Source: Candidatus Multivoradales bacterium
GTDB taxonomy: Bacteria > Acidobacteriota > Thermoanaerobaculia > Multivoradales > JAHEKO01
Assembly (NCBI GenBank): GCA_965223855.1
Contig: CBDCXM010000009.1
Coordinates: 1,184,001-1,248,000, forward strand
DNA: 64,000 nucleotides
Direction of reading: 5' to 3'
Shown: piece after piece, positions 1 to 64,000 of the stretch
How positions within the stretch are numbered: the first letter of the stretch is position 1
How the letters are laid out: every line of letters begins with the position of its first letter
Notes under the pieces: generated by a model
The model's database searches: none
What the model was told of the DNA's origin: nothing
Seen by the model: only the letters and a program-made list of their open reading frames with translations
Program-made: the position numbers and the translations under genes

Positions 1-1
1 C

Positions 2-2683
2 GGCGCCGAGTTCAACGACCGGCTGCTCGAAGCGCTCCCGGGCCTGGGTCAGCACGGCTGCTCCTACCGAGAGCCGGGGGGTTTCGTCCGCCGGCTCACC
101 GAGGGCGACGGCACCTGGATGGGGCACATCCTCGAGCACGTGGCGATCGAGCTGCAGAACGTCGCCGGGTCCGCCGTCACGTTCGGCAAGACCCGTGGGA
201 CCGGCAATCCGCGGGAGTACGACGTCGTCTACCAGTATCTCGATCGCGACGTCGGCCTCGAGGCGGGCAGCCTGGCGATGGAGCTGCTCGAGAGTCTGTT
301 GCCGGACGAGGTTCGTCCCGCCTCGACCGACCCCGACGGATTCAACTGGGACGACACCCGGGATCGCTTCATCCGCTCTACCCAGCGCCGCGCGCTCGGC
401 CCGAGCACCGCGTCGATCGTCAAGGCGGCGGAGGAGCGCGACATCCCGTGGCTGCGGCTCAACCGCTACAGCCTGGTGCAGCTCGGTCACGGTGCCTACA
501 GCCGCCGCATCCAGGCGACGGTGACCGGCGAGACCAAGCACATCGCCGTGGAGCTCGCCTCCGACAAGGAGGAGACCAACAAGATCCTCGCCGATCTCGG
601 CCTGCCGGTGCCGCGTCAGGAGATGGTCTACGACGAGCGCGACGCCGTTCGAGCGGCGGAGCGCATCGGTTACCCGGTGGTCGTCAAGCCGCTCAACGCC
701 AACCACGGCCGCGGCGTGTCGATCAACCTGACCGACCGCGAGTCGGTCGCCGTGGGATTCGCCAAGGCGCGCGAGCACAGCCGCGCGGTGCTGGTGGAGA
801 GCTTCATCACCGGGCTCGACCACCGGCTGCTGGTGGTCAACGGCGAGCTGATCGCCGCCTCGAAGCGGGTCCCGGGCCACGTCGTCGGCGACGGCGAGCA
901 CACGATCGAGCAGCTGGTGGAGATCGTCAACAGCGACCCGCGGCGCGGCGTCGGCCACGAGAAGGTTCTCACCCGGCTCGAGTTCGACCATCAGGCGGAA
1001 CGGCTCCTGGCGCTCAACGGCCTCGACCACACCAGTGTGCCGGCGGAAGGCGATGTCGTCTTCCTGCGCAAGACCGCCAATCTCTCGACCGGCGGCACGG
1101 CGATCGACGTCACCGACATCATCCATCCCGACAATCGCGAGATGGCGATCCGGGCGGCCCGCGCGATCGGGCTCGACTGCGCCGGCATCGACTTCCTGAC
1201 CGACGACATCTCGCAGTCGTTCCAGGAGAACGGCGGCGCGATCTGCGAGGTCAACGCGGCACCCGGCTTCCGCATGCATGTCGCTCCCAGCGAGGGGCAG
1301 CCGCGGGATGCCGCCGGCCCGGTGATCGACATGCTCTTCCCGCCGGGGACGCCGTCGCGGATCCCTATCGCCTCGATCACCGGCACCAACGGCAAGACGA
1401 CGACCAGCCGCATGACCGCGCACGTCCTCAAGATGAGCGGCAAGCGGGTCGGGCTGACGACTTCGGACGGCGTCTACATCGACGGCTACCGCACCGTGGC
1501 GGGCGACATGACCGGACCGACCGCCGCCCGCATGGTGCTGCGCGACGCGACCTGCGACGTCGCCGTGCTGGAGACCGCGCGCGGCGGCCTGCTGCGTGCC
1601 GGGATGGGCTACCGGCGCAACAACGTCGGCGCGGTGCTCAACGTCGCTGCCGATCATCTGGGCTTGAAAGGGATCGAGACGGTCGAGGAGCTGGCGCGGG
1701 TCAAGCGGATCGTCGTCGAGGTCTCCCGCGACACGGCGGTGCTCAACGCCGACGATCCGCTGTGTCTCAAGATGGCGGACTACACGAGGGCCGATCATCT
1801 CTGCTACGTGACGATGAACCCGCGCCACCCGCTGGTGCGCGAGCACATCAACGCCGACGGCCGCGCCGTGGTCCTCGAAGAGGGGATGAACGGCCACATG
1901 ATCACGATCTACGACGGCGGCACCCACATCCCGCTCCTGTGGACTCACCTCATCCCGGCGACGGTCGAAGGCAAGGCGCTCCACAACGTGCAGAACGCGA
2001 TGTTCGCCGCGGCGATCACGTACTCGATGGGCGTCGGTCTCGACGACATCCGCCAGGGGTTGAGGACCTTCGACACCAGCTACTTCCAGGCGCCGGGGCG
2101 GCTCAACATCTACAACGAGCACCCGTTCAAGGTGATCCTCGACTACGCGCACAACCCGCATGCGGTGCAGGCGATCGTGCGGCTGTGCGACCAGCTCGAC
2201 GTCGAGGGATCGAAGCGCTGCGTGCTGGCGGCGCCGGGCGATCGGCGCGACGAGGACATCGACGAGATCGCGACGATCTGTGCCGGGCACTTCGACCGCT
2301 ACATCGTCAAGCGCGACGACGATGCGCGCGGCCGCGGACCGACCGAGGTGCCGGAGCGGCTCCACAGAGCGCTCGTCGCGGCGGGGGTCGACGAAGCGGC
2401 GATCGAGATCATTGTCGACGAGAAGGAGGCGATCCATACCGCCCTCAAGCGCTCGCAGCACGGCGACTTGCTCCTCATCCTCGGCGACAAGATCAACCGT
2501 TGCTGGAAGCAGATCACCACCTTCTCGCCCGACCTGGAGATGCCTCCCGAGGAAGAGGTGGCGCCGCCACCCAAGGCGGCCGCCCCGGTCGACGATCTGC
2601 CCGAGCTCGACCTGCCGCCGATCGACGACCTGATTCGCGACGAGCGGGGCGTGCGCCTGGCGCGCGAGGAAGAGAACGACTGA
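2..2683 (+). CDS. cphA: Cyanophycin synthetase CphA1 (5' end lies before the window)
   Basis: Frame is open from base 2 (…LPGLGQHGCSYREPGGFVRRL…WMGHILEHVAIELQ: N-domain Cys…HxxEH). ATP-grasp motifs VVKPLNANHGRGV and EVNAAPGFRMH; Mur-like domain ITGTNGKTTT, ETARGG, DYAHNP. Confidence 0.96.
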   Translation, partial: GAEFNDRLLEALPGLGQHGCSYREPGGFVRRLTEGDGTWMGHILEHVAIELQNVAGSAVTFGKTRGTGNPREYDVVYQYLDRDVGLEAGSLAMELLESLLPDEVRPASTDPDGFNWDDTRDRFIRSTQRRALGPSTASIVKAAEERDIPWLRLNRYSLVQLGHGAYSRRIQATVTGETKHIAVELASDKEETNKILADLGLPVPRQEMVYDERDAVRAAERIGYPVVVKPLNANHGRGVSINLTDRESVAVGFAKAREHSRAVLVESFITGLDHRLLVVNGELIAASKRVPGHVVGDGEHTIEQLVEIVNSDPRRGVGHEKVLTRLEFDHQAERLLALNGLDHTSVPAEGDVVFLRKTANLSTGGTAIDVTDIIHPDNREMAIRAARAIGLDCAGIDFLTDDISQSFQENGGAICEVNAAPGFRMHVAPSEGQPRDAAGPVIDMLFPPGTPSRIPIASITGTNGKTTTSRMTAHVLKMSGKRVGLTTSDGVYIDGYRTVAGDMTGPTAARMVLRDATCDVAVLETARGGLLRAGMGYRRNNVGAVLNVAADHLGLKGIETVEELARVKRIVVEVSRDTAVLNADDPLCLKMADYTRADHLCYVTMNPRHPLVREHINADGRAVVLEEGMNGHMITIYDGGTHIPLLWTHLIPATVEGKALHNVQNAMFAAAITYSMGVGLDDIRQGLRTFDTSYFQAPGRLNIYNEHPFKVILDYAHNPHAVQAIVRLCDQLDVEGSKRCVLAAPGDRRDEDIDEIATICAGHFDRYIVKRDDDARGRGPTEVPERLHRALVAAGVDEAAIEIIVDEKEAIHTALKRSQHGDLLLILGDKINRCWKQITTFSPDLEMPPEEEVAPPPKAAAPVDDLPELDLPPIDDLIRDERGVRLAREEEND

Positions 2684-2696
2684 CGGGGTTCCGCTC

Positions 2697-4382
2697 TTGG
2701 AAGTCCGCGACAGCCGCCGCCTGACCGGCCCCAACATCGTCTCCGACGGTCCGGCTGCGGTCTTGGACGTCGTGCGCGGCGAGGGTGACGACGCCGAGGC
2801 TGCGATCGCCGCCTGGCGATCGCAGCTCGAGCGGATGCTCATGGCGGTCGGCTGGCAGGGAGCCCAGACCTTCACCCGGATCTTCCACGGCGGCCTGAGC
2901 GTCGCCTTCGCCGCCCCGATCGACGCCCTCTACGCCGCCACCGAGGTCAACGAATGGGCGTGGGCCGCCGCGGTCGAGGAGCTGGGTGGCGACCCGGCGC
3001 CGGAGTTCGAGGCGGAGGCGGAGCGGCTGCGCGCCGAGATCGCGGGCGAGCTGAATCCGCCGGTCCTCGCGCTCCAGAAGGCAGCCGCCGTGCACGGGGT
3101 CCAGTTCCTGTGGGACGACGACTTCGTCTCGGTCGGCCTCGGCTCCGGTTCGCGAACCTGGAAGGTGTCCGGCGTGCCCGACCCGGGCGACGTCGACTGG
3201 GCGTCGGTTCACGATGTCCCGGTGGCTCAGGTGACCGGAACCAACGGCAAGACGACCACGGTGCGGCTCCTCGCTGCGATGGTGCGTGCCGCCGGCAAGG
3301 TCCCCGGCGTTTCGTCGACCGACTGGATCGCCGCGGGTGACGAGCTGCTCGATCGGGGCGACTACTCCGGCCCCGGGGGAGCGCGCCAGGTGCTGCGCGA
3401 CCGCCGGGTCGAATGCGCAATCCTCGAGACCGCGCGCGGCGGGATGCTGCGACGAGGGCTGGCGGTGGAGGCGACCGACGTCGCGCTGGTCAACAACATC
3501 GCGGAGGATCATCTCGGCGAGTTCGGCGTCCACGACCTCGACGCGCTGGCCGAGTGCAAGTTCATCGTCTCCCGGGCGGCGCGGCACATGGTGCTCAATG
3601 CCGATGACCCGGTGGTGCGGCGGCACGGCGAGGCGGTCGAGCAGCCGATTACCTGGTTCTCGCTGGATCGAGAGAACCCGCTCATCATCGCCCATCGCGA
3701 GCGCGGCGGTTCGACGTGCGTCCTCGAGTGGGGGCGGATCGTACTGGCGCAGGGAGACGACAAGGTGGCGGTCGCGGAGGTCGCCGAGGTTCCGGTGACC
3801 CTCGGCGGGGCGGCACGTCACAACGTCGCCAACGTTCTCGCTGCGACGGCGGTCGCGCAGCAGCTCGGCCTTTCCGTGCGCGCGATCGGCGAGGGGTTGC
3901 GCAACTTCGAGAGCACTCCCGACACCAACCCCGGCCGCCTCAACGAGTTCGAGGTCGGCGGTGCGCGGGTCATCGTCGACTTCGCCCACAACCCACACGG
4001 CGTCGAGGCGCTGCTCGAGATGGCGGCGGCACTGCCTGGCAAACGGCGGTTGATCACGATCGGCCAGGCGGGGGATCGCGACGACGACTCGATTCGCGAT
4101 CTCGCCCGGGCGACCTGGAAGGCGGCGCCCGACCGCGTGCTGATCAAGGCGATGACCGCCTATCTCCGAGGCCGCGAGGAGGGCGAGATCCCGGCGATGC
4201 TCGAGGCCGAGATGCGCGCGCACGGCGCGACCGACGCGCATCTGGTGCACACCGGGGACGAGCTCGACACGGCGCGCGCCGCTCTCGACTGGGCCGAGAA
4301 GGGCGATCTCGTGCTCCTGATAGTCCACTCCGATCGCGAGCGGGTGGTCGAGTTCCTGCGCGAGCAGGCTAACGAACGGTGA
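2697..4382 (+). CDS. CphA-related Mur-ligase-domain protein lacking the ATP-grasp domain
   Basis: N-terminus 'SRRLTGPN' resembles CphA starts. VTGTNGKTTT, GDYSGPGGAR, ETARGG, PGRLN, DFAHNP and GDRDD align with the cphA M domain. No ATP-grasp motifs. TTG start 13 nt after the cphA stop. Confidence 0.85.
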   Translation: MEVRDSRRLTGPNIVSDGPAAVLDVVRGEGDDAEAAIAAWRSQLERMLMAVGWQGAQTFTRIFHGGLSVAFAAPIDALYAATEVNEWAWAAAVEELGGDPAPEFEAEAERLRAEIAGELNPPVLALQKAAAVHGVQFLWDDDFVSVGLGSGSRTWKVSGVPDPGDVDWASVHDVPVAQVTGTNGKTTTVRLLAAMVRAAGKVPGVSSTDWIAAGDELLDRGDYSGPGGARQVLRDRRVECAILETARGGMLRRGLAVEATDVALVNNIAEDHLGEFGVHDLDALAECKFIVSRAARHMVLNADDPVVRRHGEAVEQPITWFSLDRENPLIIAHRERGGSTCVLEWGRIVLAQGDDKVAVAEVAEVPVTLGGAARHNVANVLAATAVAQQLGLSVRAIGEGLRNFESTPDTNPGRLNEFEVGGARVIVDFAHNPHGVEALLEMAAALPGKRRLITIGQAGDRDDDSIRDLARATWKAAPDRVLIKAMTAYLRGREEGEIPAMLEAEMRAHGATDAHLVHTGDELDTARAALDWAEKGDLVLLIVHSDRERVVEFLREQANER

Positions 4383-5571
4383 CGAGGTCGAGTCCGACGG
4401 CTCGTGCATGCCGGTCGAGGGCGACGTCGATCGCCCGGTCCTCACGCGCGCCGCAGCCGTCCTCGAGGTAGCGCGCCAGCGTCGCGATCGTTCCCGCGCG
4501 CCGGTCGGCCTTGAGATCGACCCGCCCGACCAGCCGTTCGCCGGCGAGCACCGGCAGGCAGTAGTAGCCCCACCGCCGCTGGTGAGCCGGCTTGAAGATC
4601 TCGAGCACCTGTTCGAAGCCGAACAGCAGCTTCGTGCGCTCCCGGTCCCACAGTGCCGGGTCGAAGGGGGAAAGGAGAACTCCCCGGTCGCTCCGCGGGC
4701 GCAGCGTCGCGGCCCGCTCGGCGAGGTCGAGATCCCGAGGCCGGATCCACCCCGCCTGCCGCTTGCCCTGAGGGAGCTGCAGGCTGCAGGGGACGACTCG
4801 ACCCTCCGACTCCAGTTCGGCCAGGGCGGCGTCGATCTCGGCAGTGAGATTGCTCAGCCTCCAGGTGCGGGCGAGGGTCCCCCGGGTCGCCCATCCGTGG
4901 CCGGCGAGCGCGCGCTCGAGGAGGACCTTGAGGCCCCGATGGCGATCGAGCGGCCGCCGTCGGATCTCCTCGGGGATGACCCGCTCGGCGAGGTCGAAGG
5001 AGCGCTGGAAACTGCGGCGCTCGCTGACGGCGAGCACACCGTTCGACCAGTAGGCGCGCAGTACCCGCTTGGCGGCCTTGGGATACCAGCCGCTCCCAGC
5101 GGGTGTCTCCCCCTCGAAGTCGGCGGATCGCAGCGGGCCCTCGTGCTCGATCCGATCGAGCACCTCGCGAGCCAGCGCCGGGTCCTTGCCGACGACGTCG
5201 CCGTACCAGGGGTCGTACTCGAAGTCGCCGCGCCGGAACTCGAACGCCGGGTAGAGCTCCATCGGCAGCCAGCACGCCTCGTGGGCCCAGTACTCGAAGA
5301 CCGGCTCGCCCGGCCGCAGCAGCGCCTCGCCGAAGTCCGGGTCGATTCCCTCGAAGCGCGACAGCAGCACCAGCACGTGACTGCGCGCCCCGGCGACGCC
5401 GACGGTGTCGAGTTGCAGATAGCCGAAGCGCCGCAGCAGCCGGTGAGCCGCGCGCCGTGCGCGCTTGCCGCCGCCCCTCGCCCGTCGCGGCAGACCGGTC
5501 CACTCCGGCTTGACCAGCCCGCCCCGGACGAGCGCCAGCCTGCGGGCGCGGCGGACGTCGATCGAGTTCAA
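4369..5571 (-). CDS. YcaQ/AlkZ-family (HTH_42) DNA crosslink-repair glycosylase
   Basis: LQLDTV, FEYWAHEAC, LLSPFDP…DRER, RRWGYY.LP motifs. TTG start at 5571 overlaps the upstream gene's TGA. Confidence 0.88.
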   Translation of the reverse strand: MNSIDVRRARRLALVRGGLVKPEWTGLPRRARGGGKRARRAAHRLLRRFGYLQLDTVGVAGARSHVLVLLSRFEGIDPDFGEALLRPGEPVFEYWAHEACWLPMELYPAFEFRRGDFEYDPWYGDVVGKDPALAREVLDRIEHEGPLRSADFEGETPAGSGWYPKAAKRVLRAYWSNGVLAVSERRSFQRSFDLAERVIPEEIRRRPLDRHRGLKVLLERALAGHGWATRGTLARTWRLSNLTAEIDAALAELESEGRVVPCSLQLPQGKRQAGWIRPRDLDLAERAATLRPRSDRGVLLSPFDPALWDRERTKLLFGFEQVLEIFKPAHQRRWGYYCLPVLAGERLVGRVDLKADRRAGTIATLARYLEDGCGAREDRAIDVALDRHARAVGLDLVTVR

Positions 5572-6311
5572 CTGCGCTCGCGCCCGGCCGGCGGCCGGCG
5601 CCGTGCCGAGCGGCGGCCGAAGATCGGCATGACGATCGCCAGCAGCGAGTAGGTCCAGCCAGGCAGGGCGAGCGCCGCCCACCGCTCGGGGAGGACGATC
5701 GCCAGCAGCATCGAGGCGACCCCGGCACCACCGACGATCGACCACGCCACGATCTCCGCGCGGGTCTCGTGGCGTTCGAGCGCGTCGAGCCCAAGAGCAT
5801 TCCGTAAGCGCCAGGCGTGCAGGTTGAGCAGCAGGATCGAAGCACACATGGCGACGAAGCCGGCGCCGTAGATCAGGAACATCTGATTGACCTGTGCCGC
5901 CGACTCGATGCCGGAGCGCCCGCGATCGCTGCCGAGGAGGAGAGAGAACTGATCCGCCATCGCTCCCGACATGAAACGCAGCGGGTAGACATAGACCAGG
6001 ACCGTGAAGACCAGCAGGCAGCTCAGCAGGATGGTCGGCGTGTCGTCGAGGCCGAAGCGGCGGCTCCAGTTGTGGTGGGCTGTCCAGAACATCATCAGCA
6101 GCACCGCGCTGAAGAGGAACGGCGGGATCTCCCACATCACCGCGACCAGGCCTGCGTAGTCATCCGGAACGTCGGTCGCCAGGACGAGAAGCGTCAGCGC
6201 GAAGGCGAACGCCGCGTCGGTGAAGGTCTCGATGCGGGTGGTGGCGAGGCCGCGCAGGCGGAAGCCGTCGCGGGTCGGCAGGTCGGCGAGCTGGCGATCG
6301 GTGAGGCTCAC
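5568..6311 (-). CDS. TMEM175 (DUF1211) family K+ channel-like membrane protein
   Basis: RIETFTDAAFAFALTLL (RxxxFSD-type motif), W..HH, about 6 hydrophobic helices. C-terminal part of ORF 5568..7979; GTG start chosen. Confidence 0.85.
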   Translation of the reverse strand: MSLTDRQLADLPTRDGFRLRGLATTRIETFTDAAFAFALTLLVLATDVPDDYAGLVAVMWEIPPFLFSAVLLMMFWTAHHNWSRRFGLDDTPTILLSCLLVFTVLVYVYPLRFMSGAMADQFSLLLGSDRGRSGIESAAQVNQMFLIYGAGFVAMCASILLLNLHAWRLRNALGLDALERHETRAEIVAWSIVGGAGVASMLLAIVLPERWAALALPGWTYSLLAIVMPIFGRRSARRRPPAGRERS

Positions 6312-6434
6312 TGGAACCGAAGGATCATACCGGCGAAGTGACGGACGGCACGGTTTCGGAGACCTCTTCCCCTCAGGTAGGGTTGGGGGAAGTGCACGAA
6401 TGAAAGATCGACAAGGTTCGAGATGGGGATCCCG

Positions 6435-7073
6435 ATGAGGTTCTACCGAACTGCTGCGCTCGCCACCCTCTCGCTGGCCGGAGTTCTGGCCAGTGCCGAG
6501 ACGGAGGGTCGAGAACGCCGCCAGCGCGGTGAGCGGGTCGGAGCTCCGATCCGGGGTCTGGAACGGGCGGAACGCTTCGAGGGCGGCGGTCTGGTGCAGT
6601 ACGACCCTGGTCTCCCAGACGGTACTCGTTTCACCGATCAGGGCTTCAGTTGGCTGGGCAACCTCTTCGACACTCGGAGCGGTTCGCCGCTGGGACCAGG
6701 CACGATAACCCAGATTCAGTGGTACAACGGTCAAACCAACCCGACCGACAACTATCTCGTGATCTTCCCGCAGTCCGGTCCCGACTACGGTGGTTTCGTG
6801 GGGTCCGTCGACAGCTTTGCTTTCAACACCTATAACCTCATCCATGGGCCCGTGACGGCGCCGGTTTTCGTCGGGTTCTACGCGGCCGACCAACCGGCCA
6901 CGCCGGTCAGCCTCGGTTACGCCAATGGCAGCTACAACGGCCAGGGCTTCCATGCATCGCAACGGACGTTCTTCGACAGTGCGGGCGAGACCATCCCTGG
7001 AATGAACATCGTGCTGCGCATCTCCGGAAGTCTCATCATTCCGGTGGAGTTGCTCGAGTTCGAGGTCGAGTAG
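6435..7073 (+). CDS. Exported hypothetical protein with C-terminal IPVELLEFEVE tail
   Basis: Signal peptide MRFYRTAALATLSLAGVLASA; G/N/T/Y-rich beta-type body; YDPG motif; terminal PVEL motif. Confidence 0.75.
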   Translation: MRFYRTAALATLSLAGVLASAETEGRERRQRGERVGAPIRGLERAERFEGGGLVQYDPGLPDGTRFTDQGFSWLGNLFDTRSGSPLGPGTITQIQWYNGQTNPTDNYLVIFPQSGPDYGGFVGSVDSFAFNTYNLIHGPVTAPVFVGFYAADQPATPVSLGYANGSYNGQGFHASQRTFFDSAGETIPGMNIVLRISGSLIIPVELLEFEVE

Positions 7074-7163
7074 TCGTGATCCCGGGCAGCGAGGCTTGCG
7101 GTGACGGGGAACCGCGGGAGGTGAGCAGCTGCCTCCAGAACCCCCGGTAGTAAACTCCTCGAC

Positions 7164-8045
7164 TTGAAGCCGGCACCATTCGAATACCGGGCTCCCCGCA
7201 CGCTCGACGAGGTTCTCGAGCTGCTGGCGGAGCACGGCCCGGAGGCGAAGCTGCTGGCGGGCGGGCAGAGCCTGATCCCGGTGATGAACTTCCGGCTGGC
7301 GCAGCCGGCGCTGCTGGTCGATCTCAACGGTGTCGAGGGGCTCGACGGTTGGGAGCCGACGGCGGACGGGGGCGTGCGGATCGGCGGTCTGAGCCGCCTG
7401 AGCGCGCTCGAGCGGCGGCCGGAGTTGGCCGCCCACTCTCCGCTGCTGGCCGAGGCGCTGCCGTGGGTCGCTCATCCGCAGATCCGCAATCGCAGCACCC
7501 TGGGCGGGACCCTCGCCCACGCCGACCCGGCCGCCGAGGTACCGGCGGTCTGTCTCGCCGAGGGGGCGCGGTTCCGGATCGCTCGTCGGGAGGGCGAGCG
7601 CTGGGTCGAGGCGCGCGACTTCTTCCGCGGTCTCTTCGACACCGCGCTCGAGCCGGAGGAGGCGCTGGTCGAAGTCGAGCTGCCGCCGCCGTCCGCCGCT
7701 ACCGGCAGCAGCTTCCAGGAGATCGCCCGCCGGCACGGCGATTACGCTCTCGCCGGCGTCGCGGCGCGCGTCGAGCTCGACGGTGACGGCGCGATCCGTC
7801 GCGCCCGGCTGGTCTACCTGAGTGTCGGCGATACGCCGGTCGAGGCGCGGGCGGCGAGCGACATGCTCGAAGGCGAGAGCCCTTCGTCCGAGCTCTTCGC
7901 CGCCGCCGCGGCGCACGCTGCGGAGCACGAGGTCGATCCGGCCGGCACGATCCACGCCACGCCGGAGTTCACCCGCCATCTGGTCGGGGTGCTCACCCGG
8001 CGAGCGCTGACGGCGGCCGTCGCCCGCGCGGGAGGGGCGGCATGA
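7164..8045 (+). CDS. Xanthine dehydrogenase/CoxM-family FAD-binding subunit
   Basis: MKPAPFEY, LAGGQSLIP, HPQIRNRSTLGG, ADPAAE, RRHGDYA. Confidence 0.93.
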   Translation: MKPAPFEYRAPRTLDEVLELLAEHGPEAKLLAGGQSLIPVMNFRLAQPALLVDLNGVEGLDGWEPTADGGVRIGGLSRLSALERRPELAAHSPLLAEALPWVAHPQIRNRSTLGGTLAHADPAAEVPAVCLAEGARFRIARREGERWVEARDFFRGLFDTALEPEEALVEVELPPPSAATGSSFQEIARRHGDYALAGVAARVELDGDGAIRRARLVYLSVGDTPVEARAASDMLEGESPSSELFAAAAAHAAEHEVDPAGTIHATPEFTRHLVGVLTRRALTAAVARAGGAA

Positions 8046-8551
8046 GCGACCGGGCTCAGGGCGCCCGTCTACCGGTGCGGCTCGAGGTCAACGGCGCGAG
8101 CTATGAGGGCGAGGCGGAGCCGCGGACGCTCCTTTCCGACTTCCTGCGCCACGACCTCGGGCTGACCGGCACGCACGTCGGCTGTGAGCACGGGGTGTGC
8201 GGCGCCTGTACGGTGCTCTTCGACGGCGAGGCGGTGCGTGCCTGCCTGCTGCTGGCGGTGCAGGCCGACGGCCATCGGATCGAGACGGTGGAGGGGCTCG
8301 CTCCCGCCGACGGCGACGAACGGCTTCATCCGCTGCAGCAGGCGTTCCAGGACGCGCACGGGCTGCAGTGCGGTTTCTGCACCCCGGGCTTTCTGATGAC
8401 GCTGGTGCCGTTCCTCGAGGCGAATCCCGACCCGAGCGAAGAGGAGATCCGGCACGCCATCTCCGGCAACCTGTGCCGTTGCACCGGCTACCAGCACATC
8501 GTCGATGCGGTGCAGCTCGCGGCGCGCCGGCAGCGCGGGGAGGACGAGTGA
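8042..8551 (+). CDS. CoxS-family 2x[2Fe-2S] subunit
   Basis: GCEHGVCGACTV, QCGFCTPG, GNLCRCTGY. Confidence 0.95.
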   Translation: MSDRAQGARLPVRLEVNGASYEGEAEPRTLLSDFLRHDLGLTGTHVGCEHGVCGACTVLFDGEAVRACLLLAVQADGHRIETVEGLAPADGDERLHPLQQAFQDAHGLQCGFCTPGFLMTLVPFLEANPDPSEEEIRHAISGNLCRCTGYQHIVDAVQLAARRQRGEDE

Positions 8552-9837
8552 TCGCGAGTCCGGCGCCCGGTTCGCTCGCGGCAGCGTCGGACGTCGACCG
8601 CTGGCTCGAAGGGCTGCGACTCGCCTTCGACGAGGTCGAACCTCTGGTCGGCGCCTTCGTCGAGGAGCCCGATCGCTGGTCGCGGCTCGCGGCTGCCGCG
8701 CGGAGCCTCCTCCTGCGCTACCCCGACGAGCGCGATCGTCCGCCGTTCTTCGGCGTCGCGGTCGGGGTCAAGGACATCTTCCATGTCGACGGTCTCGAGA
8801 CCCGGGCGGGAAGCAGCGTACCGCCGGCCGAGCTCGCCGGCCCGCAGGCGGAGTCGGTACGCCGCCTCGCGGCCGCCGGAGCGATCGTCCTCGGCAAGAC
8901 GGTGACGACCGAGTTCGCCTACTTCGCGCCGCGCGGCACGCGCAACCCGGCCGATCCCGACCGCACTCCGGGCGGGTCGTCGAGCGGCTCGGCCGCGGCC
9001 GTCGCTGCCGGGCTGTGTCCTCTTTCTCTGGGGACACAGACGATCGGCTCGATCTCCCGACCCGCCTCCTACTGCGGCGTGGTCGGCTTCAAGCCGAGCT
9101 ACGAGCGCATCCCGAGGACGGGAGTCATCCCGCTGGCGCCGTCGGTCGATCACGTCGGCTTCTTCACCCCGGATGTCGCGGCCGCCCGCCGGGCCGCCGC
9201 CGTGCTCCTCGACGGCTGGCTCGGCGGGGGAGACGGGCGGCCCCCACGGCTGGCGATTCCGACCGGGCCTTACCTCGACGCCCTCGAGCCGGGTGGGCGC
9301 GAGCGCTTCGAGCGCGGCTGCCGTCTGCTGGCGGACGCCGGGCTGGAGTGGCAGGACGTCCCTGCGATGCCGGACTTCGACGACGTGGTTGCCCGTCACC
9401 GGCGTCTCGTCGCCGCCGAAGCCGCCGAGGTGCATCGCGAGTGGTTCGCGCGCTACGGCGAGAGCTACCACCCGAAGACCCGCGAGCTGATCGAATCGGG
9501 GCTCGAGGTCGACGCCGAAGAGCTGGAAGCGGCACGGCGCGGGCGTCTGCGGCTCCGACAAGAGCTCGAGTCCGAGATGGAGCGCCACGGGATCGACGTC
9601 TGGCTGACGCCGGCCTCCCAGGACGTTGCGCCGACCGGCCTCGACTCGACCGGGGATCCGATCCTCAACCTGCCATGGAGCCATGCCGGTCTGCCATCGA
9701 TCACCCTGCCGTCGATCACTCCGGCGGCTTCGGCGAAGGGCGAGCTGCCGTTCGGGCTGCAGTTCGTCGGCCGGTTCGGCGCCGACGAGGCGCTTCTCGA
9801 GGCGGCAGCCGCGTGGGAAAGGGGGCTCGGCCGTTGA
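8548..9837 (+). CDS. Amidase-signature (Ser-cisSer-Lys) family amidase
   Basis: GVKD, GKTVTTEFA, TPGGSSSGSAAAVA, GTQTIGSISRPASYCGVVGFKPS. GTG start overlaps the coxS-like TGA. Confidence 0.92.
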   Translation: MIASPAPGSLAAASDVDRWLEGLRLAFDEVEPLVGAFVEEPDRWSRLAAAARSLLLRYPDERDRPPFFGVAVGVKDIFHVDGLETRAGSSVPPAELAGPQAESVRRLAAAGAIVLGKTVTTEFAYFAPRGTRNPADPDRTPGGSSSGSAAAVAAGLCPLSLGTQTIGSISRPASYCGVVGFKPSYERIPRTGVIPLAPSVDHVGFFTPDVAAARRAAAVLLDGWLGGGDGRPPRLAIPTGPYLDALEPGGRERFERGCRLLADAGLEWQDVPAMPDFDDVVARHRRLVAAEAAEVHREWFARYGESYHPKTRELIESGLEVDAEELEAARRGRLRLRQELESEMERHGIDVWLTPASQDVAPTGLDSTGDPILNLPWSHAGLPSITLPSITPAASAKGELPFGLQFVGRFGADEALLEAAAAWERGLGR

Positions 9838-11495
9838 GCGTCGAGCGCCACATCGTCCGCACCGGGTCCTACTTCGACTCGGTCGTGCTGATGCAGTTGC
9901 AGCGCCGGCTGGCCGAGCTCGACGGGGTCGAGGAGGCGGGGGTGGTCATGGCGACTCGAGCCAACCTCGAGCTGCTCTCGCGAGCGGGTTTGCAGACCGA
10001 GCGAATCGAGGCACGACCGGACGACCTCCTGGTCCTGGTCCGGGGCACGACCGAAGCCGCGGCGCGCAGTGCTCTCGACCGCTTCGACGAGCTGGCGGGC
10101 GAGCGGACCGCGGCCGCGGCGACCGACTACCGCCCGAAGAGTGTGGCGACGGCGCTCAAGGAGCGCCCGGAGGCGAACTGGGTCCTGGTGTCGGTTCCCG
10201 GAGAGTACGCAGCCGCCGTCGCCCGCCAGGCGATCGATGCCGGGCGACACGTCTTCCTCTACAGCGACAACGTGTCGCTGGAAGACGAGGTGGCACTCAA
10301 GCGCCATGCCGAGCGCCGCAGGCGGCTGGTGCTGGGGCCGGACTGCGGCACCGCGATGATCGGCGGGGCGGGCCTCGGCTTCGCCAACCGGGTGCGTCGG
10401 GGGGACGTCGGTATCGTCGCCGCGTCGGGGACCGGTCTCCAGACGATCGCCTCGAGGCTCCATCGTGAGGGGAGAGGGGTGTCGCACGGCATCGGCACCG
10501 GTGGTCGCGATCTGGCGAGCGACGTCGGCGGTCGCACGGCGCTGGCCGCCCTGGCCGCGCTGGCGGCGGACGAGGAGACCCGGGTCGTGGTGCTGGTCTC
10601 GAAGCCGCCGCATCCCGAAGTCGCGGCGCGCCTCCTGTCGGCCGCCGCGAGGGTCGGCAAGCCGGTGGTCGTCCATTTCCAGGGGCGCGGCCTTGCCGGG
10701 CGGCGCCTCGGCCCGCTCCACTTCGCCGTCGACCTCGAGCATGCGGCCGCTCTGGCAGCCGAGCTGGCCGAGAAGCCTCCGCCGCCGTTCGAGCCGACAG
10801 GCGACGGCCTCCTCCGCGGCCTCTTCTCGGGAGGCACGTTGGCGGGCGAGGCGGTGGTGCGGCTCGAGCCTCTGCTGCCGGAACTGGTCTCCAACCTGTC
10901 CAAGGAGAGTTCGATCGTCGATCTTTCGACCTTCGCCGGCCACGCAGTGCTCGACCTCGGGGCCGACCAGTTCACCGTCGGTCGGCCGCACCCGATGATC
11001 GATCCGCAGGTGGTGGCGGAGCACCTCTCCCACGCGGCCGCCGACAAGAGGGTCGCGACGATCGTCGTCGACGTCGTCCTCGGTGACGGTGCCCACCCCG
11101 ACCCGGCGTCAATCCTCGCTCCGGCGATCGAGCGTGCCCGCAGGAAGGCACGCGAGGACCTGGCCGTCCTCGCCCTCGTCGTCGGTACCGAGGAAGACCG
11201 CCAGGAGATCGGCGCGCAGTGCGACCGGCTCGAGGAGGCGGGTGCCGAGGTGTTCGATTCGCTGTCGCCGGCGCTCGAGCGGGTCGTCGCGCGTTCGCTC
11301 CCTCCGAGGACCGAAGACGAGGTTCGGGCGATCGCCCTCGAGCCGCCGCGGGAGGTGATCAACGTCGGCATCGATCTCTTCCGCGAGAGCCTCGAGGCGC
11401 AGGAGGTGCCGGTGCTGCAGGTCGATTGGCGGCCGCCCGCCGGCGGCAACGAGAAACTCGCCACGATCGTGGCGCGACTGAGGGAGAGCGCATGA
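9834..11495 (+). CDS. fdrA: FdrA/AllF-like acyl-CoA-synthetase-fold protein
   Basis: YFDSVVLM, SVPGEYA, FLYSDNV, GPDCGTA, GIGTGGRDL, GLFSGGTLA, GRPHPMIDP, VDWRPPAGGN. TTG start overlaps the amidase TGA. Confidence 0.9.
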   Translation: MSVERHIVRTGSYFDSVVLMQLQRRLAELDGVEEAGVVMATRANLELLSRAGLQTERIEARPDDLLVLVRGTTEAAARSALDRFDELAGERTAAAATDYRPKSVATALKERPEANWVLVSVPGEYAAAVARQAIDAGRHVFLYSDNVSLEDEVALKRHAERRRRLVLGPDCGTAMIGGAGLGFANRVRRGDVGIVAASGTGLQTIASRLHREGRGVSHGIGTGGRDLASDVGGRTALAALAALAADEETRVVVLVSKPPHPEVAARLLSAAARVGKPVVVHFQGRGLAGRRLGPLHFAVDLEHAAALAAELAEKPPPPFEPTGDGLLRGLFSGGTLAGEAVVRLEPLLPELVSNLSKESSIVDLSTFAGHAVLDLGADQFTVGRPHPMIDPQVVAEHLSHAAADKRVATIVVDVVLGDGAHPDPASILAPAIERARRKAREDLAVLALVVGTEEDRQEIGAQCDRLEEAGAEVFDSLSPALERVVARSLPPRTEDEVRAIALEPPREVINVGIDLFRESLEAQEVPVLQVDWRPPAGGNEKLATIVARLRESA

Positions 11496-12757
11496 CTTCC
11501 AACCCGGTGGACGCGGCCAACCGCGAGGCGCTCGAACGGATGATGGCGGTCCGCCCGGTACTCGAGACCGTGGCGGTGGCCGGTGACGTCGTTCCCGGCC
11601 TCGACGCCAAGCGGATCCTTCACGCCGGGCCGCCGATCGAATGGGCTCGGATGTCGGGCCCGCTGCGCGGCGCGGTGATCGGGGCGCTGCTCTTCGAAGG
11701 GCTCGCCGACTCGCGCGAGTCGGCCATCCACCTCATCGAGCAGGGGGAGATCGCTTTCTCGCCGTGCCACCACCACCACGCCGTCGGCCCGATGGCCGGT
11801 GTGACGTCGGCCTCGATGCAGGTCTACGTCGTGCGCGACGCCGAGGGCAAGGGGCACGCCTATTCGACCCTCAACGAGGGCTACGGCAAGGTGCTGCGCT
11901 ACGGCGCCTACGCCCCCGAGGTGCTGGAGAAGTTGCGCTGGATGAACGTCCAGATGGGGCCGATCCTCGCCGCCGCCCTCGACGCGTGCGGCGGCATCGA
12001 TCTGCGGGCGCTGCTGGCGGAGGCGCTCCATATGGGCGACGAGGGGCACAACCGCAACAAGGCGGGATCGCTCCTCTTCACCCGGCACCTGGCGCCGAGC
12101 ATCTTCGAGGTCGCCGGGGACCGCGCCCTCGGCTCGGCGATCGTCGAGTTCCTCGGCGACAACGCGCTGTCGGTGCTCAATCCGGTGATGGCGGCGTGCA
12201 AGGTGATGGCGGACTCCGCCCACGGCGTCGAGCGCTCGACCCTGGTGACGACGATGGCGCGCAACGGCACCGACTTCGGCATCCGGGTCAGCGGGCTCGG
12301 CGAGCGCTGGTTCACGGCGCCCGCCCAGGTGCCCGACGGCCTCTATTTCCCGGGCTTCACCAGCGACGACGCCAACCCGGACATCGGCGATTCGACGATT
12401 ACCGAGACCGCCGGCATCGGCGCCTTCGCCATGGCGGCGGCGCCTGCGATCGTTAACTTCGTCGGCGGCGCGCCCGAAGAGGCGACGCACGCGACGCTCG
12501 AGATGTACGAGATCACCGCCGGCGAACACAAGCACTTCACGATCCCTCAGCTCGGCTTCCGGGGGACGCCGGTGGGGATCGACCTGCGCGACGTCGTCGA
12601 GCTCGGGGTGACGCCGCGGGTCAACACCGGCATTGCCCATCGCGAGGCCGGTGTCGGCCAGGTGGGAGCGGGCCTCGTGAGGCCGCCGATGAAGATCTTT
12701 GAAGAGGCGCTCGAGGCGTTCGCCGAGCGCTACCTGCCGCGCGAGGCGCGTCCGTGA
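11492..12757 (+). CDS. ylbE: YlbE/AllG-like DUF1116 family protein
   Basis: LHAGPPI.W, AVGPMAG, NEGYGKVLRYGA, MGDEGHNRN, MARNGTDFGI, DIGDSTITET, NTGIAH…GQVGAG. Confidence 0.9.
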   Translation: MTSNPVDAANREALERMMAVRPVLETVAVAGDVVPGLDAKRILHAGPPIEWARMSGPLRGAVIGALLFEGLADSRESAIHLIEQGEIAFSPCHHHHAVGPMAGVTSASMQVYVVRDAEGKGHAYSTLNEGYGKVLRYGAYAPEVLEKLRWMNVQMGPILAAALDACGGIDLRALLAEALHMGDEGHNRNKAGSLLFTRHLAPSIFEVAGDRALGSAIVEFLGDNALSVLNPVMAACKVMADSAHGVERSTLVTTMARNGTDFGIRVSGLGERWFTAPAQVPDGLYFPGFTSDDANPDIGDSTITETAGIGAFAMAAAPAIVNFVGGAPEEATHATLEMYEITAGEHKHFTIPQLGFRGTPVGIDLRDVVELGVTPRVNTGIAHREAGVGQVGAGLVRPPMKIFEEALEAFAERYLPREARP

Positions 12758-15120
12758 GCGCGGGCGAGAAAACGCTCGTCGGCAAGCGGGTACGGCGCAA
12801 TGAGGACCCGCGCCTGCTGACCGGGCGGGCGCTCTTCGTCGACGACGTCGTGCGCCCGGACATGCTGCACGTGGCGTTCCTGCGCAGCCCCTTCGCCCAC
12901 GCGCGGATCAACGAAGTCGACGTCGATCTGGCGCGCGATCTCGACGGCGTCCACGCTGTCTACACCGCCGCCGACCTGGGAGAGTACTGGCAGCACGGCC
13001 CGCTGCTGGTGCCGCCGCCGCCGGTCGAGGGGGTGGTGTTCCACGAGCGCACCCAGGTGCCGCTGGCGCGTCATAAGATCCGCCACCTCGGCGAGCCGGT
13101 GGCGATGGTGGTGGCGGACAGCCGGGCGATCGCCGAGGACGCGGTCGATCGGATCTTCCTCGATTGCGATCCGCTCGACGCGGTCGTCGACCTGGAACAG
13201 GCGTTGGCGGAGGGGGCGCCGCTCGTTCACGACGACCTGGAGTCGAACCTCGCCGCCTTCGTGCCGCAGAAGAAGGGCGACTACGCCGCGGCGCTCGAAC
13301 GCGCGGACCTCGTGCTGCGTCGGCGCTACGTCTACGACCGCGGTGCTTCGGCGGCGATCGAGAACCGCGGCGTGGTGGCGGAGTGGAATCGCCTCAGCGA
13401 GCGGCTGACCGTCTGGGACACGACGCAGGCGCCGATCCCGATCCGCAACGGCCTCGCGGCGATGCTGGGACTGTCGGAGTCGCAGGTGCGGGTCGTCGCG
13501 CCCTTCGTCGGCGGCGGCTTCGGGCCGAAGATCATGATGTTCTATCCCGAGGAGGTACTGCTGCCGTGGGCGGCGATGCGGCTCGACCGGCCGCTCAAGT
13601 GGATCGAGGATCGCTCGGAGAACTTCGTCGCCACGACCCAGGAACGGGGCCAGATCCACGACGCCGAGATCGCGCTGTCGAAGGACGGGCGTGTGCTGGG
13701 GGTCCGGGACAGCTTCCTCCACGACACCGGCGCCTACGATCCCTACGGCCTCACGGTGCCGCTCAACAGCCAGTGCACGCTGCTCGGGCCCTACGACATC
13801 CCCGCCTACGAGAGTGAGCTGCGGGCGGTCTTCACGAACAAGACGATCGTCACTCCGTACCGCGGCGCCGGTCGCCAGCACGGGGTGTTCGTCATCGAGC
13901 GGCTCCTCGACGCCGCCGCCAGGGAGCTGGGGATCGACCGCATCGAGATTCGGCGGCGCAACTTCATCCGCCCGGAGCAGTTCCCGTACGCCAACGAGGT
14001 GATCTACCAGGACGCGGCGCCGCTGGTCTACGACAGCGGCAACTACGAGCCGCTGCTCGACAAGGCGCGTGAGCTCATCGGCTGGGACGAGTTCGTCACC
14101 ACGACGCAGCCGGAGGCGCGGGCCGCCGGCCGGCACGTCGGCATCGGCATCGTCGCCTACGTCGAAGGGACCGGTATCGGCCCCTACGAGGGGGCGCGGG
14201 TGCAGGTCGAGCCGACGGGGAAGATCACCGTCGTCACCGGCGTCGGCACCCAGGGGCAGGGCCACTACACGGTGCTCGCACAGATCGCCGCCGAGCTGCT
14301 GGGGGCGGAGGTGGACGAGGTCGAGGTGACGACCGGCGATACCGACCAGTTCCACTGGGGGAGCGGCACCTTCGCTTCACGGGGAGCGGTGGTCGCCGGC
14401 AACGCGGTGCGCGCGGCGGCGGCGGACGTGCGGCAGAGGATGCTCGCGCTGGCTGCACGCCACCTCGAGGCAGAAATCGATGAACTCGAGGTCGTCGCCG
14501 GCCATGTCCGGGTCGCTGCGGAGCCGGATCGCACGGTCGATCGTCGCGAGCTGGCGCGCCTCGCCAATCCGCTGCGCGGCGCCGTCGAGCCCGGGACCGA
14601 GCCGGGTCTCGAGTCGACCCAGTACTTCGGGCCGTACCGTGGCGCTACCGCGAGTGGCGTGCATGCCGCGATCGTCGAGATCGATCCGGAGACGATGCTG
14701 GTCGAGATCCTCGACTACGTCGTGGTGCACGACTGCGGCAAGGTGCTCAACCCGCTGCTGGTCGACGGGCAGGTGCACGGCGGGGTGGCGCAGGGGGTCG
14801 GCAACGCCTTCTACGAGCAGCTCGTCTACGACGACGGCGGCCAGCTCCTCAACGCCTCGTTCATGGATTTCCTGTTGCCGACGGCGCTCGACGTGCCGCG
14901 GGTCAAGGTCGGCCACCTCGAGACGCCGTCGCCGCTCAATGAGCTGGGCTCCAAGGGAGCCGGAGAGGCGGGCGCGATCCCGACCGGGGCGCTCTTCGTC
15001 CAGGCGGTCGAGGATGCACTGCGCATCCCCGGATTCGAGATCCGGGAGATCCCGCTCCACCCAAGTCGCCTGTGGGAGCTGGCGACGGCAGCCCGCGCGG
15101 AGGCGGAGGAGGCCTCATGA
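12754..15120 (+). CDS. Molybdopterin-binding large subunit, XDH/CoxL family (form-II-like; not a form I CO dehydrogenase)
   Basis: EDPRLLTG, VGGGFGPK, active-site loop PYRGAGR, QGQGH, GTFASR, QVHGGVAQG, KGAGEAG. Confidence 0.93.
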   Translation: MSAGEKTLVGKRVRRNEDPRLLTGRALFVDDVVRPDMLHVAFLRSPFAHARINEVDVDLARDLDGVHAVYTAADLGEYWQHGPLLVPPPPVEGVVFHERTQVPLARHKIRHLGEPVAMVVADSRAIAEDAVDRIFLDCDPLDAVVDLEQALAEGAPLVHDDLESNLAAFVPQKKGDYAAALERADLVLRRRYVYDRGASAAIENRGVVAEWNRLSERLTVWDTTQAPIPIRNGLAAMLGLSESQVRVVAPFVGGGFGPKIMMFYPEEVLLPWAAMRLDRPLKWIEDRSENFVATTQERGQIHDAEIALSKDGRVLGVRDSFLHDTGAYDPYGLTVPLNSQCTLLGPYDIPAYESELRAVFTNKTIVTPYRGAGRQHGVFVIERLLDAAARELGIDRIEIRRRNFIRPEQFPYANEVIYQDAAPLVYDSGNYEPLLDKARELIGWDEFVTTTQPEARAAGRHVGIGIVAYVEGTGIGPYEGARVQVEPTGKITVVTGVGTQGQGHYTVLAQIAAELLGAEVDEVEVTTGDTDQFHWGSGTFASRGAVVAGNAVRAAAADVRQRMLALAARHLEAEIDELEVVAGHVRVAAEPDRTVDRRELARLANPLRGAVEPGTEPGLESTQYFGPYRGATASGVHAAIVEIDPETMLVEILDYVVVHDCGKVLNPLLVDGQVHGGVAQGVGNAFYEQLVYDDGGQLLNASFMDFLLPTALDVPRVKVGHLETPSPLNELGSKGAGEAGAIPTGALFVQAVEDALRIPGFEIREIPLHPSRLWELATAARAEAEEAS

Positions 15121-15731
15121 AACTCGCCGGAACGCACATCTTCGCCGTCCCGAGGGAGCGGTTGTGGGAAGCACTGCTCGATCCCGAGATCCTCGCCCGC
15201 ACCCTGCCGGGCTGCGACGCCCTCGAGCGGATCGAGGAGAACAAATACCGCGGCGCCCTCACTGTCGCCATCGGGCCGGTGCGCGGCCAGTTCCAGGGAA
15301 CGCTCGAGCTCTCCGATCTCGATCCGCCCGACGGCTACGACATGGTGGTCAAGGGACAGGGCCCCGCCGGCTTCATGAAGGGGAAGGGCCGGATCTCCCT
15401 GGCCGAGGCGGAGGGCGGTACCGAGCTGACCTACGACCTCGACGCCCAGGTGGGCGGCCGGATCGCCGGCGTCGGTCAGCGCCTGCTCGACAGCTCCGCG
15501 AAGGTGGTGGCGCAGCAGGGGCTCGAGGGATTGGCGGCGCAGGTCGAGGGTGGTGGGGATGGCGCCGAAGCGACCGAGCCCCCCGCTCCCCCCAGCCAGA
15601 CACAGATGGCGGCGCGCTTCGCCGGCGGACTGTGGAAAGAGATGGTGCCCGCCCCCGTGCGCAAGGGGCTGGAGATTCTTGTCTGGCTGGCGCTGGGAGC
15701 GGCGCTCGGCTGGTGGCTGCGCGGCGGCTGA
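15117..15731 (+). CDS. coxG: CoxG/SRPBCC family accessory protein with C-terminal membrane anchor
   Basis: W.ALLDP..LARTLPGC, GGRIAGVGQRL, terminal hydrophobic helix; ATGA overlap with the large subunit gene. Confidence 0.88.
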   Translation: MKLAGTHIFAVPRERLWEALLDPEILARTLPGCDALERIEENKYRGALTVAIGPVRGQFQGTLELSDLDPPDGYDMVVKGQGPAGFMKGKGRISLAEAEGGTELTYDLDAQVGGRIAGVGQRLLDSSAKVVAQQGLEGLAAQVEGGGDGAEATEPPAPPSQTQMAARFAGGLWKEMVPAPVRKGLEILVWLALGAALGWWLRGG

Positions 15732-15741
15732 GAGGTTCAGG

Positions 15742-18045
15742 CTAGAAGCGGTAGCGCACTGAAGCGACGACTTGCCGCGGCGGGATCAGCTCGTCGCTCG
15801 TCGTGTGGAGACCGAACGGGTTGGTGAAGCGGCTGTTGACGCCCGCTTCGTCGAGCAGGTTGGTGGCCCGCAGGTCGAGGCTCCACGGGCGTTCGGCCGG
15901 CTGCCATCCGAGGCGCAGGTCGAGGCTGTCCCAGGCGGGTACGCGATCGACGATCGCGTGGTTGTAGACCCGGTACCAGAAGGCGCCGCGGTGGATGTGT
16001 GCGAGGGTCGCGGTCCACTCCGAGTTCGCCGCGTAGTGAGCCCAGTCGAGGGCGATCCGCGAGGTGGCGTCGGTGAGCTTGGGCGGGGTGTTGCCGCGCA
16101 GGTCGACGCGCAGCGAGGCGCGATCCTCGATCGCCGTCGGCGTGAAGCGGCCGAAGCCGGAGGCGCGGAAGTCGGCCGGGTCGAGCGTCAGGTGGGAGGA
16201 GTCGATCCGCCCGTCGAGCGCCGAGAGCTGACCGGAGAGGCGCCAGGCCGGGGCGAGCTGCCACCGTGCGTCCAACTCGACGCCGTGGATCGAGACACGC
16301 GGGATGTTGCCGGTTCCGGCGGCGAAGGGCACCGGATCCTCCTGGAGGTACTGGTAGTTGCGGTAGTCGTAGGCGAAGGCGGTGAGGTCGAGGCGGGCGC
16401 GGCCGCCGGCGAAGCGGTTGCGCGAGCCGACCTCGAGCGCCGTCACCTCTTCCGGGGCGAAGGTCGCCGGCACGTCGAGCGCTCCCGACAGGGCGCCGGG
16501 GTTGCTGCCGCCGTTCTTCCAACCGGTCGAGAGCGAAGCGTAGAAGAGGTGGTCGTCGGTCAATCGCAGGTCGAGCCCCAACCGGCCGGTCACGGCGTCG
16601 TCGACGAGCACCTCCCGCGCGTCGAGGAACCAGAACTGGGTCGAGGCGTCGGTCGAGCGGTCGCGCTGCGCCCTCAGCCCGGCCGTGAGCGACCAGCGCT
16701 CCGCCCCCCGAAGCGTGGTGTCGGCGAAGAGCGCGACGTCCTCGCGCTCCACGGTGCGCTCCTCGACGAACTCGAGCGGCGGCGTGAACGGGGGGAGGGT
16801 CTCAGGTGACGGGTTCTCGATCCGCTCGCGGAACTGCTCGAACGGCGCCGGCCCGATCGCCTCGAGGAAGAAGTTGCGGTTCTCGTGCAGCAGGTAGTAG
16901 CCGCCGAGGCGCCACTCGCCGCGCTCGCCGCTGCCGAAGAGCACCACCTCCTGGCTCACGGCGTCGGAGTCGTTGTCCCAGAACGGCAGCACGTCGAACG
17001 CCGCCGGACCGAAGCCGGTGAGGTCGATCGCTACCAGGTCCTGGGTCAGCCGGTCGCCGTCGACGCTCTGGCGCTTGCGCAGACGCTGGACCCCCGTGAG
17101 CGAGCGTAGCGTCACTCCCGAGGAAGCACGCCATTCGGCCACCACCGAGAGGCTGTCGTTGTCGAGTGCGAAGCTCGAGGGATAGTCCTGCGTCAGTCGA
17201 CGCGGATCGGGGTTGGGATCGAGCCGGCTCTTCTGCGCCGCTCCGTGCTGGTCGGAGCGGTGCGAGAAGGCGGTGAGACGCACCGAGGTCGAGGCGGTCG
17301 GCGCCCAGTCGGCTGCCAGGTGGCCGCTCCAGGCATCGGCGTCGTCCAACTGATAGCCGTCGAGGGCCCCGCCCTCGATCCGGGCGAAGCCGTCGCGTAC
17401 CAGTCGGCGGCCGGCGAGGCGCACGGCGGCCTCCTCGCCGAGCGGCGCCTCGAAAGCGACCGAGCCCTGGCGGTGCCGATAGTTCCCCAGCTCGAGCCGC
17501 GCCGCACCGCCGAAGGATCCTTCCGGTCTCCGGGTGACGAGGTTGATCGCCCCTCCGGTGGTCCCCTGGCCGAACTCCGTCCCCTGGGGGCCTCGGAAGA
17601 TCTCGATCCGCTCGAGCTCGCCGAGGAACAGCCCGTAGGCGAGCGGATTGGCGACGTAGACGCCGTCGAGGTAGAGCAGCACGCTCGGCTGGGTGCTGAG
17701 GTTCTGCGCCGTCTCCCAGCCGACACCGCGGATCGACGCGACCCGGCCGGCGCCGTCGTTGCGCGACACCATCAGCCCCGGTGCCCAGCCGTTGAGGCGA
17801 TCGAGCTGCTCGATGCCGTGGTCCCCGAACGCCTCTCCCGAGACGACGGCGACGGAGGTCGTCGCCTCTGCGAGCGCCACCTCGGCACGCCTTGCGGTGA
17901 CGGTGATCTCCTCCAGGACGAGGGAATCGCCGGCACCGTTCTCGTCGGCAGTGAGCAGCGAGGGGATCAGGAGGCAGAGCGCTACCGGAAGGCAGCGTCG
18001 CAGAGAGGTTCGCTCCGTCGAGCCGCAGCTCGATCGTTCGTTCAT
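15742..18045 (-). CDS. TonB-dependent receptor
   Basis: LEEITVTARR TonB box, ERIEIFRGPQGT..G…GGAIN plug motif, NLLDE, C-terminal YRF. Confidence 0.93.
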   Translation of the reverse strand: MNERSSCGSTERTSLRRCLPVALCLLIPSLLTADENGAGDSLVLEEITVTARRAEVALAEATTSVAVVSGEAFGDHGIEQLDRLNGWAPGLMVSRNDGAGRVASIRGVGWETAQNLSTQPSVLLYLDGVYVANPLAYGLFLGELERIEIFRGPQGTEFGQGTTGGAINLVTRRPEGSFGGAARLELGNYRHRQGSVAFEAPLGEEAAVRLAGRRLVRDGFARIEGGALDGYQLDDADAWSGHLAADWAPTASTSVRLTAFSHRSDQHGAAQKSRLDPNPDPRRLTQDYPSSFALDNDSLSVVAEWRASSGVTLRSLTGVQRLRKRQSVDGDRLTQDLVAIDLTGFGPAAFDVLPFWDNDSDAVSQEVVLFGSGERGEWRLGGYYLLHENRNFFLEAIGPAPFEQFRERIENPSPETLPPFTPPLEFVEERTVEREDVALFADTTLRGAERWSLTAGLRAQRDRSTDASTQFWFLDAREVLVDDAVTGRLGLDLRLTDDHLFYASLSTGWKNGGSNPGALSGALDVPATFAPEEVTALEVGSRNRFAGGRARLDLTAFAYDYRNYQYLQEDPVPFAAGTGNIPRVSIHGVELDARWQLAPAWRLSGQLSALDGRIDSSHLTLDPADFRASGFGRFTPTAIEDRASLRVDLRGNTPPKLTDATSRIALDWAHYAANSEWTATLAHIHRGAFWYRVYNHAIVDRVPAWDSLDLRLGWQPAERPWSLDLRATNLLDEAGVNSRFTNPFGLHTTSDELIPPRQVVASVRYRF

Positions 18046-18236
18046 GTTCGGCCTTTTCGGGAAGACGGGCGTGAGATTGCGCGTGGAGTGCGCCGTTCCG
18101 CGGCACTTAGTCTACCAGTGAGCACAAGTTGGGTGTGCGATCCGTCTCCCTCCGGCGTTTCCGAAAGAAGACCGACTGCGGTCGGCTTACAGTCGCGGAT
18201 TCGCCGTGACCGTCAGGAGAACAAGGAGACAGGATC

Positions 18237-18752
18237 ATGAGAATGGGAAGAGGACTGAATTTCGTGGGGCTCGTCGTCTGGGCCGTCGTTGCCGGCTGCG
18301 GGGCGGCCGACGCCGGCGAACGTTGCGTAGCCGACATCTCCGGCACCGTTCACTCCTTCGAACACGTCTATGTGCTGAGGGCTCACGATCCCTACGACGG
18401 AGACGACACCACACGGCTCGCGAGGATCGTCTGCTCCGACACCGAGATCGGCGAGCTGCCGACCACCGAAGGCGAGGCGATGGAGGCTCTGATGATGAGG
18501 CCTGACCGGGGTCTGGTGGTGGAAGTGAGAGACAACGGTGAAATCGTCACCGCCGCCGTGACCTGGGACGGGAAGGATGCGTACTGGCCGGGGCCGTTCG
18601 GCGGCTTCTCGGAGCTGACCTTCACCGGTACCAGCGACGGCGAGCGGATCTCGGGGAGCGTCGAGACGAACACGAAGCTCGAGGACTCCGAGAGCGGAGT
18701 GTCGCTCTCGCTCACCGCCGAGATCGACGCCGCGGTCGATGTGACGTTCTGA
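18237..18752 (+). CDS. Hypothetical lipoprotein
   Basis: AGGAG RBS; hydrophobic N-terminus with lipobox-like VAGC; acidic beta-rich body. Confidence 0.7.
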   Translation: MRMGRGLNFVGLVVWAVVAGCGAADAGERCVADISGTVHSFEHVYVLRAHDPYDGDDTTRLARIVCSDTEIGELPTTEGEAMEALMMRPDRGLVVEVRDNGEIVTAAVTWDGKDAYWPGPFGGFSELTFTGTSDGERISGSVETNTKLEDSESGVSLSLTAEIDAAVDVTF

Positions 18753-18911
18753 GGGATGGACGGCACGCTCGACCTTGCTCCGGGAACCCCGCCGATCGCG
18801 ACGGTGTGTCTGGACACTCTCGACGCCGTGAAGCTGGGCAGCTCCCGCCGTGCGCCAGGCGCCCCGGTAGAATCGGGTTCGACCGCCAGCCAACGGAGGG
18901 ACCGTTCCAGA

Positions 18912-19496
18912 GTGACATCCGACGACTCAGAAGGTGCGGTCGACCTCGAGTCGACCGCCGTGCTGATCGACCGGGCTCGCTCGGGCGACGACGGGGCGAA
19001 GAACCGGCTGATGGCGCGGTACGTGCCGATCCTTCATCGCTGGGCCCGCGGTCGCCTCCCCTCCTATGCGCGGGATCTCTCCGAGACCGCCGACCTGGTG
19101 CAGATCACGCTGCTGCGTGCGTTGCGCAACCTGGAGCGCTTCGAGTCGCGGGGCGAAGGGGCGTTCCTCGGCTACCTGCGACAGATTCTGCTCAACGCCA
19201 TTCGTGACGAGAAGCGCCGGGTGTCGCGGCGGCCGGGTCACGACGAGTTGCCGGAGAGGCTCGAGGCTCACGAGCCGTCGGCGTTGGAGCGAGCGATCGG
19301 CAGGGAGCGCATGGAGCGCTACGAGGCGGGCCTCGCGACGTTGGAGGAACGTCAGCGGCAGGCGGTGATGTTGCGCCTGGAGTTCGGATTCACCCACGCC
19401 CAGATCGCGGAGGCGATCGACGCTCCGAGCGCGAATGCCGCCCGGATGGTCGTCTCCCGTGGGCTTCTGAGGCTCGCCGAAGCGGTCGCGGCATGA
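18912..19496 (+). CDS. ECF sigma-70 family RNA polymerase sigma factor (STK-associated type)
   Basis: Region 2 DLVQITLLRAL…FLGYLRQILLNAIRD; region 4 HAQIAEAI…ANAARMVVSRGL. GTG start chosen downstream of TAGAAT; the ORF track starts at 18756. Confidence 0.9.
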   Translation: MTSDDSEGAVDLESTAVLIDRARSGDDGAKNRLMARYVPILHRWARGRLPSYARDLSETADLVQITLLRALRNLERFESRGEGAFLGYLRQILLNAIRDEKRRVSRRPGHDELPERLEAHEPSALERAIGRERMERYEAGLATLEERQRQAVMLRLEFGFTHAQIAEAIDAPSANAARMVVSRGLLRLAEAVAA

Positions 19497-19515
19497 CGGT
19501 CCGGTCGGGGGCGCG

Positions 19516-22239
19516 ATGAGCGACGAACGTCGGCCGACGCCGGCCGAGCGGCTCGCTCAGCGGGTCGCGGACGGTGGCGAGGTCGTCTGGGAGAACGAGC
19601 GTCGTCACTCGACGGACGATCGTCTCTCGGGCCTCGAGCTGTTGGAGGCGGTCGGTCGGGTCTTCAAGGGGGAGGCTGCCGGCGAACCGGTCCTCTTTGA
19701 ATGGGGGCCGCTGCAACTGCTCGAGAAGCTGGGGGAGGGTGCGTTCGGGGAGGTCTATCGGGCGCTCGATCCACAGCTCGGGCGACAGGTGGCGCTCAAG
19801 TTGCGGAAGGGCGACGACGGCGCATCGGAGAGCGAAGAGTGGCTGGAGGAGGCACGACGGTTGGCGCGCATTCGCCACCGCAACGTGTTGACCGTCCACG
19901 GGGCCGGCAGCTTCGACGGACGCCAGGGGATCTGGTCGGATCTGATCGAGGGAGAGACGTTGCAGGCCCGGCAGCTTCGGGACGGGCCGATGGGGGCGGG
20001 AGAACTCGTAGCGGTCGGGTCGTCGCTGCTCCAGGCGCTGGCGGCGATCCACGCCGCCGGCATGGTGCACGGCGACGTCAAGCCGTCGAACCTCGTACGC
20101 GAGGTTGGAGGTCGCCTGGTGCTGGTGGACCTCGGGGCCGGAGGATCGATCGGTGCGGCCGAGGCGGCGACCCGCGGGTCGCCGCAAACCGCCGCTCCCG
20201 AGCGGATCCGTGGTGAGCCCTCGTCTGCGCGGGCGGATCTCTACAGCGCCGGAGCGACGCTCTACCAGTTGGCAGCGGGGCGCCCGCCGATCGAGGCGGG
20301 CTCCCTCGGCGAGCTCGCTGAAACCGATCGGGCCGCGACGCCGCTACGCGACCTGAGGCCGGACCTTCCCGCGGAACTCGTCGACGTAATCGAGCAATCG
20401 CTTTCGTTCGCCCCGGGCGACCGCTTCGCTACGGCCGGCGAGATGGAGGCTCGCCTCCGACGCTCGGTGAGCGGCGGCCGCCGGAAGATGCCGTCCCACC
20501 GACGATCTGCGGCGCGCCATCTCACTCTGACCCTGGTCGCCCTCGCGGCCGTTGGCGCCGCGTGGTGGTGGAGCGCCGCACGCCGCCCGGTGGCACTCGG
20601 TCCGGCACACGGTGAGCTGGAGGTCACCCGTCTTCAGGCACAGGGGACAGCGGTGTTCGCGGCGATTTCGCCCGATGGACGCTACGTGAGCTATCTGTCC
20701 GACTTCGGTGAAAAGAGCGCGATACGGCTTCACCAGGTCGCGACCGGTTCCGACCTCGCGCTCGCCGAGTTCACCCGCCACCACCAGGTCAACTACATCG
20801 GCTTCACTCCCGATGGCGCTTACGTCCGCTACACCCTGGGGGAGTTGGGGCAGGCCAATCGTCTGTTCGAGGTGCCGGTCCTCGGAGGGCCGGCAAGCCG
20901 TCTCCTCGACGACGTGGTTCTCGGACTGACGTTCTCGCCCGACGGCTCCGAAGCGGTCTACGTCTCGGGCACGGAGATGGACCAGAGGTGGCAGAGGCTC
21001 GAGCGGGTGCGACTTGCCGACCGGGATCGGCGGACGATCCTGGAGGTCGAGGACGAGTGGGACATCGAGAACGCCGCCTGGTCCCCGAAAGGCGACCGAC
21101 TCGCTCTTTCCCTTTCCGACACCTCGGCGGATCGACTCATGCTGCTACCTGCGGAAGGGGGCGAGCTGGAACCGGTGGTCGGCGATCCGTTCTTCGCCAT
21201 TGGCGACCTGTGCTGGCTTCCGGACGGGCGGCGGATGATCGTCGTGGGTTCGGAAACCGAGCGGGACACCGTCCGACAGTCGTGGCTCGTCGATGTCGAG
21301 ACCGGCGATCGCCGACGACTGTTGCGCGACGTCTCGAACAGCTTCGGCTGCTCGACGACAGCGGATGGCCGGCGGACGGTGCTGACGCGGCATCGGACCC
21401 AGTCGCGACTGTGGGTGACGGAGCTGGAGGAGGGGTCGAGGCCGTCGCTCGTGAACACGACGACCGGCTTCGACGACGGCGTCAGCGCGGTTGCCTGGAT
21501 AGACGACGATTGGGTCGCCTACGTCGCGCCGGATGGCGACACCTACAATCTCTGGCGAGTGCCGATCGACGGCGGGACCTCTGAGCGGCTGACGACCGGA
21601 GGGGCTGAGGCGGTGACGGCGAGTCGCGCCGGCTCGATCGCCTACGAAGCAGGATGGAGTCGAGACAACCGGCAGGGCATCTACCTGATGGAGTTCCCGT
21701 CGCGGGCTGCCCGGCGTCTTTCGCCCGATGGGGTCTATGCCGAGGTGCCGGCTCTCTCACCTGACGGCAGAACGGTGGCCTATTCGCTCCTCGGGGCCGA
21801 GAGGCTTCAGCTCGTGGTGCAGGCGGTCGATGGAGGCGAGCCGAGGGTGGTTTTCGACGGCCCCGCTCACGCAGCGACGTTCTCCCCCGACGGACTTTGG
21901 CTCGCTCTCCATGCCCTCCATCCCGAGGAACGAGTCTGGAAGACCGCGGTCTTCCCGGTAGACGGAAACGGCCCGACCGAGTGGCTCGACATTCACTCGG
22001 ACTCCATGTCCCCGTGGCTGTCGATGGAGACCGTCCTCGTCAGCAAGACCGTCGATCGCGTGGGGAACGTGCTGGCCGTCCCTCGCGACAACTCGGGACC
22101 GCGACCGATAACGGCATTCCAGGAGGGAATGGTCTTTTCCTTCGCCGTCTCGCCGACGGGAGATCGACTCGTCGTCGCGAGAGGCGACTGGGTGAGCGAT
22201 CTGCTGCTCTACGAAGGACACCTCCCGACCGTCGAGTAG
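19516..22239 (+). CDS. Membrane Ser/Thr kinase with C-terminal TolB/PD40 beta-propellers (copy 1)
   Basis: LGEGAFGEVY, VALK, HGDVKPSN, DLG, APE; a TM segment; repeated SPDG/WSP blades. Confidence 0.92.
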   Translation: MSDERRPTPAERLAQRVADGGEVVWENERRHSTDDRLSGLELLEAVGRVFKGEAAGEPVLFEWGPLQLLEKLGEGAFGEVYRALDPQLGRQVALKLRKGDDGASESEEWLEEARRLARIRHRNVLTVHGAGSFDGRQGIWSDLIEGETLQARQLRDGPMGAGELVAVGSSLLQALAAIHAAGMVHGDVKPSNLVREVGGRLVLVDLGAGGSIGAAEAATRGSPQTAAPERIRGEPSSARADLYSAGATLYQLAAGRPPIEAGSLGELAETDRAATPLRDLRPDLPAELVDVIEQSLSFAPGDRFATAGEMEARLRRSVSGGRRKMPSHRRSAARHLTLTLVALAAVGAAWWWSAARRPVALGPAHGELEVTRLQAQGTAVFAAISPDGRYVSYLSDFGEKSAIRLHQVATGSDLALAEFTRHHQVNYIGFTPDGAYVRYTLGELGQANRLFEVPVLGGPASRLLDDVVLGLTFSPDGSEAVYVSGTEMDQRWQRLERVRLADRDRRTILEVEDEWDIENAAWSPKGDRLALSLSDTSADRLMLLPAEGGELEPVVGDPFFAIGDLCWLPDGRRMIVVGSETERDTVRQSWLVDVETGDRRRLLRDVSNSFGCSTTADGRRTVLTRHRTQSRLWVTELEEGSRPSLVNTTTGFDDGVSAVAWIDDDWVAYVAPDGDTYNLWRVPIDGGTSERLTTGGAEAVTASRAGSIAYEAGWSRDNRQGIYLMEFPSRAARRLSPDGVYAEVPALSPDGRTVAYSLLGAERLQLVVQAVDGGEPRVVFDGPAHAATFSPDGLWLALHALHPEERVWKTAVFPVDGNGPTEWLDIHSDSMSPWLSMETVLVSKTVDRVGNVLAVPRDNSGPRPITAFQEGMVFSFAVSPTGDRLVVARGDWVSDLLLYEGHLPTVE

Positions 22240-22395
22240 ACGTCCCTGATCCCCCGCCTTCCCCGCGGTTCCGGCCCGCAGCGCTCTTGCCAGGTCCGTG
22301 CGGTCCTCGGAGCGAAGGCGTTTCATGGGGTGGCGATCGGCAGCGGATGCCGGTGCCTTCGACCGCAAGGAGGAGTTGTGAAGAAGAAAGCAGGA

Positions 22396-22884
22396 ATGCG
22401 AGTTGCTGCCACGGTTCTCGGGCTGATGTGCCTGGCCGGTTCGCTCGAGGCTGACTCGAGTTGCTCGTTGACGGTCGGGGGAGAGGAGTTGTCTTTCCCC
22501 CACGTCGTTGCCGTGGCCACGAAGAACTGGTTCGACGACAGTCTCGAGGACGTCGACGTCTACTGCTTCCGGGTGCCGGTCCCCGAGGACAAGCGCTCCT
22601 CCGAAGCGATCCTCTGGTTCGAGAACGACAACCACATCACGATCTCCATCGCCGCGCCCCAGATGCACGTCGGCGCGGTCAGGATTCACACCGAGGAGGT
22701 CAGCGCCTCGATCTCGGGGATCGGCTTCGGGGTCGACTTCGAAGGGAGCCGGAGCGGCGACAGGCTCTCCGGAACGATCTCCACCCCGGAACCGAAGTCG
22801 ACGCTGAGCGATGGCGAGCGTGGGCCCGAGTGGAAGCTCTCCGCGGAGCTCGATCTCCAGGTATGGCCTCAGATCGAGCGCTGA
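22396..22884 (+). CDS. Exported hypothetical protein (paralogue-like of 18237..18752)
   Basis: Signal peptide MRVAATVLGLMCLAGSLEA; C-terminal half resembles the 18237 protein. Confidence 0.7.
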   Translation: MRVAATVLGLMCLAGSLEADSSCSLTVGGEELSFPHVVAVATKNWFDDSLEDVDVYCFRVPVPEDKRSSEAILWFENDNHITISIAAPQMHVGAVRIHTEEVSASISGIGFGVDFEGSRSGDRLSGTISTPEPKSTLSDGERGPEWKLSAELDLQVWPQIER

Positions 22885-22969
22885 CGTCTCCTCGGCTCAG
22901 CACTGGGCCGCTCAGCGCTGGGCGCTCTTGTATGCTGGAACCGTCTGCAGGAGGACGGCGCAAGACGAG

Positions 22970-25570
22970 ATGGGTGGCAACCACCGGCACGACGCAGCTG
23001 CCGACACCGGCCTCCCCTTTGAGTGGGGTCCGCTCCAAGTTCTCGAGAAGCTGGGTGAAGGCAGCTTCGGAGAGGTCTATCGAGCGCGCGATCCCGCGCT
23101 CGGTCGAGAGGTCGCCCTCAAGCTCCTGCGCGGTGACGAGGCGACCGGGTCGACGGACGACTGGCTCGATGAGGCCAGGCGGCTGGCGAAAGTCCGACAC
23201 CCCAATGTGCTGACGGTGCACGGGGCCGGCACCTTCTCGGGCCTGGCCGGATTGTGGTCGGATTTGCTCGAGGGTGAGTCGCTCGAGGAGCGCCTGCTTG
23301 CAGATGGCCCTTTCGGCGAAGGGGAGGTCGTCGCCGTCGGCTGCGCGCTGTGCCGCGCTCTGGCCGCGCTTCATCGCGGCGGCCTGGTACACGGGGACAT
23401 CAAGACCTCCAACGTGATTCGCACGGAGGACGGTGAGTTCGTGCTGATCGACCTCGGCGCGTCCAGCGAGGTCGATCAGCCGTCGACGGTTTGGCGCCAG
23501 GGCTCGCCGGCGACGAGCGCTCCGGAGGTGCTTCGAGGCGAGGCTTCGACCTCATCGTCCGACCTCTACTCTCTCGGAGCTCTCCTCTACCGGCTGGCCT
23601 CCGGCGCGCCGGTCCTCCGGGCTCGGAGCCTCGAGGAGTTACTCGAGCGGGCGTTGTCCGGCGACATCGCGCCCCTCGTCGACCTGCGCCCCGATCTTTC
23701 TCCCTCGCTGACGTCCGTCATCGCCAGGGCGCTCAGCGCCGACCCGGGGGAGCGCTATCCGACTGCGGGCGCCATGGAGGCGGCCCTGGTGTCCGGGGGG
23801 CGTGTGCGTCGGCGAGGGCGTTCCTGGAGCTGGGCGGCGGCAGCCCTGGCGGCCTTGGGTGTCGTGGCGGGAGCTTCACGTTTCTGGTTCGCGCAGCCGG
23901 AGGGGGGAGCGCGTTCGGAGGGACGTGTCCGACGACTGGTGACTCAGGGGGACCCGGTAGTCGCGGCGATCTCTGCGGACGGCGAGTACGTGGCCTACAC
24001 CTCGTCCGAGGGGGGATTCCGCCTCGTCGGCGGCGGCAATTCGGTGCGCCTCCAGCAGATCGAGTCGGGTCGCGACATCGAGCTCGTGCCGGCGGTCGAC
24101 TTCGGGTTCTTCTTCGAGTCCCTCGCCTTCAGCCCGGACGGAGAGTACGTTCGCTACACGGTCGGTTCGACCGGCACAGCCAAGGCCGTCTGGCAGGTAC
24201 CGATCCTCGGAGGTGACGCGGAGTTGCTCGCCGAGGATGTTCTGGGTCGACCGACGTATTCGCCTGACGGCGGAAGTCTGGCCTTTGCGGCAGCCGAGGA
24301 GTTCACCGACCCGTGGATCCGGCTCGATGTCGTCGACCTCGAGCGAGGGGGGCGCCGAACCCTCCTCGAGTTGACCGACGGCGGCGAACTCGAGGAGGTG
24401 GCGTGGTCGCCTGACGGCAAGAGGATCGCCTTCGTCGTCTGGGACGGAGGCCGCGAACGCCTGCGGGTGGTCACTCCCGATGGGTCGGACTCACGAGCGG
24501 TGCCTTCCGTGTCGTTCCCCGACATCGAGGGTCTCTGCTGGGCTCCCGACGGTCGAGATCTGGTCGTTCTCGCAGGCTCGATCGACCCCTTCTCCATGCA
24601 CCCCTGGCTGGTCGATCACAGGACCGGGGAGCAGCGCCGGCTGTTGCGTGACTTTCATCGCTACTCCGGGTGTTCGCGAGACCGCACCGGTGCGGTGACG
24701 GCGATGATCAGGATCGAGGAGCGAGCACAGCTGTGGGTCGCCCCCGTCGGCAGCCCGGAGGGTGCGTACCCGGTCAGGACGACGACCGGGCGGTCCGACG
24801 GCAGCATTCGGGTAACCTGGGAGAACGACGACAGCCTCCTCTACGAGGCTCCCGGAGGGGAAGGCTGGTACTTGTGGCGAGTCCCAGCCACTGGTGGTCT
24901 CTCGACTCGCGTCGCGGCCGAGCCCGCGCGTGCTGCTGCGGTCGACGACTCAGGGCGGATCGTCTTCTATTCCGGTTGGACCTTCGACGACCGGGCCGGC
25001 ATCTACACGGTGCCCGGCAACGGCGGCCCGCCACGCCGTCTCTCGCCGCTGCACTCTTACGCCGAGCGACCGACGGTCTCGCGAGATGGTGAGTGGATCT
25101 TCTACGAGCTTTTCGACGGCGAGAGGTGGCACTTCGTGCGATCGGAGCGCAGCGGCGGCGAACCCATCGCCGTCAGCCGCAGGCAGTCGCATCTCGCCAG
25201 CTTCTCCCCCGACGGGCGACGCTTCGCGTTGCACGAGTTCGACCCGGTGATCGGCCGGTGGGGGACAGCGATCTATCCGTTCGACACAGACAGTCGCCAA
25301 GAGAGCGAGCCTACGAGATGGCTCGATCTTCACTCCGAGACCTACTCCCCCTGGGCCGACGACGGCTCGCTCTTCGTGTCCAGGATGATCGACGGAGTCG
25401 GCAACATCTACCGGGTGGACCTCGATGACCTGGAGGAGCAACAGGTCACGTTCTTTCGTGAAGGGGTCATCTTCTCCTTCGATCTCTCTCCGGACGGGAC
25501 GCGCCTGGCGGTCAGCAGGGGTTCCGTGATCAACGACCTGCTTCTGGTCGAGGGGCTGCTGGAGCGCTAG
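22970..25570 (+). CDS. Membrane Ser/Thr kinase with TolB/PD40 beta-propellers (copy 2)
   Basis: LGEGSFGEVY, VALK, HGDIKTSN, DLG, APE; TM segment; SPDG repeats; collinear with copy 1. Confidence 0.92.
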   Translation: MGGNHRHDAAADTGLPFEWGPLQVLEKLGEGSFGEVYRARDPALGREVALKLLRGDEATGSTDDWLDEARRLAKVRHPNVLTVHGAGTFSGLAGLWSDLLEGESLEERLLADGPFGEGEVVAVGCALCRALAALHRGGLVHGDIKTSNVIRTEDGEFVLIDLGASSEVDQPSTVWRQGSPATSAPEVLRGEASTSSSDLYSLGALLYRLASGAPVLRARSLEELLERALSGDIAPLVDLRPDLSPSLTSVIARALSADPGERYPTAGAMEAALVSGGRVRRRGRSWSWAAAALAALGVVAGASRFWFAQPEGGARSEGRVRRLVTQGDPVVAAISADGEYVAYTSSEGGFRLVGGGNSVRLQQIESGRDIELVPAVDFGFFFESLAFSPDGEYVRYTVGSTGTAKAVWQVPILGGDAELLAEDVLGRPTYSPDGGSLAFAAAEEFTDPWIRLDVVDLERGGRRTLLELTDGGELEEVAWSPDGKRIAFVVWDGGRERLRVVTPDGSDSRAVPSVSFPDIEGLCWAPDGRDLVVLAGSIDPFSMHPWLVDHRTGEQRRLLRDFHRYSGCSRDRTGAVTAMIRIEERAQLWVAPVGSPEGAYPVRTTTGRSDGSIRVTWENDDSLLYEAPGGEGWYLWRVPATGGLSTRVAAEPARAAAVDDSGRIVFYSGWTFDDRAGIYTVPGNGGPPRRLSPLHSYAERPTVSRDGEWIFYELFDGERWHFVRSERSGGEPIAVSRRQSHLASFSPDGRRFALHEFDPVIGRWGTAIYPFDTDSRQESEPTRWLDLHSETYSPWADDGSLFVSRMIDGVGNIYRVDLDDLEEQQVTFFREGVIFSFDLSPDGTRLAVSRGSVINDLLLVEGLLER

Positions 25571-25617
25571 CGGCGCGCTTCATGTGTGGCCGCGGATCGA
25601 GCGCTGAGAGACGGCAG

Positions 25618-26574
25618 CTACCGACCCGAGGAAGAGACGACGAGGCCTCCTTCCAGGACCTCGAACTCCTGCCACACAGACCACTTGCGCGCGCACTCGG
25701 GGTCGTAGGGCCGAACCCGCACCTGGAAGATGCCCGGGCCGGTGTTGGTGCGTGTCGCGGAGAGGACGATCGTCAGGGGGAAGTTGCGAGCGGCGGCGAC
25801 GGTGACCAGGCCCGGGAGCGGTGTGAATCTCCGCCCCTCCAGCTTCTCCCACTCGATCTCGACGAGCTCGGGCCGCGGGTCTCGATCGAGCTGTTGGAAG
25901 TCGAGCTGGAACGATGCGATCTCGCCGACCTTGTACTGCTCGTTCGCGGGTGGGGAGGAGACCATCAGCGCCGGGATCCGTTCCGGGGTGCAGACCTCCT
26001 CGGCGATCGGCGGTGGGAACGCCTCGACCGGCGGCAGCGCGGCCGGCTCCTGAGACGGGGCGCAATTCTCCTCTACCGGATGTTCGGCGAGATCGGCCTC
26101 GGAGAAGAGCAATCTCGCGACCGGCTTCGCCTCCTTCGCGGCATCGAGAAAGGCGATCGGCAGGGGTGAGATCGTCGTATGGAAGTCGGCGTCGCTGCAC
26201 GTCGCTGCGGCGTCGGTGAACGGGTCGAGATCGCAGGTGGCCGAGAACCAGATCTCTCCGGGCCCGACCTGGTACTGGTTGAGGATCGGGCGCACGGAGT
26301 AGGTTTCGCCGACGCTGCCGCCGTCGGCCTTCCAGCTGAGAGTGCCCTCGATGAAGTGCACGCCGTACGGGCTCTTGCAGTAGCCCTCGACCTGGTACGA
26401 GGACTTGAACCCCGGGCAGCGGTACGCCTCGATGACGTCGAACCCGCAGTAGTTGGAGACCGCTTCGATTCGCGAGAGATCGTGCCCCAGAAGGAGGCAC
26501 CCCTGCACGGTCAGGCCGAGAGCGCCGACAAGGACCGCGCCGGCGAGCCGAGGTGACGATCTCGAGAGATTCAT
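25618..26574 (-). CDS. Hypothetical Cys-rich lipoprotein
   Basis: MNLSRSS…GALGLTVQGC lipobox-like signal; Pro-rich linker between two domains; ATGA overlap with the upstream small gene. Confidence 0.65.
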   Translation of the reverse strand: MNLSRSSPRLAGAVLVGALGLTVQGCLLLGHDLSRIEAVSNYCGFDVIEAYRCPGFKSSYQVEGYCKSPYGVHFIEGTLSWKADGGSVGETYSVRPILNQYQVGPGEIWFSATCDLDPFTDAAATCSDADFHTTISPLPIAFLDAAKEAKPVARLLFSEADLAEHPVEENCAPSQEPAALPPVEAFPPPIAEEVCTPERIPALMVSSPPANEQYKVGEIASFQLDFQQLDRDPRPELVEIEWEKLEGRRFTPLPGLVTVAAARNFPLTIVLSATRTNTGPGIFQVRVRPYDPECARKWSVWQEFEVLEGGLVVSSSGR

Positions 26575-26870
26575 CCTTCGGTCGTCGACTCTGTCTCGAG
26601 CCGGACACCACCGGCCCACTTGAGACCGAAGTTCGTCAGCCAGGTGAGGATGAGCATGCCGACGAAGCCGACGAGCCCGTAGCCGATCGGCAGAAAGAGG
26701 ATCGCGCCGAAGCCGAGGATTCCTCCGAGGGCGCCGGCTTCGCCTCCGGCGGCCTGGCCGCCGACGAGCGCGAGGAGAGTCAGTAGCAAACCGGACACCA
26801 GGCCGACGAGAACGTAGGTGATGCCGACGACCTTGGCGACGGAGACAGGGTCAAAACGGGTGATACGCAT
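26571..26870 (-). CDS. Small two-TM membrane protein (DUF3566-like)
   Basis: ITRFDPVSVAKV…two hydrophobic helices…GGVRLE; AGGAG RBS. Confidence 0.7.
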   Translation of the reverse strand: MRITRFDPVSVAKVVGITYVLVGLVSGLLLTLLALVGGQAAGGEAGALGGILGFGAILFLPIGYGLVGFVGMLILTWLTNFGLKWAGGVRLETESTTEG

Positions 26871-26976
26871 GGGGGCTCCTTTCAGGCGGCTCGGCTCCAT
26901 GCCGAGCCCGGTTGTAGCGATGGACTTGTGGTGCTGCACTCAGAAGGGGAAACGCCGGCGCCGGCCCGAGCGCACG

Positions 26977-27714
26977 CTAGTCGTTGCCGAAGGCGGCCTC
27001 CCACCAGCGCGGCCGGATCCAGCCCAGGCTGAAGTGGAGCGTCTCGGTCAGGTAGGACCGACCGTCCTCCTCGATCCGGTAGTCGACGACGACGCTCCCT
27101 CTTCCCTGGGGAATCGTGAAGGCGGCGACCAGGCTCTCGCGTTGGTTCCAGTCGGCCGGAAACCACCGCTCGAGGTGGCGGTCGCTCGCGCGAGTCCAGA
27201 GCGGGTCGAGCCGTTGCCCGTCGACCCTCCACACCACGTCCGTCGGGTAGAGCACCCGCTGGTCGTGGAACGTGCGCGAGCTGTACGGGCGCGGTGGATC
27301 CTCGAAGCGCCACAGCACGGCCCAGACCTCTGGTGCGGCGAGCTTGCGGGCCTCCTCGAGGTCGATCGCTTTACAGCCACGACTGCGCCCCATCAGGTAG
27401 AGGCGCAGGTAGGGGGTCAGTAGCACCCCGTGCGCGTTCCGGGCGCCGGTTCGGGCGAGGTAGAGCGGGCCGGGGAAGTCGAAGTTCCCGTCCGCTCCGC
27501 GGTAGAGCTCGAAGCGCTCGGCTCGATCGCAGCCTCGATGGACGGCCTGGACGATGGCATCGTCGGTCCAGGGCTCTCCAGCGACGGCGGGGAGAGAGAC
27601 GGCCGCCAGGGCGACGAGCACCTGGACGGGATGCCACAGCGGCGACGAAGAAGCTGCACAGGCCTGCAAGGAAGGTCTCCTCTCGATTGCGAGGCGCCCC
27701 GTTGCGCCGCGCAT
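26977..27714 (-). CDS. Hypothetical exported protein (start uncertain)
   Basis: Protein-like composition after a signal-like VLVALAAVSLPAVA; Trp-rich; no family recognised. Confidence 0.55.
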   Translation of the reverse strand: MRGATGRLAIERRPSLQACAASSSPLWHPVQVLVALAAVSLPAVAGEPWTDDAIVQAVHRGCDRAERFELYRGADGNFDFPGPLYLARTGARNAHGVLLTPYLRLYLMGRSRGCKAIDLEEARKLAAPEVWAVLWRFEDPPRPYSSRTFHDQRVLYPTDVVWRVDGQRLDPLWTRASDRHLERWFPADWNQRESLVAAFTIPQGRGSVVVDYRIEEDGRSYLTETLHFSLGWIRPRWWEAAFGND

Positions 27715-27770
27715 ACAGAGAAACGCCGCGTCTGCCGCGCCCGCACGCAGAACCGGGCGGCTGCTGCCGG

Positions 27771-29138
27771 TCAGTCGTCGTGGCGGCGGGGAAGAACCCT
27801 CTGCAGGAGCAGGGCGGCCAGCCCGCCGGTGATCAGTCCGGCGCCGAAGATCTCCTGGGCCCATCCCGGTAGCTTTCCCAAAGCGTCGGGCCGCAGCTCG
27901 ATGCCGAGACCGAGACCGATCGACACCGCCATGATCACGAGCGTTCGTTGATTCCACGCCTCACCCTCGTGCACCATCCGCGCGCCGCTGGTGAAGATCA
28001 TGGCAAACAGCACCAGTCCGGCGCCGCCGATCACCGACGCCGGGATCGCGGCAAAGAGCGCACCGAACTTGGGGACGAGCCCCATCAGGCAGAGCAGCCC
28101 TCCGGTGACGGCGGTGACGTGGCGGCTCGCCACGCCGGTGAAATTCACGAGGCCGACGTTCTGCGAGTAGGAGGTGTTGGGAAAGGCGCTCCAGACGGCG
28201 GCCAGTGCGCTCATGACGCCGTCGGCCAGGAGGCCCCCTCGAAGCTCCCGAGTGGTCGGCTCGCGACCCGCGACGGCCAGTGTGCCGGCGATGTCGCCGA
28301 GTGTCTCCATCGTCGAGACGACGTAGAGGAAGGCGACGACCACGATCGGCTGCCAGTGGAACTCGAGGCCGAAAGTCAGCGGGCGCGGCAGAGACCACCA
28401 GTCGGCTTCGGTCACAGCGCCGAGATCGAAACGGCCGAGGGCCAGTGCCACGCCGCAGCCGAGAGCGATGGCGAGGAAGATGCTGCCGTAGCTGGCGAAG
28501 CCGCGGCCCCACTGCTGGAGAGCGACGGCGGCGACCAGGACGAGCGCGGCGACGCCCAGGTGGAGTGGGTCGCCGTAGTCGGCGGCACCGATGCCGCCCG
28601 CCGCGAAGTCGACCCCCACCGGGATCAGGGTGAGCCCGATCAGCATGACGACGATGCCGTTGACCAGCGGCGGGAACCAGTGGCGCACCCGCTTCAGACC
28701 GAGTCCCAGCACGACCTCGACGCTCGCCGCAGCCAGACAGGCGCCGAAGACCGTCGGCAGCCCGTACTGCCGGCCGACGGCGATCAGCGCGCCGGCGAAG
28801 GCGACGGAGGTTCCCATGACGATCGGGATCCGTCCGCCGATCGGACCTACGGGAAAAGCCTGGACGATCGTCGCCAGCCCTGCCATCACCAGCACCATCT
28901 GCACCAGCACCGCGGTGTCCGCAGGCGAGACGCCGATGCCGCGGGCGATGATCAGCGGCACCGCGACGTTCGACAGGATCATCGCCACCAGGTGCTGAAG
29001 GCCCAGTGGCAGCGCCTCCCGCAGAGGAGGCCGGTCGTCGAGGCCGTAGACGACTCGCGACGGCGAGGGAGAGTTGCTGGTGTCGATGGGGCCGATGTTA
29101 GCGGCGCGGCTGGAGGGCGGGTACCGGCCCGGCGTCAC
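27771..29138 (-). CDS. NCS2 family xanthine/uracil permease (start uncertain)
   Basis: LGLQH, PIVMGTS, ETLGD, GLLADG, NAT-signature-like NTSYSQNVGLVNFTG, PASVIGG. Confidence 0.93.
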   Translation of the reverse strand: MTPGRYPPSSRAANIGPIDTSNSPSPSRVVYGLDDRPPLREALPLGLQHLVAMILSNVAVPLIIARGIGVSPADTAVLVQMVLVMAGLATIVQAFPVGPIGGRIPIVMGTSVAFAGALIAVGRQYGLPTVFGACLAAASVEVVLGLGLKRVRHWFPPLVNGIVVMLIGLTLIPVGVDFAAGGIGAADYGDPLHLGVAALVLVAAVALQQWGRGFASYGSIFLAIALGCGVALALGRFDLGAVTEADWWSLPRPLTFGLEFHWQPIVVVAFLYVVSTMETLGDIAGTLAVAGREPTTRELRGGLLADGVMSALAAVWSAFPNTSYSQNVGLVNFTGVASRHVTAVTGGLLCLMGLVPKFGALFAAIPASVIGGAGLVLFAMIFTSGARMVHEGEAWNQRTLVIMAVSIGLGLGIELRPDALGKLPGWAQEIFGAGLITGGLAALLLQRVLPRRHDD

Positions 29139-32100
29139 CGGAGAGGACGAAGCCCGCCCAGTAGTAGGGGTGCCTCGTCCCCTCGAGTTCCGGATCCTCG
29201 CTGCCGAGGCCCAGCCTCGTAGAGCCTCGGCTCAGGACACCGGCTCCGCCGGGGAGCGCTTCGCCGGAGAGAGCCGCCAGCTGAACGCTGCGAAGAGCCT
29301 CGGCTCGACCGGCACCGGACATGAGCTGGCGGTACCACGAGGCCATCAACTCGCGGGTTGCGACATCGTCGATCTGCCACAGGGTCGTCAACTGGCTGCG
29401 TGAGCCGGCCAACAGGAGCGCCCGGCGCAGGCCGAAGACCCCCTGGCCGTCCCGCACCTCCCCTTTGCCGGTCTCGCACGCCGAAAGCGCGACGATCTCG
29501 GTACCCGCCAGATCGAGATCGAGCATCTCGAGGGCGGTCAGCACGCCGTCGTCGGTTCCGTCCTCGCGGCTGCCTCGCTCGTTGAAGCCGGCGAGCGCGA
29601 GCCCCGAGGCGGTCAGCGAGTCGAACGAGCGTCCATCCGCGCGTGGCGGGGCGTCGGGTGGCGGCGGCGGGGCGACGGTGTCGGTGGCGAGAAAGAAGCC
29701 GTGGGTCGCCAGGTGGAGGACCGCCGGCGCTCTTGCGGTCCGCAGTGCCGCCTCGCTGGCCTCGGCGCCGGCGAGGGTCACGGGCCCGAGGGCGGCCATC
29801 AGGGCGGAGATCTCGCGCACCTCGCCGGCCGTGCCCGGAAGCTCGGCGAAGCTGACCGCCCCGAGAGGGTCTCCGTCGGTCGTTCCTCCACCTTCGCCGA
29901 AGTCGATGCCGCCCATCAGAAGGGGCGCGCTCTGCGGTCTCGACTCGGTTCGGCGCGCCAGGTCTCGACCGCTCGTCAGGAGGGTGATCTCGAAGGTCTC
30001 GACCAGGTAGCGCCCGTCCTCGTCGACCAGCGCGGCAAAGGGCACCAGATGCAACACGCCGTCGGGGGCGATCAGCAGCCGGGTGCGATCCTCCAGGAAC
30101 GGGCGGAGAGGCTCGAAGGCGAGCCTCGACAGCGCCGCACCGAGGGCACGGACGTCATGGCGGATGTTGCCGACAGATTCAGCGAACGCGAGGGCCGCTT
30201 CGTCGATGACGTCGGCGGGCCCGAGGTCGACGGCCCTCACGCCGCCGAGAGCGTCGAGCACGTAGGCGGCGTAGCGTCGCGTTCCGTGGCGCCTCCCCGG
30301 CGCCGCCTCGAAGTCGACCGGCCAGTAGCCGACGAACTCGACCAGTGCGGTTCCACGTCCCAGCCCCCGCGTTACCTGCTCCACGGTGACGCTGGTTCGT
30401 TCGACGGGTACGAGTTCCGACAGGTCCCCTGCCATGCGCTCGATCGCGGCGTCGACGATGGCGATGTCGCGACGGTGCTTTCGCTCCGAGGAGTCGAGGC
30501 GCGCCCGACGGGCTCTGAGGTCGGCGAGCCGTTTCTGGATGTCCCGGGCCTGAACGCCGAGACCATCGTGGAAGAGCGAACGTGCTGCGGCCTCGACGTC
30601 GAGCGGCCTCCCCTTGCGGCGAAGGATCGCGCTCAGCGCGATCCGAGCCGCCCGTGGATCGTCGCTTCGGTGCAGCAGGTGCAAGTCGACCGCCCAGTTG
30701 GCAGTGCTCCGCCCCTGCTCCAGGAAGAGTCGCTTTTCGGCATCGGTGCCCTGTGAGAGGACGTCGATGAGCAGGGCCTCCTCACTCTCCAGGCTCTTCT
30801 CGAGCGCATCGAGCGCGCCGTCGAGGTCGCCGGTTCGCTGGGCGAGGATCGCCAGATTGACCTGGCTCACCCGGGCGAGGGCCGCTCCGCGAGCCGTCTG
30901 GGCCGCCAGCACGTCCTGGTAGAGCGCCCGCGCCGCCTCGAAGTCGCCCGAGTCGGCGAGCAGCGTCGCCAGGTTCATGCGCGCGATGTCGCTGTCCGGG
31001 TCGTCGAGCCCCTGCTCGGCGACCTGGCGGCTTGCGGCTTCGCGCGCGCGCGCCAGAGCCTTCTGCTCGCTGCCCTCCAGCCAGTCGAGGGCGGCCAGGT
31101 TGTTGAGCACCTGAGCTGCGTAGGAGCCGTCGGGCTGAGCGTCGAGGATCGGCAGCACCGCTTCGAACTCCGATCGTGCTTCGCTGCGGCGGCCGAGCTG
31201 CTGGAGGATCGAGGCGCGGTTCGAGCGCGCGATTGCCGCCTGGATCGAAGTCGGTCCGGCGGCGGTCTCCAGCGTCTCCACCGCCCGGTCGGCGCGCTCG
31301 AGCGCGCTCTCGAAGTCGCCCACGGCGTGCAGCAGGGTGGCAAGGTTGTCGTAGCTCTTGCCGAGTTCCTCCGGTGGCGTGAGTGGGTTGCGTTCCGAGA
31401 TCGACAGCGAGCGCTCGAGGTACGCGCGCGCCCGCGAGAAGTCGCCGCGGTCGCGCAGCAGCAGACCGAAGTTGTTGAGCGTCACCCCGGTCAACGGGTC
31501 GATCGGGCCGAGCTTCTCCTCCCGCACCGCGAGGGTGCGCTCGAACTCGCGCCCGGCCTCGTCCCACTCGCCGATCTCGTAGAGCAGTCCGGCGAGTTGA
31601 TGGCGGTAGGTCGCCGTCTCCTCGTGATCCGGTCCCAGCAGACGCTCGAACGATAGAACCACGCGCCGTGCGAGCGGCACTGCCTCCGCCGGCCGGCCCG
31701 CGTCGCCCAGGGCCAAGGCGAGGAAGGAGGCGGTCATCAACGCCTCGGGGTCGTCCGGGTCGCCCGCGCGGTCGAAGGTCGCGAGCGCCGCCTGGTAGAG
31801 CGGGATCGCACGATCCGGGTCGCCCAACTGCCAGTGGAGCTGGGCGAGTGCCGAGGCGGCTCCGGCAGTCAACTCGTGCTCGGCGCCGACGGCGTCCGTC
31901 AGATGATCGAACACGATCGCCGCCAGCTCGCGGGCCGCGTCGAGGTCGCCGAGCGCCCGGTGCACATTCACCAGCAGGACGGCGCACGCCGTCGCGTCCG
32001 GGGCTCGCGGATCGAGATGCTGCTGCTGGAGCTCCCAGCACAGGCGGGCCGGCTCCAACGCGGCCGCAGCCTCCCCGGTCTGCAGGTGTCCGAGAGCTGC

Positions 32101-32193
32101 GGCAAACAGCTCGGCGATCGCTGGCGGCGGTTCGGCGGCGGCAGCCGGCGCGACAGCGATCAGGGCGAGTGCGATCCCGATCGTCGACCTCAT
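29098..32193 (-). CDS. Exported TPR-repeat protein with CHAT (caspase-HetF) protease domain
   Basis: Signal peptide; many TPR_12-like repeats (LNNFG, DNLATL, LNNLAAL); PDGVLHLVPFAAL, HLATHGFF, LSACETG, LWQIDD, HPYYWAGF. Confidence 0.92.
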   Translation of the reverse strand: MRSTIGIALALIAVAPAAAAEPPPAIAELFAAALGHLQTGEAAAALEPARLCWELQQQHLDPRAPDATACAVLLVNVHRALGDLDAARELAAIVFDHLTDAVGAEHELTAGAASALAQLHWQLGDPDRAIPLYQAALATFDRAGDPDDPEALMTASFLALALGDAGRPAEAVPLARRVVLSFERLLGPDHEETATYRHQLAGLLYEIGEWDEAGREFERTLAVREEKLGPIDPLTGVTLNNFGLLLRDRGDFSRARAYLERSLSISERNPLTPPEELGKSYDNLATLLHAVGDFESALERADRAVETLETAAGPTSIQAAIARSNRASILQQLGRRSEARSEFEAVLPILDAQPDGSYAAQVLNNLAALDWLEGSEQKALARAREAASRQVAEQGLDDPDSDIARMNLATLLADSGDFEAARALYQDVLAAQTARGAALARVSQVNLAILAQRTGDLDGALDALEKSLESEEALLIDVLSQGTDAEKRLFLEQGRSTANWAVDLHLLHRSDDPRAARIALSAILRRKGRPLDVEAAARSLFHDGLGVQARDIQKRLADLRARRARLDSSERKHRRDIAIVDAAIERMAGDLSELVPVERTSVTVEQVTRGLGRGTALVEFVGYWPVDFEAAPGRRHGTRRYAAYVLDALGGVRAVDLGPADVIDEAALAFAESVGNIRHDVRALGAALSRLAFEPLRPFLEDRTRLLIAPDGVLHLVPFAALVDEDGRYLVETFEITLLTSGRDLARRTESRPQSAPLLMGGIDFGEGGGTTDGDPLGAVSFAELPGTAGEVREISALMAALGPVTLAGAEASEAALRTARAPAVLHLATHGFFLATDTVAPPPPPDAPPRADGRSFDSLTASGLALAGFNERGSREDGTDDGVLTALEMLDLDLAGTEIVALSACETGKGEVRDGQGVFGLRRALLLAGSRSQLTTLWQIDDVATRELMASWYRQLMSGAGRAEALRSVQLAALSGEALPGGAGVLSRGSTRLGLGSEDPELEGTRHPYYWAGFVLSGDAGPVPALQPRR

Positions 32194-32278
32194 CTTCGAG
32201 ACTGGAGGCACCCAGGGTACCCCCTGCCTCTGTGAACGGGCGATCCGCCCGGGACGGGCCGGCGCTAGCCTGAGAAGG

Positions 32279-33769
32279 TCAGGCCAGGTGGTCGGCCATC
32301 CGCAACGCCAGCGCCAGCAGCGTCAGCGTCGGGTTGGAGGTGCCCGAGGTCGGGAACACCGAGCTGCCGGCGATGTAGAGGTTGTCGACGCCGTGGACCT
32401 TGCAGTCGGGATCGACGACGCCGCGCTTCGGATCCTCGTGCATCCGGGTCGTCCCCATGTGATGGAAGCTCCACTGGGTCCGCTCCAGCAGGTCTTCCTC
32501 GGTGGTGAAGAGCATCATCCGGCCGCGGCCGTTGGCGCCGAGCCGCTCGGCCACGAGACGCGCCGTCTTCAGCAGGTTGAGCACGTCCTCGTCGCGCAGC
32601 TGCCAGGCGAGGTGGGAGCGGCGCATGCCCAGCTCGTCGACCTCGTCGCCGAGGGTGACCCGGCAGTCCGGGTTGGGTTTCTGCTCCCCGTGGACGGTGA
32701 CCCAACCGAAGTAGGAGTCGCCGCGATTGGCGGGTGGCTTGCGGCCGAGGCGCAGCTGGTCGATGGCGAAGCGGGCGATGTCCGGAGCGAGCTCGAGGCG
32801 GCGCGTCTCCGGGATCGTCATGCGGTCGAGCACCACGAGGCCGTTGGGGAGTTGCCGACTCTCCTGCTCGTGGTCGGTGATCCGCAGCACGCCGCGGGCG
32901 ATGTTCTCGCGCCCGCGGATGAACACCGGATCGTAGGCGCGCGGCACCGCCCGCTGCCAGTACGGGAAGGTGATGCGGCCGACCCGGGCGTGGAGGTGAT
33001 CCATGAAGTAGCGCCCGACGAGGTCGTGGTCGTTGCCGAGCCCGCCGCTCTGCACCCGGTCGTTGGCGAGCAGGATGCGGGCGTTCTCGATGGCCCCGGT
33101 TGCCAGCACGAAGTGGCGCGCCTTGAGCGTGAACTCCGGGCCGCCGATCGGCCGGGCGACGGCGCGGCGCACGGTGCGCGCCTGGCCGTCGGTGTCGAGG
33201 CGCGTCAGGTTGGCGTGGAGCAGGAGCTGAATCTTCTCGCTCCGCTCGAGCTCCTCCCGATAGCGCAGCGCGTACCGGGTCGGCGGGCTGATGTGGAAGA
33301 ACACCGTCTCGACGACGTCGTCGATGCGCAGTTGCTCGCTCGCCGTGGCGTCGTCGTAGTCGAACGGGCTGAGCTCGACTTCGCCGACGGCCTGCCGGTA
33401 GTAGGGCTCGAGAGCCTCGCGATCGAACGGCCACCCGACGTCGGCGACCCACGGGCGGAGCTTGAAGGTGTTGTTCTCGAGCGGCCGACACCAGCCGTTC
33501 CAGTGGTTGGTCGTCCCGCCCAGATAGCGCAGCCTCGTGGCGGCGAGGTAGTGATTCCGCTCATCGAGCAGGGTGCCGGTCTCGGTTCCGACGTAGAGCT
33601 CCTGCGTCGGCTGTTCGTAGGCGGGGCCGCCGCTCTCGAGCAGCAGGACCGACCTGCCCCGGGCCGCCAGTGCCCGCGCGAGCGTGATGCCCGCGGCACC
33701 GGCACCGGCGATGCAGACGTCGGCTTCGAAGCGTTCGCTGCCGGTGAGATCGTTGAGGTCGACGAGCAT
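32279..33769 (-). CDS. GMC family FAD oxidoreductase
   Basis: IAGAGAAG, LGGTTNHW, GRYFMDH, HHMGTTRM, SNPTLT. Confidence 0.92.
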   Translation of the reverse strand: MLVDLNDLTGSERFEADVCIAGAGAAGITLARALAARGRSVLLLESGGPAYEQPTQELYVGTETGTLLDERNHYLAATRLRYLGGTTNHWNGWCRPLENNTFKLRPWVADVGWPFDREALEPYYRQAVGEVELSPFDYDDATASEQLRIDDVVETVFFHISPPTRYALRYREELERSEKIQLLLHANLTRLDTDGQARTVRRAVARPIGGPEFTLKARHFVLATGAIENARILLANDRVQSGGLGNDHDLVGRYFMDHLHARVGRITFPYWQRAVPRAYDPVFIRGRENIARGVLRITDHEQESRQLPNGLVVLDRMTIPETRRLELAPDIARFAIDQLRLGRKPPANRGDSYFGWVTVHGEQKPNPDCRVTLGDEVDELGMRRSHLAWQLRDEDVLNLLKTARLVAERLGANGRGRMMLFTTEEDLLERTQWSFHHMGTTRMHEDPKRGVVDPDCKVHGVDNLYIAGSSVFPTSGTSNPTLTLLALALRMADHLA

Positions 33770-33864
33770 CGGGAGTTCCGCGAAGCGGCGAGTCTAACCT
33801 TCCGGCCCGGCTGGAACGATCGCGGATGGGGAAGGGCAGCTGTCCGGGCGGGTAGGATCGCGCG

Positions 33865-34983
33865 ATGGAGGGTGTGCTTCGAGCGGAGGTCTCGGCGGGT
33901 GCCTTCGCCCACAACGTCGGTCGCCTCCGCGAGCGGCTGCCGGAGCGCGTCGAGATCTGCGCCGTGGTGAAGGCGGATGCCTACGGGCACGGTCTCGAGG
34001 TCGTCGTGCCGAGGCTCGCTCCGCTGGTCGACCGGATGGCGGTGACGCTGCCGTCGACCGCTCTCAGGCTGCGCGAGCTCGGCTGGCGGGGCCCGGTACT
34101 GACCTTCTTTCGGGCACTCGGCGCCGTTCCCGCAGGCGAGCTGAGGGACACGCTGGAGGCACAGATCGCCGCCGGCGTCACGCTGACGATCACCTCGGCC
34201 GACGATCTCGCACCGATCGAGGCCGCCGCCGCCGCTGTCGGTCGCGAGGCCGAAGTGCACCTGAAGCTGGATACCGGGATGACGCGCAGCGGCGTCCTGG
34301 TCGGAGGGGCGCGACCGGTCGTCGAGGCGTGTGCCGCCTCGCCGGTCCGTCTGGCCGGCGTCTACACGCAACTGGCGAGCGCCGACTCGGCCGATCTCGG
34401 ATCTGCACACGCGCAGCTCGACCGCTTCGACGACCTTCTGGAGGGCGCGCCGCCGGTGACCCGTCACGCGGCGAACTCGGCCGGCGTGCTCGCCCTGCCG
34501 CGGTCTCACTACGATCTTGTCCGGCCGGGCCTCGCGCTCTACGGCGCCTATCCGAGCGTCGCCATGGCACGCCCCCTCGACCTGCGACCGGCGCTTCGTG
34601 TCGTCGCGAGGCTGATCGAGACCAAGACCGCCCCCGCCGGAAGCGCGACCGGGTACGGCGGCACCCACACCTTTGCCGAGGCGACGCCGATCGGGCTGGT
34701 GCCGATCGGGTATGCGGACGGGTACCCCCGCCGTCTCGGGGGTGTGGCGACGATGAGGCTCCGTGGCCGGGACGTCCCGGTGTGTGGCCGCGTGTCGATG
34801 GACCAGGCGGTCGTCGACCTTTCCGCGGTGCCGGAAGCTCGGGTCGGCGACGAGATCGAGGTGATCTCGAACGACCCCGATGCTCCGCACAGCCTCGAGC
34901 GGCTGGCCGCGCTCGCCGACACGATCCCGTACGAGATCTGCTGCGCACTCGGTGCGCGCGCCACCAGGATCGGAGTAGCCTAG
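33865..34983 (+). CDS. alr: Alanine racemase
   Basis: AVVKADAYGHG (PLP Lys), KLDTGMTRSG, HAANSA, GYGG, PIGYADG, GRVSMDQ, TIPYEI. Confidence 0.94.
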   Translation: MEGVLRAEVSAGAFAHNVGRLRERLPERVEICAVVKADAYGHGLEVVVPRLAPLVDRMAVTLPSTALRLRELGWRGPVLTFFRALGAVPAGELRDTLEAQIAAGVTLTITSADDLAPIEAAAAAVGREAEVHLKLDTGMTRSGVLVGGARPVVEACAASPVRLAGVYTQLASADSADLGSAHAQLDRFDDLLEGAPPVTRHAANSAGVLALPRSHYDLVRPGLALYGAYPSVAMARPLDLRPALRVVARLIETKTAPAGSATGYGGTHTFAEATPIGLVPIGYADGYPRRLGGVATMRLRGRDVPVCGRVSMDQAVVDLSAVPEARVGDEIEVISNDPDAPHSLERLAALADTIPYEICCALGARATRIGVA

Positions 34984-35031
34984 TGAGCGGCAAGCCCCGA
35001 TAAGGGAGTTGCCGTCCACCAGGGATTCCCC

Positions 35032-36735
35032 ATGCGGCTCGAACGACGACTCCGACACGCCCGCGGTGACGACCCGGTCGATCTCGTCCTGACGAACGCC
35101 AGGGTGGTCAACGTCTTCACCCACGAGATCGAGGAACTCGACGTCGCGATCGCCGGTTCGTGGATCGTCGGCCTCGGCAGCTACGAGGGGCGCGAGACGA
35201 TCGACCTCGGGGGAGCGTTCGTCGCTCCCGGCCTGATCGACGCCCACGTCCACATCGAGAGCGCCATGGTGCCGCCTTCCGAGTTCGGCCGAGCGGTGGT
35301 GCCGATGGGGACGACGACGGTGGTGACCGATCCCCACGAGATCGCGAACGTCCACGGCCTCGACGGCATCCGCTTCATGGCGGAGAGCGCCCGCCACGGA
35401 GTGTTGTCGATGTACATCATGGCGTCGTCGTGTGTTCCGGCGACCCACATGGAGACGAGCGGCGCGACGCTCGAGGCGGACGATCTTGCAACGCTCAAGG
35501 GGAGTCCCTGGCTCCTGGGGCTCGCCGAGGTGATGAACTTCCCCGGCGTCGTCCATGGCGACGAGCGGGTGCTCGCCAAGATCGACGCCTTCTCGGGGCT
35601 GGCGGTCGATGGGCACTGCCCCGGGCTGTCGGGCCGCGAGCTCAACGCCTACGTGGCGGCGGGCATCGGCTCGGACCACGAGTGCACGACAGCGGACGAA
35701 GCGCGCGAGAAGCTCCGCCGCGGGATGACGCTCCTCGTGCGCGAGGCGACCAACGCCCGCAACCTCGAGGCGCTGCTGCCGCTGGTGACGCCCGAGACCC
35801 TGGCGCGAATCTGCCTGTGCACCGACGACCGGACGCCGGCTCACCTGCTCGACGAAGGGCACATCGACGACATGGTGCGGTGCGCCATCGCCGGCGGTCT
35901 CGATCCGATCGTCGCGATCCGGCTGGCGACGCTCAACACCGCCGAGTACTTCGGCCTGCGGGATCGCGGAGCGGTCGCACCGGGGCGCCGAGCCGATCTG
36001 ATCGTGTTCGACGACCTCGCCTCACCGCGGCCGCGCGTCGTCATTCGGGGCGGCCGCGTCGTGGCGCGCGACCGGACGCTCCTCGACGGCGTCTCCGGAG
36101 CCCGCTCGGGAATGCTCCCCAACTCGATTCACGTCGACTGGGAGTCGGTCGAGCTCGCCGTCCCGGCGGCGGGCGAGCGGGTGCGGGTCATCGGCTCGAT
36201 CCCCGACCAGCTCGTCACCGAGGCTCGGGAGGAACGGGCGCTGATCGTCGACGGTCACGCCGTGGCCGACCCTTCGCGCGACCTGCTCAAGATGGCGGTC
36301 CTCGAGCGCCACCGAGCGAGCGGCGCGGTCGGGCTCGGGTTTCTGGCCGGCTTCGGGCTCCAGCGCGGCGCGCTCGCCTCGACCGTCGCCCACGACCATC
36401 ACAACCTGGTCGTCGTCGGCGCCGACGACACGTCGATGCGCACCGCGGCCGAGCACGCTGAGCGCATCGGCGGCGGCCTCGTCGTCGCCGAGGGCGAACA
36501 GGTCGTCGCCGACGTGCCGCTACCGCTCGCCGGCCTGATGAGCGACCGCCCGATCGAGGAGGTCCGCGACGGCCTCGACGCCGCGATCGCCGCCTCCCGC
36601 GAGCGTGGCGCGACGCTCGAAGACCCGTTCATGGCCCTGAGCTTCATGGCCCTCGAGGTCATCCCGAGCCTCAAGCTGACCGACCAGGGCCTCGTCGACG
36701 TCGATCGTTTCGAGATCGTTCCGCTCTGGGTCTGA
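35032..36735 (+). CDS. ade: Adenine deaminase (AdeC type)
   Basis: DAHVHIES, DPHEIANV, EVMNFPGV, DGHCP, SDHEC, CTDD, AHDHHN. Confidence 0.95.
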   Translation: MRLERRLRHARGDDPVDLVLTNARVVNVFTHEIEELDVAIAGSWIVGLGSYEGRETIDLGGAFVAPGLIDAHVHIESAMVPPSEFGRAVVPMGTTTVVTDPHEIANVHGLDGIRFMAESARHGVLSMYIMASSCVPATHMETSGATLEADDLATLKGSPWLLGLAEVMNFPGVVHGDERVLAKIDAFSGLAVDGHCPGLSGRELNAYVAAGIGSDHECTTADEAREKLRRGMTLLVREATNARNLEALLPLVTPETLARICLCTDDRTPAHLLDEGHIDDMVRCAIAGGLDPIVAIRLATLNTAEYFGLRDRGAVAPGRRADLIVFDDLASPRPRVVIRGGRVVARDRTLLDGVSGARSGMLPNSIHVDWESVELAVPAAGERVRVIGSIPDQLVTEAREERALIVDGHAVADPSRDLLKMAVLERHRASGAVGLGFLAGFGLQRGALASTVAHDHHNLVVVGADDTSMRTAAEHAERIGGGLVVAEGEQVVADVPLPLAGLMSDRPIEEVRDGLDAAIAASRERGATLEDPFMALSFMALEVIPSLKLTDQGLVDVDRFEIVPLWV

Positions 36736-36842
36736 TCCGCTCGGCCGGATTGTTCGGTTCACCTGACTGGAGCGAGCTCGAAGGCTTGCTGCACTGACCG
36801 GGGACCGGTGCTGGCAGGGCAGTTGCATTCTCGCTCCAGTGG

Positions 36843-37634
36843 ATGAGGTTGTTTGTGCCACTGCTGCTTTGGTGCCTGTCGCCGGTGCTCAATGCGGAGG
36901 TCGCTGCTGAGTCGTCGGGGCCGCGACTGGCTCTCCACCAAGACTCCGATGTCTCCTGCGGAGAGCACTGCCTGTGGGTGAAGCTGGCAGGAGAGTCGCC
37001 GGAGAGGGTCGCTCCGGTCGCCGAGTACCTCCTCGGGACTATCGTCGACGAGCTGGATCAGCGGCACAGGGGCGTGCCTGGGGAGCACGACCTCGCTGCG
37101 GTGAAGAGGGCTGTTTCGAAGCTGGTTCGACACGGAAGCTGGCACGACGAATGGGGGCGCCGACTCGCTGTGAGGCCCGGGACCTACGAAGGTCCCCAAG
37201 GTGGAGTGAGGTCGGTGGAACTCCTCAGTCTCGGCGCCGACGGTCGGCGGGACACGAGCGACGACGTGAGGCTCGCCGCATTCACTGCAGGCCTCTCGGT
37301 CGTCTTGCTGCCCGACGCCGTGGGAGTGCCGCCACTAGGGGGAACCCTGGTCGCCATGGTCGTGGACGATCAGGGTGAGCCCTTGCCCGCTGTCACGGTC
37401 GCAGTTGAGAACTCGGAGGTGTCGCGGGTGCTGGCTACCGATGAGAAGGGACGTGCCGTCTTCGAGGGTCTGGTCGTCGGCCGCTACACAGTGAACGTCG
37501 AGTTGGACGGCTTCTCCCCCGTCATCTACCCCGACGTGACGATCGACGAACGCTCGGCGCGGGGTCTCTCGATCGAGCTCTTCCCAGCGATCGAGTGCTG
37601 GATCGAGATCTCGGCCTCCGGTGACGGGAACTGA
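36843..37634 (+). CDS. Exported protein with GspG-like C-terminal-loop motif and carboxypeptidase-regulatory-like domain
   Basis: Signal peptide; DEWG…SLGADGRRDTSDD; V.DDQGEPLP…TDEKGRAVFEGL..GRYTV…L.GF. Confidence 0.65.
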   Translation: MRLFVPLLLWCLSPVLNAEVAAESSGPRLALHQDSDVSCGEHCLWVKLAGESPERVAPVAEYLLGTIVDELDQRHRGVPGEHDLAAVKRAVSKLVRHGSWHDEWGRRLAVRPGTYEGPQGGVRSVELLSLGADGRRDTSDDVRLAAFTAGLSVVLLPDAVGVPPLGGTLVAMVVDDQGEPLPAVTVAVENSEVSRVLATDEKGRAVFEGLVVGRYTVNVELDGFSPVIYPDVTIDERSARGLSIELFPAIECWIEISASGDGN

Positions 37635-37778
37635 GGAAGCTGATCGCCTGAGTCTGACTGCCCGAAAATTCGATCGTTGAAGGCAGGCTCCTGAAGCGGA
37701 TGGCGCTGAGACCGCCGTTGCGCGACTCGTCCTCCCTCCGCGGCGCCACGAGGTCGCGGCTCGGGACTGAGCGCCCGC

Positions 37779-39161
37779 TCAGGGGACCGTCGTCGACCAG
37801 GCGGTGGTGTCGCCCGACTCGAATCCGTCTTCGAAGAGCGGCGCATCGAGTTCGAACTGGACCTCGAGCGCCTTGACGGTGAAGCCGTCCCACCACCAGT
37901 TGCTGGCGCACGCGGGCCGCGGGCCGACGGTCCAGCGGAACTCGTTCGTTCCCGCCACCAGCTCGCCCGGATCGAGGGGCAGCCGGAAGCTCGCCCAGCC
38001 GCTCTGACCGCACTCGGGAGGGTCGCCGCCATCGACGGAGTAGTCGATGGGGTGGACGACCCGGTTCGCTCCGCCGTTGACGCTCAGTAGCACCTGGCCG
38101 TTCATCGCGCCGTGGAGCTGACCGGCCAGCACCGGTAGCGATCCCAGGTGCGGCAGGTCGATCGTCGCGGTCTCGTTGTCGCCGATCGGGCGGTTGCCGT
38201 TGGCCTCGAGGTAGACCAGCCCGGTGGCTTCGAACGACTCCCACCTCCCTGTGACCGGGCCGTCGAAGCGCAGGTTGTCCCAGTGAAAGGTGAACTGGTC
38301 GAAGTTGTCGTCGTTGTTGGGGGTGTAGGCGTGGGTCTTGAAGAGCACGACACCGCGGTCGAAGGGGAGCCCTCCCGTCACCGTGACTCCCCAGGTGTCG
38401 AAGCTGCCGTCCTCCTTCTCGATCGACCAGTCGATGCGGTCGGCCGAGAGCTCGACCCGCATCCGTCTGCGGATGCGCCGGTCGTCGAGAGCCGGGTCGG
38501 CCGGGTCGATGACGCGCCAGTCGCGCCAGTCGCCATCGTCGACGAGCCAGCCGCCCGGCGCGACGTCGCCGCTGCCGACAGCGATCGAGCGGCGTGAGCC
38601 GGGCGAGAAGTCGAGGACGATCCGCTCGCGCGGGTAGGTCTCGGAGATCGGCAGCCACTCGCGGGCGGCGCCGATCTTCATCTGCTCCCGGGGCGCGATC
38701 AGCACCTCCCACCACGACCGGGAGTGGCCGTCGTTGATGTTGACGTCGAACTCGAGGACGCCGCCGTCGGCGAAGTCGAACTCCTGACGGGTCCAGAAGG
38801 CGCTCACCGAGTACCCCTCGACGTGGCCCATCGACGACATCATGTGCTGCCGGCAGATGAAGAAGCTCTCGTCGGGATCGGCGCCGTTCGAGCCGTGACT
38901 GGTGACGACCGGGTGCTGCGCCGGGTTCGGGGGAGCGGGGCCGGCGCAGTCCGGACCGTGGTCGGCCGGAAACGGGTCGAATCCCGGCTCGTGATCGCGC
39001 GGATGGGTGCGGTGAGTGGCGACGAAGTCGAAGTGGTCGGGCAGGAGCGCCTGCGACGGCGCCGCCGGGTCGAGCCCATCGAAGGTCTCCTCGAAAGCCC
39101 ACTGGGCGCCCGCGGGCGCCGTCGTCAGAAGGACAACGAGTAGGGTGAGAGTGGAACGCAT
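37779..39161 (-). CDS. Exported hypothetical protein with C-terminal LFEDGFESGDTTAWS tail
   Basis: GGAGG RBS; signal peptide; His/Trp/Asp-rich beta-type domain; terminal FxDGFESG motif. Confidence 0.75.
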   Translation of the reverse strand: MRSTLTLLVVLLTTAPAGAQWAFEETFDGLDPAAPSQALLPDHFDFVATHRTHPRDHEPGFDPFPADHGPDCAGPAPPNPAQHPVVTSHGSNGADPDESFFICRQHMMSSMGHVEGYSVSAFWTRQEFDFADGGVLEFDVNINDGHSRSWWEVLIAPREQMKIGAAREWLPISETYPRERIVLDFSPGSRRSIAVGSGDVAPGGWLVDDGDWRDWRVIDPADPALDDRRIRRRMRVELSADRIDWSIEKEDGSFDTWGVTVTGGLPFDRGVVLFKTHAYTPNNDDNFDQFTFHWDNLRFDGPVTGRWESFEATGLVYLEANGNRPIGDNETATIDLPHLGSLPVLAGQLHGAMNGQVLLSVNGGANRVVHPIDYSVDGGDPPECGQSGWASFRLPLDPGELVAGTNEFRWTVGPRPACASNWWWDGFTVKALEVQFELDAPLFEDGFESGDTTAWSTTVP

Positions 39162-39355
39162 GGCGACCTCCTGCGGTCACTGTGACTTGCTCACCGCACT
39201 CCGGCGATGAACCGCTCCATAGCCTCACTGTGGACTCTCGACGCCTCCCGCCAGGAGACGGGCCCGGCCGCTTCGGATGGGAGGCGGACTGCTAACATCG
39301 CGCCGTCTATCTGTCTTTCTTTTGTTGACGTTCGGGATCCGGGGAAGGGACCTTC

Positions 39356-42300
39356 ATGCTTCGCGTCATCGTGGTTTTCGTCGCCGCCCTCGTGTGGGCT
39401 GCGGCCGCGTCGATCGCCGAGACCGTTCGCACTACCGGTCGGCTGAACCTGCGCCAGGAGCCGTCTACCGACAGCCAGCGGGTCGTGCTGCTCGAGGCCG
39501 GACAGGAACTCGAGGTGCTTGCACGGCGGGGGGTCTGGATTCAGGTTCGCACCGGCAACGCGGACGGCTGGGTGCACGCCGACTACGTCACGTCGGCATC
39601 GGAGGACGAGGAGACGGCCCTGCGCAACGCGTCGCTCGCCGCCGATGTCGCGCGCCTGAGGGTCGAGCAGCTCGAGAAGGAGCTCGCTTCGCTGCGCGCG
39701 GAGGGGGGAAGCGAGGTGGCGGCCGCGCTGCGAACCGAGATCGAGGAGCTGCGGGAGGCGATGGCGGACAAGGATCGCCAGATCGCCGCCCTGGAGGAAG
39801 GGGCGGGGCAGCTCTCGTCGGTGGCCAACGCCGAGCGGCTCGAGCTCCTCGGCCGGGTCGAGGAGCTCACGGCGGAGCGTGACGCGCTGCTGGCTGCGTC
39901 GGACGGTGGAAGTGCTGCCGGGGAGCCGGCGGCGACACCCCGGTCGGACGAGCAGGTGGCGGCCCTGGAGTCCGAGATCGCCGACCTGCGCTCGCGACTC
40001 GACGACCGCGAGCGGCAGGTGGCAACCCTCGAGGCGGCCGGCGCCGACCAGGCTGCCACCGCGTCCGAACTGCAGGCGCTGAGGGAGGCGCTCGATCGGG
40101 AGACCGGGGAGAAGGAACTCGCCGAATCGGAGCGGATCGTGGCGCGCCGGGAGGCGGAGGAGCTCGCCGGCGCGCTGGAAGAGCAGCAAGCCTGGCGCAG
40201 CGACGCGGAAGGCGAGCTGACGCAGCTCGCTGAGGAGAACTCCCGACTGGCCGGTCAGCTCGAGGAGCTCGAGGGTCGTCGGCAGCAGGAGACGTCGGAG
40301 GCGACCCGAGCGGGGGACGAGAGGGTCCGAGAGCTCGAGGCGGCCCTTGCCGAGGCGCGGTCGCTGGCGGCGTCTCAGGAGGGGGCTCGCGGTGAGGTGG
40401 AGTCGGCGCTCGCCGCGGAGAGGGAGCAACGCACCCGCGTCGAACAGCAGTTGGCCGACGCGGAGCGGAGCCTCGCCGAGCGGACGCAGTCGCTCGACGG
40501 CAGCCGGGACGAGAGCGAAGCCCTCGTGTCCCAGCTCGACTCGGCGCGTACCGAGCTGGCTGCGGCCCTCGAGCGCGCCGAGGAGCAGTCCGTCGCCGTT
40601 GCGGCGCTGGAGCAGCGTCTCGCCGCGCAGGCCGAGACGCTGCGCGGGGCGGGAGTCGAGTCGGAGGCCGAACGCAGCCGCTCCGCGGATCTCGAGGCGC
40701 GACTCGCCGCGGCGACGGCTTCGGCGGCGGAGAAGAGCGCACGGGTCGAGGAGCTGGAAAGCGCCCTCGCCGAAGCCGAAGCCGCCGCGGAAGCCTTGAA
40801 TCGCACGGTGTCCGACCTGCGCGGCGAACTCGGCGGGCGACGCCAGCTCGACGAACAGGCGGAGGGTCGTGCATCGGAGCTTGCGGCGAACCTCGAGCAG
40901 GCGACGACCGAACTGGCCGCGGCGAACGCCCGCGAGCAGGCTCTGTCGGAGCGTTTCGAGGCGCTCAGAGAGCTCGAGGCCCGGTTGAGGACCGACCTGG
41001 CCACTGCGCGGGCCGATCTCGAAGCCGGCCTCGAGCGTCAGGGGCAATTGCAGGACCGGTTGGGGACGGGAGACCGCAGACTGGAAGAGGCGGCTGCGAC
41101 GGCGCAGCAGCATCTCGAGACGATCGCCGAGCTGGAGACGGCCAACGCCGGGCTCGAGGCGCGCCTGGAGGCGGCGCTGCGACAGCAGTCGATCGGCGTC
41201 GGCGAAGCGCGCCTTCAGGCGGCGAGCGCGACGGAGCTGGAGCGAGAGCTCGAGCAGCTGCGGCAGCAGCTCGGTGCCGCCGTCGCTCGATCGGAAGCGC
41301 TCGAAGCCGAGCTCGACCGGGCCCGCGAACTCGGCACGAGCGCCCGCACGAGACTGGGCGAGCTGGCGCAGGGTGTCGCGCGGATGAGCGATCTCGAGGT
41401 CGAGCTGGAAGCGGCGCGAGCGAGTCTCGCCCGCGAGCGGCAGGCTCGCCTGGCGGCCGAGGAGCTCTCTCGCGACCTGGGCGCCGAGCGTTCGTCGGTG
41501 GAGTCGCGCGAGCTCGCCGAGCGGGCGGAGAGGATCGAGGGCCTCGGCAGGGAGGTGGCAGAGGTCCGGGCCGACCAGCAACGCGCCGCGGAAGAGCTGA
41601 CGCGAGTGACGGCCGAAGTCGTCGCCGCACGGGCGGCACTGGCAGCGGCCCTGGATCGGAGCTCCGGTCTGGCCGGCGTCGCCGACGACCTGCAGGAGCG
41701 CGAGATCGAGCTGGCCGACCTGCGAGAGCGGCTGTCGTCGGCCGAGAGGGGCAGAGAGGAGTTGTCCCGTGAGCTCGAGGCACGCACGACCGAGGTCGCG
41801 GCAGCCCGGACGAGTGCCGAGCAGCTCTCCAGCGAGCTCGAGAGCCTGCAGATCTCCTCACGCGACGAGGCGCAGCGCATGAGCGCCGAGAAGACGGAGG
41901 TGGAGACACGTTTGGCGAGCCTCCGCGACCAGCTGTCGGAGACCTCCGGCAGCGCGGCGGCCGCTCGCGAGGCGCTCGAAGCCGAGCTCGCGACCGCACG
42001 GCGCAGTCTCGAGTTCGCCCAGGCCGAACTGGCCGACGAACGCGCGGCACGCGCCGGCGTCGAGGAGGAGCTGGCGGAGGTGCGAGACAGCGGGGCTCAG
42101 CGGGTCGCGGCGGTCGAGCAGCAGCAGACCGGCCTCGAAGCGAGCCTCCGACAGGCGGAGGCACTCACTTCTGAACTCCGGGAGCGGCTCGATGCGAGGA
42201 CGGCACAAGCGGCGTCCTCCGGAGAGCGCGTCTCCGCCCTCGAGCAGGAGCTGGAGATCGCCGTCGAGGAGCTCGCCGCCGCTCGCCGCGAGCTCGGCGG

Positions 42301-44068
42301 AGTGAAGGGCGAGCTCGAAGCCGAACGGTCGCTTCGACTCGCTGCGGAAGACGAGCTGACGGCCCATGGAGAGGCGGGCGATCGCGAAGCCGAGCGTGTC
42401 GCGGCCCTCGAGGCCGAGCTCGAGACAGCGCGAGAGAGCTTCCGCGAGGTGGAGTCACGCGTCACCGAAGCGCAGGCGACGCTCGACATGGTCTCGGGGG
42501 AGAGGGCGACCCTGGAGGAGCGACTGGCGAGCGTCGAAGGCGAGTTGCAGGCGACGACCGCGGCGCTCGACGCAGCTCGAGAGCGGGTCGAACTCTCGAC
42601 CGGTGAGCTGGAAGCGGAGAGGACCGACCGCCTCGCCGTGGACGAGAAGATGCGATCCCTCGAGCAGGAACTCGCTCTGGAGCGTGAGCGAGGCGGTGCC
42701 CTCGAGAGCGAACGCGACCGACTCAGCGAGCGGCTGGAGGGCGGCAGGGAGGCTGCAGCTACCGCCGAGGAACGGGAAACGACGTTGCGCGAACAGTTGG
42801 AAGAGAGTCGGAGCGAGGTCGCCGAGCTCGAGACGGCTCGCGCGGCGGATGCGACGGCAAGGACCGATCTCGAAGAGCGCCTCGCGCGGGCAGAAGCGGA
42901 TCTGCGATCGGCCGTCGAGCGCGGTGCTGAGGTAGCGGGCGAGCTGGCGGCTCTCCAGGCGGCGACCGCGCCGCTCGAGCAGCAGTTGACGCAGGCGCAA
43001 AGCGAGGCGGCGACCACCGCCGCACTCGAGAAGAGCCTGGAGGACCTCGGAGAGCGGCTGGAAGAGGCCCGGCTCGACGCGGCCACGGCCACCAGCCGCG
43101 CGGCGGAGCTCGAGTCCGAGCTCGCCCGCCGCGACGACGAGCTTCAGAATGCGACGGCCCGCTGGAACGAGAGCGAGACGCGCCGCCGGAGCCTCGAGGA
43201 GAACCTCGAGGAGGGGCTCGCCTCGGCCGAGGCCCTCACGAGTGCGAACGCTCGACTTGTCGAGCTCGAGGCCGAGCGGGAGACCAGCAGCGAGAGGTTG
43301 GCTCAGGTCGAGGCGGAGCTCGAGGCCGGGCGCGCGGCTCTCGAGGTCGAAGCTCGCGACGCCGAAGCGGCTCGGGCACGGGCCGGGCGCCTCGAGACGG
43401 AGTTGGCGGCGCTGCGAGAAGAACTCGAGACCGTGCGGGCCGAGCCACCACTGGTCGCCGAAGGTGACCGCAAGATCGTCGTCGCCCCGCCGCTCGACCC
43501 GCCCGTCGAGCCGCTCGACGAGTCGGTGCCCGAGCGGGAGGCCCGAAGGACGACGCCCGCGGCGCCGCTGCCGGGGGTCGAGAGCTCGATTCCGGAGAGC
43601 TCCGTGCCTGCTGAACAGCCAGCAGCGCAACAGCGAGTTCCTGAACTGCCGGCTCCCGAGCGACGGATGCCTGCGCCGCCGACGCCGGAGGCGGATCGTC
43701 AGAGAACGGCCCGCCCCGACCCGATCGCACTCGCCGACGCCGTGCGGGCGTGGGCGAGCGCCTGGTCGTCGCAGAACGTCGATGCCTATCTCGACATGTA
43801 TGCGGATCGTTTCGTGCCGCCCGACGGGCTGAGCCGATCGGGGTGGGCGGATCAGCGCCGCACCCGAATCACCCGGCCGAGCTTCGTCGAGCTGACGATC
43901 GGGGAGATCGACGTGCAGGTGATCGCGCAGGATCGGGCGATCGTCTCGTTCCAGCAGGACTACCGCTCGAACACCTTCAACGACAGCGTGATCAAGACTC
44001 TCGAGCTCGTCCGGATCGGAGGAGCCTGGAAGATCGCCAGCGAACGGAGTCGGCCGGTTCCGGAGTAG
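39356..44068 (+). CDS. Giant exported protein: SH3b domain, ~1270-aa coiled coil, Pro-rich linker, NTF2-like (Csd6 C-terminal-like) domain
   Basis: Signal peptide; LNLRQEPS…WIQVR…GWVHADYV (SH3_3); E/A/L/R heptads; W.SAWSSQNVDAYLDMY…F.Q.YRS….D…KTL.L…WKI..E. Confidence 0.85.
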   Translation: MLRVIVVFVAALVWAAAASIAETVRTTGRLNLRQEPSTDSQRVVLLEAGQELEVLARRGVWIQVRTGNADGWVHADYVTSASEDEETALRNASLAADVARLRVEQLEKELASLRAEGGSEVAAALRTEIEELREAMADKDRQIAALEEGAGQLSSVANAERLELLGRVEELTAERDALLAASDGGSAAGEPAATPRSDEQVAALESEIADLRSRLDDRERQVATLEAAGADQAATASELQALREALDRETGEKELAESERIVARREAEELAGALEEQQAWRSDAEGELTQLAEENSRLAGQLEELEGRRQQETSEATRAGDERVRELEAALAEARSLAASQEGARGEVESALAAEREQRTRVEQQLADAERSLAERTQSLDGSRDESEALVSQLDSARTELAAALERAEEQSVAVAALEQRLAAQAETLRGAGVESEAERSRSADLEARLAAATASAAEKSARVEELESALAEAEAAAEALNRTVSDLRGELGGRRQLDEQAEGRASELAANLEQATTELAAANAREQALSERFEALRELEARLRTDLATARADLEAGLERQGQLQDRLGTGDRRLEEAAATAQQHLETIAELETANAGLEARLEAALRQQSIGVGEARLQAASATELERELEQLRQQLGAAVARSEALEAELDRARELGTSARTRLGELAQGVARMSDLEVELEAARASLARERQARLAAEELSRDLGAERSSVESRELAERAERIEGLGREVAEVRADQQRAAEELTRVTAEVVAARAALAAALDRSSGLAGVADDLQEREIELADLRERLSSAERGREELSRELEARTTEVAAARTSAEQLSSELESLQISSRDEAQRMSAEKTEVETRLASLRDQLSETSGSAAAAREALEAELATARRSLEFAQAELADERAARAGVEEELAEVRDSGAQRVAAVEQQQTGLEASLRQAEALTSELRERLDARTAQAASSGERVSALEQELEIAVEELAAARRELGGVKGELEAERSLRLAAEDELTAHGEAGDREAERVAALEAELETARESFREVESRVTEAQATLDMVSGERATLEERLASVEGELQATTAALDAARERVELSTGELEAERTDRLAVDEKMRSLEQELALERERGGALESERDRLSERLEGGREAAATAEERETTLREQLEESRSEVAELETARAADATARTDLEERLARAEADLRSAVERGAEVAGELAALQAATAPLEQQLTQAQSEAATTAALEKSLEDLGERLEEARLDAATATSRAAELESELARRDDELQNATARWNESETRRRSLEENLEEGLASAEALTSANARLVELEAERETSSERLAQVEAELEAGRAALEVEARDAEAARARAGRLETELAALREELETVRAEPPLVAEGDRKIVVAPPLDPPVEPLDESVPEREARRTTPAAPLPGVESSIPESSVPAEQPAAQQRVPELPAPERRMPAPPTPEADRQRTARPDPIALADAVRAWASAWSSQNVDAYLDMYADRFVPPDGLSRSGWADQRRTRITRPSFVELTIGEIDVQVIAQDRAIVSFQQDYRSNTFNDSVIKTLELVRIGGAWKIASERSRPVPE

Positions 44069-44101
44069 CTGCCGCCGTGAGGTGCCGACGCCCGGCAGCC
44101 G

Positions 44102-45379
44102 TCAGTCGTAGCGCACCCAGCGCCACAGCTCCTGGAGTGTCGGCTTCTTGCCGTACATCAGGATGCCGGTGCGGTAGATCCGGCCGGCGACGGCCACCAT
44201 CAGCCAGGCGAAGCCGATGGCGAGCAGGTAGCCGAGCCCGACCTGCCACATCGGCGGCGTCTTGACCGCGATTCTCAGCAGCATGATCGTCGGTGTGAAC
44301 GGCGGGAAGAGCGACGTGACGACCGAAAGCGTCGAGTCGGGGTCGTTGATGACGAGGAAGAAGAACAGCATCGGCGCGACCAGCAGGAACACCGCGAAGC
44401 CGGCGAACTGCTGCGCCTCCTGCACGTTGTTGAACGCCGCGCCGATCGCCGCGTAGAGGGCGGCGTAGACGAAGAAGCCGATCATGAAGAGCGCGATGAA
44501 GTGGACGATCACCGCCGGCTCGAGCTGCGGGATGTCGACCTGGGTCGACAGGATGCCGAGCGAGGTGGCGACCGCCGGTGCTGTGAGCACACCGACGCTC
44601 ACCAGCCATAGGACGAGCTGCGTCAGGGCGATCCCGCAGATCCCGGCGAGCTTGCCCATCATCAGTTCGCGCGGTCTGGCGGTCGAGGCGATCACCTCGA
44701 CGATGCGCGAGGTCTTCTCCTCGAGCACGCCGTTCATCACCTGTTGGCCGTAGATCATCAGCATCAGGTAGAGCAGGAAAAAGAGGATGTAGGCGAGAAA
44801 GAAGCCGGCCTCGGCCCGCTCCTCGCTGCTCCCTTCCTCGGTCACCCTCACCGTGCGCAGGTCGATCGTGTCGAGGAGTCCCTCGACGTCGGCCTCCTCG
44901 AGGTCGAGCCGCGCCAGGCGCTCGCGGCGCACGACGTCGGTGAGGCGTCGCTCGATGACCGATTGGGTGAGGAAGCTGGAGACCGACTCGCTGTGGTACT
45001 CGACCTCGCCAGCTTCGAGATCGGCGTCCCGAAGCCAGATCCAGGCATCGATCTCGCCCTCGAGGATCCTGCGATCGAGCTCCTGCCGCTGGGTCTCGCG
45101 CTCCGAAGCAGGCGGCTCGAGCAGGATTTCGAACGAGTTGCGGATGTCCGAACGCTGCTCGCCCGTGAGGGCCTCCTCGACGGCTTCGCCCAGCCTCCCG
45201 GTCTCGTCCACGACCGCCAGCGTTCGGTTCGAGCTGGAGCGCGCGGCCAGCAGCGACGGCACCACCGTCAGCGCGAGAATCAGCACCGGGAGGGCGATGG
45301 TCGAGATCCAGAACCCCTTGCTCCGCATCCGCTCGAGGTACTCACGGCGGGCGATGACGAACGCCTTGCTACCGAGCAT
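44102..45379 (-). CDS. ABC-2 type transporter permease (NatB/YhaP-like)
   Basis: ARREY, one N-terminal TM plus a large loop, EEKTSRIVEV, MGK..G, C-terminal TMs, YRTGILMYG. Confidence 0.9.
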   Translation of the reverse strand: MLGSKAFVIARREYLERMRSKGFWISTIALPVLILALTVVPSLLAARSSSNRTLAVVDETGRLGEAVEEALTGEQRSDIRNSFEILLEPPASERETQRQELDRRILEGEIDAWIWLRDADLEAGEVEYHSESVSSFLTQSVIERRLTDVVRRERLARLDLEEADVEGLLDTIDLRTVRVTEEGSSEERAEAGFFLAYILFFLLYLMLMIYGQQVMNGVLEEKTSRIVEVIASTARPRELMMGKLAGICGIALTQLVLWLVSVGVLTAPAVATSLGILSTQVDIPQLEPAVIVHFIALFMIGFFVYAALYAAIGAAFNNVQEAQQFAGFAVFLLVAPMLFFFLVINDPDSTLSVVTSLFPPFTPTIMLLRIAVKTPPMWQVGLGYLLAIGFAWLMVAVAGRIYRTGILMYGKKPTLQELWRWVRYD

Positions 45380-46274
45380 CCTGCACCGCCTTGATGAAGA
45401 TGCTCTCGAGGTCCGGCTCCTCCGAGGCGAACTCGTGGACCGCGCCGTGCCGAACGATCCGGGCGAGCACGTCCGCCCCCTCGACACCGTCGTCCAGCAG
45501 CAGTCGGGTGACCCCGCGTTCGTCGTTGGCGCTCGCGATCCCCTCGAGACCGGCGAGGGTCTCGGTCGCCACCTCGGTCGCGACCCGGTAGCTGTTGCCG
45601 CGGAGCTCCCGCTTGATCCCGGCGAGATCGCCGCCCAAGATCGCCCGGCCGTTCGAGATCAGGCAGATGTGGTCGCACAGCTTCTCCGCCTGCTCCATGA
45701 TGTGGGTCGAGAAGAGGATCGTCCTCCCCTTCGACCGGTACTCCTCCAGCAGCTCCTTGAAGAGACCCTGATTGATCGGGTCGAGACCCGAGAACGGCTC
45801 GTCGAGGACGAGGATCTCCGGCTCGTGGAGGATGGTGCCGATCAGCTGGATCTTCTGCTGCATCCCCTTGGAGAGCTCCTCGACCTTGGAGCGCGCCCGG
45901 TCGGCGAGCCCGACGCGATCGAGCCAGTCCTCGAGGCGCGGCCCCGCCTCGGCTCGCGACAGGCCGTGCAGCTCGGCGAGGAAGAGGAGTTGATCCTGCA
46001 CCCGCATCTTCTGGTAGAGCCCGCGCTCCTCCGGCAGATAGCCGATCCGGTCGAGATCCTCCCTCCGGCGAGATCGTCCGAAGAGGCGGATCTCCCCCCG
46101 ATCGGGGGCGAGAATGTCCATCAGCATCCGGATGGTCGTTGATTTGCCGGCGCCGTTCGGGCCGAGGAGGCCGAAGATGGAACCGGTCGGGATGTCGAGC
46201 GACAGCGAATCGACGGCGACGAAGTCGCCGTAGTTCTTGCCGATCGAGTCGAGCTGAATGTGATGTCGGGTCAT
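45369..46274 (-). CDS. ABC transporter ATP-binding subunit (NatA/YhaQ-like)
   Basis: GPNGAGKST, LSKGMQQK, LDEPFSGLDP, STH. Confidence 0.95.
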   Translation of the reverse strand: MTRHHIQLDSIGKNYGDFVAVDSLSLDIPTGSIFGLLGPNGAGKSTTIRMLMDILAPDRGEIRLFGRSRRREDLDRIGYLPEERGLYQKMRVQDQLLFLAELHGLSRAEAGPRLEDWLDRVGLADRARSKVEELSKGMQQKIQLIGTILHEPEILVLDEPFSGLDPINQGLFKELLEEYRSKGRTILFSTHIMEQAEKLCDHICLISNGRAILGGDLAGIKRELRGNSYRVATEVATETLAGLEGIASANDERGVTRLLLDDGVEGADVLARIVRHGAVHEFASEEPDLESIFIKAVQDAR

Positions 46275-46413
46275 GAAGGAAGCCTTCGCGGCGGCGGCCG
46301 GACGACTCTAATACGCAGCCGCGGCGCAACTGTTCCAGCCGCTGCGGTGGCGGAATGAGGGGCCCGATCCCGATGTTAGGGTAGGCGGCTGCCGAGAGGG
46401 CCGCGGACCCCGC

Positions 46414-48537
46414 ATGACGACGTCACGAGCTTCCATCGCCCTTCTCGCTGTGCTGTGCGTCACCAGACTCGGTGCCGAAGCGCTCCGGGCGGATCCGGTC
46501 CAGGGTCGACTGACCGCCGCCGGCGGAGAGCCGGTCGAAGGGGCGCTCCTGGAGCTGGAGGGCGAGATGGTCGGCTACACCGACCTCGACGGCCGCTTCA
46601 CGGTCGATGTCGGGCTCGAGGCGGTGCTCGAGGTCAGCCATCCGCTCTTCGAGACGGCGACGATCGAGGTCACCTCGACCCGGCTCCCGACGATCGTCCT
46701 GGAACCACGTAGGGTACGGCAGGAGATCGCCGTCACGGCAAGTGGCGGCGACCGGTCGTACGCTCCGACGAGCGTCGCCAGCACGGTGGTCAACGCGAGT
46801 GAGCTCGCCGCCCCGCCGGCGACCCTCACCGAGCTGGTCGCCAGCTCCGCCGGTGTGTCGGAGAACGGCCAGGGGGGAATCTTCCAGACCTACTCGATTC
46901 GCGGCATCGCGCGGCTGCGCGTCCTCACGCTGTTGTCGGGGATGAGGGTGATCGGCGAACGTCGTGCCGGCGTGTCCGCCTCGTTCCTCGACCCCGGCCT
47001 GATGGGCGACGTCGACGTTCTGCGAGGGCCGTCCTCGACCTACTACGGTTCGGGCGCGCTCGGCGGGGTGATCCAGATGTTCCCGCGTGAGTTCGACTCG
47101 GCCTACGGCGAGCTGAGCTTCGAATCGAACGGCGACGGCAGCCGGGGACTCTTCGGCTGGGGAGACGGCCGGACCAACTTCGGGATCGCCCATCGGCGGT
47201 CCGAGCAGGGCGAGACCCCGGCCGGCGAAGCGCTCAACGACGGCTTCGACCAGACCTCGGCGACCTTCCAGCATCGCTGGGAGCGAGGGGAGCGACGCTA
47301 CTCGCTGCTCGCTATCGGTTCGCGCGGCACCGACATCGGCAAGTCGAACAGCGACTTCCCCGAGCGCGTCACCGACTACCCGGAGGAGAACCATCTGCTG
47401 GTGCGTTTCGAGGCGCGGGGTGCCCCCGGTTGGCGCGTCGAGGCGTGGGCGCACCCGAACGATCTGATCACCGAGGTGCGCCGCGACGGTGAGCTGACGA
47501 CGACCGCCAACGAGGCGCTCGATCTCGGCTTCAACTTCCAGCAGCGCCGCAAGTGGGGGAGTGACGGTGCGGTGCGCTTCGGCTTCGACTACTTCGGTCG
47601 TGTCGACGTTACCGCCGACGAGACGATCGAACCGCTCGCCGACCCGTCGGGCGGCGTCTTCTCCCAGCGTCCGCTCGACGCCAGCGAGAGCGAACTGGGC
47701 CTCTACGGTGCCTACGAGCGCCACGTCGGGAATGTCTTCCTGCTGCTCGGCGGGCGCCTCGCCGCCGTTCGGCAAAGCGCGGCCGATGCCCGGCGCGAGG
47801 ACGACTCCGCGCTCAGCGGTTTCGCCGGCGTCGTCGTGCCCCTGGGCTCGGGCTTCGAGATGACCGCCAATCTCGGCAGCGGGATGCGATTCCCTTCCCT
47901 GTCGGAGCGCTATTTCAACGGCGTCACGCCTCGCGGCTCCGTGATCGGCAACCCGGAGCTCGAGCCCGAGCGCTCGCGCACGATCGACGCCGGCCTTCGC
48001 TATTCCGCCTCGCGCTTCTTCGCCTCTCTCGCGGTGTTCTCGAACTCGATCGACGACTACATCGAGCGGGTGGAAGTCGCCGCCGACGAGCTGACCTTCG
48101 TCAACCTGACTTCCGGCACCGTGGAGGGGATCGAGTTCGAGGCGGTCTACGCGCCGCGTACGGCGTTCCAGTTCGTCTTCGGCGGTCACGCCATCGAGGG
48201 GCGGGCCGACGACGACCAGGCGCTGGCCGACGTGCCGCCCGACAGCGTCTTCGCCGACGCCCGAGGCCGTCACGAGCGGTGGCGGTGGAACCTCCGGTGG
48301 GAGCATCGCTTCGCCAAGGACGATCCGGGCAGCGGAGAACTCGAGATCGACGCAACCGATCTGCTCGATGCTTCGCTCGGCTACGACCTTCCCAGAGGCC
48401 TCACCCTCACCCTGGCGGCGCGCAACCTGCTCGACGAGACCTACTTCGCCTCCGCGGACGACAAGGCGTCGATCGCACGCGCCCGCTCGGTCACGCTGAC
48501 CCTGGGCTGGACCGCGGACGCCTCGCTCGGCGGTTGA
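46414..48537 (+). CDS. TonB-dependent receptor with N-terminal carboxypeptidase-like domain
   Basis: EIAVTAS, VLRGPSSTYYGSGALGGVI, GNPELEPE, RNLLDETY. Confidence 0.9.
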   Translation: MTTSRASIALLAVLCVTRLGAEALRADPVQGRLTAAGGEPVEGALLELEGEMVGYTDLDGRFTVDVGLEAVLEVSHPLFETATIEVTSTRLPTIVLEPRRVRQEIAVTASGGDRSYAPTSVASTVVNASELAAPPATLTELVASSAGVSENGQGGIFQTYSIRGIARLRVLTLLSGMRVIGERRAGVSASFLDPGLMGDVDVLRGPSSTYYGSGALGGVIQMFPREFDSAYGELSFESNGDGSRGLFGWGDGRTNFGIAHRRSEQGETPAGEALNDGFDQTSATFQHRWERGERRYSLLAIGSRGTDIGKSNSDFPERVTDYPEENHLLVRFEARGAPGWRVEAWAHPNDLITEVRRDGELTTTANEALDLGFNFQQRRKWGSDGAVRFGFDYFGRVDVTADETIEPLADPSGGVFSQRPLDASESELGLYGAYERHVGNVFLLLGGRLAAVRQSAADARREDDSALSGFAGVVVPLGSGFEMTANLGSGMRFPSLSERYFNGVTPRGSVIGNPELEPERSRTIDAGLRYSASRFFASLAVFSNSIDDYIERVEVAADELTFVNLTSGTVEGIEFEAVYAPRTAFQFVFGGHAIEGRADDDQALADVPPDSVFADARGRHERWRWNLRWEHRFAKDDPGSGELEIDATDLLDASLGYDLPRGLTLTLAARNLLDETYFASADDKASIARARSVTLTLGWTADASLGG

Positions 48538-48573
48538 CGAGACCGCAACGGCATCGCCGCCCGTAGCTCCCGT

Positions 48574-49962
48574 ATGCGCCGCCTCGGTCTGCTTCTCCTC
48601 GCCGCCGCAGCGGTGTACTGGGGGGTGCCGGCGGCGGCACCGGCCTTCCTGCTCGGCGGCATCCAGGTCAACGAGCCCGATCACGCTGCGTGGATCGAGG
48701 CGCTCGACGACGCCCGGATGAACACGGTCGCCGTCACCGTGTACGCGAAGCACGGCGACTGGGACTCGGACAATCTGTGGTTCGAGGACGAGGAGCCGTG
48801 GGTCGTTCACGAGGTGCGCGAGGCGCACCGCCACGGCCTCGACTCGGTGCTGGTGCTGCGCGTCGCGCTCGACCACGCCTTCGAGCCCAACAAGTTCTTC
48901 TGGCACGGCATGATCTGGCCGGAGGGCGACGAACGGCTCGCCGAGTGGTTCGACCGCTACGAGCGATTCGCCGTCAAGTGGGGCCGGATCGCCGAAGAGG
49001 AAGGCATCGGAGTGCTGGCGATCGCGAGCGAGCTCAATTCGATGACCAACACCGCGCCGCTCGCCGAGTTGCCCGGTCTCGAGGAGTACTTCGCCAACGA
49101 CGAGAAGGTCGAGGGAGAGAACGCCCGCATCCTCGAGCACGAGGAGACGATCGAGTCGAAGCACCTGTGGGTGCGGGGGCACGATCCGGGCGACTCGCTG
49201 CCGGAGTTTCTCGACGAACGCTCCGCCGCCGAGCGGGCCTGGGCGCTCAGGGTCGCCTATCTCGACGCCGACGACTCGTTAGCGGCGATCAACGCCAGGC
49301 GCAGTGAGCTCGAGCGCCGCTGGCGGCGGGTGATCGCGGCGGTCCGTGAGGTCTACAGCGGCCGCCTGACCTACGCCGCCAACTTCGACCAGTACGAAGA
49401 GGTCGGGTTCTGGGATGCCCTCGACCTGATCGGCGTCAACGCCTACTTCCCGCTGCGACGCCACTACGTGCCGGAGATCGGCGACGGCGAGCTGGAGGCG
49501 CTGCTGGAATCGCGCTGGGCGGTCGTCCTCCGGCGCCTGGCTGCCTTCAGGGAGCGCATCGGGCTTCCCGACCACGAATATCTCTTCACCGAGCTCGGCT
49601 ATGTCCGGCGCCGTCATTCGACGATCGAACCGTGGGCCTCGCACGGCTTCTCGGTGCTGCCGGCGGCGGACGGGGAGCGGTTGGTCGTCTGGGAGGAGCA
49701 GGAGAGCGACCTGGCCGAGCGGGCGGCCGCCGTGCGGGGTCTCTATCGGGCACAGCTCGCCCACCCGCGCAATCTGCTCTCGGGCCTGCTCTACTGGAAA
49801 CTCTCGACGGTCCCGAGCCATGTCGAGGTCGAGCCGTTCGTCCTCGTGCTGGGCGACAGCGACCCCCTCGAGCAGGAACTCGCCGCCTTCGTCGAACGAC
49901 AGCCGTGGGACCGGCTCCGCGGCCTGGGCCGGGCGGCGATCGACAGCGTCAGCCCCGAGTAG
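48574..49962 (+). CDS. GH113-like TIM-barrel glycoside hydrolase
   Basis: IASEL, VREVYSGRLTYAANFD, FWDALDLIGVNAYFPL, FTELGY; signal peptide. Confidence 0.75.
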   Translation: MRRLGLLLLAAAAVYWGVPAAAPAFLLGGIQVNEPDHAAWIEALDDARMNTVAVTVYAKHGDWDSDNLWFEDEEPWVVHEVREAHRHGLDSVLVLRVALDHAFEPNKFFWHGMIWPEGDERLAEWFDRYERFAVKWGRIAEEEGIGVLAIASELNSMTNTAPLAELPGLEEYFANDEKVEGENARILEHEETIESKHLWVRGHDPGDSLPEFLDERSAAERAWALRVAYLDADDSLAAINARRSELERRWRRVIAAVREVYSGRLTYAANFDQYEEVGFWDALDLIGVNAYFPLRRHYVPEIGDGELEALLESRWAVVLRRLAAFRERIGLPDHEYLFTELGYVRRRHSTIEPWASHGFSVLPAADGERLVVWEEQESDLAERAAAVRGLYRAQLAHPRNLLSGLLYWKLSTVPSHVEVEPFVLVLGDSDPLEQELAAFVERQPWDRLRGLGRAAIDSVSPE

Positions 49963-50008
49963 AAGAGAGAAGCTGCCCGTCAGGGTGGCGGGTTCGAGAG
50001 AAGCCGCG

Positions 50009-50539
50009 TCAGGACTTCGCTGCCGCAGTGGCCGCGGCCGGCAGTGCGCCCTGAGGATCGCGAGCCGGCTTCGAATCGCTGGTGCCCTTTCCGGGCGACT
50101 GCTTCGCGGCCTCCGCCGCTGCATTGTCGGCAGCCTCACGCGCCCGGCGGGTCGGCTCCATGTCGATCGAGCCGCGGAACTTGGCGCCGTTCTCGAGCGT
50201 GACGCTCGGAGCGGTGATGTTGCCCTCGAGCTTGCCGGAGGGGCGGATGATCACCTCCTCCTCGCCGTTGAGGTTCCCCTTCACCTCCCCTTCGACGCAG
50301 ATCGAGCGGCTATGGATGTCCGCCTTGATGCGACCGGAGTCGGCGACCACGACACGGTACTTGGGCAGCTTCACCGTGCCCTCGATCGCTCCCTCGATGC
50401 GCAGGTCCTCGGAGCCACTGAGGTCGCCTCGGATCGAGATCGACGCCCCGAGAGTCGACACGCGACCGTCGCTCTTGCGACCGGAGGTCGAGGGTGTCGC
50501 GGGGGTCGAATCGGGGCTGTCGGTACGGTTCCAGGCCAT
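50009..50539 (-). CDS. Bactofilin (polymer-forming cytoskeletal protein)
   Basis: LGASISIRGDL…DLRIEG.IEG, VEGEVKGNL, GNITAP.V.LENGAKFRGSIDM. Confidence 0.92.
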   Translation of the reverse strand: MAWNRTDSPDSTPATPSTSGRKSDGRVSTLGASISIRGDLSGSEDLRIEGAIEGTVKLPKYRVVVADSGRIKADIHSRSICVEGEVKGNLNGEEEVIIRPSGKLEGNITAPSVTLENGAKFRGSIDMEPTRRAREAADNAAAEAAKQSPGKGTSDSKPARDPQGALPAAATAAAKS

Positions 50540-50574
50540 TGGCAGGGGTCCTTTCGGAGAAGGGAGGAAATCAA

Positions 50575-50664
50575 TCGACGGGGAGCCGGCTCGAGAGAGC
50601 TGACCATTGGTGCCTGAGAGAACGCTCGATGATTGAACGATTTCTCAAGCCGACTCCCCGCCGA
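50575..50664 (-). ncRNA. Putative structured RNA element (22-bp stem) in the bactofilin 5' region
   Basis: Arms 50575-50596 and 50643-50664 are inverted repeats. All 3 mismatches are G-U pairs on the minus strand. Confidence 0.5.
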
Positions 50665-50802
50665 ATCTGAGCGTGGAAAGGCGCCGGGCCCGCCACGACG
50701 GCCTGGGGACCGACGGACGTAGGGCGGGCCGAAGGGACGGACCCGGCGATGAGGATTGAGCTCGGTGACATCTGCAATTGGGTGGGATCCAGAGATGAGC
50801 CA

Positions 50803-51351
50803 CTAGAAATCGAAGCGAAGCAGAGCTCCGAGCGTGATGGTGTCGGAACCGCCCCGATCGACGAGATCGACGTCGTCGAAGCGGTAGTTGCCGTGCAGGT
50901 CGAGCCGCACGTTGGGAACGAGATCGATGTTGAAGCCGGCGCGGGCGGCGTAGAACGCGTCCGAGAACCCGTCATCCTCGAAGCCGTCGGAGTAGAGGAC
51001 GCCGACACCGACGCCGCCGTAGAGGCCCTTGCCGAAGAGCGCGTAGACGATCGGCGAGTAGGCCTCTGCGTCCGCGCCCTGGAAGCCGCGCTCGAAGTAC
51101 TCGAGGTCGAACTCCCAGCGGAAGTACTGGTTCGGCAACAGCTGGTAGGCGAACAGATACGACTCTCCCGATCCGGTGATCGAGTCGATCGACGTCGGGT
51201 CGAGATTGTCGACCGTCTCCCAGTAGTGGATGCCGAAGCCGATCTGATGATCGACCGCCGCCAGCGGGTTCGTCGTCGCGAGCGCCAACCCGGCGACGAG
51301 GCCGAGCAGCGGTCGGGTGGCGTTGGGAGAGCGGTGAAGCACGACCCTCAT
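50803..51351 (-). CDS. Small outer-membrane beta-barrel protein
   Basis: Signal peptide; alternating amphipathic strands; C-terminal LRFDF. Confidence 0.75.
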   Translation of the reverse strand: MRVVLHRSPNATRPLLGLVAGLALATTNPLAAVDHQIGFGIHYWETVDNLDPTSIDSITGSGESYLFAYQLLPNQYFRWEFDLEYFERGFQGADAEAYSPIVYALFGKGLYGGVGVGVLYSDGFEDDGFSDAFYAARAGFNIDLVPNVRLDLHGNYRFDDVDLVDRGGSDTITLGALLRFDF

Positions 51352-51471
51352 GGACTGCAGGCGGCGTGCCACCCTGCGAGGATGGAGCTAAGTGCGATGG
51401 GGAAAGCGTTTTCGGCTCATCGACACTGGTGCGGTGCCGGTGGGTCGAAGAGGGAGGCAGGGAAGATCTCC

Positions 51472-52761
51472 CTACCCGGACGGTTCGGCAGGGTGTGGGC
51501 GCCGCTTCGAGAACCGTCGTTCCAGCACGGCGTACTCGGCGGCGATCGAAGCGACGAGCGCCACCGCCCCGACGACGACTCCCCGGCCGCCGACGGCGAG
51601 CCCGACGACCAGCAGCGCCACGGTGACGGCGAGCCTGACCATCATCGCGGTGTGGATCGGCCCGGTGCGGCCCCGGTGCATCAGCTCGCCGCGGCGCCAC
51701 GAGATCAGCGTCGCCAGCGGCACGAGCGGGATCAGGTAGACGAAACCGACGCGGGCGATCTCCACCACCTCGCCGGCCGCCCCCTGGAGCCGCTCGAGGT
51801 AGAAGCCCGACAGAGGGGTGAGCGCGAAGAGCGTCATCGCCAGGAGACCGAGACCGGTGAGCGAGAGCGAGAATCGCCGCACCGCACTCTCGCTCTCAGG
51901 CCGCTTGCGCAGGGCGATGACCGCCTCGGGCAGGGCGTAGGCGGCGGCGCGTGCCAGCAGCAGGAACTGGAACAGGATCGGCCAGGCGGCGAGTGTGGCG
52001 ACCGGCCGGTCGAGGCGCGCCAGGGTGGCGGCGACGAGGGGTTGCATCAGCAGCGTCACGACCGAGGTCATCGCCAGCGGCAGGTGGAAGGCGGCCAGGC
52101 GGCGGTAGGTGACCTCCTCCTCGCCGACCTCGGGCAGCGCGGCGATGATCGGGCGTGCCCGGCGGGTGATGTAGGCCGCCTCGAAGATCACCCCGGCGAC
52201 CAGTGCCGTCGCGCCGACGACCGCGCCACGCAGGTCGGTGCCGAACGCCAGCGCGACCGCGCCTCCCGCCGAGACGGCGAGACGCAGCACGGTGCCGCGG
52301 ACGATGGCGCCGGTCCGGTTCGCGGCGATCAGGACGCCCTGCAGGAAGCGGCGCCAGCCGACGGCAGCGCTCCACGGAATCATGACCGTGAGGGCAGGAT
52401 GGACCCAGCGCGCGATCCCGGTAGGGGCGCCGAGCCACCGGACGACGACGAGGTCGAACACCGGCGGAAGCACGAGCAGGATCGAGACCGCCGTCAGGGC
52501 GATGAGCCAGTGCAGGCTGAACCGGCGGGTCTCGCGGTAGGCGCGGGCATCGTGCGCCAGCGCGGTCGCGGTCGCCAGCAGGTTGATGATCGGGCTTTCG
52601 ATCGTCACCGCGAGACTGACGACGAGGCCGACCGCCGCGAGCTGGGTCACGGCGTCGGGCAGCCGGTTGACGACGGCGCTGACGACGGGCCCCTCGGCCA
52701 GCATCAGCACCCAGCTTGCGCAAAGCGGCAGCCAGAACCGGAGAATGTCGCGCTGCCGCAT
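51472..52761 (-). CDS. MATE/MOP-superfamily (ANKH-like) membrane transporter
   Basis: About 12 TMs with an internal two-fold repeat (FWLPL…LAA / FHLPL…LAA); RRFLQGVLI. Confidence 0.7.
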   Translation of the reverse strand: MRQRDILRFWLPLCASWVLMLAEGPVVSAVVNRLPDAVTQLAAVGLVVSLAVTIESPIINLLATATALAHDARAYRETRRFSLHWLIALTAVSILLVLPPVFDLVVVRWLGAPTGIARWVHPALTVMIPWSAAVGWRRFLQGVLIAANRTGAIVRGTVLRLAVSAGGAVALAFGTDLRGAVVGATALVAGVIFEAAYITRRARPIIAALPEVGEEEVTYRRLAAFHLPLAMTSVVTLLMQPLVAATLARLDRPVATLAAWPILFQFLLLARAAAYALPEAVIALRKRPESESAVRRFSLSLTGLGLLAMTLFALTPLSGFYLERLQGAAGEVVEIARVGFVYLIPLVPLATLISWRRGELMHRGRTGPIHTAMMVRLAVTVALLVVGLAVGGRGVVVGAVALVASIAAEYAVLERRFSKRRPHPAEPSG

Positions 52762-52870
52762 CGTCAGGATCGCCCGAAGAGGGGGAGCTTAGCCGAGCCG
52801 CAGGCGGCTCGGCGACCGGGCGCCGCCAACCAGGTTAAGCATTGCGAACCGGCTATCGGCGGTGTACGAT

Positions 52871-52886
52871 TGTGGAATAGTTCACA
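52871..52886. promoter_or_regulatory. CRP/FNR-family-like box TGTGG-N6-TCACA
   Basis: TGTGGAATAGTTCACA, 9/10 match to TGTGA-N6-TCACA, in an AT-rich patch between divergent genes. Confidence 0.45.
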
Positions 52887-52980
52887 GCGACCCTTCCTCG
52901 GGAGCCGATCGCTCGTGGACGAAGGGGGCGGGGAGATGGGGGTCTTCCTGCCGGAACCAGACCTTGGGGGCAAGGAACCT

Positions 52981-53286
52981 ATGAAGGATGCAGAGCGCCG
53001 CGACCGGCCGCGCAGGCAGGTCGTAGGGGTGCGTCTCCAGTCGCCGACACTCAACGGACGGATCGTCGATCTCAGCGGCGCCGGCCTCGGGATCGAGACG
53101 CCGCAGTGCGTCTCGAAGGGCGATCGCCACAAGGTGACGATCAGCTATGCCGGCAAGCGGGTGACCGCCGATGCCGCCGTGCGCTGGATCGAGCGTGCCG
53201 CCGACCTCGTCGTCGGGCAGTCGCCGGTGCCGGTCTTCCGAGCCGGGCTGCAGCTCAACCGGCCCTCGCGGCTGGCGCGCGCCTGA
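52981..53286 (+). CDS. Stand-alone PilZ-domain protein
   Basis: ERRDRPR (RxxxR) and DLSGAG (DxSxxG); AAGGA RBS; C-terminal end of ORF 50749..53286. Confidence 0.85.
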   Translation: MKDAERRDRPRRQVVGVRLQSPTLNGRIVDLSGAGLGIETPQCVSKGDRHKVTISYAGKRVTADAAVRWIERAADLVVGQSPVPVFRAGLQLNRPSRLARA

Positions 53287-53452
53287 ACCGTCGCCGCGCA
53301 GCGCGACCCGGTCGCGACGAACCTCCGGGCGTGAGCCGCGTACATTAGGCTGAGCATCGCCGAGGGCGGTTGCAACCACCCGGGTGCTTCCGGCATCCTC
53401 GGCAACCCTGTTTCGCCACTGCGAACCTGCAACCCGAGAGGAGTCCCCGCGC

Positions 53453-54262
53453 ATGTCCCAAAGACGGTTCTGGATCACGGCAGCCTGCTGCCTCGCCCTC
53501 ACCCTGCCGCTTTCGGCGCAGATCGACCCGACGACCACCGACGAGCCGGGCCTCGATGAGCTGCCCCTCGAAGAGGTGCTCGACAGCTACTACGACGCCA
53601 TCGGCGGCGCCGAGGGATGGAGTGCCATCCAGTCGCTCAAGATGACCGGCAAGATGGTCATGGGGCCCGGCATGGAGGCACCCTTCACGCTCTACCAGAA
53701 GCTTCCCGACCAGCACCGCCTGGAGTTCTCCTTCCAGGGGATGACCGGAGTGCAGGCGATCGACGGCGACGAGGCCTGGCAGTTCATGCCGTTCATGGGC
53801 AAGACCGAGCCCGAAGCGATGCCCGAGGAGGCGGAGGAGATGCTCCGCGAACAGCTCGACATCGAAGGGCCGCTCATCAACTGGGCAGCCAAGGGCCACA
53901 CCGTCGAGATGCTCGGCGTCGGGCAGGCTCAGGGCACAGACGCCTACATGGTGAAGCTGACCAGAGACAACGGTCGCATCGAGACCTACTACCTCGACGG
54001 CGAAGCGTTCGTTCCCTTCTTCATGGAGACGACGATCGAGATGCAGGGCACCGAGCAGGCGCGCGAGACCACGATCAGCGACTACAAGGAGGTCGGTGAC
54101 GGCCTGATGCTCGCCCACTCCTTCGAGAGCCGCGCGACCGGCATGCCGGGCGGACAGACGATCACGATCGAGACGGTCGAGATCGATGCGGACGTCAGCG
54201 CGGTGGAGTTCTCGATGCCGGCGACGACCGAAGCCGAAGAAGAAGCCGAAGCTGCCGAGTAG
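53453..54262 (+). CDS. LolA-like / outer-membrane lipoprotein-sorting family protein
   Basis: Signal peptide; YYDAIGG…W, DG..AW…PFMG, SDYKEV.DG; GAGGAG RBS. Confidence 0.75.
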   Translation: MSQRRFWITAACCLALTLPLSAQIDPTTTDEPGLDELPLEEVLDSYYDAIGGAEGWSAIQSLKMTGKMVMGPGMEAPFTLYQKLPDQHRLEFSFQGMTGVQAIDGDEAWQFMPFMGKTEPEAMPEEAEEMLREQLDIEGPLINWAAKGHTVEMLGVGQAQGTDAYMVKLTRDNGRIETYYLDGEAFVPFFMETTIEMQGTEQARETTISDYKEVGDGLMLAHSFESRATGMPGGQTITIETVEIDADVSAVEFSMPATTEAEEEAEAAE

Positions 54263-54337
54263 GCGCTTTCGAAGGCGGTGAGAGGCTCGGGTGCGCCGCG
54301 GCGGCCCGAGCTTCGCTGTACTTCCGGGAGGGACGAT

Positions 54338-57300
54338 ATGAACGTGAAGCTGCGAATCCTGACGCTGGCAACGGCGATCACCTGCCAGGTAGCCTCGGTC
54401 GCTCCGACAGCGGCTGCCGGTATCGACTCCAACACCTTTGGAGGGTTGCGCGCGCGCGCGATCGGGCCGGCCACGATGAGCGGCCGCATCAGCGCCATCG
54501 ACGCCGTCGCCGAAGATCCGCTGACGATCTACGTCGGCGCCGCTTCGGGCGGCCTGTGGAGGAGCACCGACGGTGGGACGACCTTCCGTCCGATCTTCGA
54601 CGACTACGCCCAGTCGATCGGCGCCCTCAGGATCGATCCGTCCGACCCCGAGACCGTCTGGGTCGGAACCGGTGAGCCGTGGACGCGCAACTCGACGTCG
54701 ATCGGCGTCGGCCTGTACAAGTCCACCGACGGCGGCGACAACTGGGAGTTCAAGGGGTTGCCCGACTCGGAGCGGATCGCCCGGATCCGGGTCGATCCGG
54801 CCGATGGCGACACCGTCTACGTCTGCGTCACCGGCCGGCTGTGGAGCGCCGGAGAGGAGCGTGGCGTCTACAAGACCGAGGACGGCGGCGAGACCTGGAA
54901 TCGGATCCTCTACGTCGACGACACGACCGGCTGCTCCGATCTCGACATGGACCCACAGGACTCGAGCGTTCTCTATGCCGGCATGTGGGAGTTCCGCCGC
55001 TCGCCGGACTTCTTCCGCTCCGGCGGCCCCGGAAGCGGGCTTTACAAGTCGACCGACGGCGGTGAGAGCTGGGTCGAGCTGACCGAAGATCTGCCCGGGG
55101 GAGACAAGGGGAGGATCACCGTGGCGGTCGCCCCGTCGCGCCCCAACCGGGTGTACGCGGTCGTCGAGGCCGACGACACCTGGCTCTACCGCTCGGACGA
55201 CACCGGCGCCTCGTGGGAGCGGATGAACACGTCGCTGAACGTGGCGATCCGTCCCTTCTACTTCGGTCACATGGTGGTCGATCCGAACGACTACGAGCGG
55301 GTCTACAAGCCGGGACTGACCTTCGGCATCTCGAGCGACGGCGGCCGGTCGTTCACCGGCCCCTTCGGCCCCGGAGGCAACGTCCACAGCGATCATCACG
55401 CGGTGTGGGTCAACCCGCACAACTCGAACGAGATTCTTCTCGGTACCGACGGCGGGGTCTACCAGTCGTTCGACCGGGGCAACTCCTTCCGCTTCATCGC
55501 GTCGCTGCCGGTCTCGCAGTTCTACGAGGTCGGACACGATCTGGAGTGGCCCTACAACGTCTACGGCGGCCTGCAGGACAACGGTACCTGGATGGGACCG
55601 TCCCGTTCGGCCGGCGGCATCACCAACGGCCAATGGCGCAACATCGGCTTCGGCGACGGCTTCCACGCCAACCCCGACCCTGCCGACTCCGACGTCGTCT
55701 ACGTCCAGTATCAGGGCGGTCAGATGCTGCGCTTCCATCGCGACACCGGGCAGATCAAGTCGATCAAGCCGTATGCCGCCGAGGGTGAGCCGGAGCTGCG
55801 CTGCAACTGGAACACCGCCTTCTTCGCTTCGCGGCAGCGCCCTGGCACCGTCTACATGGGCTGCCAGTACCTCTTCCGTTCCAGCGATCAGGGGGAATCG
55901 TGGGAGCGGATCTCCGGCGATCTCACGACCGACGACCCTGCGCGCCAGAGGCAAAGGCAGTCGGGCGGCCTGACGATCGACAACTCGACCGCCGAGAACA
56001 ACACGACGATCTACACCATTGCCGAGTCGCCCCTCGACCCCGACGAGCTGTGGGTCGGAACCGACGACGGCAACGTCCAGCTCACCCGCGACGGCGGGGC
56101 CACCTGGAGCGACGTCACCGCGGCGATCGACGTGCCGGAGAAGCTGTGGGTGACGTTCGTCGATCCGAGCCCGCACGACGCAGGCACGGCGTTCGTGACG
56201 ATCGACGGCCACCGCTCCGGAGACATGAACCCCTACGTCTTCAAGACGACCGACCATGGCGCGACCTGGACTTCGCTCGCGACCGGGCAGCTTCGTGGCT
56301 ACGCGCACGTCGTCCGGCAGGATCCCGACAACCCGGAGTTGCTCTTCCTGGGCACCGAGTTCGGGCTCTGGATCTCCGTCGACGGTGGTGGGCAGTGGGC
56401 GCGTTTCAAGGGCAACCTGCCGCCAGTGCCGGTGCGGGATCTCGACATCCATCCGACCGAGCACGACCTCGTCATCGGAACTCACGGTCGCGGCATCTAC
56501 ATCCTGGATGACCTCTCGCCGCTGCGAGCGCTGACCGCCGAAGTGCTCGACGCCGAGCTGGAGATCCTGCCGTCGCGGCCGGCGGTGCAGTTCCTGAGCG
56601 GTCAGACGCAGGCCTTCACGGGTGACCAGGACTTCGTCGGCGAGACGCTGGGCGAGGTGGCGAGCATCTTCTACTACCAGAAGAAGCGTCACATCTTCGG
56701 CGACATGAAGGTCGAGATCTTCGATGCCGAGGGTGAGCTCATCACGACGCTCCCCGCCGGCAAGCGCAAGGGGCTCAACCGCGTCGACTGGCCGATGCGC
56801 CTGGCGGCTCCCAAGATGCCTCCGGCGACGGTGCTCGCGTTCGTCTTCAACGGTCCGCGGGTGCCGGAGGGCAGGTATACCTACCGCATCACCAAGGGTC
56901 GCGACACCTTCGAAGGCGAGCTGGAGCTGGTCGCCGACCCGCGCGGCCGCTACACCGCCGAGGACCGGCGAGTACAGCAGAAGCTGGCTCTCCAGCTCTA
57001 CGACGACCTAGAGGATCTGACCTACCTCGTCGATGCGTTGCTCGATCTGCACGGACAGGCGACCGCAGCGCTCGAGGATGCGCGCGGCGCTTCGTCGCGG
57101 CGGCTCGAGCAGTACGCCGGAGAGATCGAGGCGTTCCGCGGCACTCTGGTGTCGACGAGCGACGCCGGCTGGTTGTCGGGCGACGAGCAGTTGCGGGAAC
57201 ACCTCGCCGACGTCTTCGGCGGTCTCGCCTCCTACGACGGGAGGCCGACACAGAGCCAGATCGACCGGGCGGCGGTGCTCTCCGGTCGTCTCGAATCGGC

Positions 57301-57496
57301 GCGCGAGAGGTTCGCGGAGCTGACCGGCGAGGCGCGTCTCGCGGCGCTGAGTCAGCGCCTCGAGGCCCCGCTCGTCCTCCTGACCCGCGAGGTGTGGGAG
57401 ATCGAGCAGGAAAAGGGCGGATCGGGGGCGACGTCGCTCAGGCCGAAGCAGCTCGAGCGGCTGCAGCAGCAGGCCTGGTTCGTCCGACTGCGGTGA
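54338..57496 (+). CDS. VPS10/sortilin-like BNR (Asp-box) beta-propeller protein (putative glycosyl hydrolase)
   Basis: RAIGPATMSGRI; repeated S.DGG..W Asp-boxes; DHH..W, GGLQDNG, GTHGRG; helical C-terminus. Confidence 0.9.
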   Translation: MNVKLRILTLATAITCQVASVAPTAAAGIDSNTFGGLRARAIGPATMSGRISAIDAVAEDPLTIYVGAASGGLWRSTDGGTTFRPIFDDYAQSIGALRIDPSDPETVWVGTGEPWTRNSTSIGVGLYKSTDGGDNWEFKGLPDSERIARIRVDPADGDTVYVCVTGRLWSAGEERGVYKTEDGGETWNRILYVDDTTGCSDLDMDPQDSSVLYAGMWEFRRSPDFFRSGGPGSGLYKSTDGGESWVELTEDLPGGDKGRITVAVAPSRPNRVYAVVEADDTWLYRSDDTGASWERMNTSLNVAIRPFYFGHMVVDPNDYERVYKPGLTFGISSDGGRSFTGPFGPGGNVHSDHHAVWVNPHNSNEILLGTDGGVYQSFDRGNSFRFIASLPVSQFYEVGHDLEWPYNVYGGLQDNGTWMGPSRSAGGITNGQWRNIGFGDGFHANPDPADSDVVYVQYQGGQMLRFHRDTGQIKSIKPYAAEGEPELRCNWNTAFFASRQRPGTVYMGCQYLFRSSDQGESWERISGDLTTDDPARQRQRQSGGLTIDNSTAENNTTIYTIAESPLDPDELWVGTDDGNVQLTRDGGATWSDVTAAIDVPEKLWVTFVDPSPHDAGTAFVTIDGHRSGDMNPYVFKTTDHGATWTSLATGQLRGYAHVVRQDPDNPELLFLGTEFGLWISVDGGGQWARFKGNLPPVPVRDLDIHPTEHDLVIGTHGRGIYILDDLSPLRALTAEVLDAELEILPSRPAVQFLSGQTQAFTGDQDFVGETLGEVASIFYYQKKRHIFGDMKVEIFDAEGELITTLPAGKRKGLNRVDWPMRLAAPKMPPATVLAFVFNGPRVPEGRYTYRITKGRDTFEGELELVADPRGRYTAEDRRVQQKLALQLYDDLEDLTYLVDALLDLHGQATAALEDARGASSRRLEQYAGEIEAFRGTLVSTSDAGWLSGDEQLREHLADVFGGLASYDGRPTQSQIDRAAVLSGRLESARERFAELTGEARLAALSQRLEAPLVLLTREVWEIEQEKGGSGATSLRPKQLERLQQQAWFVRLR

Positions 57497-57518
57497 GCCG
57501 ACCGGAGCCGCGCGGTTG

Positions 57519-57899
57519 ATGCAGGTGCTCTGGGTCGGCCTCGGCGGGTTCGCCGGGGCTGTCCTGCGCTGGCTCGTCGGAGGCGCCATCCAGCGCGCCT
57601 CCGGCGGCGCCTTTCCGCTCGGCACTCTGGTCGTCAACGTCCTCGGCTGCTTCGCCCTCGGTTGGCTCTGCGGTGCCGGTGCCGGTCGCGACTGGCTTTC
57701 TCCCCAGGCGCGCTCGTTCCTGACCGTCGGCCTGCTGGGCGGCTTCACCACCTTCTCGACCTTCGCCTGGGAGACGTTCGATCCCGAGAGCCCTCTCGGC
57801 GTCGGCGGAGCGTTCCTCAACGTGGCGCTCCATCTGGTGCTCGGTGTCGGAGCCGTGGCGGCCGGCTTCTGGGTCGGTGCGCGTACCCGAGGAGTATGA
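57519..57899 (+). CDS. crcB: Fluoride channel Fluc/CrcB
   Basis: GG..GAVLR, PLGTLVVNVLGCF, GLLGGFTTFSTF..E. Confidence 0.93.
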   Translation: MQVLWVGLGGFAGAVLRWLVGGAIQRASGGAFPLGTLVVNVLGCFALGWLCGAGAGRDWLSPQARSFLTVGLLGGFTTFSTFAWETFDPESPLGVGGAFLNVALHLVLGVGAVAAGFWVGARTRGV

Positions 57900-57964
57900 A
57901 ACCGGGCCTCGTCCTCCACGAGCCTCGGTCGTAGCCTCCTCTCCCCTCCTGCTGAGTTGAGAGA

Positions 57965-57984
57965 TCTTTGAGCGCTCTTTGAGC
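57965..57984. promoter_or_regulatory. TCTTTGAGC direct repeat, 11-bp period (candidate winged-helix regulator site)
   Basis: TCTTTGAGC-GC-TCTTTGAGC about 85 nt upstream of 58070. Confidence 0.4.
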
Positions 57985-58069
57985 CCGACCTGAAGACCTG
58001 GTGCCTCCGGAACGCTAACCTGCTCGCAGTGGCCCGTCCGACCTCGGTCGGTCGCGAAAGGAGTCGCTC

Positions 58070-59161
58070 ATGAAGCAGAACATCGTCGTTTTCCTGTCGG
58101 CCCTGGTGCTAGTGGCCTGTGCCGGCACCGCCCCGCCCGTGCAGCCCCCGGAGGCGGAGCTCCCGGACGGCAGCCTCTTTCTCGACGAGCCGCCGGCACC
58201 CGGAGTCGCCGCCAGGGCGGCCGAGTGGGCAACGCTGGAGGATCCGGGAGTCGAGCTCCCCTCGCTGCTCCTCACCTCCCTCTCCGACCTCGAGCTCGCG
58301 GAGCTGTCGCCGGGCGACGAGCGCAGCGCACCGTTCTTCGAGGTGCTGCTCGAGATCCTCGTCGAAGGGCTCGACGATGCGAACTACCTCCTCGCCTTCG
58401 ATCCCGAGGCAGAGCCGTTCCCCGACTTCAGGAACGGCGACGGTGTGCCCCTGGTCTCGATCTCGCGGATCGACCGCGAGCTGTCCACCTGTACCACCAG
58501 GGCCGAGACGGCGGCCGAAGAGGGCGAGGACCTCACAGGCTACGGCGGGCGACAGAAGACCGCGACCGAGGGAATCTGCGGCGGCATTGCGGTGGCGCAC
58601 TCGTTCCTCGAGCTCAATCTCCTGGACGCTCGCAACAAGCTCCGCAACGGCGACAACTTCAACGCCCGCAACCTCGCCAAGCTCCAGGGAAGCAACCGCA
58701 AGCAGATGACCCTCAAGCGGCTCCGTCAGCTCCACCAGGCGGGAGGGGCGACGGTCTGCCGGGCCCCGGCGGGTGCAGGATTCGAGACCAAGAACCTGGG
58801 GGCGCTGCGCAACTTCAATCGTCAGCTCAGTCGATTCGTCAACGACCCGAACCGTGACTGGGACTGCTCGCTCTTCGTCCGCACTCGAAGCCGCGATGGC
58901 GACGTTCTCGCGCACGTCGAGCACGTCACCGCAGTGACGACTCGCGCCGGCACGACCTCGATTCGTACGCTCAACGGCTTCGATCAGGGTAACCAGCGCG
59001 ACCGGGTACCGCTCGCGCCGGGCACCAACACCTGGACCAGCACTCCGGGCGGGAGCCCACCGTTCAAGCTGACTTCGTGCACGGGGCGCAACGGCGCGGC
59101 CACGGTCCGCAGCACCCCCAACGTCGGCCTGGTGAACTACGTCTGCTGCAGGAGACCCTGA
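58070..59161 (+). CDS. Hypothetical lipoprotein, possible papain-like/C39 domain
   Basis: AAGGAG RBS; lipobox LVAC; Q…ICGGIAVAHS, HVEHV, NGFDQ. Confidence 0.65.
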   Translation: MKQNIVVFLSALVLVACAGTAPPVQPPEAELPDGSLFLDEPPAPGVAARAAEWATLEDPGVELPSLLLTSLSDLELAELSPGDERSAPFFEVLLEILVEGLDDANYLLAFDPEAEPFPDFRNGDGVPLVSISRIDRELSTCTTRAETAAEEGEDLTGYGGRQKTATEGICGGIAVAHSFLELNLLDARNKLRNGDNFNARNLAKLQGSNRKQMTLKRLRQLHQAGGATVCRAPAGAGFETKNLGALRNFNRQLSRFVNDPNRDWDCSLFVRTRSRDGDVLAHVEHVTAVTTRAGTTSIRTLNGFDQGNQRDRVPLAPGTNTWTSTPGGSPPFKLTSCTGRNGAATVRSTPNVGLVNYVCCRRP

Positions 59162-59218
59162 CCGCGCTCACCCGGAACCCATACGCTCGAACCCATGCGC
59201 TTCCGGTAGGGTCAGTCG

Positions 59219-59659
59219 ATGAGCGCGACAGGAAGCCTGGAGGCGATCTGGATCAAGCGGTCGAAGCGCGGCCCGATGGATCCGGCGATCGAAGCGGAGT
59301 TAGTGGCGGGGCGGGGGATCGTCGGCAACGCCAATCAGGGCGGGCATCGGCAGGTGACGTTGATCGAGCGCGAGAAGTGGGACGAGATCGCCGCCGAGCT
59401 CGACGGGCCGGTCGAGCCGGAGATGCGGCGGGCCAACCTGCTCGTGAGCGGGGTGCGGCTCAACGACTGCCGCGACCGGGTCCTCAAGATCGGAGACGTC
59501 AGGCTGCGGATGCTGGGTGAGACCCGCCCGTGCCGGCTGATGGACGAGATCCTGCCCGGGCTGCAGGGGGCGCTCGATCCAGACTGGCGCGGCGGGGCCT
59601 ACGGCGAGGTGCTCGACGACGGCGTGCTGACTCTCGGCGACGAGGTCGCCTGGGACTAG
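59219..59659 (+). CDS. MOSC domain protein
   Basis: RQVTLI, RRANLLVSG, ETRPC..M, GG.YG.V..DG.L..GD. Confidence 0.9.
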   Translation: MSATGSLEAIWIKRSKRGPMDPAIEAELVAGRGIVGNANQGGHRQVTLIEREKWDEIAAELDGPVEPEMRRANLLVSGVRLNDCRDRVLKIGDVRLRMLGETRPCRLMDEILPGLQGALDPDWRGGAYGEVLDDGVLTLGDEVAWD

Positions 59660-59759
59660 CCCGGACTGGATCCGCTGCCGCCGGCGCTACCGGTCGGCCT
59701 CCGAGGCGTGCCAAGATCGCGCCGGATGCCCGAACGCGACCGAATCTGGAGGCCCGACG

Positions 59760-61442
59760 ATGCGCCTGTTCGCCTTTGCCGCCGCCGTTGCACTGCTGAC
59801 CCTGACCGCCTGCGCCCCTGTCGAGATGCCGGTGGAAGAGACCGCTGAGGGCCCGTTCGTGGCCGAAGACATCGAGACGCGCCTCGCCCGCTTCGCGCCG
59901 ACCGAGCTGTCGGCCGACCTGGCGGGGGTTCCGGAGAGTGAGATCCCGGTCCTCGTCGAGCTGATCCAGGCGTCGAAGCTGATGGACGAGATTTTCCTGC
60001 GCCAGGTGGCGGAGGGGAACGCCGAACGGCGCGAGGAGGCCCATGCGATCGGCGGCGCACTCGCCACCTACTTCGATCTGAGCTTCGGCCCCTGGGACCG
60101 GCTCGACGACATGGAGGCGTTCTTCGGCGACGTCGAGCACCCGGAAGGGGCGGGCTACTACCCGAGCAACATGACCAAGGAGGAGTTCGAGGCGTGGGTC
60201 GAGGCGAATCCGGACGACGAGGAGGCGTTCCGCGGCCTCTTCACCGTCGTCCGACGCGACGGCGACACCCTCGTCGCCCGGCCCTACTCGGAGGTCTATG
60301 CCGAGTGGCTCGAGCCGGCGGCGGCGCATCTGCGCGCCGCGGCCGCCGCGACCGGGAACGAGACGTTGCGCACCTTCCTCGAGTCGCGCGCCGCCGCATT
60401 CGAGAGCGACGACTACTTCCAGAGCGACATGGACTGGATGGATCTCGACGCCCCGGTCGAGGTGACGATCGGCCCCTACGAGGTCTACGAGGACGGCCTC
60501 TTCGCCTACAAGGCGGCGTTCGAGGGCTTCGTCACCGTCAACCTGCCGGAGCAGTCGGCGGCGCTCGAGCGCTTCAAGTCGATGCTGCCGTGGCTCGAGC
60601 GTCAGCTGCCGATCGACGACGAGCACAAGAATCTCGATCGCGGCTCCGACAGTCCGATCCGGGTGGTCGACGAGGTCTACGTCGGCGGCGACTCGAAGGC
60701 GGGGGTCCAGACGCTCGCCTTCAACCTCCCCAATGACGAGGCGGTGCGCGAGGCGAAGGGCTCGAAGAAGGTGCTGCTACGCAACATCATGCGCGCCAAG
60801 TACGACCAGATCCTCGTGCCGATCGCCGAGCGGGTGGTGGCGGCCGAGCAGGTGGATGCCGTGTCGTTCGACGCCTACTTCGCCGAGGTGCTCCATCACG
60901 AACTCTCGCACGGCCTCGGCCCGGGCAACATCACCGTCGACGGCCGCGAGACGGAGGTGCGGCTCGAGCTCAAGGAGCTCTACTCGACGCTCGAGGAGGC
61001 GAAGGCGGACGTGATGGGGATCTACAACATCCTCCGGCTGATCGAGCGCGGCGAGATCGAGCCGGAGATGCGCGAGACCCTCGAGCCGACCTACGTCGCC
61101 GGCCTCTTCCGCTCCGCCCGCTTCGGCCTCCACGAGGCGCATGGGCGCGGCGTGGTGTCGCAGTTCAACTACCTCCTGGAGAAGGGATCGCTCGAGATCG
61201 ACGAGGAGGGGCGCTTCCGGGTCGTCTCCGACACCTTCGCCGACGGCATAGAAAGCCTGCTGGCCGAGATGCTGAGGCTCCAGGCGACCGGCGACTACGA
61301 CGGCACCGCGACCTTCCTCGACACCTACGGCGTCGCCACCCCGGAGCTCGAGGCGGCGATCGCGAAGCTCGGTGACGTGCCGGTCGACATCCGACCGATC
61401 TACCGCCAGGCGGAGGAGCTGCTGGCCGCCGCCGGGGAGTAG
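59760..61442 (+). CDS. Peptidase M49 (dipeptidyl peptidase III-like) lipoprotein
   Basis: Lipobox LTAC; GPYEVYED, AFNLPND, HHELSHGLGP, LEEAKADV, EAHG. Confidence 0.9.
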   Translation: MRLFAFAAAVALLTLTACAPVEMPVEETAEGPFVAEDIETRLARFAPTELSADLAGVPESEIPVLVELIQASKLMDEIFLRQVAEGNAERREEAHAIGGALATYFDLSFGPWDRLDDMEAFFGDVEHPEGAGYYPSNMTKEEFEAWVEANPDDEEAFRGLFTVVRRDGDTLVARPYSEVYAEWLEPAAAHLRAAAAATGNETLRTFLESRAAAFESDDYFQSDMDWMDLDAPVEVTIGPYEVYEDGLFAYKAAFEGFVTVNLPEQSAALERFKSMLPWLERQLPIDDEHKNLDRGSDSPIRVVDEVYVGGDSKAGVQTLAFNLPNDEAVREAKGSKKVLLRNIMRAKYDQILVPIAERVVAAEQVDAVSFDAYFAEVLHHELSHGLGPGNITVDGRETEVRLELKELYSTLEEAKADVMGIYNILRLIERGEIEPEMRETLEPTYVAGLFRSARFGLHEAHGRGVVSQFNYLLEKGSLEIDEEGRFRVVSDTFADGIESLLAEMLRLQATGDYDGTATFLDTYGVATPELEAAIAKLGDVPVDIRPIYRQAEELLAAAGE

Positions 61443-61515
61443 CTCAGGGAGTCGGGAGGTTGCGAGGAAGTGACCGGAATCCTCTCCGCGTGTCAGACGT
61501 AGTGAGGGGTAGCTG

Positions 61516-62520
61516 ATGTTTCGGACTCTGCGAGCGATAGCGATCTGTCTCGCGGCGCTGGTGTTGCTGGCGTTCGCGCTCTTCCTCGTCAACCAGACCG
61601 CGCAGATCGTCGAGCTGGCCGAGCGTCTCGACCCGCGCTTCGGCACGGCGGTGTTGTGGCTGCTGGTCGCGGGCTTCGCCGGCCTGCTGATCACCCCGGC
61701 GGTGCTGTGGCTTCGCCTGCCGCCGGCGCTCAGCCCCCCGGTGACCGATTCGGGGCCTGAGTTCGAGCGCCATCTCACGCGGCTGCGCAGGAGGCTCGCG
61801 CGCCACCCGGGAGTCGAGGGGCCGCTCGAGACGAGGGAGGAGATCGAGAGTGCCCTCGCACGCCTCGGCGAGGAGGCGGAGGCGATGGTGCGCGAGTCCG
61901 CCGCCGCGGTCTTCCTCTCGACCGCGATCTCCCAGAGCGGCCGGCTCGACGCCTTTCTCGTGCTGGGCGCCCACTTCCGCCTCGTCTGGCGGATGGCGCA
62001 CCACTACTACCAGCGGCCGTCGCTCAGGGACATGCTGTTTCTCTACGCCAACGTCGGCGCCACGGCTTTCCTGGCTGGCGAGCTCGAGGACATCGACGTC
62101 AGCGAGCAGGTACAGCCGATCCTCTCGTCGGTGCTCGGCAGCGCCGCGACGGCGATCCCCGGCTTCCAGACCGCTTCGACGATCCTCGTCCACTCGGTGC
62201 TCACCGGGTCGGCGAACGCTTTCCTCACCCTGCGGGTCGGCATGATCGCCCGCGGCTACTGCTCTTCGCTGGTGCGCCAGGAGCGCCGCCCGCTGCGTCG
62301 CTCGGCAAGCGCTCAGGCGGCGAGGATGCTCGGCGCGATCGTCAGCCGCGGAGCGCGCACCCTGGTGAAGTCGGTCGCCAGGGCATCGAAGGACAAGCTC
62401 TTCGGCACCACTCCCGAGGCGGAGGCGCTGCTCGAGGAGGGCGACGATCTCGAGACGTCCATCACCGGGACGCCGAAGTCCGGCTGGTGGTCGCGCTTCC
62501 GGCGCGGCACCGCAGGTTGA
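61516..62520 (+). CDS. YcjF/DUF697 family membrane protein
   Basis: Two N-terminal TMs; TAISQSGRLD, YYQRP, G..NAFLTLRVG. Confidence 0.8.
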   Translation: MFRTLRAIAICLAALVLLAFALFLVNQTAQIVELAERLDPRFGTAVLWLLVAGFAGLLITPAVLWLRLPPALSPPVTDSGPEFERHLTRLRRRLARHPGVEGPLETREEIESALARLGEEAEAMVRESAAAVFLSTAISQSGRLDAFLVLGAHFRLVWRMAHHYYQRPSLRDMLFLYANVGATAFLAGELEDIDVSEQVQPILSSVLGSAATAIPGFQTASTILVHSVLTGSANAFLTLRVGMIARGYCSSLVRQERRPLRRSASAQAARMLGAIVSRGARTLVKSVARASKDKLFGTTPEAEALLEEGDDLETSITGTPKSGWWSRFRRGTAG

Positions 62521-62522
62521 GG

Positions 62523-63248
62523 CTACCCGGTCGCGAATCGCCGCGAGCGGGTGAGCTGCCGCAGCACGTAGAAGAAGAGCATCGCGATCGAGGCAAAGAG
62601 CGCCAGCGCCTCGGCGACGTAGCGGTTCTTCCGATGCCTCCTGAGGACCCGTGAGGTGTCGTGGAGGATGCCGCCGCCGGCGAGCGCGATCATGCCCAGG
62701 TTGAACCAGGTGCCGAGGTGCCAGCCGAAGGCGAGCGCGGCGACGATGGTGACGATCGCCATCAGGCCGCCCCAGCGCAGCAGGCTTCCGAGGAACGAAA
62801 AGTCGGCGCCGCTCCACCAGACGACGAGGGTGAGCGCCGCGGTGCCCATCAGCGTGATCTGTGCGGCGCTCGCGATCAGGTCGGGGGCGAAGCGCTCGGC
62901 CCGCACCAGGAGCGGCACGACGATGATCCCCTTGGCGACGACGTAGCCGGCGAGCGCGGCGTACTGGGCGAGCACCGAGTCGAGCTTCCACGCCGCCTTG
63001 CGCGCCAGCCAGCCGACGACCATGAAAGCGCCCAGGATCAGAATCCACGGCACCTCCCGCAGGCTTTCGAGCAGCCGGTGGGCGAGGCCGCTGCGGAAGA
63101 GCGCCACCTCGAAGGCGACCAGGGCGACGAGCGCGCCGGCGACGTGCAGGTAGACGCGGGTGAGGAACCCCTGCCGCGCCTCGGCTCTCCCTGCGCCCCG
63201 TCCTGAGGGCCGGCCGCCGCGGCCCCGTGCTGCCGCCTTCGTCGTCAC
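62523..63248 (-). CDS. Bax inhibitor-1/YccA family membrane protein
   Basis: FLTRVY.H, DFSFLG, ILHDTS, ALFASIAMLFFY; about 7 TMs. Confidence 0.85.
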   Translation of the reverse strand: MTTKAAARGRGGRPSGRGAGRAEARQGFLTRVYLHVAGALVALVAFEVALFRSGLAHRLLESLREVPWILILGAFMVVGWLARKAAWKLDSVLAQYAALAGYVVAKGIIVVPLLVRAERFAPDLIASAAQITLMGTAALTLVVWWSGADFSFLGSLLRWGGLMAIVTIVAALAFGWHLGTWFNLGMIALAGGGILHDTSRVLRRHRKNRYVAEALALFASIAMLFFYVLRQLTRSRRFATG

Positions 63249-63249
63249 G

Positions 63250-63945
63250 TCAGAACGGAACGTCGACCGCCTGGCACAGCCAGCGGATGAACGGCGCGGC
63301 CAGCTTGCAATGGGCTTCGAAGTTGTCGAGGAAGTCCGGTGACAGGATCTCCTTCTGTGTGAAACGGGCCGAGGCGATGAAGTCCTTACGCTTCAGATCC
63401 TCGATCAGCGGGTGGTCCTCGTCGTAATCGCGCGGCGCGCGCTTGAGAGACTCGCCGCCGAAGTCGAACCGATCGCGGAAGCGCGCGTTGTCGCGCACCC
63501 GCTTCCAGCCGCGACGGTCGGTGTCGATCCTGGCGCGGATCCCCTTGAGACTCGGTGAGTCGGGATGCCACATGCCGACGCCGATGAAGCTCCCGCCCGG
63601 CTCGACGTGGAGGTAGAAGCCGGGGGCGTGTACGTCCTTCGCCTGCTTGTGGCGGAACTGGATGCCGAGGTGGGTTTTGTAGGGCGTCTTGATCTTCGAG
63701 AAGCGGGTGTCCCGGTAGATCCGGAACAGCGATCCTCCGGTCGCCTTCGGGATGGCGTTGAAGTGCGGGCTGATCTTCGCCAACCGCGGGCCGAAGTCGC
63801 TGATGAAGGCGAGCGCCGGATCCTTGAGATGGTCTTCGTAGCGATCCTTGTTGGCCTGGAACCAGTCGCGATCGTTGTTGGCGGCCAGATCCTTGAGGAA
63901 GGCGAAGAGGGCGGGCCGGAAGCGGGCGGTCGAGGTGGCGGGCAT
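63250..63945 (-). CDS. DUF2461 (TIGR02453) family protein
   Basis: FLKDL..NNDRDWF, FRIYRDTRFSK..PYK, PGFYLH, LKRAPR, LKRKDF. Confidence 0.92.
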   Translation of the reverse strand: MPATSTARFRPALFAFLKDLAANNDRDWFQANKDRYEDHLKDPALAFISDFGPRLAKISPHFNAIPKATGGSLFRIYRDTRFSKIKTPYKTHLGIQFRHKQAKDVHAPGFYLHVEPGGSFIGVGMWHPDSPSLKGIRARIDTDRRGWKRVRDNARFRDRFDFGGESLKRAPRDYDEDHPLIEDLKRKDFIASARFTQKEILSPDFLDNFEAHCKLAAPFIRWLCQAVDVPF

Positions 63946-64000
63946 CTGACGGGTCTCCTGTTCGGTGAGAGGCGCCAGTGTAACCACTTGTGCGTCAGCG

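Follow-up and report, generated by a model that had tools for sequence, protein, structure and literature searches.

A CphA paralogue without the ATP-grasp domain, encoded next to cphA1, as a candidate ligase acting on cyanophycin in trans

The gene that follows cphA1 in the window analysed here, i.e., a stretch of 64,000 nucleotides from Candidatus Multivoradales bacterium (Acidobacteriota), encodes a paralogue of cyanophycin synthetase with the N and M domains of CphA and without its ATP-grasp (G) domain. This gene, called here the partner, occupies positions 2697..4382 of the + strand, starts with TTG and codes for 561 residues; it was analysed with Pfam, NCBIfam, BLASTP, AlphaFold2 (AF2) and Foldseek. 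The best explanation, to which we give an even chance of being right, is that the partner is a free-standing N-M ligase that tailors, caps or finishes cyanophycin in trans, and that its gene is the last one of a cphB-cphA1-X operon, where X is the partner. Cyanophycin serves bacteria as a nitrogen store, and is a possible bioplastic and feedstock for dipeptides.

The neighbouring frame (2..2683, + strand; its first ~38 codons lie beyond the window edge) is a genuine cphA1. Its three-domain product reaches 1112 bits with TIGR02068 (cutoff 850), matches the Pfam models for the Cyanophycin_syn N domain, RimK/ATP-grasp, Mur_ligase_M and Mur_ligase_C, and carries in the N domain the metal motif C...HILEH, which is the primer-generating site; according to the accessible text of PMC9262961, this Cys-x(n)-HxxEH site is present in 83% of the CphA1 proteins. 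The TGA stop codon of cphA1 (2681-2683) is separated from the TTG codon of the partner (2697-2699) by a spacer of 13 nt (2684..2696, + strand) that contains a GGGG run at 2685-2688, and the partner frame comprises 561 codons, ending at 4382. The TTG start is supported by the homologues, which share this start position and open with M-x-x-x-D-S-R-R-L-T-G-P at the equivalent place. A scan of positions 2400-4800 for promoters and terminators, which is little informative at ~70% GC, gave no sites. That the partner could be a spurious ORF or a pseudogene was ruled out by its conservation and its invariant catalytic residues.

Four regions can be recognized in the partner. Residues 1-102 (2697..3002, + strand) are predicted from the AF2 model and its PDB matches to form a CphA-type N domain (beta-beta-alpha-beta-beta-alpha), and include the family motifs DSRRLTGPN and APIDALYAATEVNE. 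Residues 103-172 (3003..3212, + strand), delimited with hhalign and AF2, comprise a linker helix and what is left of the first Gcore segment, namely a helix with a small beta-sheet, and stand in place of a G domain of ~330 residues. They are followed by Mcore, residues 173-406 (3213..3914, + strand; Pfam Mur_ligase_M, 71.0 bits, cutoff 24), and by Mlid, the Mur ligase C-terminal domain, residues 407-561 (3915..4379, + strand; Mur_ligase_C, 63.1 bits, cutoff 28.4).

The absence of the G domain is evident from the distance between two motifs. In the neighbouring CphA1 (P0003), 293 residues separate VQLGHG (160-165) from ITGTNGKTTT (459-468), versus 27 residues between VGLGSG (146-151) and VTGTNGKTTT (179-188) in the partner, and no Pfam match to an ATP-grasp domain was obtained in this protein. 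An earlier note, made from the letters of the DNA, had quoted these strings with gaps of ~290 and ~25 residues and had placed the partner 13 nt after cphA, and it was right on both counts. It had also described the ATP-grasp domain as cleanly deleted; the domain is indeed absent, but the gap does not follow the exact domain border, given that ~280 residues are missing and that the first Gcore segment is still represented by ~45 residues. In the AF2 model, residues 121-156 form no more than a helix with a small sheet; with hhalign, residues 103-152 align to residues 153-203 of CphA1 (E 0.0057 and 0.0037 in two runs), and in TeCphA1 Gcore has been reported to start at residue 162 (PMC9427784, in its available part). 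Likewise, the metal site that the earlier note had described as lacking in the N domain is indeed absent, as inspection of residues 1-170 revealed neither Cys nor HxxEH.

The same note took the partner to be collinear with CphA, a claim that holds by structure and is weak by sequence on the N side. BLASTP of this side against CphA1 gave an E value of 0.83, and apart from the two hhalign runs, both of which aligned precisely the segment indicated in the earlier note, little else was detected: Pfam models did not match residues 1-172, none of 57 family N domains matched the Pfam cyanophycin models (PF18921) at E<=10, an HMM of the N domain retrieved from the PDB unrelated proteins with a best E value of 0.25, and the ESM Atlas yielded no more than a lead below threshold (rank 4, with a score of 0.80, in a cluster that is 57% PF18921). 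The structure prediction, which the earlier note had advised, produced a CphA-like N + M fold with a pLDDT of 94.7 and a pTM of 0.93. The N part modelled alone (pLDDT 95.7) was searched against the PDB, and all 14 matches with E<=0.001 were CphA1 or CphA2 chains, the latter being 8fxi, 8fxh and 7ta5 (E 1e-6 to 4e-4, query-normalised TM 0.51-0.66); the 15th match had an E value of 2.6e-3 and a TM of 0.29. When the whole model was compared with full CphA1 chains (7lgj, 7lg5, 7wae and 7lgq) by Foldseek, the query-normalised TM was 0.83-0.85 over ~880 alignment columns, and 0.56-0.62 with CphA1 chains whose Mlid is unresolved; therefore, for values of 0.83-0.85 to be reached, the N part must superpose in a CphA1-like orientation. 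By structure only, the partner is thus predicted to keep the CphA N-domain fold packed on Mcore. The N and M domains would constitute a self-contained substrate-binding unit.

CphA1, which is encoded in the same operon, is also the best match of the partner in both sequence and structure. The M domain is 34% identical to that of the neighbouring CphA1 over 377 aa (BLASTP, E 2e-60). TIGR02068 gives 368.6 bits (cutoff 850) and covers model positions 477-860 only, PRK14016 gives 330 bits (cutoff 877), and Mur_ligase_M and Mur_ligase_C are the only domains found by Pfam. The features that define the Mur ligase superfamily (PF08245, PF02875 and a P-loop) are all present. Mcore carries the P-loop GTNGKTT (N183, K185 and T186), T208, E244 and the D271-H272 pair, and Mlid carries R414 and H431, the latter within DFAHNPH. 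The alignment equates N183, K185, T186, T208, E244, R414 and H431 with N497, K499, T500, T522, E558, R731 and H748, which are listed in the available part of PMC9427784 as ATP/Mg residues of the TeCphA1 M domain. Each of these equivalents reaches at least 90% conservation, up to invariance, in 68 family members, in which the P-loop, ETARGG, DH and DFAHNPH motifs, already seen as intact in the earlier note, do not vary; moreover, 58 columns of the M domain carry the same residue in the partner and CphA1 families, with a conservation of at least 90%. With its ATP/Mg residues intact, the partner is apparently a catalytically competent ligase, and the conservation of the catalytic residues fits an enzymatic role better than a purely regulatory one.

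It could be argued that the partner belongs to the common Mur ligases of peptidoglycan or folate type (MurE, MurT or FolC-like), and that its place beside cphA is a coincidence. Homologues are named "UDP-N-acetylmuramyl tripeptide synthase" or "Mur ligase family protein" in the databases, MurE models give weak matches, and the partner shares with the Mur ligases the Mur_ligase_M/C folds, the P-loop and an ATP-dependent acyl-phosphate chemistry. Nevertheless, this idea is very improbable: the partner is below all Mur cutoffs (106 bits versus 257 for murE, TIGR01085; 45.5 bits versus 800 for MurT), its query-normalised TM with MurE is ~0.54, its N-terminal part has the CphA N-domain fold instead of a UDP-binding Mur domain, there is neither a cell-wall gene context nor a glutaminase among the conserved neighbours, and 75 of the 80 loci described below have a CphA-type neighbour. 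On the grounds of sub-cutoff scores, a different N domain and gene context, a role as MurE or MurT was rejected, including that of MurT in the MurT/GatD lipid II amidotransferase, for which no GatD neighbour was found.

Compared with the solved structures of CphA1 (SuCphA1 7LG5/7LGQ and TeCphA1 7WAC/7WAE), the partner shares the N fold, its packing on Mcore, a full M domain and the ATP/Mg residues; it differs in lacking Cys...HxxEH and, save for the ~45-residue remnant, the G domain, in having an N domain that escapes Pfam and HMM detection, in the loss of D752, D772 and D773 (see below), and in scoring below the TIGR02068 cutoff. CphA2 likewise is a CphA paralogue that has undergone reduction, with an N domain silent in catalysis, but its reduction is the opposite one, since it keeps the activity of the G domain and has an M domain that is truncated and inactive (PMC10273328, in its accessible text), whereas the partner lacks the G domain and has a complete M domain with Mlid that is, judging from its residues, apparently active. 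The view of the earlier note that the partner is the mirror image of CphA2 is thus upheld by the Pfam, AF2 and Foldseek results.

A scan of species-level genomes revealed the partner family in 368 of them, and co-inheritance with cphA1 in at least seven phyla; at 50% identity the family comprises 796 clusters. The survey of the gene neighbourhood that the earlier note had proposed (cphA/cphB/iaaA linkage) was carried out with the best-scoring 80 of the 368 loci, found with two family motifs, which is not an unbiased sample; among them, a CphA-type gene adjoins the partner in 75, four are cut by contig ends, and one has no such gene. More precisely, cphA1 is directly upstream on the same strand in 62 loci, directly downstream and convergent in nine, and 1.2 kb upstream in one. 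In the other three, a reduced CphA-like gene adjoins the partner, and in one of these a full cphA1 is found 6.2 kb off. These reduced neighbours code for core-only proteins of ~600 aa that have lost the ligase motifs and kept the N-domain site. The single exception, locus L055, has full flanks and no CphA-type gene within ~8 kb, and its partner gene has a frame break. Cyanophycinase is present in 65-66 of the 80 loci and IadA in 28-29, and cphB, cphA1 and iadA are the only conserved neighbours, the usual order being cphB-cphA1-X. In 54 co-directional loci the spacing between cphA1 and the partner has a median of 14 nt, with extremes of -1 and 114 nt, and in nine of these the stop and start codons overlap by 1 nt; the gene order and these overlaps suggest that both genes are expressed together.

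This linkage bears on another explanation, in which the partner is a non-catalytic or regulatory subunit of CphA1 oligomers that affects, for example, chain length or localisation, with ATP binding kept for regulation. Operon linkage and overlapping stop/start codons are typical for subunits of one complex, and given that, in the CphA1 tetramer, three Gcore modules are in contact with Mcore (PMC9427784, available part), an extra Mcore could in principle dock. We consider a regulatory subunit improbable, since the ligands of Mg, the catalytic D-H pair and the ATP contacts of the M-lid are fully conserved in the 68 sequences, which points to turnover, and since Gcore, the chief module of oligomerisation, is for the most part absent from the partner.

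The M domains of the two groups are well separated. In an unrooted comparison restricted to partners and CphA1s, partners share 52% M-domain identity with one another and CphA1s 67%, versus 37% between groups, and none of 136 nearest neighbours crosses from one group to the other; by M-domain sequence, the partners are a family distinct from CphA1. Pairwise distances of partners and CphA1s from 57 loci correlate with r = 0.38, too weakly to argue co-evolution. No fused forms of the partner longer than 982 aa were present among 2898 scored candidates, which is weak evidence.

A relevant difference between both families was found in the M-lid pocket, when 71 partner and 65 CphA1 sequences were compared. 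Three acidic residues, D752, D772 and D773 (P0003 numbering), are 98-100% conserved in CphA1 and variable at the equivalent positions of the partner, which has Y-L-R-G-R at the site of D-D-x-x-R-G-R; conversely, only the partner family has R253, K484, W532 and R547 as invariant residues. By analogy with the DNPR motif of MurE, D752, D772 and D773 may be part of the arginine pocket. Because these residues are lost, arginine, lysine and ornithine are not favoured as substrates, and by this analogy the nucleophile of the partner is more likely not arginine. The earlier note had suggested Lys or Orn as the added residue; from the loss of the acidic M-lid residues, together with extra invariant Arg residues, we infer that such specificity is disfavoured.

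The closest competitor of the preferred reading is, nonetheless, that the partner repeats in trans the reaction of the CphA1 M domain, i.e., that it adds arginine onto the terminal Asp beta-carboxylate, as a booster or finisher that rescues released Asp-terminated chains. The M domains of CphA1 are by far its closest relatives (E 2e-92 for the alignment to SuCphA1 487-855, versus 2e-24 for MurE-type chains), the catalytic residues and the CphA-type Mcore motifs (GDxxGP and LRD) are common to both, the packing of N on Mcore is kept, and the gene order and stop/start overlap suggest co-expression with CphA1. However, this reading is rather unlikely, given that the CphA1 proteins of these operons have an intact M domain (as revealed by group sequence comparison), that the acidic M-lid residues are lost, and that an M-domain identity of 37% despite co-inheritance is easier to reconcile with a change of function than with redundancy. 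As the acidic residues are not conserved, the partner is best regarded as a ligase that tailors, caps or finishes the polymer, and less as a duplicate activity. It should also be mentioned that the intact M domain of the adjacent CphA1 leaves the presence of a second M-type ligase unexplained, which counts against the preferred reading as well. A narrower proposal, which we regard as possible though tentative, is that the partner represents a third class of CphA-type enzyme, a ligase that would act in trans on Asp beta-carboxylates and attach to them either a neutral or acidic residue other than arginine, or a cap that ends the chain.

According to the preferred reading of a tailoring ligase, the partner would bind cyanophycin or Asp-terminated intermediates in the cleft between N and Mcore, and would use ATP to phosphorylate a carboxylate of the polymer, in the simplest case the beta-carboxylate of an Asp without a side chain. 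An amine nucleophile would then be ligated to the phosphorylated carboxylate, in trans, on chains made by CphA1; backbone extension would be beyond the ability of this enzyme. It could be imagined instead that the partner is a synthetase of small molecules, which uses free amino acids to make beta-Asp-X dipeptides or short primers for CphA1 or for the reduced CphA-like proteins. In line with this, the origin of the first cyanophycin primers is called an open question in the accessible text of PMC9262961, the partner has no primer-generating peptidase site of its own, and in three of the 80 loci it adjoins a CphA-like protein of ~600 aa without ligase motifs. Even so, we give this idea little credence, given that a polymer-tethering N domain on Mcore is unexpected in a dipeptide synthetase, and that the neighbouring CphA1 has its own C...HxxEH primer-generating site and no obvious need for supplied primers.

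No description of an N-M paralogue of CphA was found in the searchable literature. "Longer" and "shorter" neighbouring cphA copies are mentioned, without domain analysis in the accessible text, in PMC10687191, and a tree of "cyanophycin ligase-like proteins" is referred to, as part of the supplements, in the available text of PMC3646047. The partner family is thus a conserved but unstudied sister of cphA1. If the preferred reading is correct, nature would already provide, as a gene of its own, a side-chain ligase with which the polymer could be tailored, and to our knowledge the composition of cyanophycin has so far been altered only by means of the loose specificity of CphA1. The polymer of abundant soil, sediment and marine phyla may then not be plain Asp-Arg. 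If the third-class proposal is right, chemically different or length-controlled cyanophycin would be expected in Gemmatimonadota, Acidobacteriota, Planctomycetota, several Gammaproteobacteria and some bacteria of the Roseobacter and Rhizobium groups, and the three active sites of CphA would be split among separate specialised paralogues, the core-only forms of ~600 aa included; a three-site polymerase would have been dismantled by evolution, with N+M in the partner, N+G in CphA2 and only the N-domain site in the core-only forms.

Full-length homologues are encoded in cultured strains, so that the function of the partner can be tested directly. Those of Ruegeria sp. AD91A (WP_117873666.1; 45% identity, E 9e-144) and Shinella zoogloeoides ATCC 19623 (WP_160788060.1; 44% identity, E 1e-118) lie 12-14 nt after cphA in cyanophycinase-cphA-X operons (RefSeq), and in S. 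zoogloeoides ATCC 19623 and Ruegeria spp. the homologues are annotated just as "Mur ligase family protein". The most conserved helix motif of the N domain, YAATEVNE, is replaced by YSAIFAAQ in the Ruegeria homologue and by FTAAFIVE in that of Shinella and, because it is absent from both, is not a universal functional site.

The gene upstream of the partner is, judged from its sequence, a genuine cyanophycin synthetase 1. Its frame (cphA1, 2..2683, + strand) is already open at the window edge, beyond which lie approx. 38 N-terminal codons as judged against full-length homologues; the product matches TIGR02068 with 1112 bits (cutoff 850), as well as the Pfam cyanophycin-synthase N domain, several ATP-grasp models, Mur_ligase_M and Mur_ligase_C. 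From its TGA stop codon (2681-2683) there are 13 nt to the TTG at 2697 that opens the reading frame of the partner (561 codons, 2697-4382, + strand). This start is supported because homologues begin at the same position, with the N terminus M-x-x-x-D-S-R-R-L-T-G-P aligned exactly with the TTG. The 3' end of the partner overlaps by 14 nt an ORF on the opposite strand (4369-6135, - strand) that gave no match in Pfam or NCBIfam, and that shares, in residues 209-588, 68% identity with ORFs of loci L004 and L005 only; since this next gene is convergent and conserved only in these two nearest relatives, the partner closes its transcription unit. An earlier note had read the partner as a CphA paralogue without the ATP-grasp region; the strings that it quoted were all found with correct spacings, i.e., VQLGHG and ITGTNGKTTT lie 293 residues apart in the CphA1 of the window, versus 27 for VGLGSG and VTGTNGKTTT in the partner.

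The N-terminal 172 residues of the partner gave no match in Pfam or NCBIfam. The Pfam model of the cyanophycin N domain recognised none of 57 family N domains, even at E<=10, and a profile of the partner N domain retrieved no CphA from the PDB sequences. A profile-profile comparison (hhalign) of the N-terminal regions of the partner and CphA1 aligned only residues 103-152 of the former with 153-203 of the latter (E 0.0057 and 0.0037), precisely the stretch that had been considered collinear on this side. Given that the Gcore of TeCphA1 starts at residue 162, according to the accessible text of PMC9427784, this stretch is what is left of the first Gcore segment; the remaining Gcore, the Glid and G-omega, approx. 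280 residues, are lost from the partner.

Structure predictions, obtained without templates, gave for the whole partner a pLDDT of 94.7 and a pTM of 0.93 (68 input sequences). Foldseek aligned this model to full CphA1 chains with query-normalised TM values of 0.83-0.85 over approx. 880 alignment columns, versus 0.56-0.62 for CphA1 chains without a resolved Mlid and approx. 0.54 for MurE. The M domain represents only 70% of the query; therefore, values of 0.83-0.85 require that the N part is superposed too, in the same orientation to Mcore. When the N part was modelled alone (pLDDT 95.7, 57 input sequences), all 14 matches at E<=0.001 were CphA1 or CphA2 chains (TMq 0.51-0.66), and the first unrelated match followed at E 2.6e-3 with a TMq of 0.29. 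By the dates in the Foldseek results the CphA1 structures were released in 2021, and the AlphaFold2 weights are presumably older. According to these models the N part of the partner is a CphA-type N domain, clear by structure and dark by sequence, in agreement with the structural reading proposed before. Neither Cys nor HxxEH is present in this domain, confirming that the metal motif is absent; the adjoining CphA1 carries C-x21-HILEH. In the accessible text of PMC9262961, Cys...HxxEH is the primer-generating metallopeptidase site of the CphA1 N domain, described for SuCphA1 as C-x19-HxxEH. In the CphA1s that accompany partners the motif is C-x21-HxxEH, with C58...H80, E83 and H84 (full-length numbering) unchanged throughout 20 sequences.

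The M domain of the partner is of the CphA1 type. Within residues 173-561, an alignment of 377 residues with the corresponding domain of the adjoining CphA1 shows 34% identity (E 2e-60). For a profile of 15 family members the E values against solved CphA1 chains range from 2e-92 to 5e-85, while the best MurE-type chain reached only 2e-24. The possibility of an unrelated Mur ligase is very remote, the only alternative that is clearly disfavoured. The partner does belong to the Mur-ligase superfamily; an assignment to MurE or MurT was considered and rejected, as it is a member of neither family. The ATP- and Mg-binding residues of TeCphA1 (N497, K499, T500, T522, E558, R731 and H748; PMC9427784) align with N183, K185, T186, T208, E244, R414 and H431 of the partner, each of which is invariant, or conserved to 90% or more, in a 68-member family alignment. 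Furthermore, when the fetched loci were compared (71 partner and 65 CphA1 sequences), 58 M-domain columns are identical in both groups and at least 90% conserved. By these features the partner looks like a working ATP-dependent ligase and is probably active; that it is instead a non-catalytic subunit of CphA1 seems improbable.

Mean M-domain identity is 52% among partners, 67% among CphA1s and 37% between the groups, and each of the 136 M-domain sequences is closest to a member of its own group. The partner is not a substitute for a dead domain, since the M-domain motifs of the adjoining CphA1 are all intact. The clearest group-specific change (71 partner versus 65 CphA1 sequences) is in the M-lid. 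In CphA1 it contains PGDRRD-x-D and [RK]-x-D-D-x-x-R-G-R (KEDDDKRGR in SuCphA1), with D752, D772 and D773 (numbering of the window CphA1) 98-100% conserved; in the partner it contains GQAGDR-x-D and K-x-x-x-x-Y-L-R-G-R, and the equivalents of the three aspartates are variable. R253, K484, W532 and R547 are invariant in the partner and absent from CphA1. We take the segment with the three aspartates to be the counterpart of the DNPR motif of MurE, which recognises the distal charged group of the amino-acid substrate of that enzyme. If the analogy holds, it would be the guanidinium group that the aspartates of CphA1 recognise, and selection for a basic side chain would be lost in the partner; a definition of the CphA1 arginine pocket was not found in the accessible literature. 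The lysine or ornithine suggested in the earlier note is not favoured, given the variability at these positions, and by the same analogy the partner probably adds something other than arginine. A redundant finisher that adds arginine is unlikely, albeit deserving consideration.

According to the accessible text of PMC9262961, the isolated N domain is soluble only after surface mutations, owing to a hydrophobic loop that packs against the M domain; thus, N plus M is a natural self-contained unit, suited to bind a cyanophycin end and activate a carboxylate. The partner is therefore best read as a ligase acting in trans on cyanophycin or on its Asp-terminated intermediates, which would neither extend the backbone nor cut primers, and would probably attach a group other than arginine. 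We give little credence to a dipeptide or primer synthetase. CphA1 consists of N, G and M, whereas the partner has N and M without G, and it also departs from CphA1 in its score and its missing metal site; CphA2, in the accessible text of PMC10273328, has N and G with a truncated and inactive M domain, so that the partner is indeed its mirror image, as had been proposed. An N-M architecture was not described in the literature found, although prior mention is possible in key subscription papers outside its reach, nor was it found in the accessible text of the 2023 cyanophycin gene survey (PMC10206079). Neighbouring or "shorter" cphA copies appear in the accessible text of PMC10687191, and "cyanophycin ligase-like proteins" in that of PMC3646047, in PDF supplements.

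A word-based protein search with the partner gave thousands of matches; the best 120 are all of 550-632 aa, with 52-74% identity and 97-100% query coverage, and bear at best the name "Mur ligase family protein", "UDP-N-acetylmuramyl tripeptide synthase" or "cyanophycin synthetase". Of 1.84 billion cluster representatives, an N-domain profile detected 796 at E<=0.001, of which 573 also passed E<=1e-10; the best 150 measure 97-645 aa, those of full length approx. 556-620 aa and the others resembling fragments, and none is CphA1-sized. A longer fused form was not found, which is weak evidence. Scanning one genome per species with the patterns YAATEVNE and SRRLTGPN[IL][LV] yielded 381 stretches, of which 368 were confirmed, an undercount because these patterns miss more divergent members; for the same reason the best 80, fetched for study, are a biased sample. 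These 80 loci, all from MAGs, belong by record titles to Gemmatimonadota (20), Thermoanaerobaculia (18), other Acidobacteriota (11), Planctomycetota (11), Gammaproteobacteria (11), Rhodothermales (2), and Alphaproteobacteria, Polyangiaceae, Glassbacteria and Multivoradales (1 each), with 3 unclassified.

The link between the partner and the cyanophycin genes is strong, and bears out the expectation for the neighbourhoods of its homologues. A full or contig-truncated cphA1 lies directly upstream on the same strand in 62/80 loci, directly downstream and convergent in 9, and 1.2 kb upstream in one (L051); in three (L015, L016, L062) the adjoining gene is a reduced CphA-like gene of ~600 aa, L015 having also a full cphA1 6.2 kb away, and in four a contig end cuts the relevant side. 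The remaining locus (L055, 9001-10672) is the only one with full flanks and no CphA-type gene within ~8 kb; its partner match changes frame near residue 339, which may point to a pseudogene or to an error of assembly. Cyanophycinase (TIGR02069, 260 bits, cutoff 127) is encoded nearby in 65 loci by ORF clustering and 66 by tblastn, and the beta-aspartyl peptidase IadA (TIGR01975, 393 bits, cutoff 331) in 28 and 29, respectively. Where both genes run in the same direction and their ORFs are complete (54 loci), the conserved partner N terminus lies -1 to 114 nt from the cphA1 stop (median 14), with a one-base overlap in 9; in 18 this position has no start codon, and therefore the true start is elsewhere.

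Annotated complete plasmids (PLSDB) provided an independent check. Four of 24 records with an M-domain-level match encode a full-length homologue (coverage 98-99%, identity ~44%), i.e., Ruegeria sp. AD91A, Ruegeria sp. THAF33, Roseateles sp. XES5 and Shinella zoogloeoides ATCC 19623. In Ruegeria sp. AD91A and S. zoogloeoides the RefSeq order is cyanophycinase, cphA and, 12-14 nt on, a "Mur ligase family protein", 45% and 44% identical to the window partner, respectively; neither scan motif (YAATEVNE, SRRLTGPN) is exactly present in the Ruegeria and Shinella homologues (L081, L082). A Deinococcus taeanensis plasmid with a 60% identical CphA1 and the order cphA-iaaA-cphB has no partner; therefore, the partner accompanies only part of the CphA1 family.

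In two loci (L041, L074) a full-length cphA1 gene stands on either side of the partner: the upstream copy, ~3.6-3.8 kb off, is on the opposite strand, the downstream copy is convergent, and each has its own cyanophycinase match. The reduced CphA-like proteins of the Thermoanaerobaculia loci, encoded convergently to the partner on the minus strand (L015, 11757-13559; L016, 2892-4676; L062, 10717-12528), keep the N-domain C...HxxEH site and lack model positions ~240-393 (Glid, G-omega) and all beyond ~715 (Mlid); the P-loop has degenerated (TGSRGKT, TGTRGKT, TGSFGKT), and ETARGG and DHLG are gone. In L062 this gene holds the cphA position after cphB, with no full cphA1 within ~8 kb. Plasmid 3 of Deinococcus deserti VCD115 (L084, 4023-6197) encodes a 724-aa "Mur ligase family protein", its gene not next to cphA, with a CphA-type M domain (35% identical to that of the partner) and a further N-terminal region of ~330 residues; similar proteins appear in D. 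taeanensis and Legionella adelaidensis.

Elsewhere in the window, a long ORF (5568-7979, - strand) has as its sole match a TMEM175 potassium-channel at residues 582-661, and therefore the true gene probably spans far less than this frame. The stretch 7164-8551 (+ strand) codes for FAD-binding and 2Fe-2S subunits of a glyceraldehyde/xanthine dehydrogenase-like molybdopterin dehydrogenase, and is followed by a 996-aa ORF (8505-11495, + strand) whose first ~450 residues had no match in Pfam or NCBIfam, and whose residues 450-992 match the acyl-CoA synthetase FdrA.

Follow-up and report, generated by a model that had tools for sequence, protein, structure and literature searches.

A seven-gene operon at positions 7164-15731 on the plus strand of the window (the whole stretch of DNA analyzed here, 64,000 nucleotides) encodes, in this order, CoxM, CoxS, an amidase, FdrA/AllF, DUF1116/AllG (YlbE), CoxL and CoxG. 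The arrangement is far beyond chance. The same order recurs in related loci, with M-S-amidase-FdrA-YlbE colinear in 60 of the 77 that have enough upstream DNA. We propose that the encoded proteins may carry out a hydroxylation of a nucleobase-like N-heterocycle leading to an N-acylurea, its cleavage to carbamoyl phosphate and an amide, and hydrolysis of the amide to the acid, a scheme to which we give an even chance of being correct. The version of this scheme that would run from uracil through barbiturate to malonate is put forward tentatively, as possible rather than probable.

Organization and conservation of the operon

The seven genes, their order and the six overlaps described in the initial annotation were all recovered by domain and junction reading (Table 1). 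A stop/start overlap of 4 nt is present at all six junctions (ATGA at 8042, 11492 and 15117, GTGA at 8548 and 12754, and TTGA at 9834), with purine-rich stretches upstream; judged from the sequence, the seven genes are one translationally coupled operon. Scans for promoters and terminators in 5600-7400 and 15400-16000 returned nothing exceeding shuffled expectation, an Rfam scan of 4300-16000 at E<=0.1 returned no matches, and the sequencing runs containing the stretch comprise four of DNA type, all from one study, and none of RNA. The operon is flanked by an AlkZ-like glycosylase, a small secreted protein and a TonB receptor, and no allantoin-pathway genes were found among the flanking genes scanned. 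A plus-strand ORF at 4408-5652, considered as a conserved upstream gene on account of a 43% tblastn match in one relative (G002), was rejected as an antisense artefact of the minus-strand gene at 4369-6135.

Table 1. Genes of the operon and other features of the window
Feature	Position	Strand	Remarks
AlkZ-like DNA glycosylase	4369-6135	-	PF06224 176 bits; unrelated to operon
CoxM-like FAD-binding medium subunit	7164-8045	+	293 aa, TTG start; PF00941 157.1 bits, PF03450 76.4 bits
CoxS-like [2Fe-2S] small subunit	8042-8551	+	169 aa, ATG start; PF01799 115 bits, PF00111 32.1 bits
Amidase-signature hydrolase, malonamidase-E2-like	8548-9837	+	429 aa; PF01425 213.8 bits
FdrA/AllF homologue	9834-11495	+	553 aa; NF004760 500.7 bits (cut-off 433)
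AllG/YlbE (DUF1116) homologue	11492-12757	+	421 aa; PF06545 313 bits
CoxL-like molybdopterin large subunit	12754-15120	+	788 aa; PF01315, PF02738, PF20256
CoxG (SRPBCC) accessory protein	15117-15731	+	204 aa; PF06240 89.5 bits; last gene of operon
TonB-dependent receptor	15742-18045	-	convergent with coxG, 11 nt past its end
NCS2 permease	27771-29231		exceeds xanthine-permease cut-off

The gene order extends beyond this genome and is conserved in Acidobacteriota, Chloroflexota, Gemmatimonadota and Zixibacteria. Full-text literature searches found neither a published description of the cluster nor an already characterized pathway that matches it. A relative is encoded by 565 of 588 pattern-matched contig stretches, and the best 80 loci are by label Chloroflexota (55), Acidobacteriota (17), Gemmatimonadota (7) and Zixibacteria (1). 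CoxM orthologues in the relatives share 55-73% identity, and YlbE orthologues of 68-84% identity occur in 26 of 41 relatives. The same 41 relatives include 24 with orthologues of both YlbE and L, two with YlbE only, two with L only and 13 with neither. L is located downstream on the same strand in 51 of 71 loci, directly after YlbE in seven of these, and where it is non-adjacent an orthologue of 65-74% identity is found elsewhere in the genome (5/5).

In its usual form the cluster contains a PF04199 'cyclase' hydrolase before L, and 58 of 84 loci have such a gene no more than 2.3 kb downstream. Many copies also carry AllH, a nucleobase permease, XdhC, and a malonyl-CoA-synthase-like ligase or CoA-transferase. 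The window operon is a reduced copy, without cyclase and without AllH. Because the cyclase is missing from the operon, this genome has no candidate operon gene for ring opening, and its only relative of the cluster-type cyclase is a two-domain protein whose gene lies on the same contig at a distance of about 1.44 Mb. Related clusters are also present in cultured actinomycetes (Embleya and Nonomuraea); two ORFs of the Embleya cluster had no PDB relative.

The Mo hydroxylase and the FdrA/YlbE pair

By its domain content, CoxM/S/L is a Mo hydroxylase of the xanthine-oxidase family, of a 'form II-like' PYRGAGR variant. The domain set of the family is complete, with FAD_binding_5 and CO_deh_flav_C in M, two [2Fe-2S] domains in S, and the hammerhead and two MoCo-binding domains in L, every one of them above its Pfam cut-off. 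The CoxL loop reads VTPYRGAGRQHG, and motif reading of L agrees with the initial annotation that PYRGAGR stands in place of the AYxCSFR of form I CODH, which is absent; PYRGAGR(QHG) is common to 53 of 54 cluster L orthologues. L reaches 525 bits on the form I CODH equivalog TIGR02416, below the cut-off of 991. Its closest curated family is NF040766, 'aerobic CODH group 5', at 948.8 bits with a cut-off of 950, and six further cluster L subunits reach 901-941, which places all seven scored just under that cut-off. The best PDB matches of L are Qor, quinoline 2-oxidoreductase (1t3q, 517 bits), and mycobacterial CoxL (8uem, 507 bits). A gene sequence of uracil dehydrogenase (EC 1.17.99.4) for comparison was not found in the literature searched.

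The NF040766 score of L would agree with CoxMSLG being a carbon-monoxide dehydrogenase of the 'form II' type, with an unrelated passenger module of three genes inserted among its own. PYRGAGR is named as a form II CODH motif in PMC10773090, according to which a form II enzyme of Aeropyrum pernix is reported to oxidise CO. The same paper, however, states that Roseobacters with form II alone do not oxidise CO (PMC10773090), and a CO dehydrogenase would leave three features to be accounted for: the interleaving of the genes and the joint occurrence of L with YlbE, both kept across phyla, and the recurrence of nucleobase permeases in the cluster. The shortfall of all seven scored L subunits and the absence of the AYxCSFR loop likewise speak against this reading, which we regard as extremely unlikely.

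FdrA shares 38% identity with E. coli AllF (556 columns) and YlbE 49% with AllG (410 columns). FdrA matches PDB 3dmy (E 7.1e-92), with a succinyl-CoA-synthetase-alpha-like fold. In the phylogenetic tree the cluster-linked YlbE proteins form a separate clade (support 100/99), which branches among homologues linked to AllH and carbamate kinase. A model of YlbE from an 18-row alignment has a mean pLDDT of 62, with residues 279-399 below 50, and its sole Foldseek match at E<=0.001 is 3clq, a DUF1116 protein without known function that gives no clue to the mechanism. According to PMC11326118, purified E. coli AllFGH interconverts oxalurate plus phosphate and carbamoyl phosphate plus oxamate, and allFG without allH restores only 7% of oxamate production. 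It is homology to this purified complex that suggests binding between the FdrA and YlbE subunits.

The initial annotation had found neither allH nor a carbamate kinase gene in the operon, and this holds: AllH (PF11392, DUF2877) has no match in the genome (92.5% complete; the E. coli control matched), and the single carbamate kinase is encoded on another contig. AllH was not found in the genomes of 37 of 41 relatives, this one included. At least 15 of 98 loci do have it within the cluster, and in a genome of the same genus and in one further relative (G033) its gene separates L from G. Carbamate kinase, found in none of the 98 cluster loci, was rejected as a pathway marker: it is near-universal (38 of 41 relatives, with or without the cluster), and its presence is therefore uninformative.

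The scarcity of AllH and the lack of a clustered carbamate kinase would also be expected if FdrA/YlbE were acyl-CoA synthetase-like, as in older annotation, and activated the acid released by the amidase, the absence of AllH then reflecting that job. FdrA does contain CoA-ligase and CoA-binding domains (PF00549 at 89 bits, PF13607 and PF02629). Such a function is nevertheless hard to reconcile with the copies that do have AllH in the cluster, with the position of the YlbE clade, with the separate CoA ligases or CoA-transferases that recur in the cluster and with the demonstration of the E. coli proteins as oxamate carbamoyltransferase (OXTCase; PMC11326118); we consider it very unlikely. FdrA/YlbE most likely belongs to the same reaction class as E. 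coli AllFGH and acts on a related substrate. The suggestion in the initial annotation that its reaction differs from that of E. coli is thus less favored, as the identity of YlbE to AllG makes N-acylurea phosphorolysis of the same kind more likely.

A proposed pathway and its candidate substrates

The best solved relative of the amidase is malonamidase E2, MAE2 (1ock; E 1.7e-48, 168.9 bits, query residues 65-423 against chain residues 52-404), and the Lys in GVKD, the GGSSSGS stretch and the GS(I)SRPA Ser-nucleophile stretch are all kept in the alignment. Following the MAE2 literature, we take these residues to have the roles of the Ser-cisSer-Lys triad. The top NCBIfam match is the malonamidase-like PRK08310 (210 bits, below the cut-off of 391), and scores against the AtzE models (168 and 159 bits) and the allophanate hydrolase models (146-155 bits) are below the respective cut-offs as well. 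An R158-type residue was considered as an argument for malonamate specificity and dropped, because this Arg is general to the amidase-signature motif. The amidase is proposed to hydrolyse the malonamate left after carbamoyl transfer.

In the pathway that we propose, CoxM/S/L, helped by CoxG, would hydroxylate a ring carbon next to nitrogen with water rather than O2, the most likely first reaction being that of uracil (or thymine) to barbiturate. Hydrolytic opening of the trioxo ring would give the N-acylurea ureidomalonate, the one-carbon homologue of oxalurate; the candidate enzyme for this step in most relatives is a metal hydrolase of the PF04199 'cyclase' family, whose gene stands between ylbE and coxL. 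FdrA/AllF and DUF1116/AllG would then use phosphate to convert the N-acylurea to carbamoyl phosphate and malonamate, copying the oxalurate reaction of AllFGH without AllH, and the malonamidase-E2-like amidase would release malonate and NH3. Carbamoyl phosphate could pass to the carbamate kinase encoded elsewhere, with ATP as a possible gain, or to biosynthesis, and in relatives a family III CoA-transferase or the malonyl-CoA-synthase-like ligase may activate malonate. The oxidative pyrimidine pathway as it is known, in the outline given in PMC3758960, leads from pyrimidine through barbiturate and ureidomalonate to urea and malonate. The initial annotation had already suggested that Mo hydroxylation comes first and that a ring-opened ureide or amide is then processed; this fits the wider context of permeases, PF04199, XdhC and plasmid AtzD links, and we infer every substrate and reaction in it.

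Accessory genes provide some pointers to the substrate. NCS2 permeases occur in 18 and NCS1 permeases in 6 of 98 cluster loci, and a Chloroflexota cluster permease has 'uracil permease' as its best match (220 bits, below cut-off). Family-level permease names do not fix the substrate, since the 'xanthine permease' model also scores above its cut-off on a permease that adjoins a cyanuric-acid hydrolase. The cluster-linked AMP-binding ligase has malonyl-CoA synthase as its top match (NF005702; 565.1 bits with a cut-off of 558, and 460.8 for a second copy). Such a ligase is found in 9 of 98 loci and a CoA-transferase in 11, and this genome has no malonyl-CoA-synthase ligase above the cut-off (383.8 vs 558). 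Three of 98 loci include a cytosine-deaminase-like gene, and in the neighbour clustering, which covered 99 loci, the cluster is followed by pyrB, pyrC-like and pyrF-E genes in three. Malonyl-CoA decarboxylase (PF05292) had no match in this genome, a result that is uninformative without a matching control. An anti-correlation with the reductive pyrimidine route was also considered and not seen, as dihydropyrimidinase/hydantoinase exceeds its cut-off in 13 of 26 YlbE-positive and 4 of 15 YlbE-negative relatives.

With YlbE 49% identical to AllG, the two proteins could simply share oxalurate as the substrate. In that case FdrA/YlbE would be an oxamate carbamoyltransferase proper, the amidase would act as an oxamate amidohydrolase, and the acid activated to a CoA ester would be oxalate. 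The Mo enzyme (and cyclase) would make the oxalurate, starting from a five-membered ring of purine or ureide origin or from a ureidoglycolate-like intermediate. Besides the identity of both proteins to the E. coli OXTCase subunits, the NCS1 permeases, which resemble allantoin permease (287 bits, below cut-off), and the NCS2 permease of the window are in line with this. The family III CoA-transferases match CoA:oxalate and formyl-CoA transferase models at 272-339 bits, but their top match is succinate-glutarate and they pass no equivalog cut-off. The ligase has malonyl-CoA synthase as its best family, oxalyl-CoA decarboxylase was not found in this genome (best 131 bits vs 739; the E. coli control matched), and the scanned flanking genes are free of allantoin-pathway genes, all of which weighs against oxalurate. 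Nor is a Mo-hydroxylase reaction known to us that would yield an oxalurate precursor in one step, which counts against it too, and we judge this alternative unlikely.

Another heterocycle, such as an s-triazine, hydantoin or a pyridine/quinoline, may be degraded instead. The substrate of AllF/G would then be a carbamoyl amide such as biuret or carboxybiuret, and the amidase would be AtzE/AtzF-like or ring-opening. Citrobacter plasmid pE51_002 and Aminobacter plasmid pSR8 encode fdrA-DUF1116-arcC and a DUF2877 gene (on pSR8, about 6 kb downstream of arcC) in one cluster with an AtzD-family ring-opening amidohydrolase; these hydrolases score 536 and 518 bits on PF09663 and 581 and 551 on NF052395 (cut-off 360). 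AllFGH and carbamate kinase thus share a cluster with cyanuric acid amidohydrolases on these plasmids, atrazine-type plasmids carry truncated DUF1116 remnants, and in Nitrospira MAGs allFGHK adjoins triuret/biuret genes, as described in PMC12625717. Quinoline 2-oxidoreductase as the best solved relative of L and the sub-threshold AtzE and allophanate hydrolase matches of the amidase are further points for this view. The amidase, however, scores higher on PRK08310 and on MAE2 in the PDB. AtzD-family/barbiturase genes (PF09663) were found in none of the 41 genomes, weak evidence as no control genome matched, though the model does detect the plasmid AtzD proteins by hmmscan. Spread in uncultured anaerobic and sediment lineages would also suit a common natural substrate better than a xenobiotic. 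We consider a different heterocycle quite unlikely.

Implications and relation to known systems

If the proposed pathway is correct, it would provide a physiological role for one clade of 'form II' CoxL, which metagenome studies take as a CO oxidation marker, and genes for the first step of the oxidative pyrimidine pathway. The phosphorolytic branch would save the ureido group as carbamoyl phosphate and potentially yield ATP, which would be attractive for anaerobic or sediment carriers. AllFGH would widen from one E. coli reaction to an N-acylurea phosphorylase family with varying front ends (Mo hydroxylase, AtzD-type hydrolase or isochorismatase-type hydrolase), and the two-subunit, AllH-less form would be the common one in Thermoanaerobaculia. 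It can be speculated, though we hold this to be rather doubtful, that the PYRGAGR 'form II CoxL' clade, at present commonly annotated as CO dehydrogenase, is the long-missing uracil/thymine dehydrogenase heading a widespread, O2-independent and ATP-yielding pyrimidine catabolism in Chloroflexota, Acidobacteriota, Gemmatimonadota and some Actinomycetota, with AllF/G as general N-acylurea phosphorylases that keep the ureido group as carbamoyl phosphate and the gene interleaving reflecting co-assembly into one channelling complex. The Embleya and Nonomuraea clusters make the hypothesis directly testable.

Compared with E. coli AllF-AllG-AllH and AllK (Kim and Kim, 2024; PMC11326118), the operon has full-length AllF and AllG homologues and likely the same N-acylurea phosphorolysis. 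In contrast to E. coli, no AllH was found, carbamate kinase is unlinked, no allantoin genes (allECD) adjoin, the genes are embedded between Mo hydroxylase subunits with the amidase preceding, and the substrate is probably not oxalurate. The oxidative pyrimidine pathway of Rhodococcus and others, comprising uracil/thymine dehydrogenase, barbiturase and ureidomalonase (Soong et al., 2001, 2002, as cited in PMC3758960), is alike in the proposed first step, ureidomalonate, an amidase-signature enzyme and malonate as the end product. It differs in that an AtzD-family barbiturase was not found in the 41 relatives (with no positive control), where the PF04199 hydrolase is the candidate ring opener, and in that ureidomalonate is cleaved there by water to urea and malonate, whereas here phosphate would give carbamoyl phosphate and malonamate.

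The 'form II' CoxL/quinoline 2-oxidoreductase branch has in common with the operon the L/M/S heterotrimer with CoxG and xYRGAGR in place of the Cu-binding AYxCSFR, but in the cluster three or four pathway genes stand between those of the subunits. The plasmid modules resemble the operon in that AllFG(H) would act after the opening of a heterocycle, and a transporter is present on both (an NCS2 permease on the Citrobacter plasmid, a BMP/ABC transporter on pSR8). Unlike the operon, they have a cyanuric-acid-type hydrolase as the front end, include carbamate kinase and AllH, and lack a Mo hydroxylase and an amidase-signature enzyme, and their YlbE is only 50-52% identical to that of the operon.

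Organization of the operon and its surroundings

The seven genes lie on the plus strand at 7164-15731, and profile matches place their products in the families to which the initial annotation had assigned them. The junctions read ATGA, GTGA, TTGA, ATGA, GTGA and ATGA, so that each start codon shares four bases with the preceding stop, and the 4-base stop/start overlap noted initially is present at all six. The L subunit likewise carries VTPYRGAGRQHG at the position of AYxCSFR in form I CO dehydrogenase (CODH). A plus-strand ORF at 4408-5652 was rejected as an antisense artefact over the AlkZ-like gene, although tblastn matched it at 43% in a related genome. No promoter-like or terminator-like sites were found around the operon ends (5600-7400 and 15400-16000 scanned), nor Rfam elements at 4300-16000.

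Within the organism's own genome (4.52 Mb, 9 contigs, 92.5% complete), AllH/DUF2877 was not found and a single carbamate kinase was located on contig 8, so that neither belongs to the operon, as initially stated. This kinase (C8:449052-449978) adjoins a Pyr_redox_2-AIRS fusion, a thymidine kinase and a phosphoribosyltransferase. AllG is present in one copy, and the window itself spans C9:1184001-1248000.

Coordinates of genes in the window and of the clusters and modules compared with the operon
Feature	Position	Strand	Match or remark
Cyanophycin-synthetase-like	119-2683	+	ATP-grasp and Mur-ligase domains, Cyanophycin_syn N-terminal domain
Cyanophycin-synthetase-like, adjoining	2697-4382	+	Mur-ligase domains only
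AlkZ-like DNA glycosylase	4369-6135	- (divergent)	PF06224, 176 bits; beyond the 6423-7073 gene
Small secreted protein	6423-7073		No known family; upstream of operon
CoxM-like FAD subunit (M)	7164-8045	+	Family match
CoxS-like [2Fe-2S] subunit (S)	8042-8551	+	Family match
Amidase-signature enzyme	8548-9837	+	PF01425, 213.8 bits
FdrA	9834-11495	+	NF004760, 500.7 bits (cut-off 433, passed)
DUF1116/AllG (YlbE)	11492-12757	+	PF06545, 313 bits
CoxL-like Mo subunit (L)	12754-15120	+	Family match
CoxG (G)	15117-15731	+	Family match
TonB-dependent receptor	15742-18045	convergent	Downstream of operon
ECF-type sigma factor, then two Ser/Thr kinases	18756-25570	+	Kinases with PD40/beta-propeller C-terminal regions
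NCS2 permease	27771-29231	-	Xanthine-permease (pbuX) cut-off passed, 421.6 vs 414 bits
TPR-CHAT protein, 1074 aa	29098-32322	-
Open frame, 1580 aa	39329-44068	+	Many long high-GC ORFs overlapping on both strands
Embleya sp. NBC_00888 cluster (L155)	NZ_CP108785.1 2135448-2160674		Whole chromosome filed in plasmid collection
Nonomuraea gerenzanensis cluster (L162)	NZ_LT559118.1 9288955-9314148		Whole chromosome filed in plasmid collection
Citrobacter freundii pE51_002 module (L157)	NZ_CP042536.1 106458-116536		IS-flanked
Aminobacter sp. SR38 pSR8 module (L156)	NZ_CP062120.1 59842-73654		IS-flanked

Conservation of the cluster

A YlbE orthologue (68-84% identity) occurs in 26 of the 41 related genomes, own genome counted; all tallies over these relatives include genome G005, without which the denominators become 40 and the rest is unchanged. 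A scan with one genome per species gave, among the matches listed, at least 588 pattern-matched stretches, of which at least 565 encode relatives. The best 80 of these at least 565 loci are labelled in their records as Chloroflexota (55, mostly Anaerolineales), Acidobacteriota (17, mostly Thermoanaerobaculia, where the window's organism is placed), Gemmatimonadota (7) and Zixibacteria (1).

Gene order was counted from tblastn placements of the seven proteins in 98 non-redundant loci (the window itself, 18 from relatives and the 80 best scan loci, one duplicate removed). Of 87 loci with sufficient sequence, 81 have FdrA immediately upstream of YlbE; amidase-FdrA precedes YlbE in 69/82, and the complete order M-S-amidase-FdrA-YlbE is seen in 60/77. 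A PF04199 "putative cyclase" gene follows ylbE on the same strand within 2.3 kb in 58/84 loci. L comes immediately after YlbE in 7/71 loci, namely the window and six Thermoanaerobaculia relatives, and farther downstream on the same strand in 44/71. These counts define a common architecture, (G/XdhC)-M-S-amidase-FdrA-YlbE-cyclase-L-(AllH)-(G); one relative (G033) has the string MatB-like ligase, M, S, amidase, FdrA, YlbE, L, AllH, G, NCS2 permease. The order, whose uniqueness to this genome would have undermined the initial reading, is kept across loci labelled as four phyla, and the window operon is a reduced copy of this conserved arrangement, without cyclase and AllH. That the cluster is a conserved functional unit is well supported; its substrate and reactions we infer.

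The Mo enzyme belongs with AllF/G. Orthologues of both YlbE and L (the latter 65-87% identical) are found in 24 of the 41 relatives and neither in 13 (including G005), a co-occurrence to be read as a pattern and not a statistic because the relatives are not independent. YlbE without L is limited to two genomes, in both of which the contig ends at ylbE (G010, G021), and L without YlbE to two others (G009, 62% complete, and G037); each of the five genomes without L inside 9 kb of the module has an L orthologue at another site. In a maximum-likelihood tree, the 17 cluster-linked YlbE sampled from four phyla group into a single clade (support 100/99, stem length 0.58), to the exclusion of E. coli AllG, plasmid-borne homologues, Peptoclostridium and Embleya. 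The motif [VT][TS]PYRGAGRQHG is present in 53 of 54 cluster L orthologues.

A second YlbE paralogue set in two relatives (G036, G002) lies far from the cluster clade. Its loci (L039, G036:C9:1000-20200; L040, G002:C166) encode a long YlbE (595 aa, 43% identical to the window's), a 265-aa protein of no named family, FdrA, a GT4 glycosyltransferase and AllH, and it looks like a different system because its neighbours are Pyr_redox_2, AIR-synthase-related and radical SAM genes.

AllH is a genuine cluster member: PF11392 scores 71-85 bits in Anaerolineales loci (cut-off 25), at least 15 of 98 loci give a tblastn hit for it, and it sits between L and G in G033 and in G004, which belongs to the same genus as the window's organism. 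Within this order, however, the form without AllH predominates, PF11392 being found in just 4 of the genomes of the 41 relatives. Against the scheme proposed below, complementation in E. coli reached only 7% with allFG alone (PMC11326118). A single-domain cluster-type cyclase was not found in the own genome, which encodes a two-domain cyclase protein on the operon's contig, about 1.44 Mb off and 78% identical to the protein after ylbE in relative G015.

Relation to CO dehydrogenase and to other AllFGH systems

PYRGAGR is given as a form II CODH motif in a literature account that also notes reported form II CO oxidation for Aeropyrum pernix and its absence in roseobacters with form II only (PMC10773090); another describes the motif as atypical in two actinomycetes (PMC4053681). 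The L subunit reaches 948.8 bits on the "aerobic CODH group 5" model NF040766 (cut-off 950) and six other cluster L subunits 901-941 bits; with all seven below 950, the cluster clade falls narrowly short of that family's cut-off. On the form I model the window's L scores 525 against 991, far below the cut-off. We consider it very improbable that the enzyme is a form II CODH with the three inserted genes as unrelated passengers.

In cultured Embleya and Nonomuraea the related cluster is arranged divergently, as NCS2-M-S-L-G in one direction and AllH-FdrA-YlbE on the opposite strand. The L of these actinomycetes (48-49% identity) contains VTPYRGAGRPQG, of the PYRGAGR type, and their YlbE is 55-57% identical; no PDB relative was found for the 571-aa gene between the two arms. 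With these clusters, the association of L with AllFG reaches into Actinomycetota and becomes accessible to experiment.

Searched at the protein level, the plasmid collection gave no cluster-type orthologue, all 194 records being below 60% identity. On pE51_002 the order is hypothetical, AtzD-family ring-opening amidohydrolase, NCS2 permease, DUF2877, fdrA, DUF1116, arcC, LysR, and on pSR8 fdrA, DUF1116, ring-opening amidohydrolase, arcC, amidohydrolase, BMP/ABC transporter, DUF2877. The two hydrolases score 536 and 518 bits on PF09663 and, with 581 and 551 bits, exceed the cut-off (360) of the NCBI model for cyanuric acid amidohydrolase. Atrazine-type plasmids, e.g., that of P. aurescens TC1 (CP000475.1), hold truncated DUF1116 remnants. 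Modules of this kind, which join such a hydrolase to DUF2877, fdrA, DUF1116 and carbamate kinase (arcC), hint at a phosphorolytic branch in the breakdown of cyanuric acid or biuret, with carbamoyl phosphate as product. Peptoclostridium acidaminophilum has PucR, permease, isochorismatase-family hydrolase, permease, DUF2877, fdrA, DUF1116, arcC, and Nitrospira MAGs are reported to have allFGHK adjoining triuret/biuret genes (PMC12625717). In these contexts, which lend independent support to ring opening followed by AllFGH, enzymes of the AllFGH type repeatedly come after a reaction in which a ureide-type ring is opened or trimmed; in the cluster this front position falls to the Mo hydroxylase and the cyclase hydrolase, with the amidase next.

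A candidate pyrimidine route

End to end, FdrA is 38% identical to E. coli AllF and YlbE 49% to AllG. Purified E. coli AllFGH interconverts oxalurate plus phosphate and carbamoyl phosphate plus oxamate (PMC11326118). Among solved structures, malonamidase E2 is closest to the amidase (E 1.7e-48), and the two align over nearly their whole length, catalytic stretches included.

Neighbour genes were clustered over 99 loci and partners counted by tblastn over the 98. The partners include permeases (NCS2 18/98, NCS1 6/98), XdhC (18/98), a family III CoA-transferase (11/98), an AMP-binding ligase (9/98) and a cytosine-deaminase-like amidohydrolase (3/98); neighbour clustering adds pyrB, pyrC-like and pyrF-E genes shortly past the cluster (3/99 each), an NmrA-like protein (13/99) and a thiolase-like protein (8/99). 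Malonyl-CoA synthase is the best NCBIfam match of the two ligases tested, one over the cut-off (565.1 vs 558) and the other at 460.8. The Chloroflexota cluster permease matches "uracil permease" best, below the cut-off. The NCS2 permease of the window is 56% identical to that immediately after L in three loci (L025, L038, L041), and its tie to the operon is uncertain because it lies 12 kb off on the opposite strand.

We propose, at about an even chance, that a PYRGAGR-type Mo hydroxylase would oxidise a ring carbon of a nucleobase and that the ring would then be opened by a hydrolase and processed by AllF/G and the amidase. The best fit, possible if somewhat doubtful in its particulars, is uracil to barbiturate, with ring opening to ureidomalonate, phosphate-dependent cleavage by AllF/G to carbamoyl phosphate and malonamate, and conversion of the latter to malonate and ammonia by the malonamidase E2-like amidase; carbamate kinase could make ATP from the carbamoyl phosphate.

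Several observations count against this scheme. Carbamate kinase is present in 0/98 cluster loci and is near-universal in the relatives' genomes (38/41), and a dihydropyrimidinase over the cut-off accompanies the cluster in 13 of 26 YlbE-positive relatives. Most loci have neither the ligase nor the CoA-transferase, none of the CoA-transferases reaches a cut-off, and no ligase of the own genome exceeds the malonyl-CoA synthase cut-off. Oxalurate may instead be the substrate, with low probability, although oxalyl-CoA decarboxylase was not found in the own genome. Permease family names are not diagnostic, and the window operon is without both cyclase and AllH.

In the main texts of openly accessible papers we found neither a description of the cluster, so that no match to a characterised pathway emerged, nor a gene assignment for uracil/thymine dehydrogenase. 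The novelty lies in known enzyme kinds in a combination for which no published description was found, with substrate and reactions that we infer. An AtzD-family gene was not found in the 41 relatives, in a search in which no control gave signal. The classical oxidative pyrimidine pathway passes through the same intermediates, but by means of a barbiturase and a hydrolytic ureidomalonase (PMC3758960).
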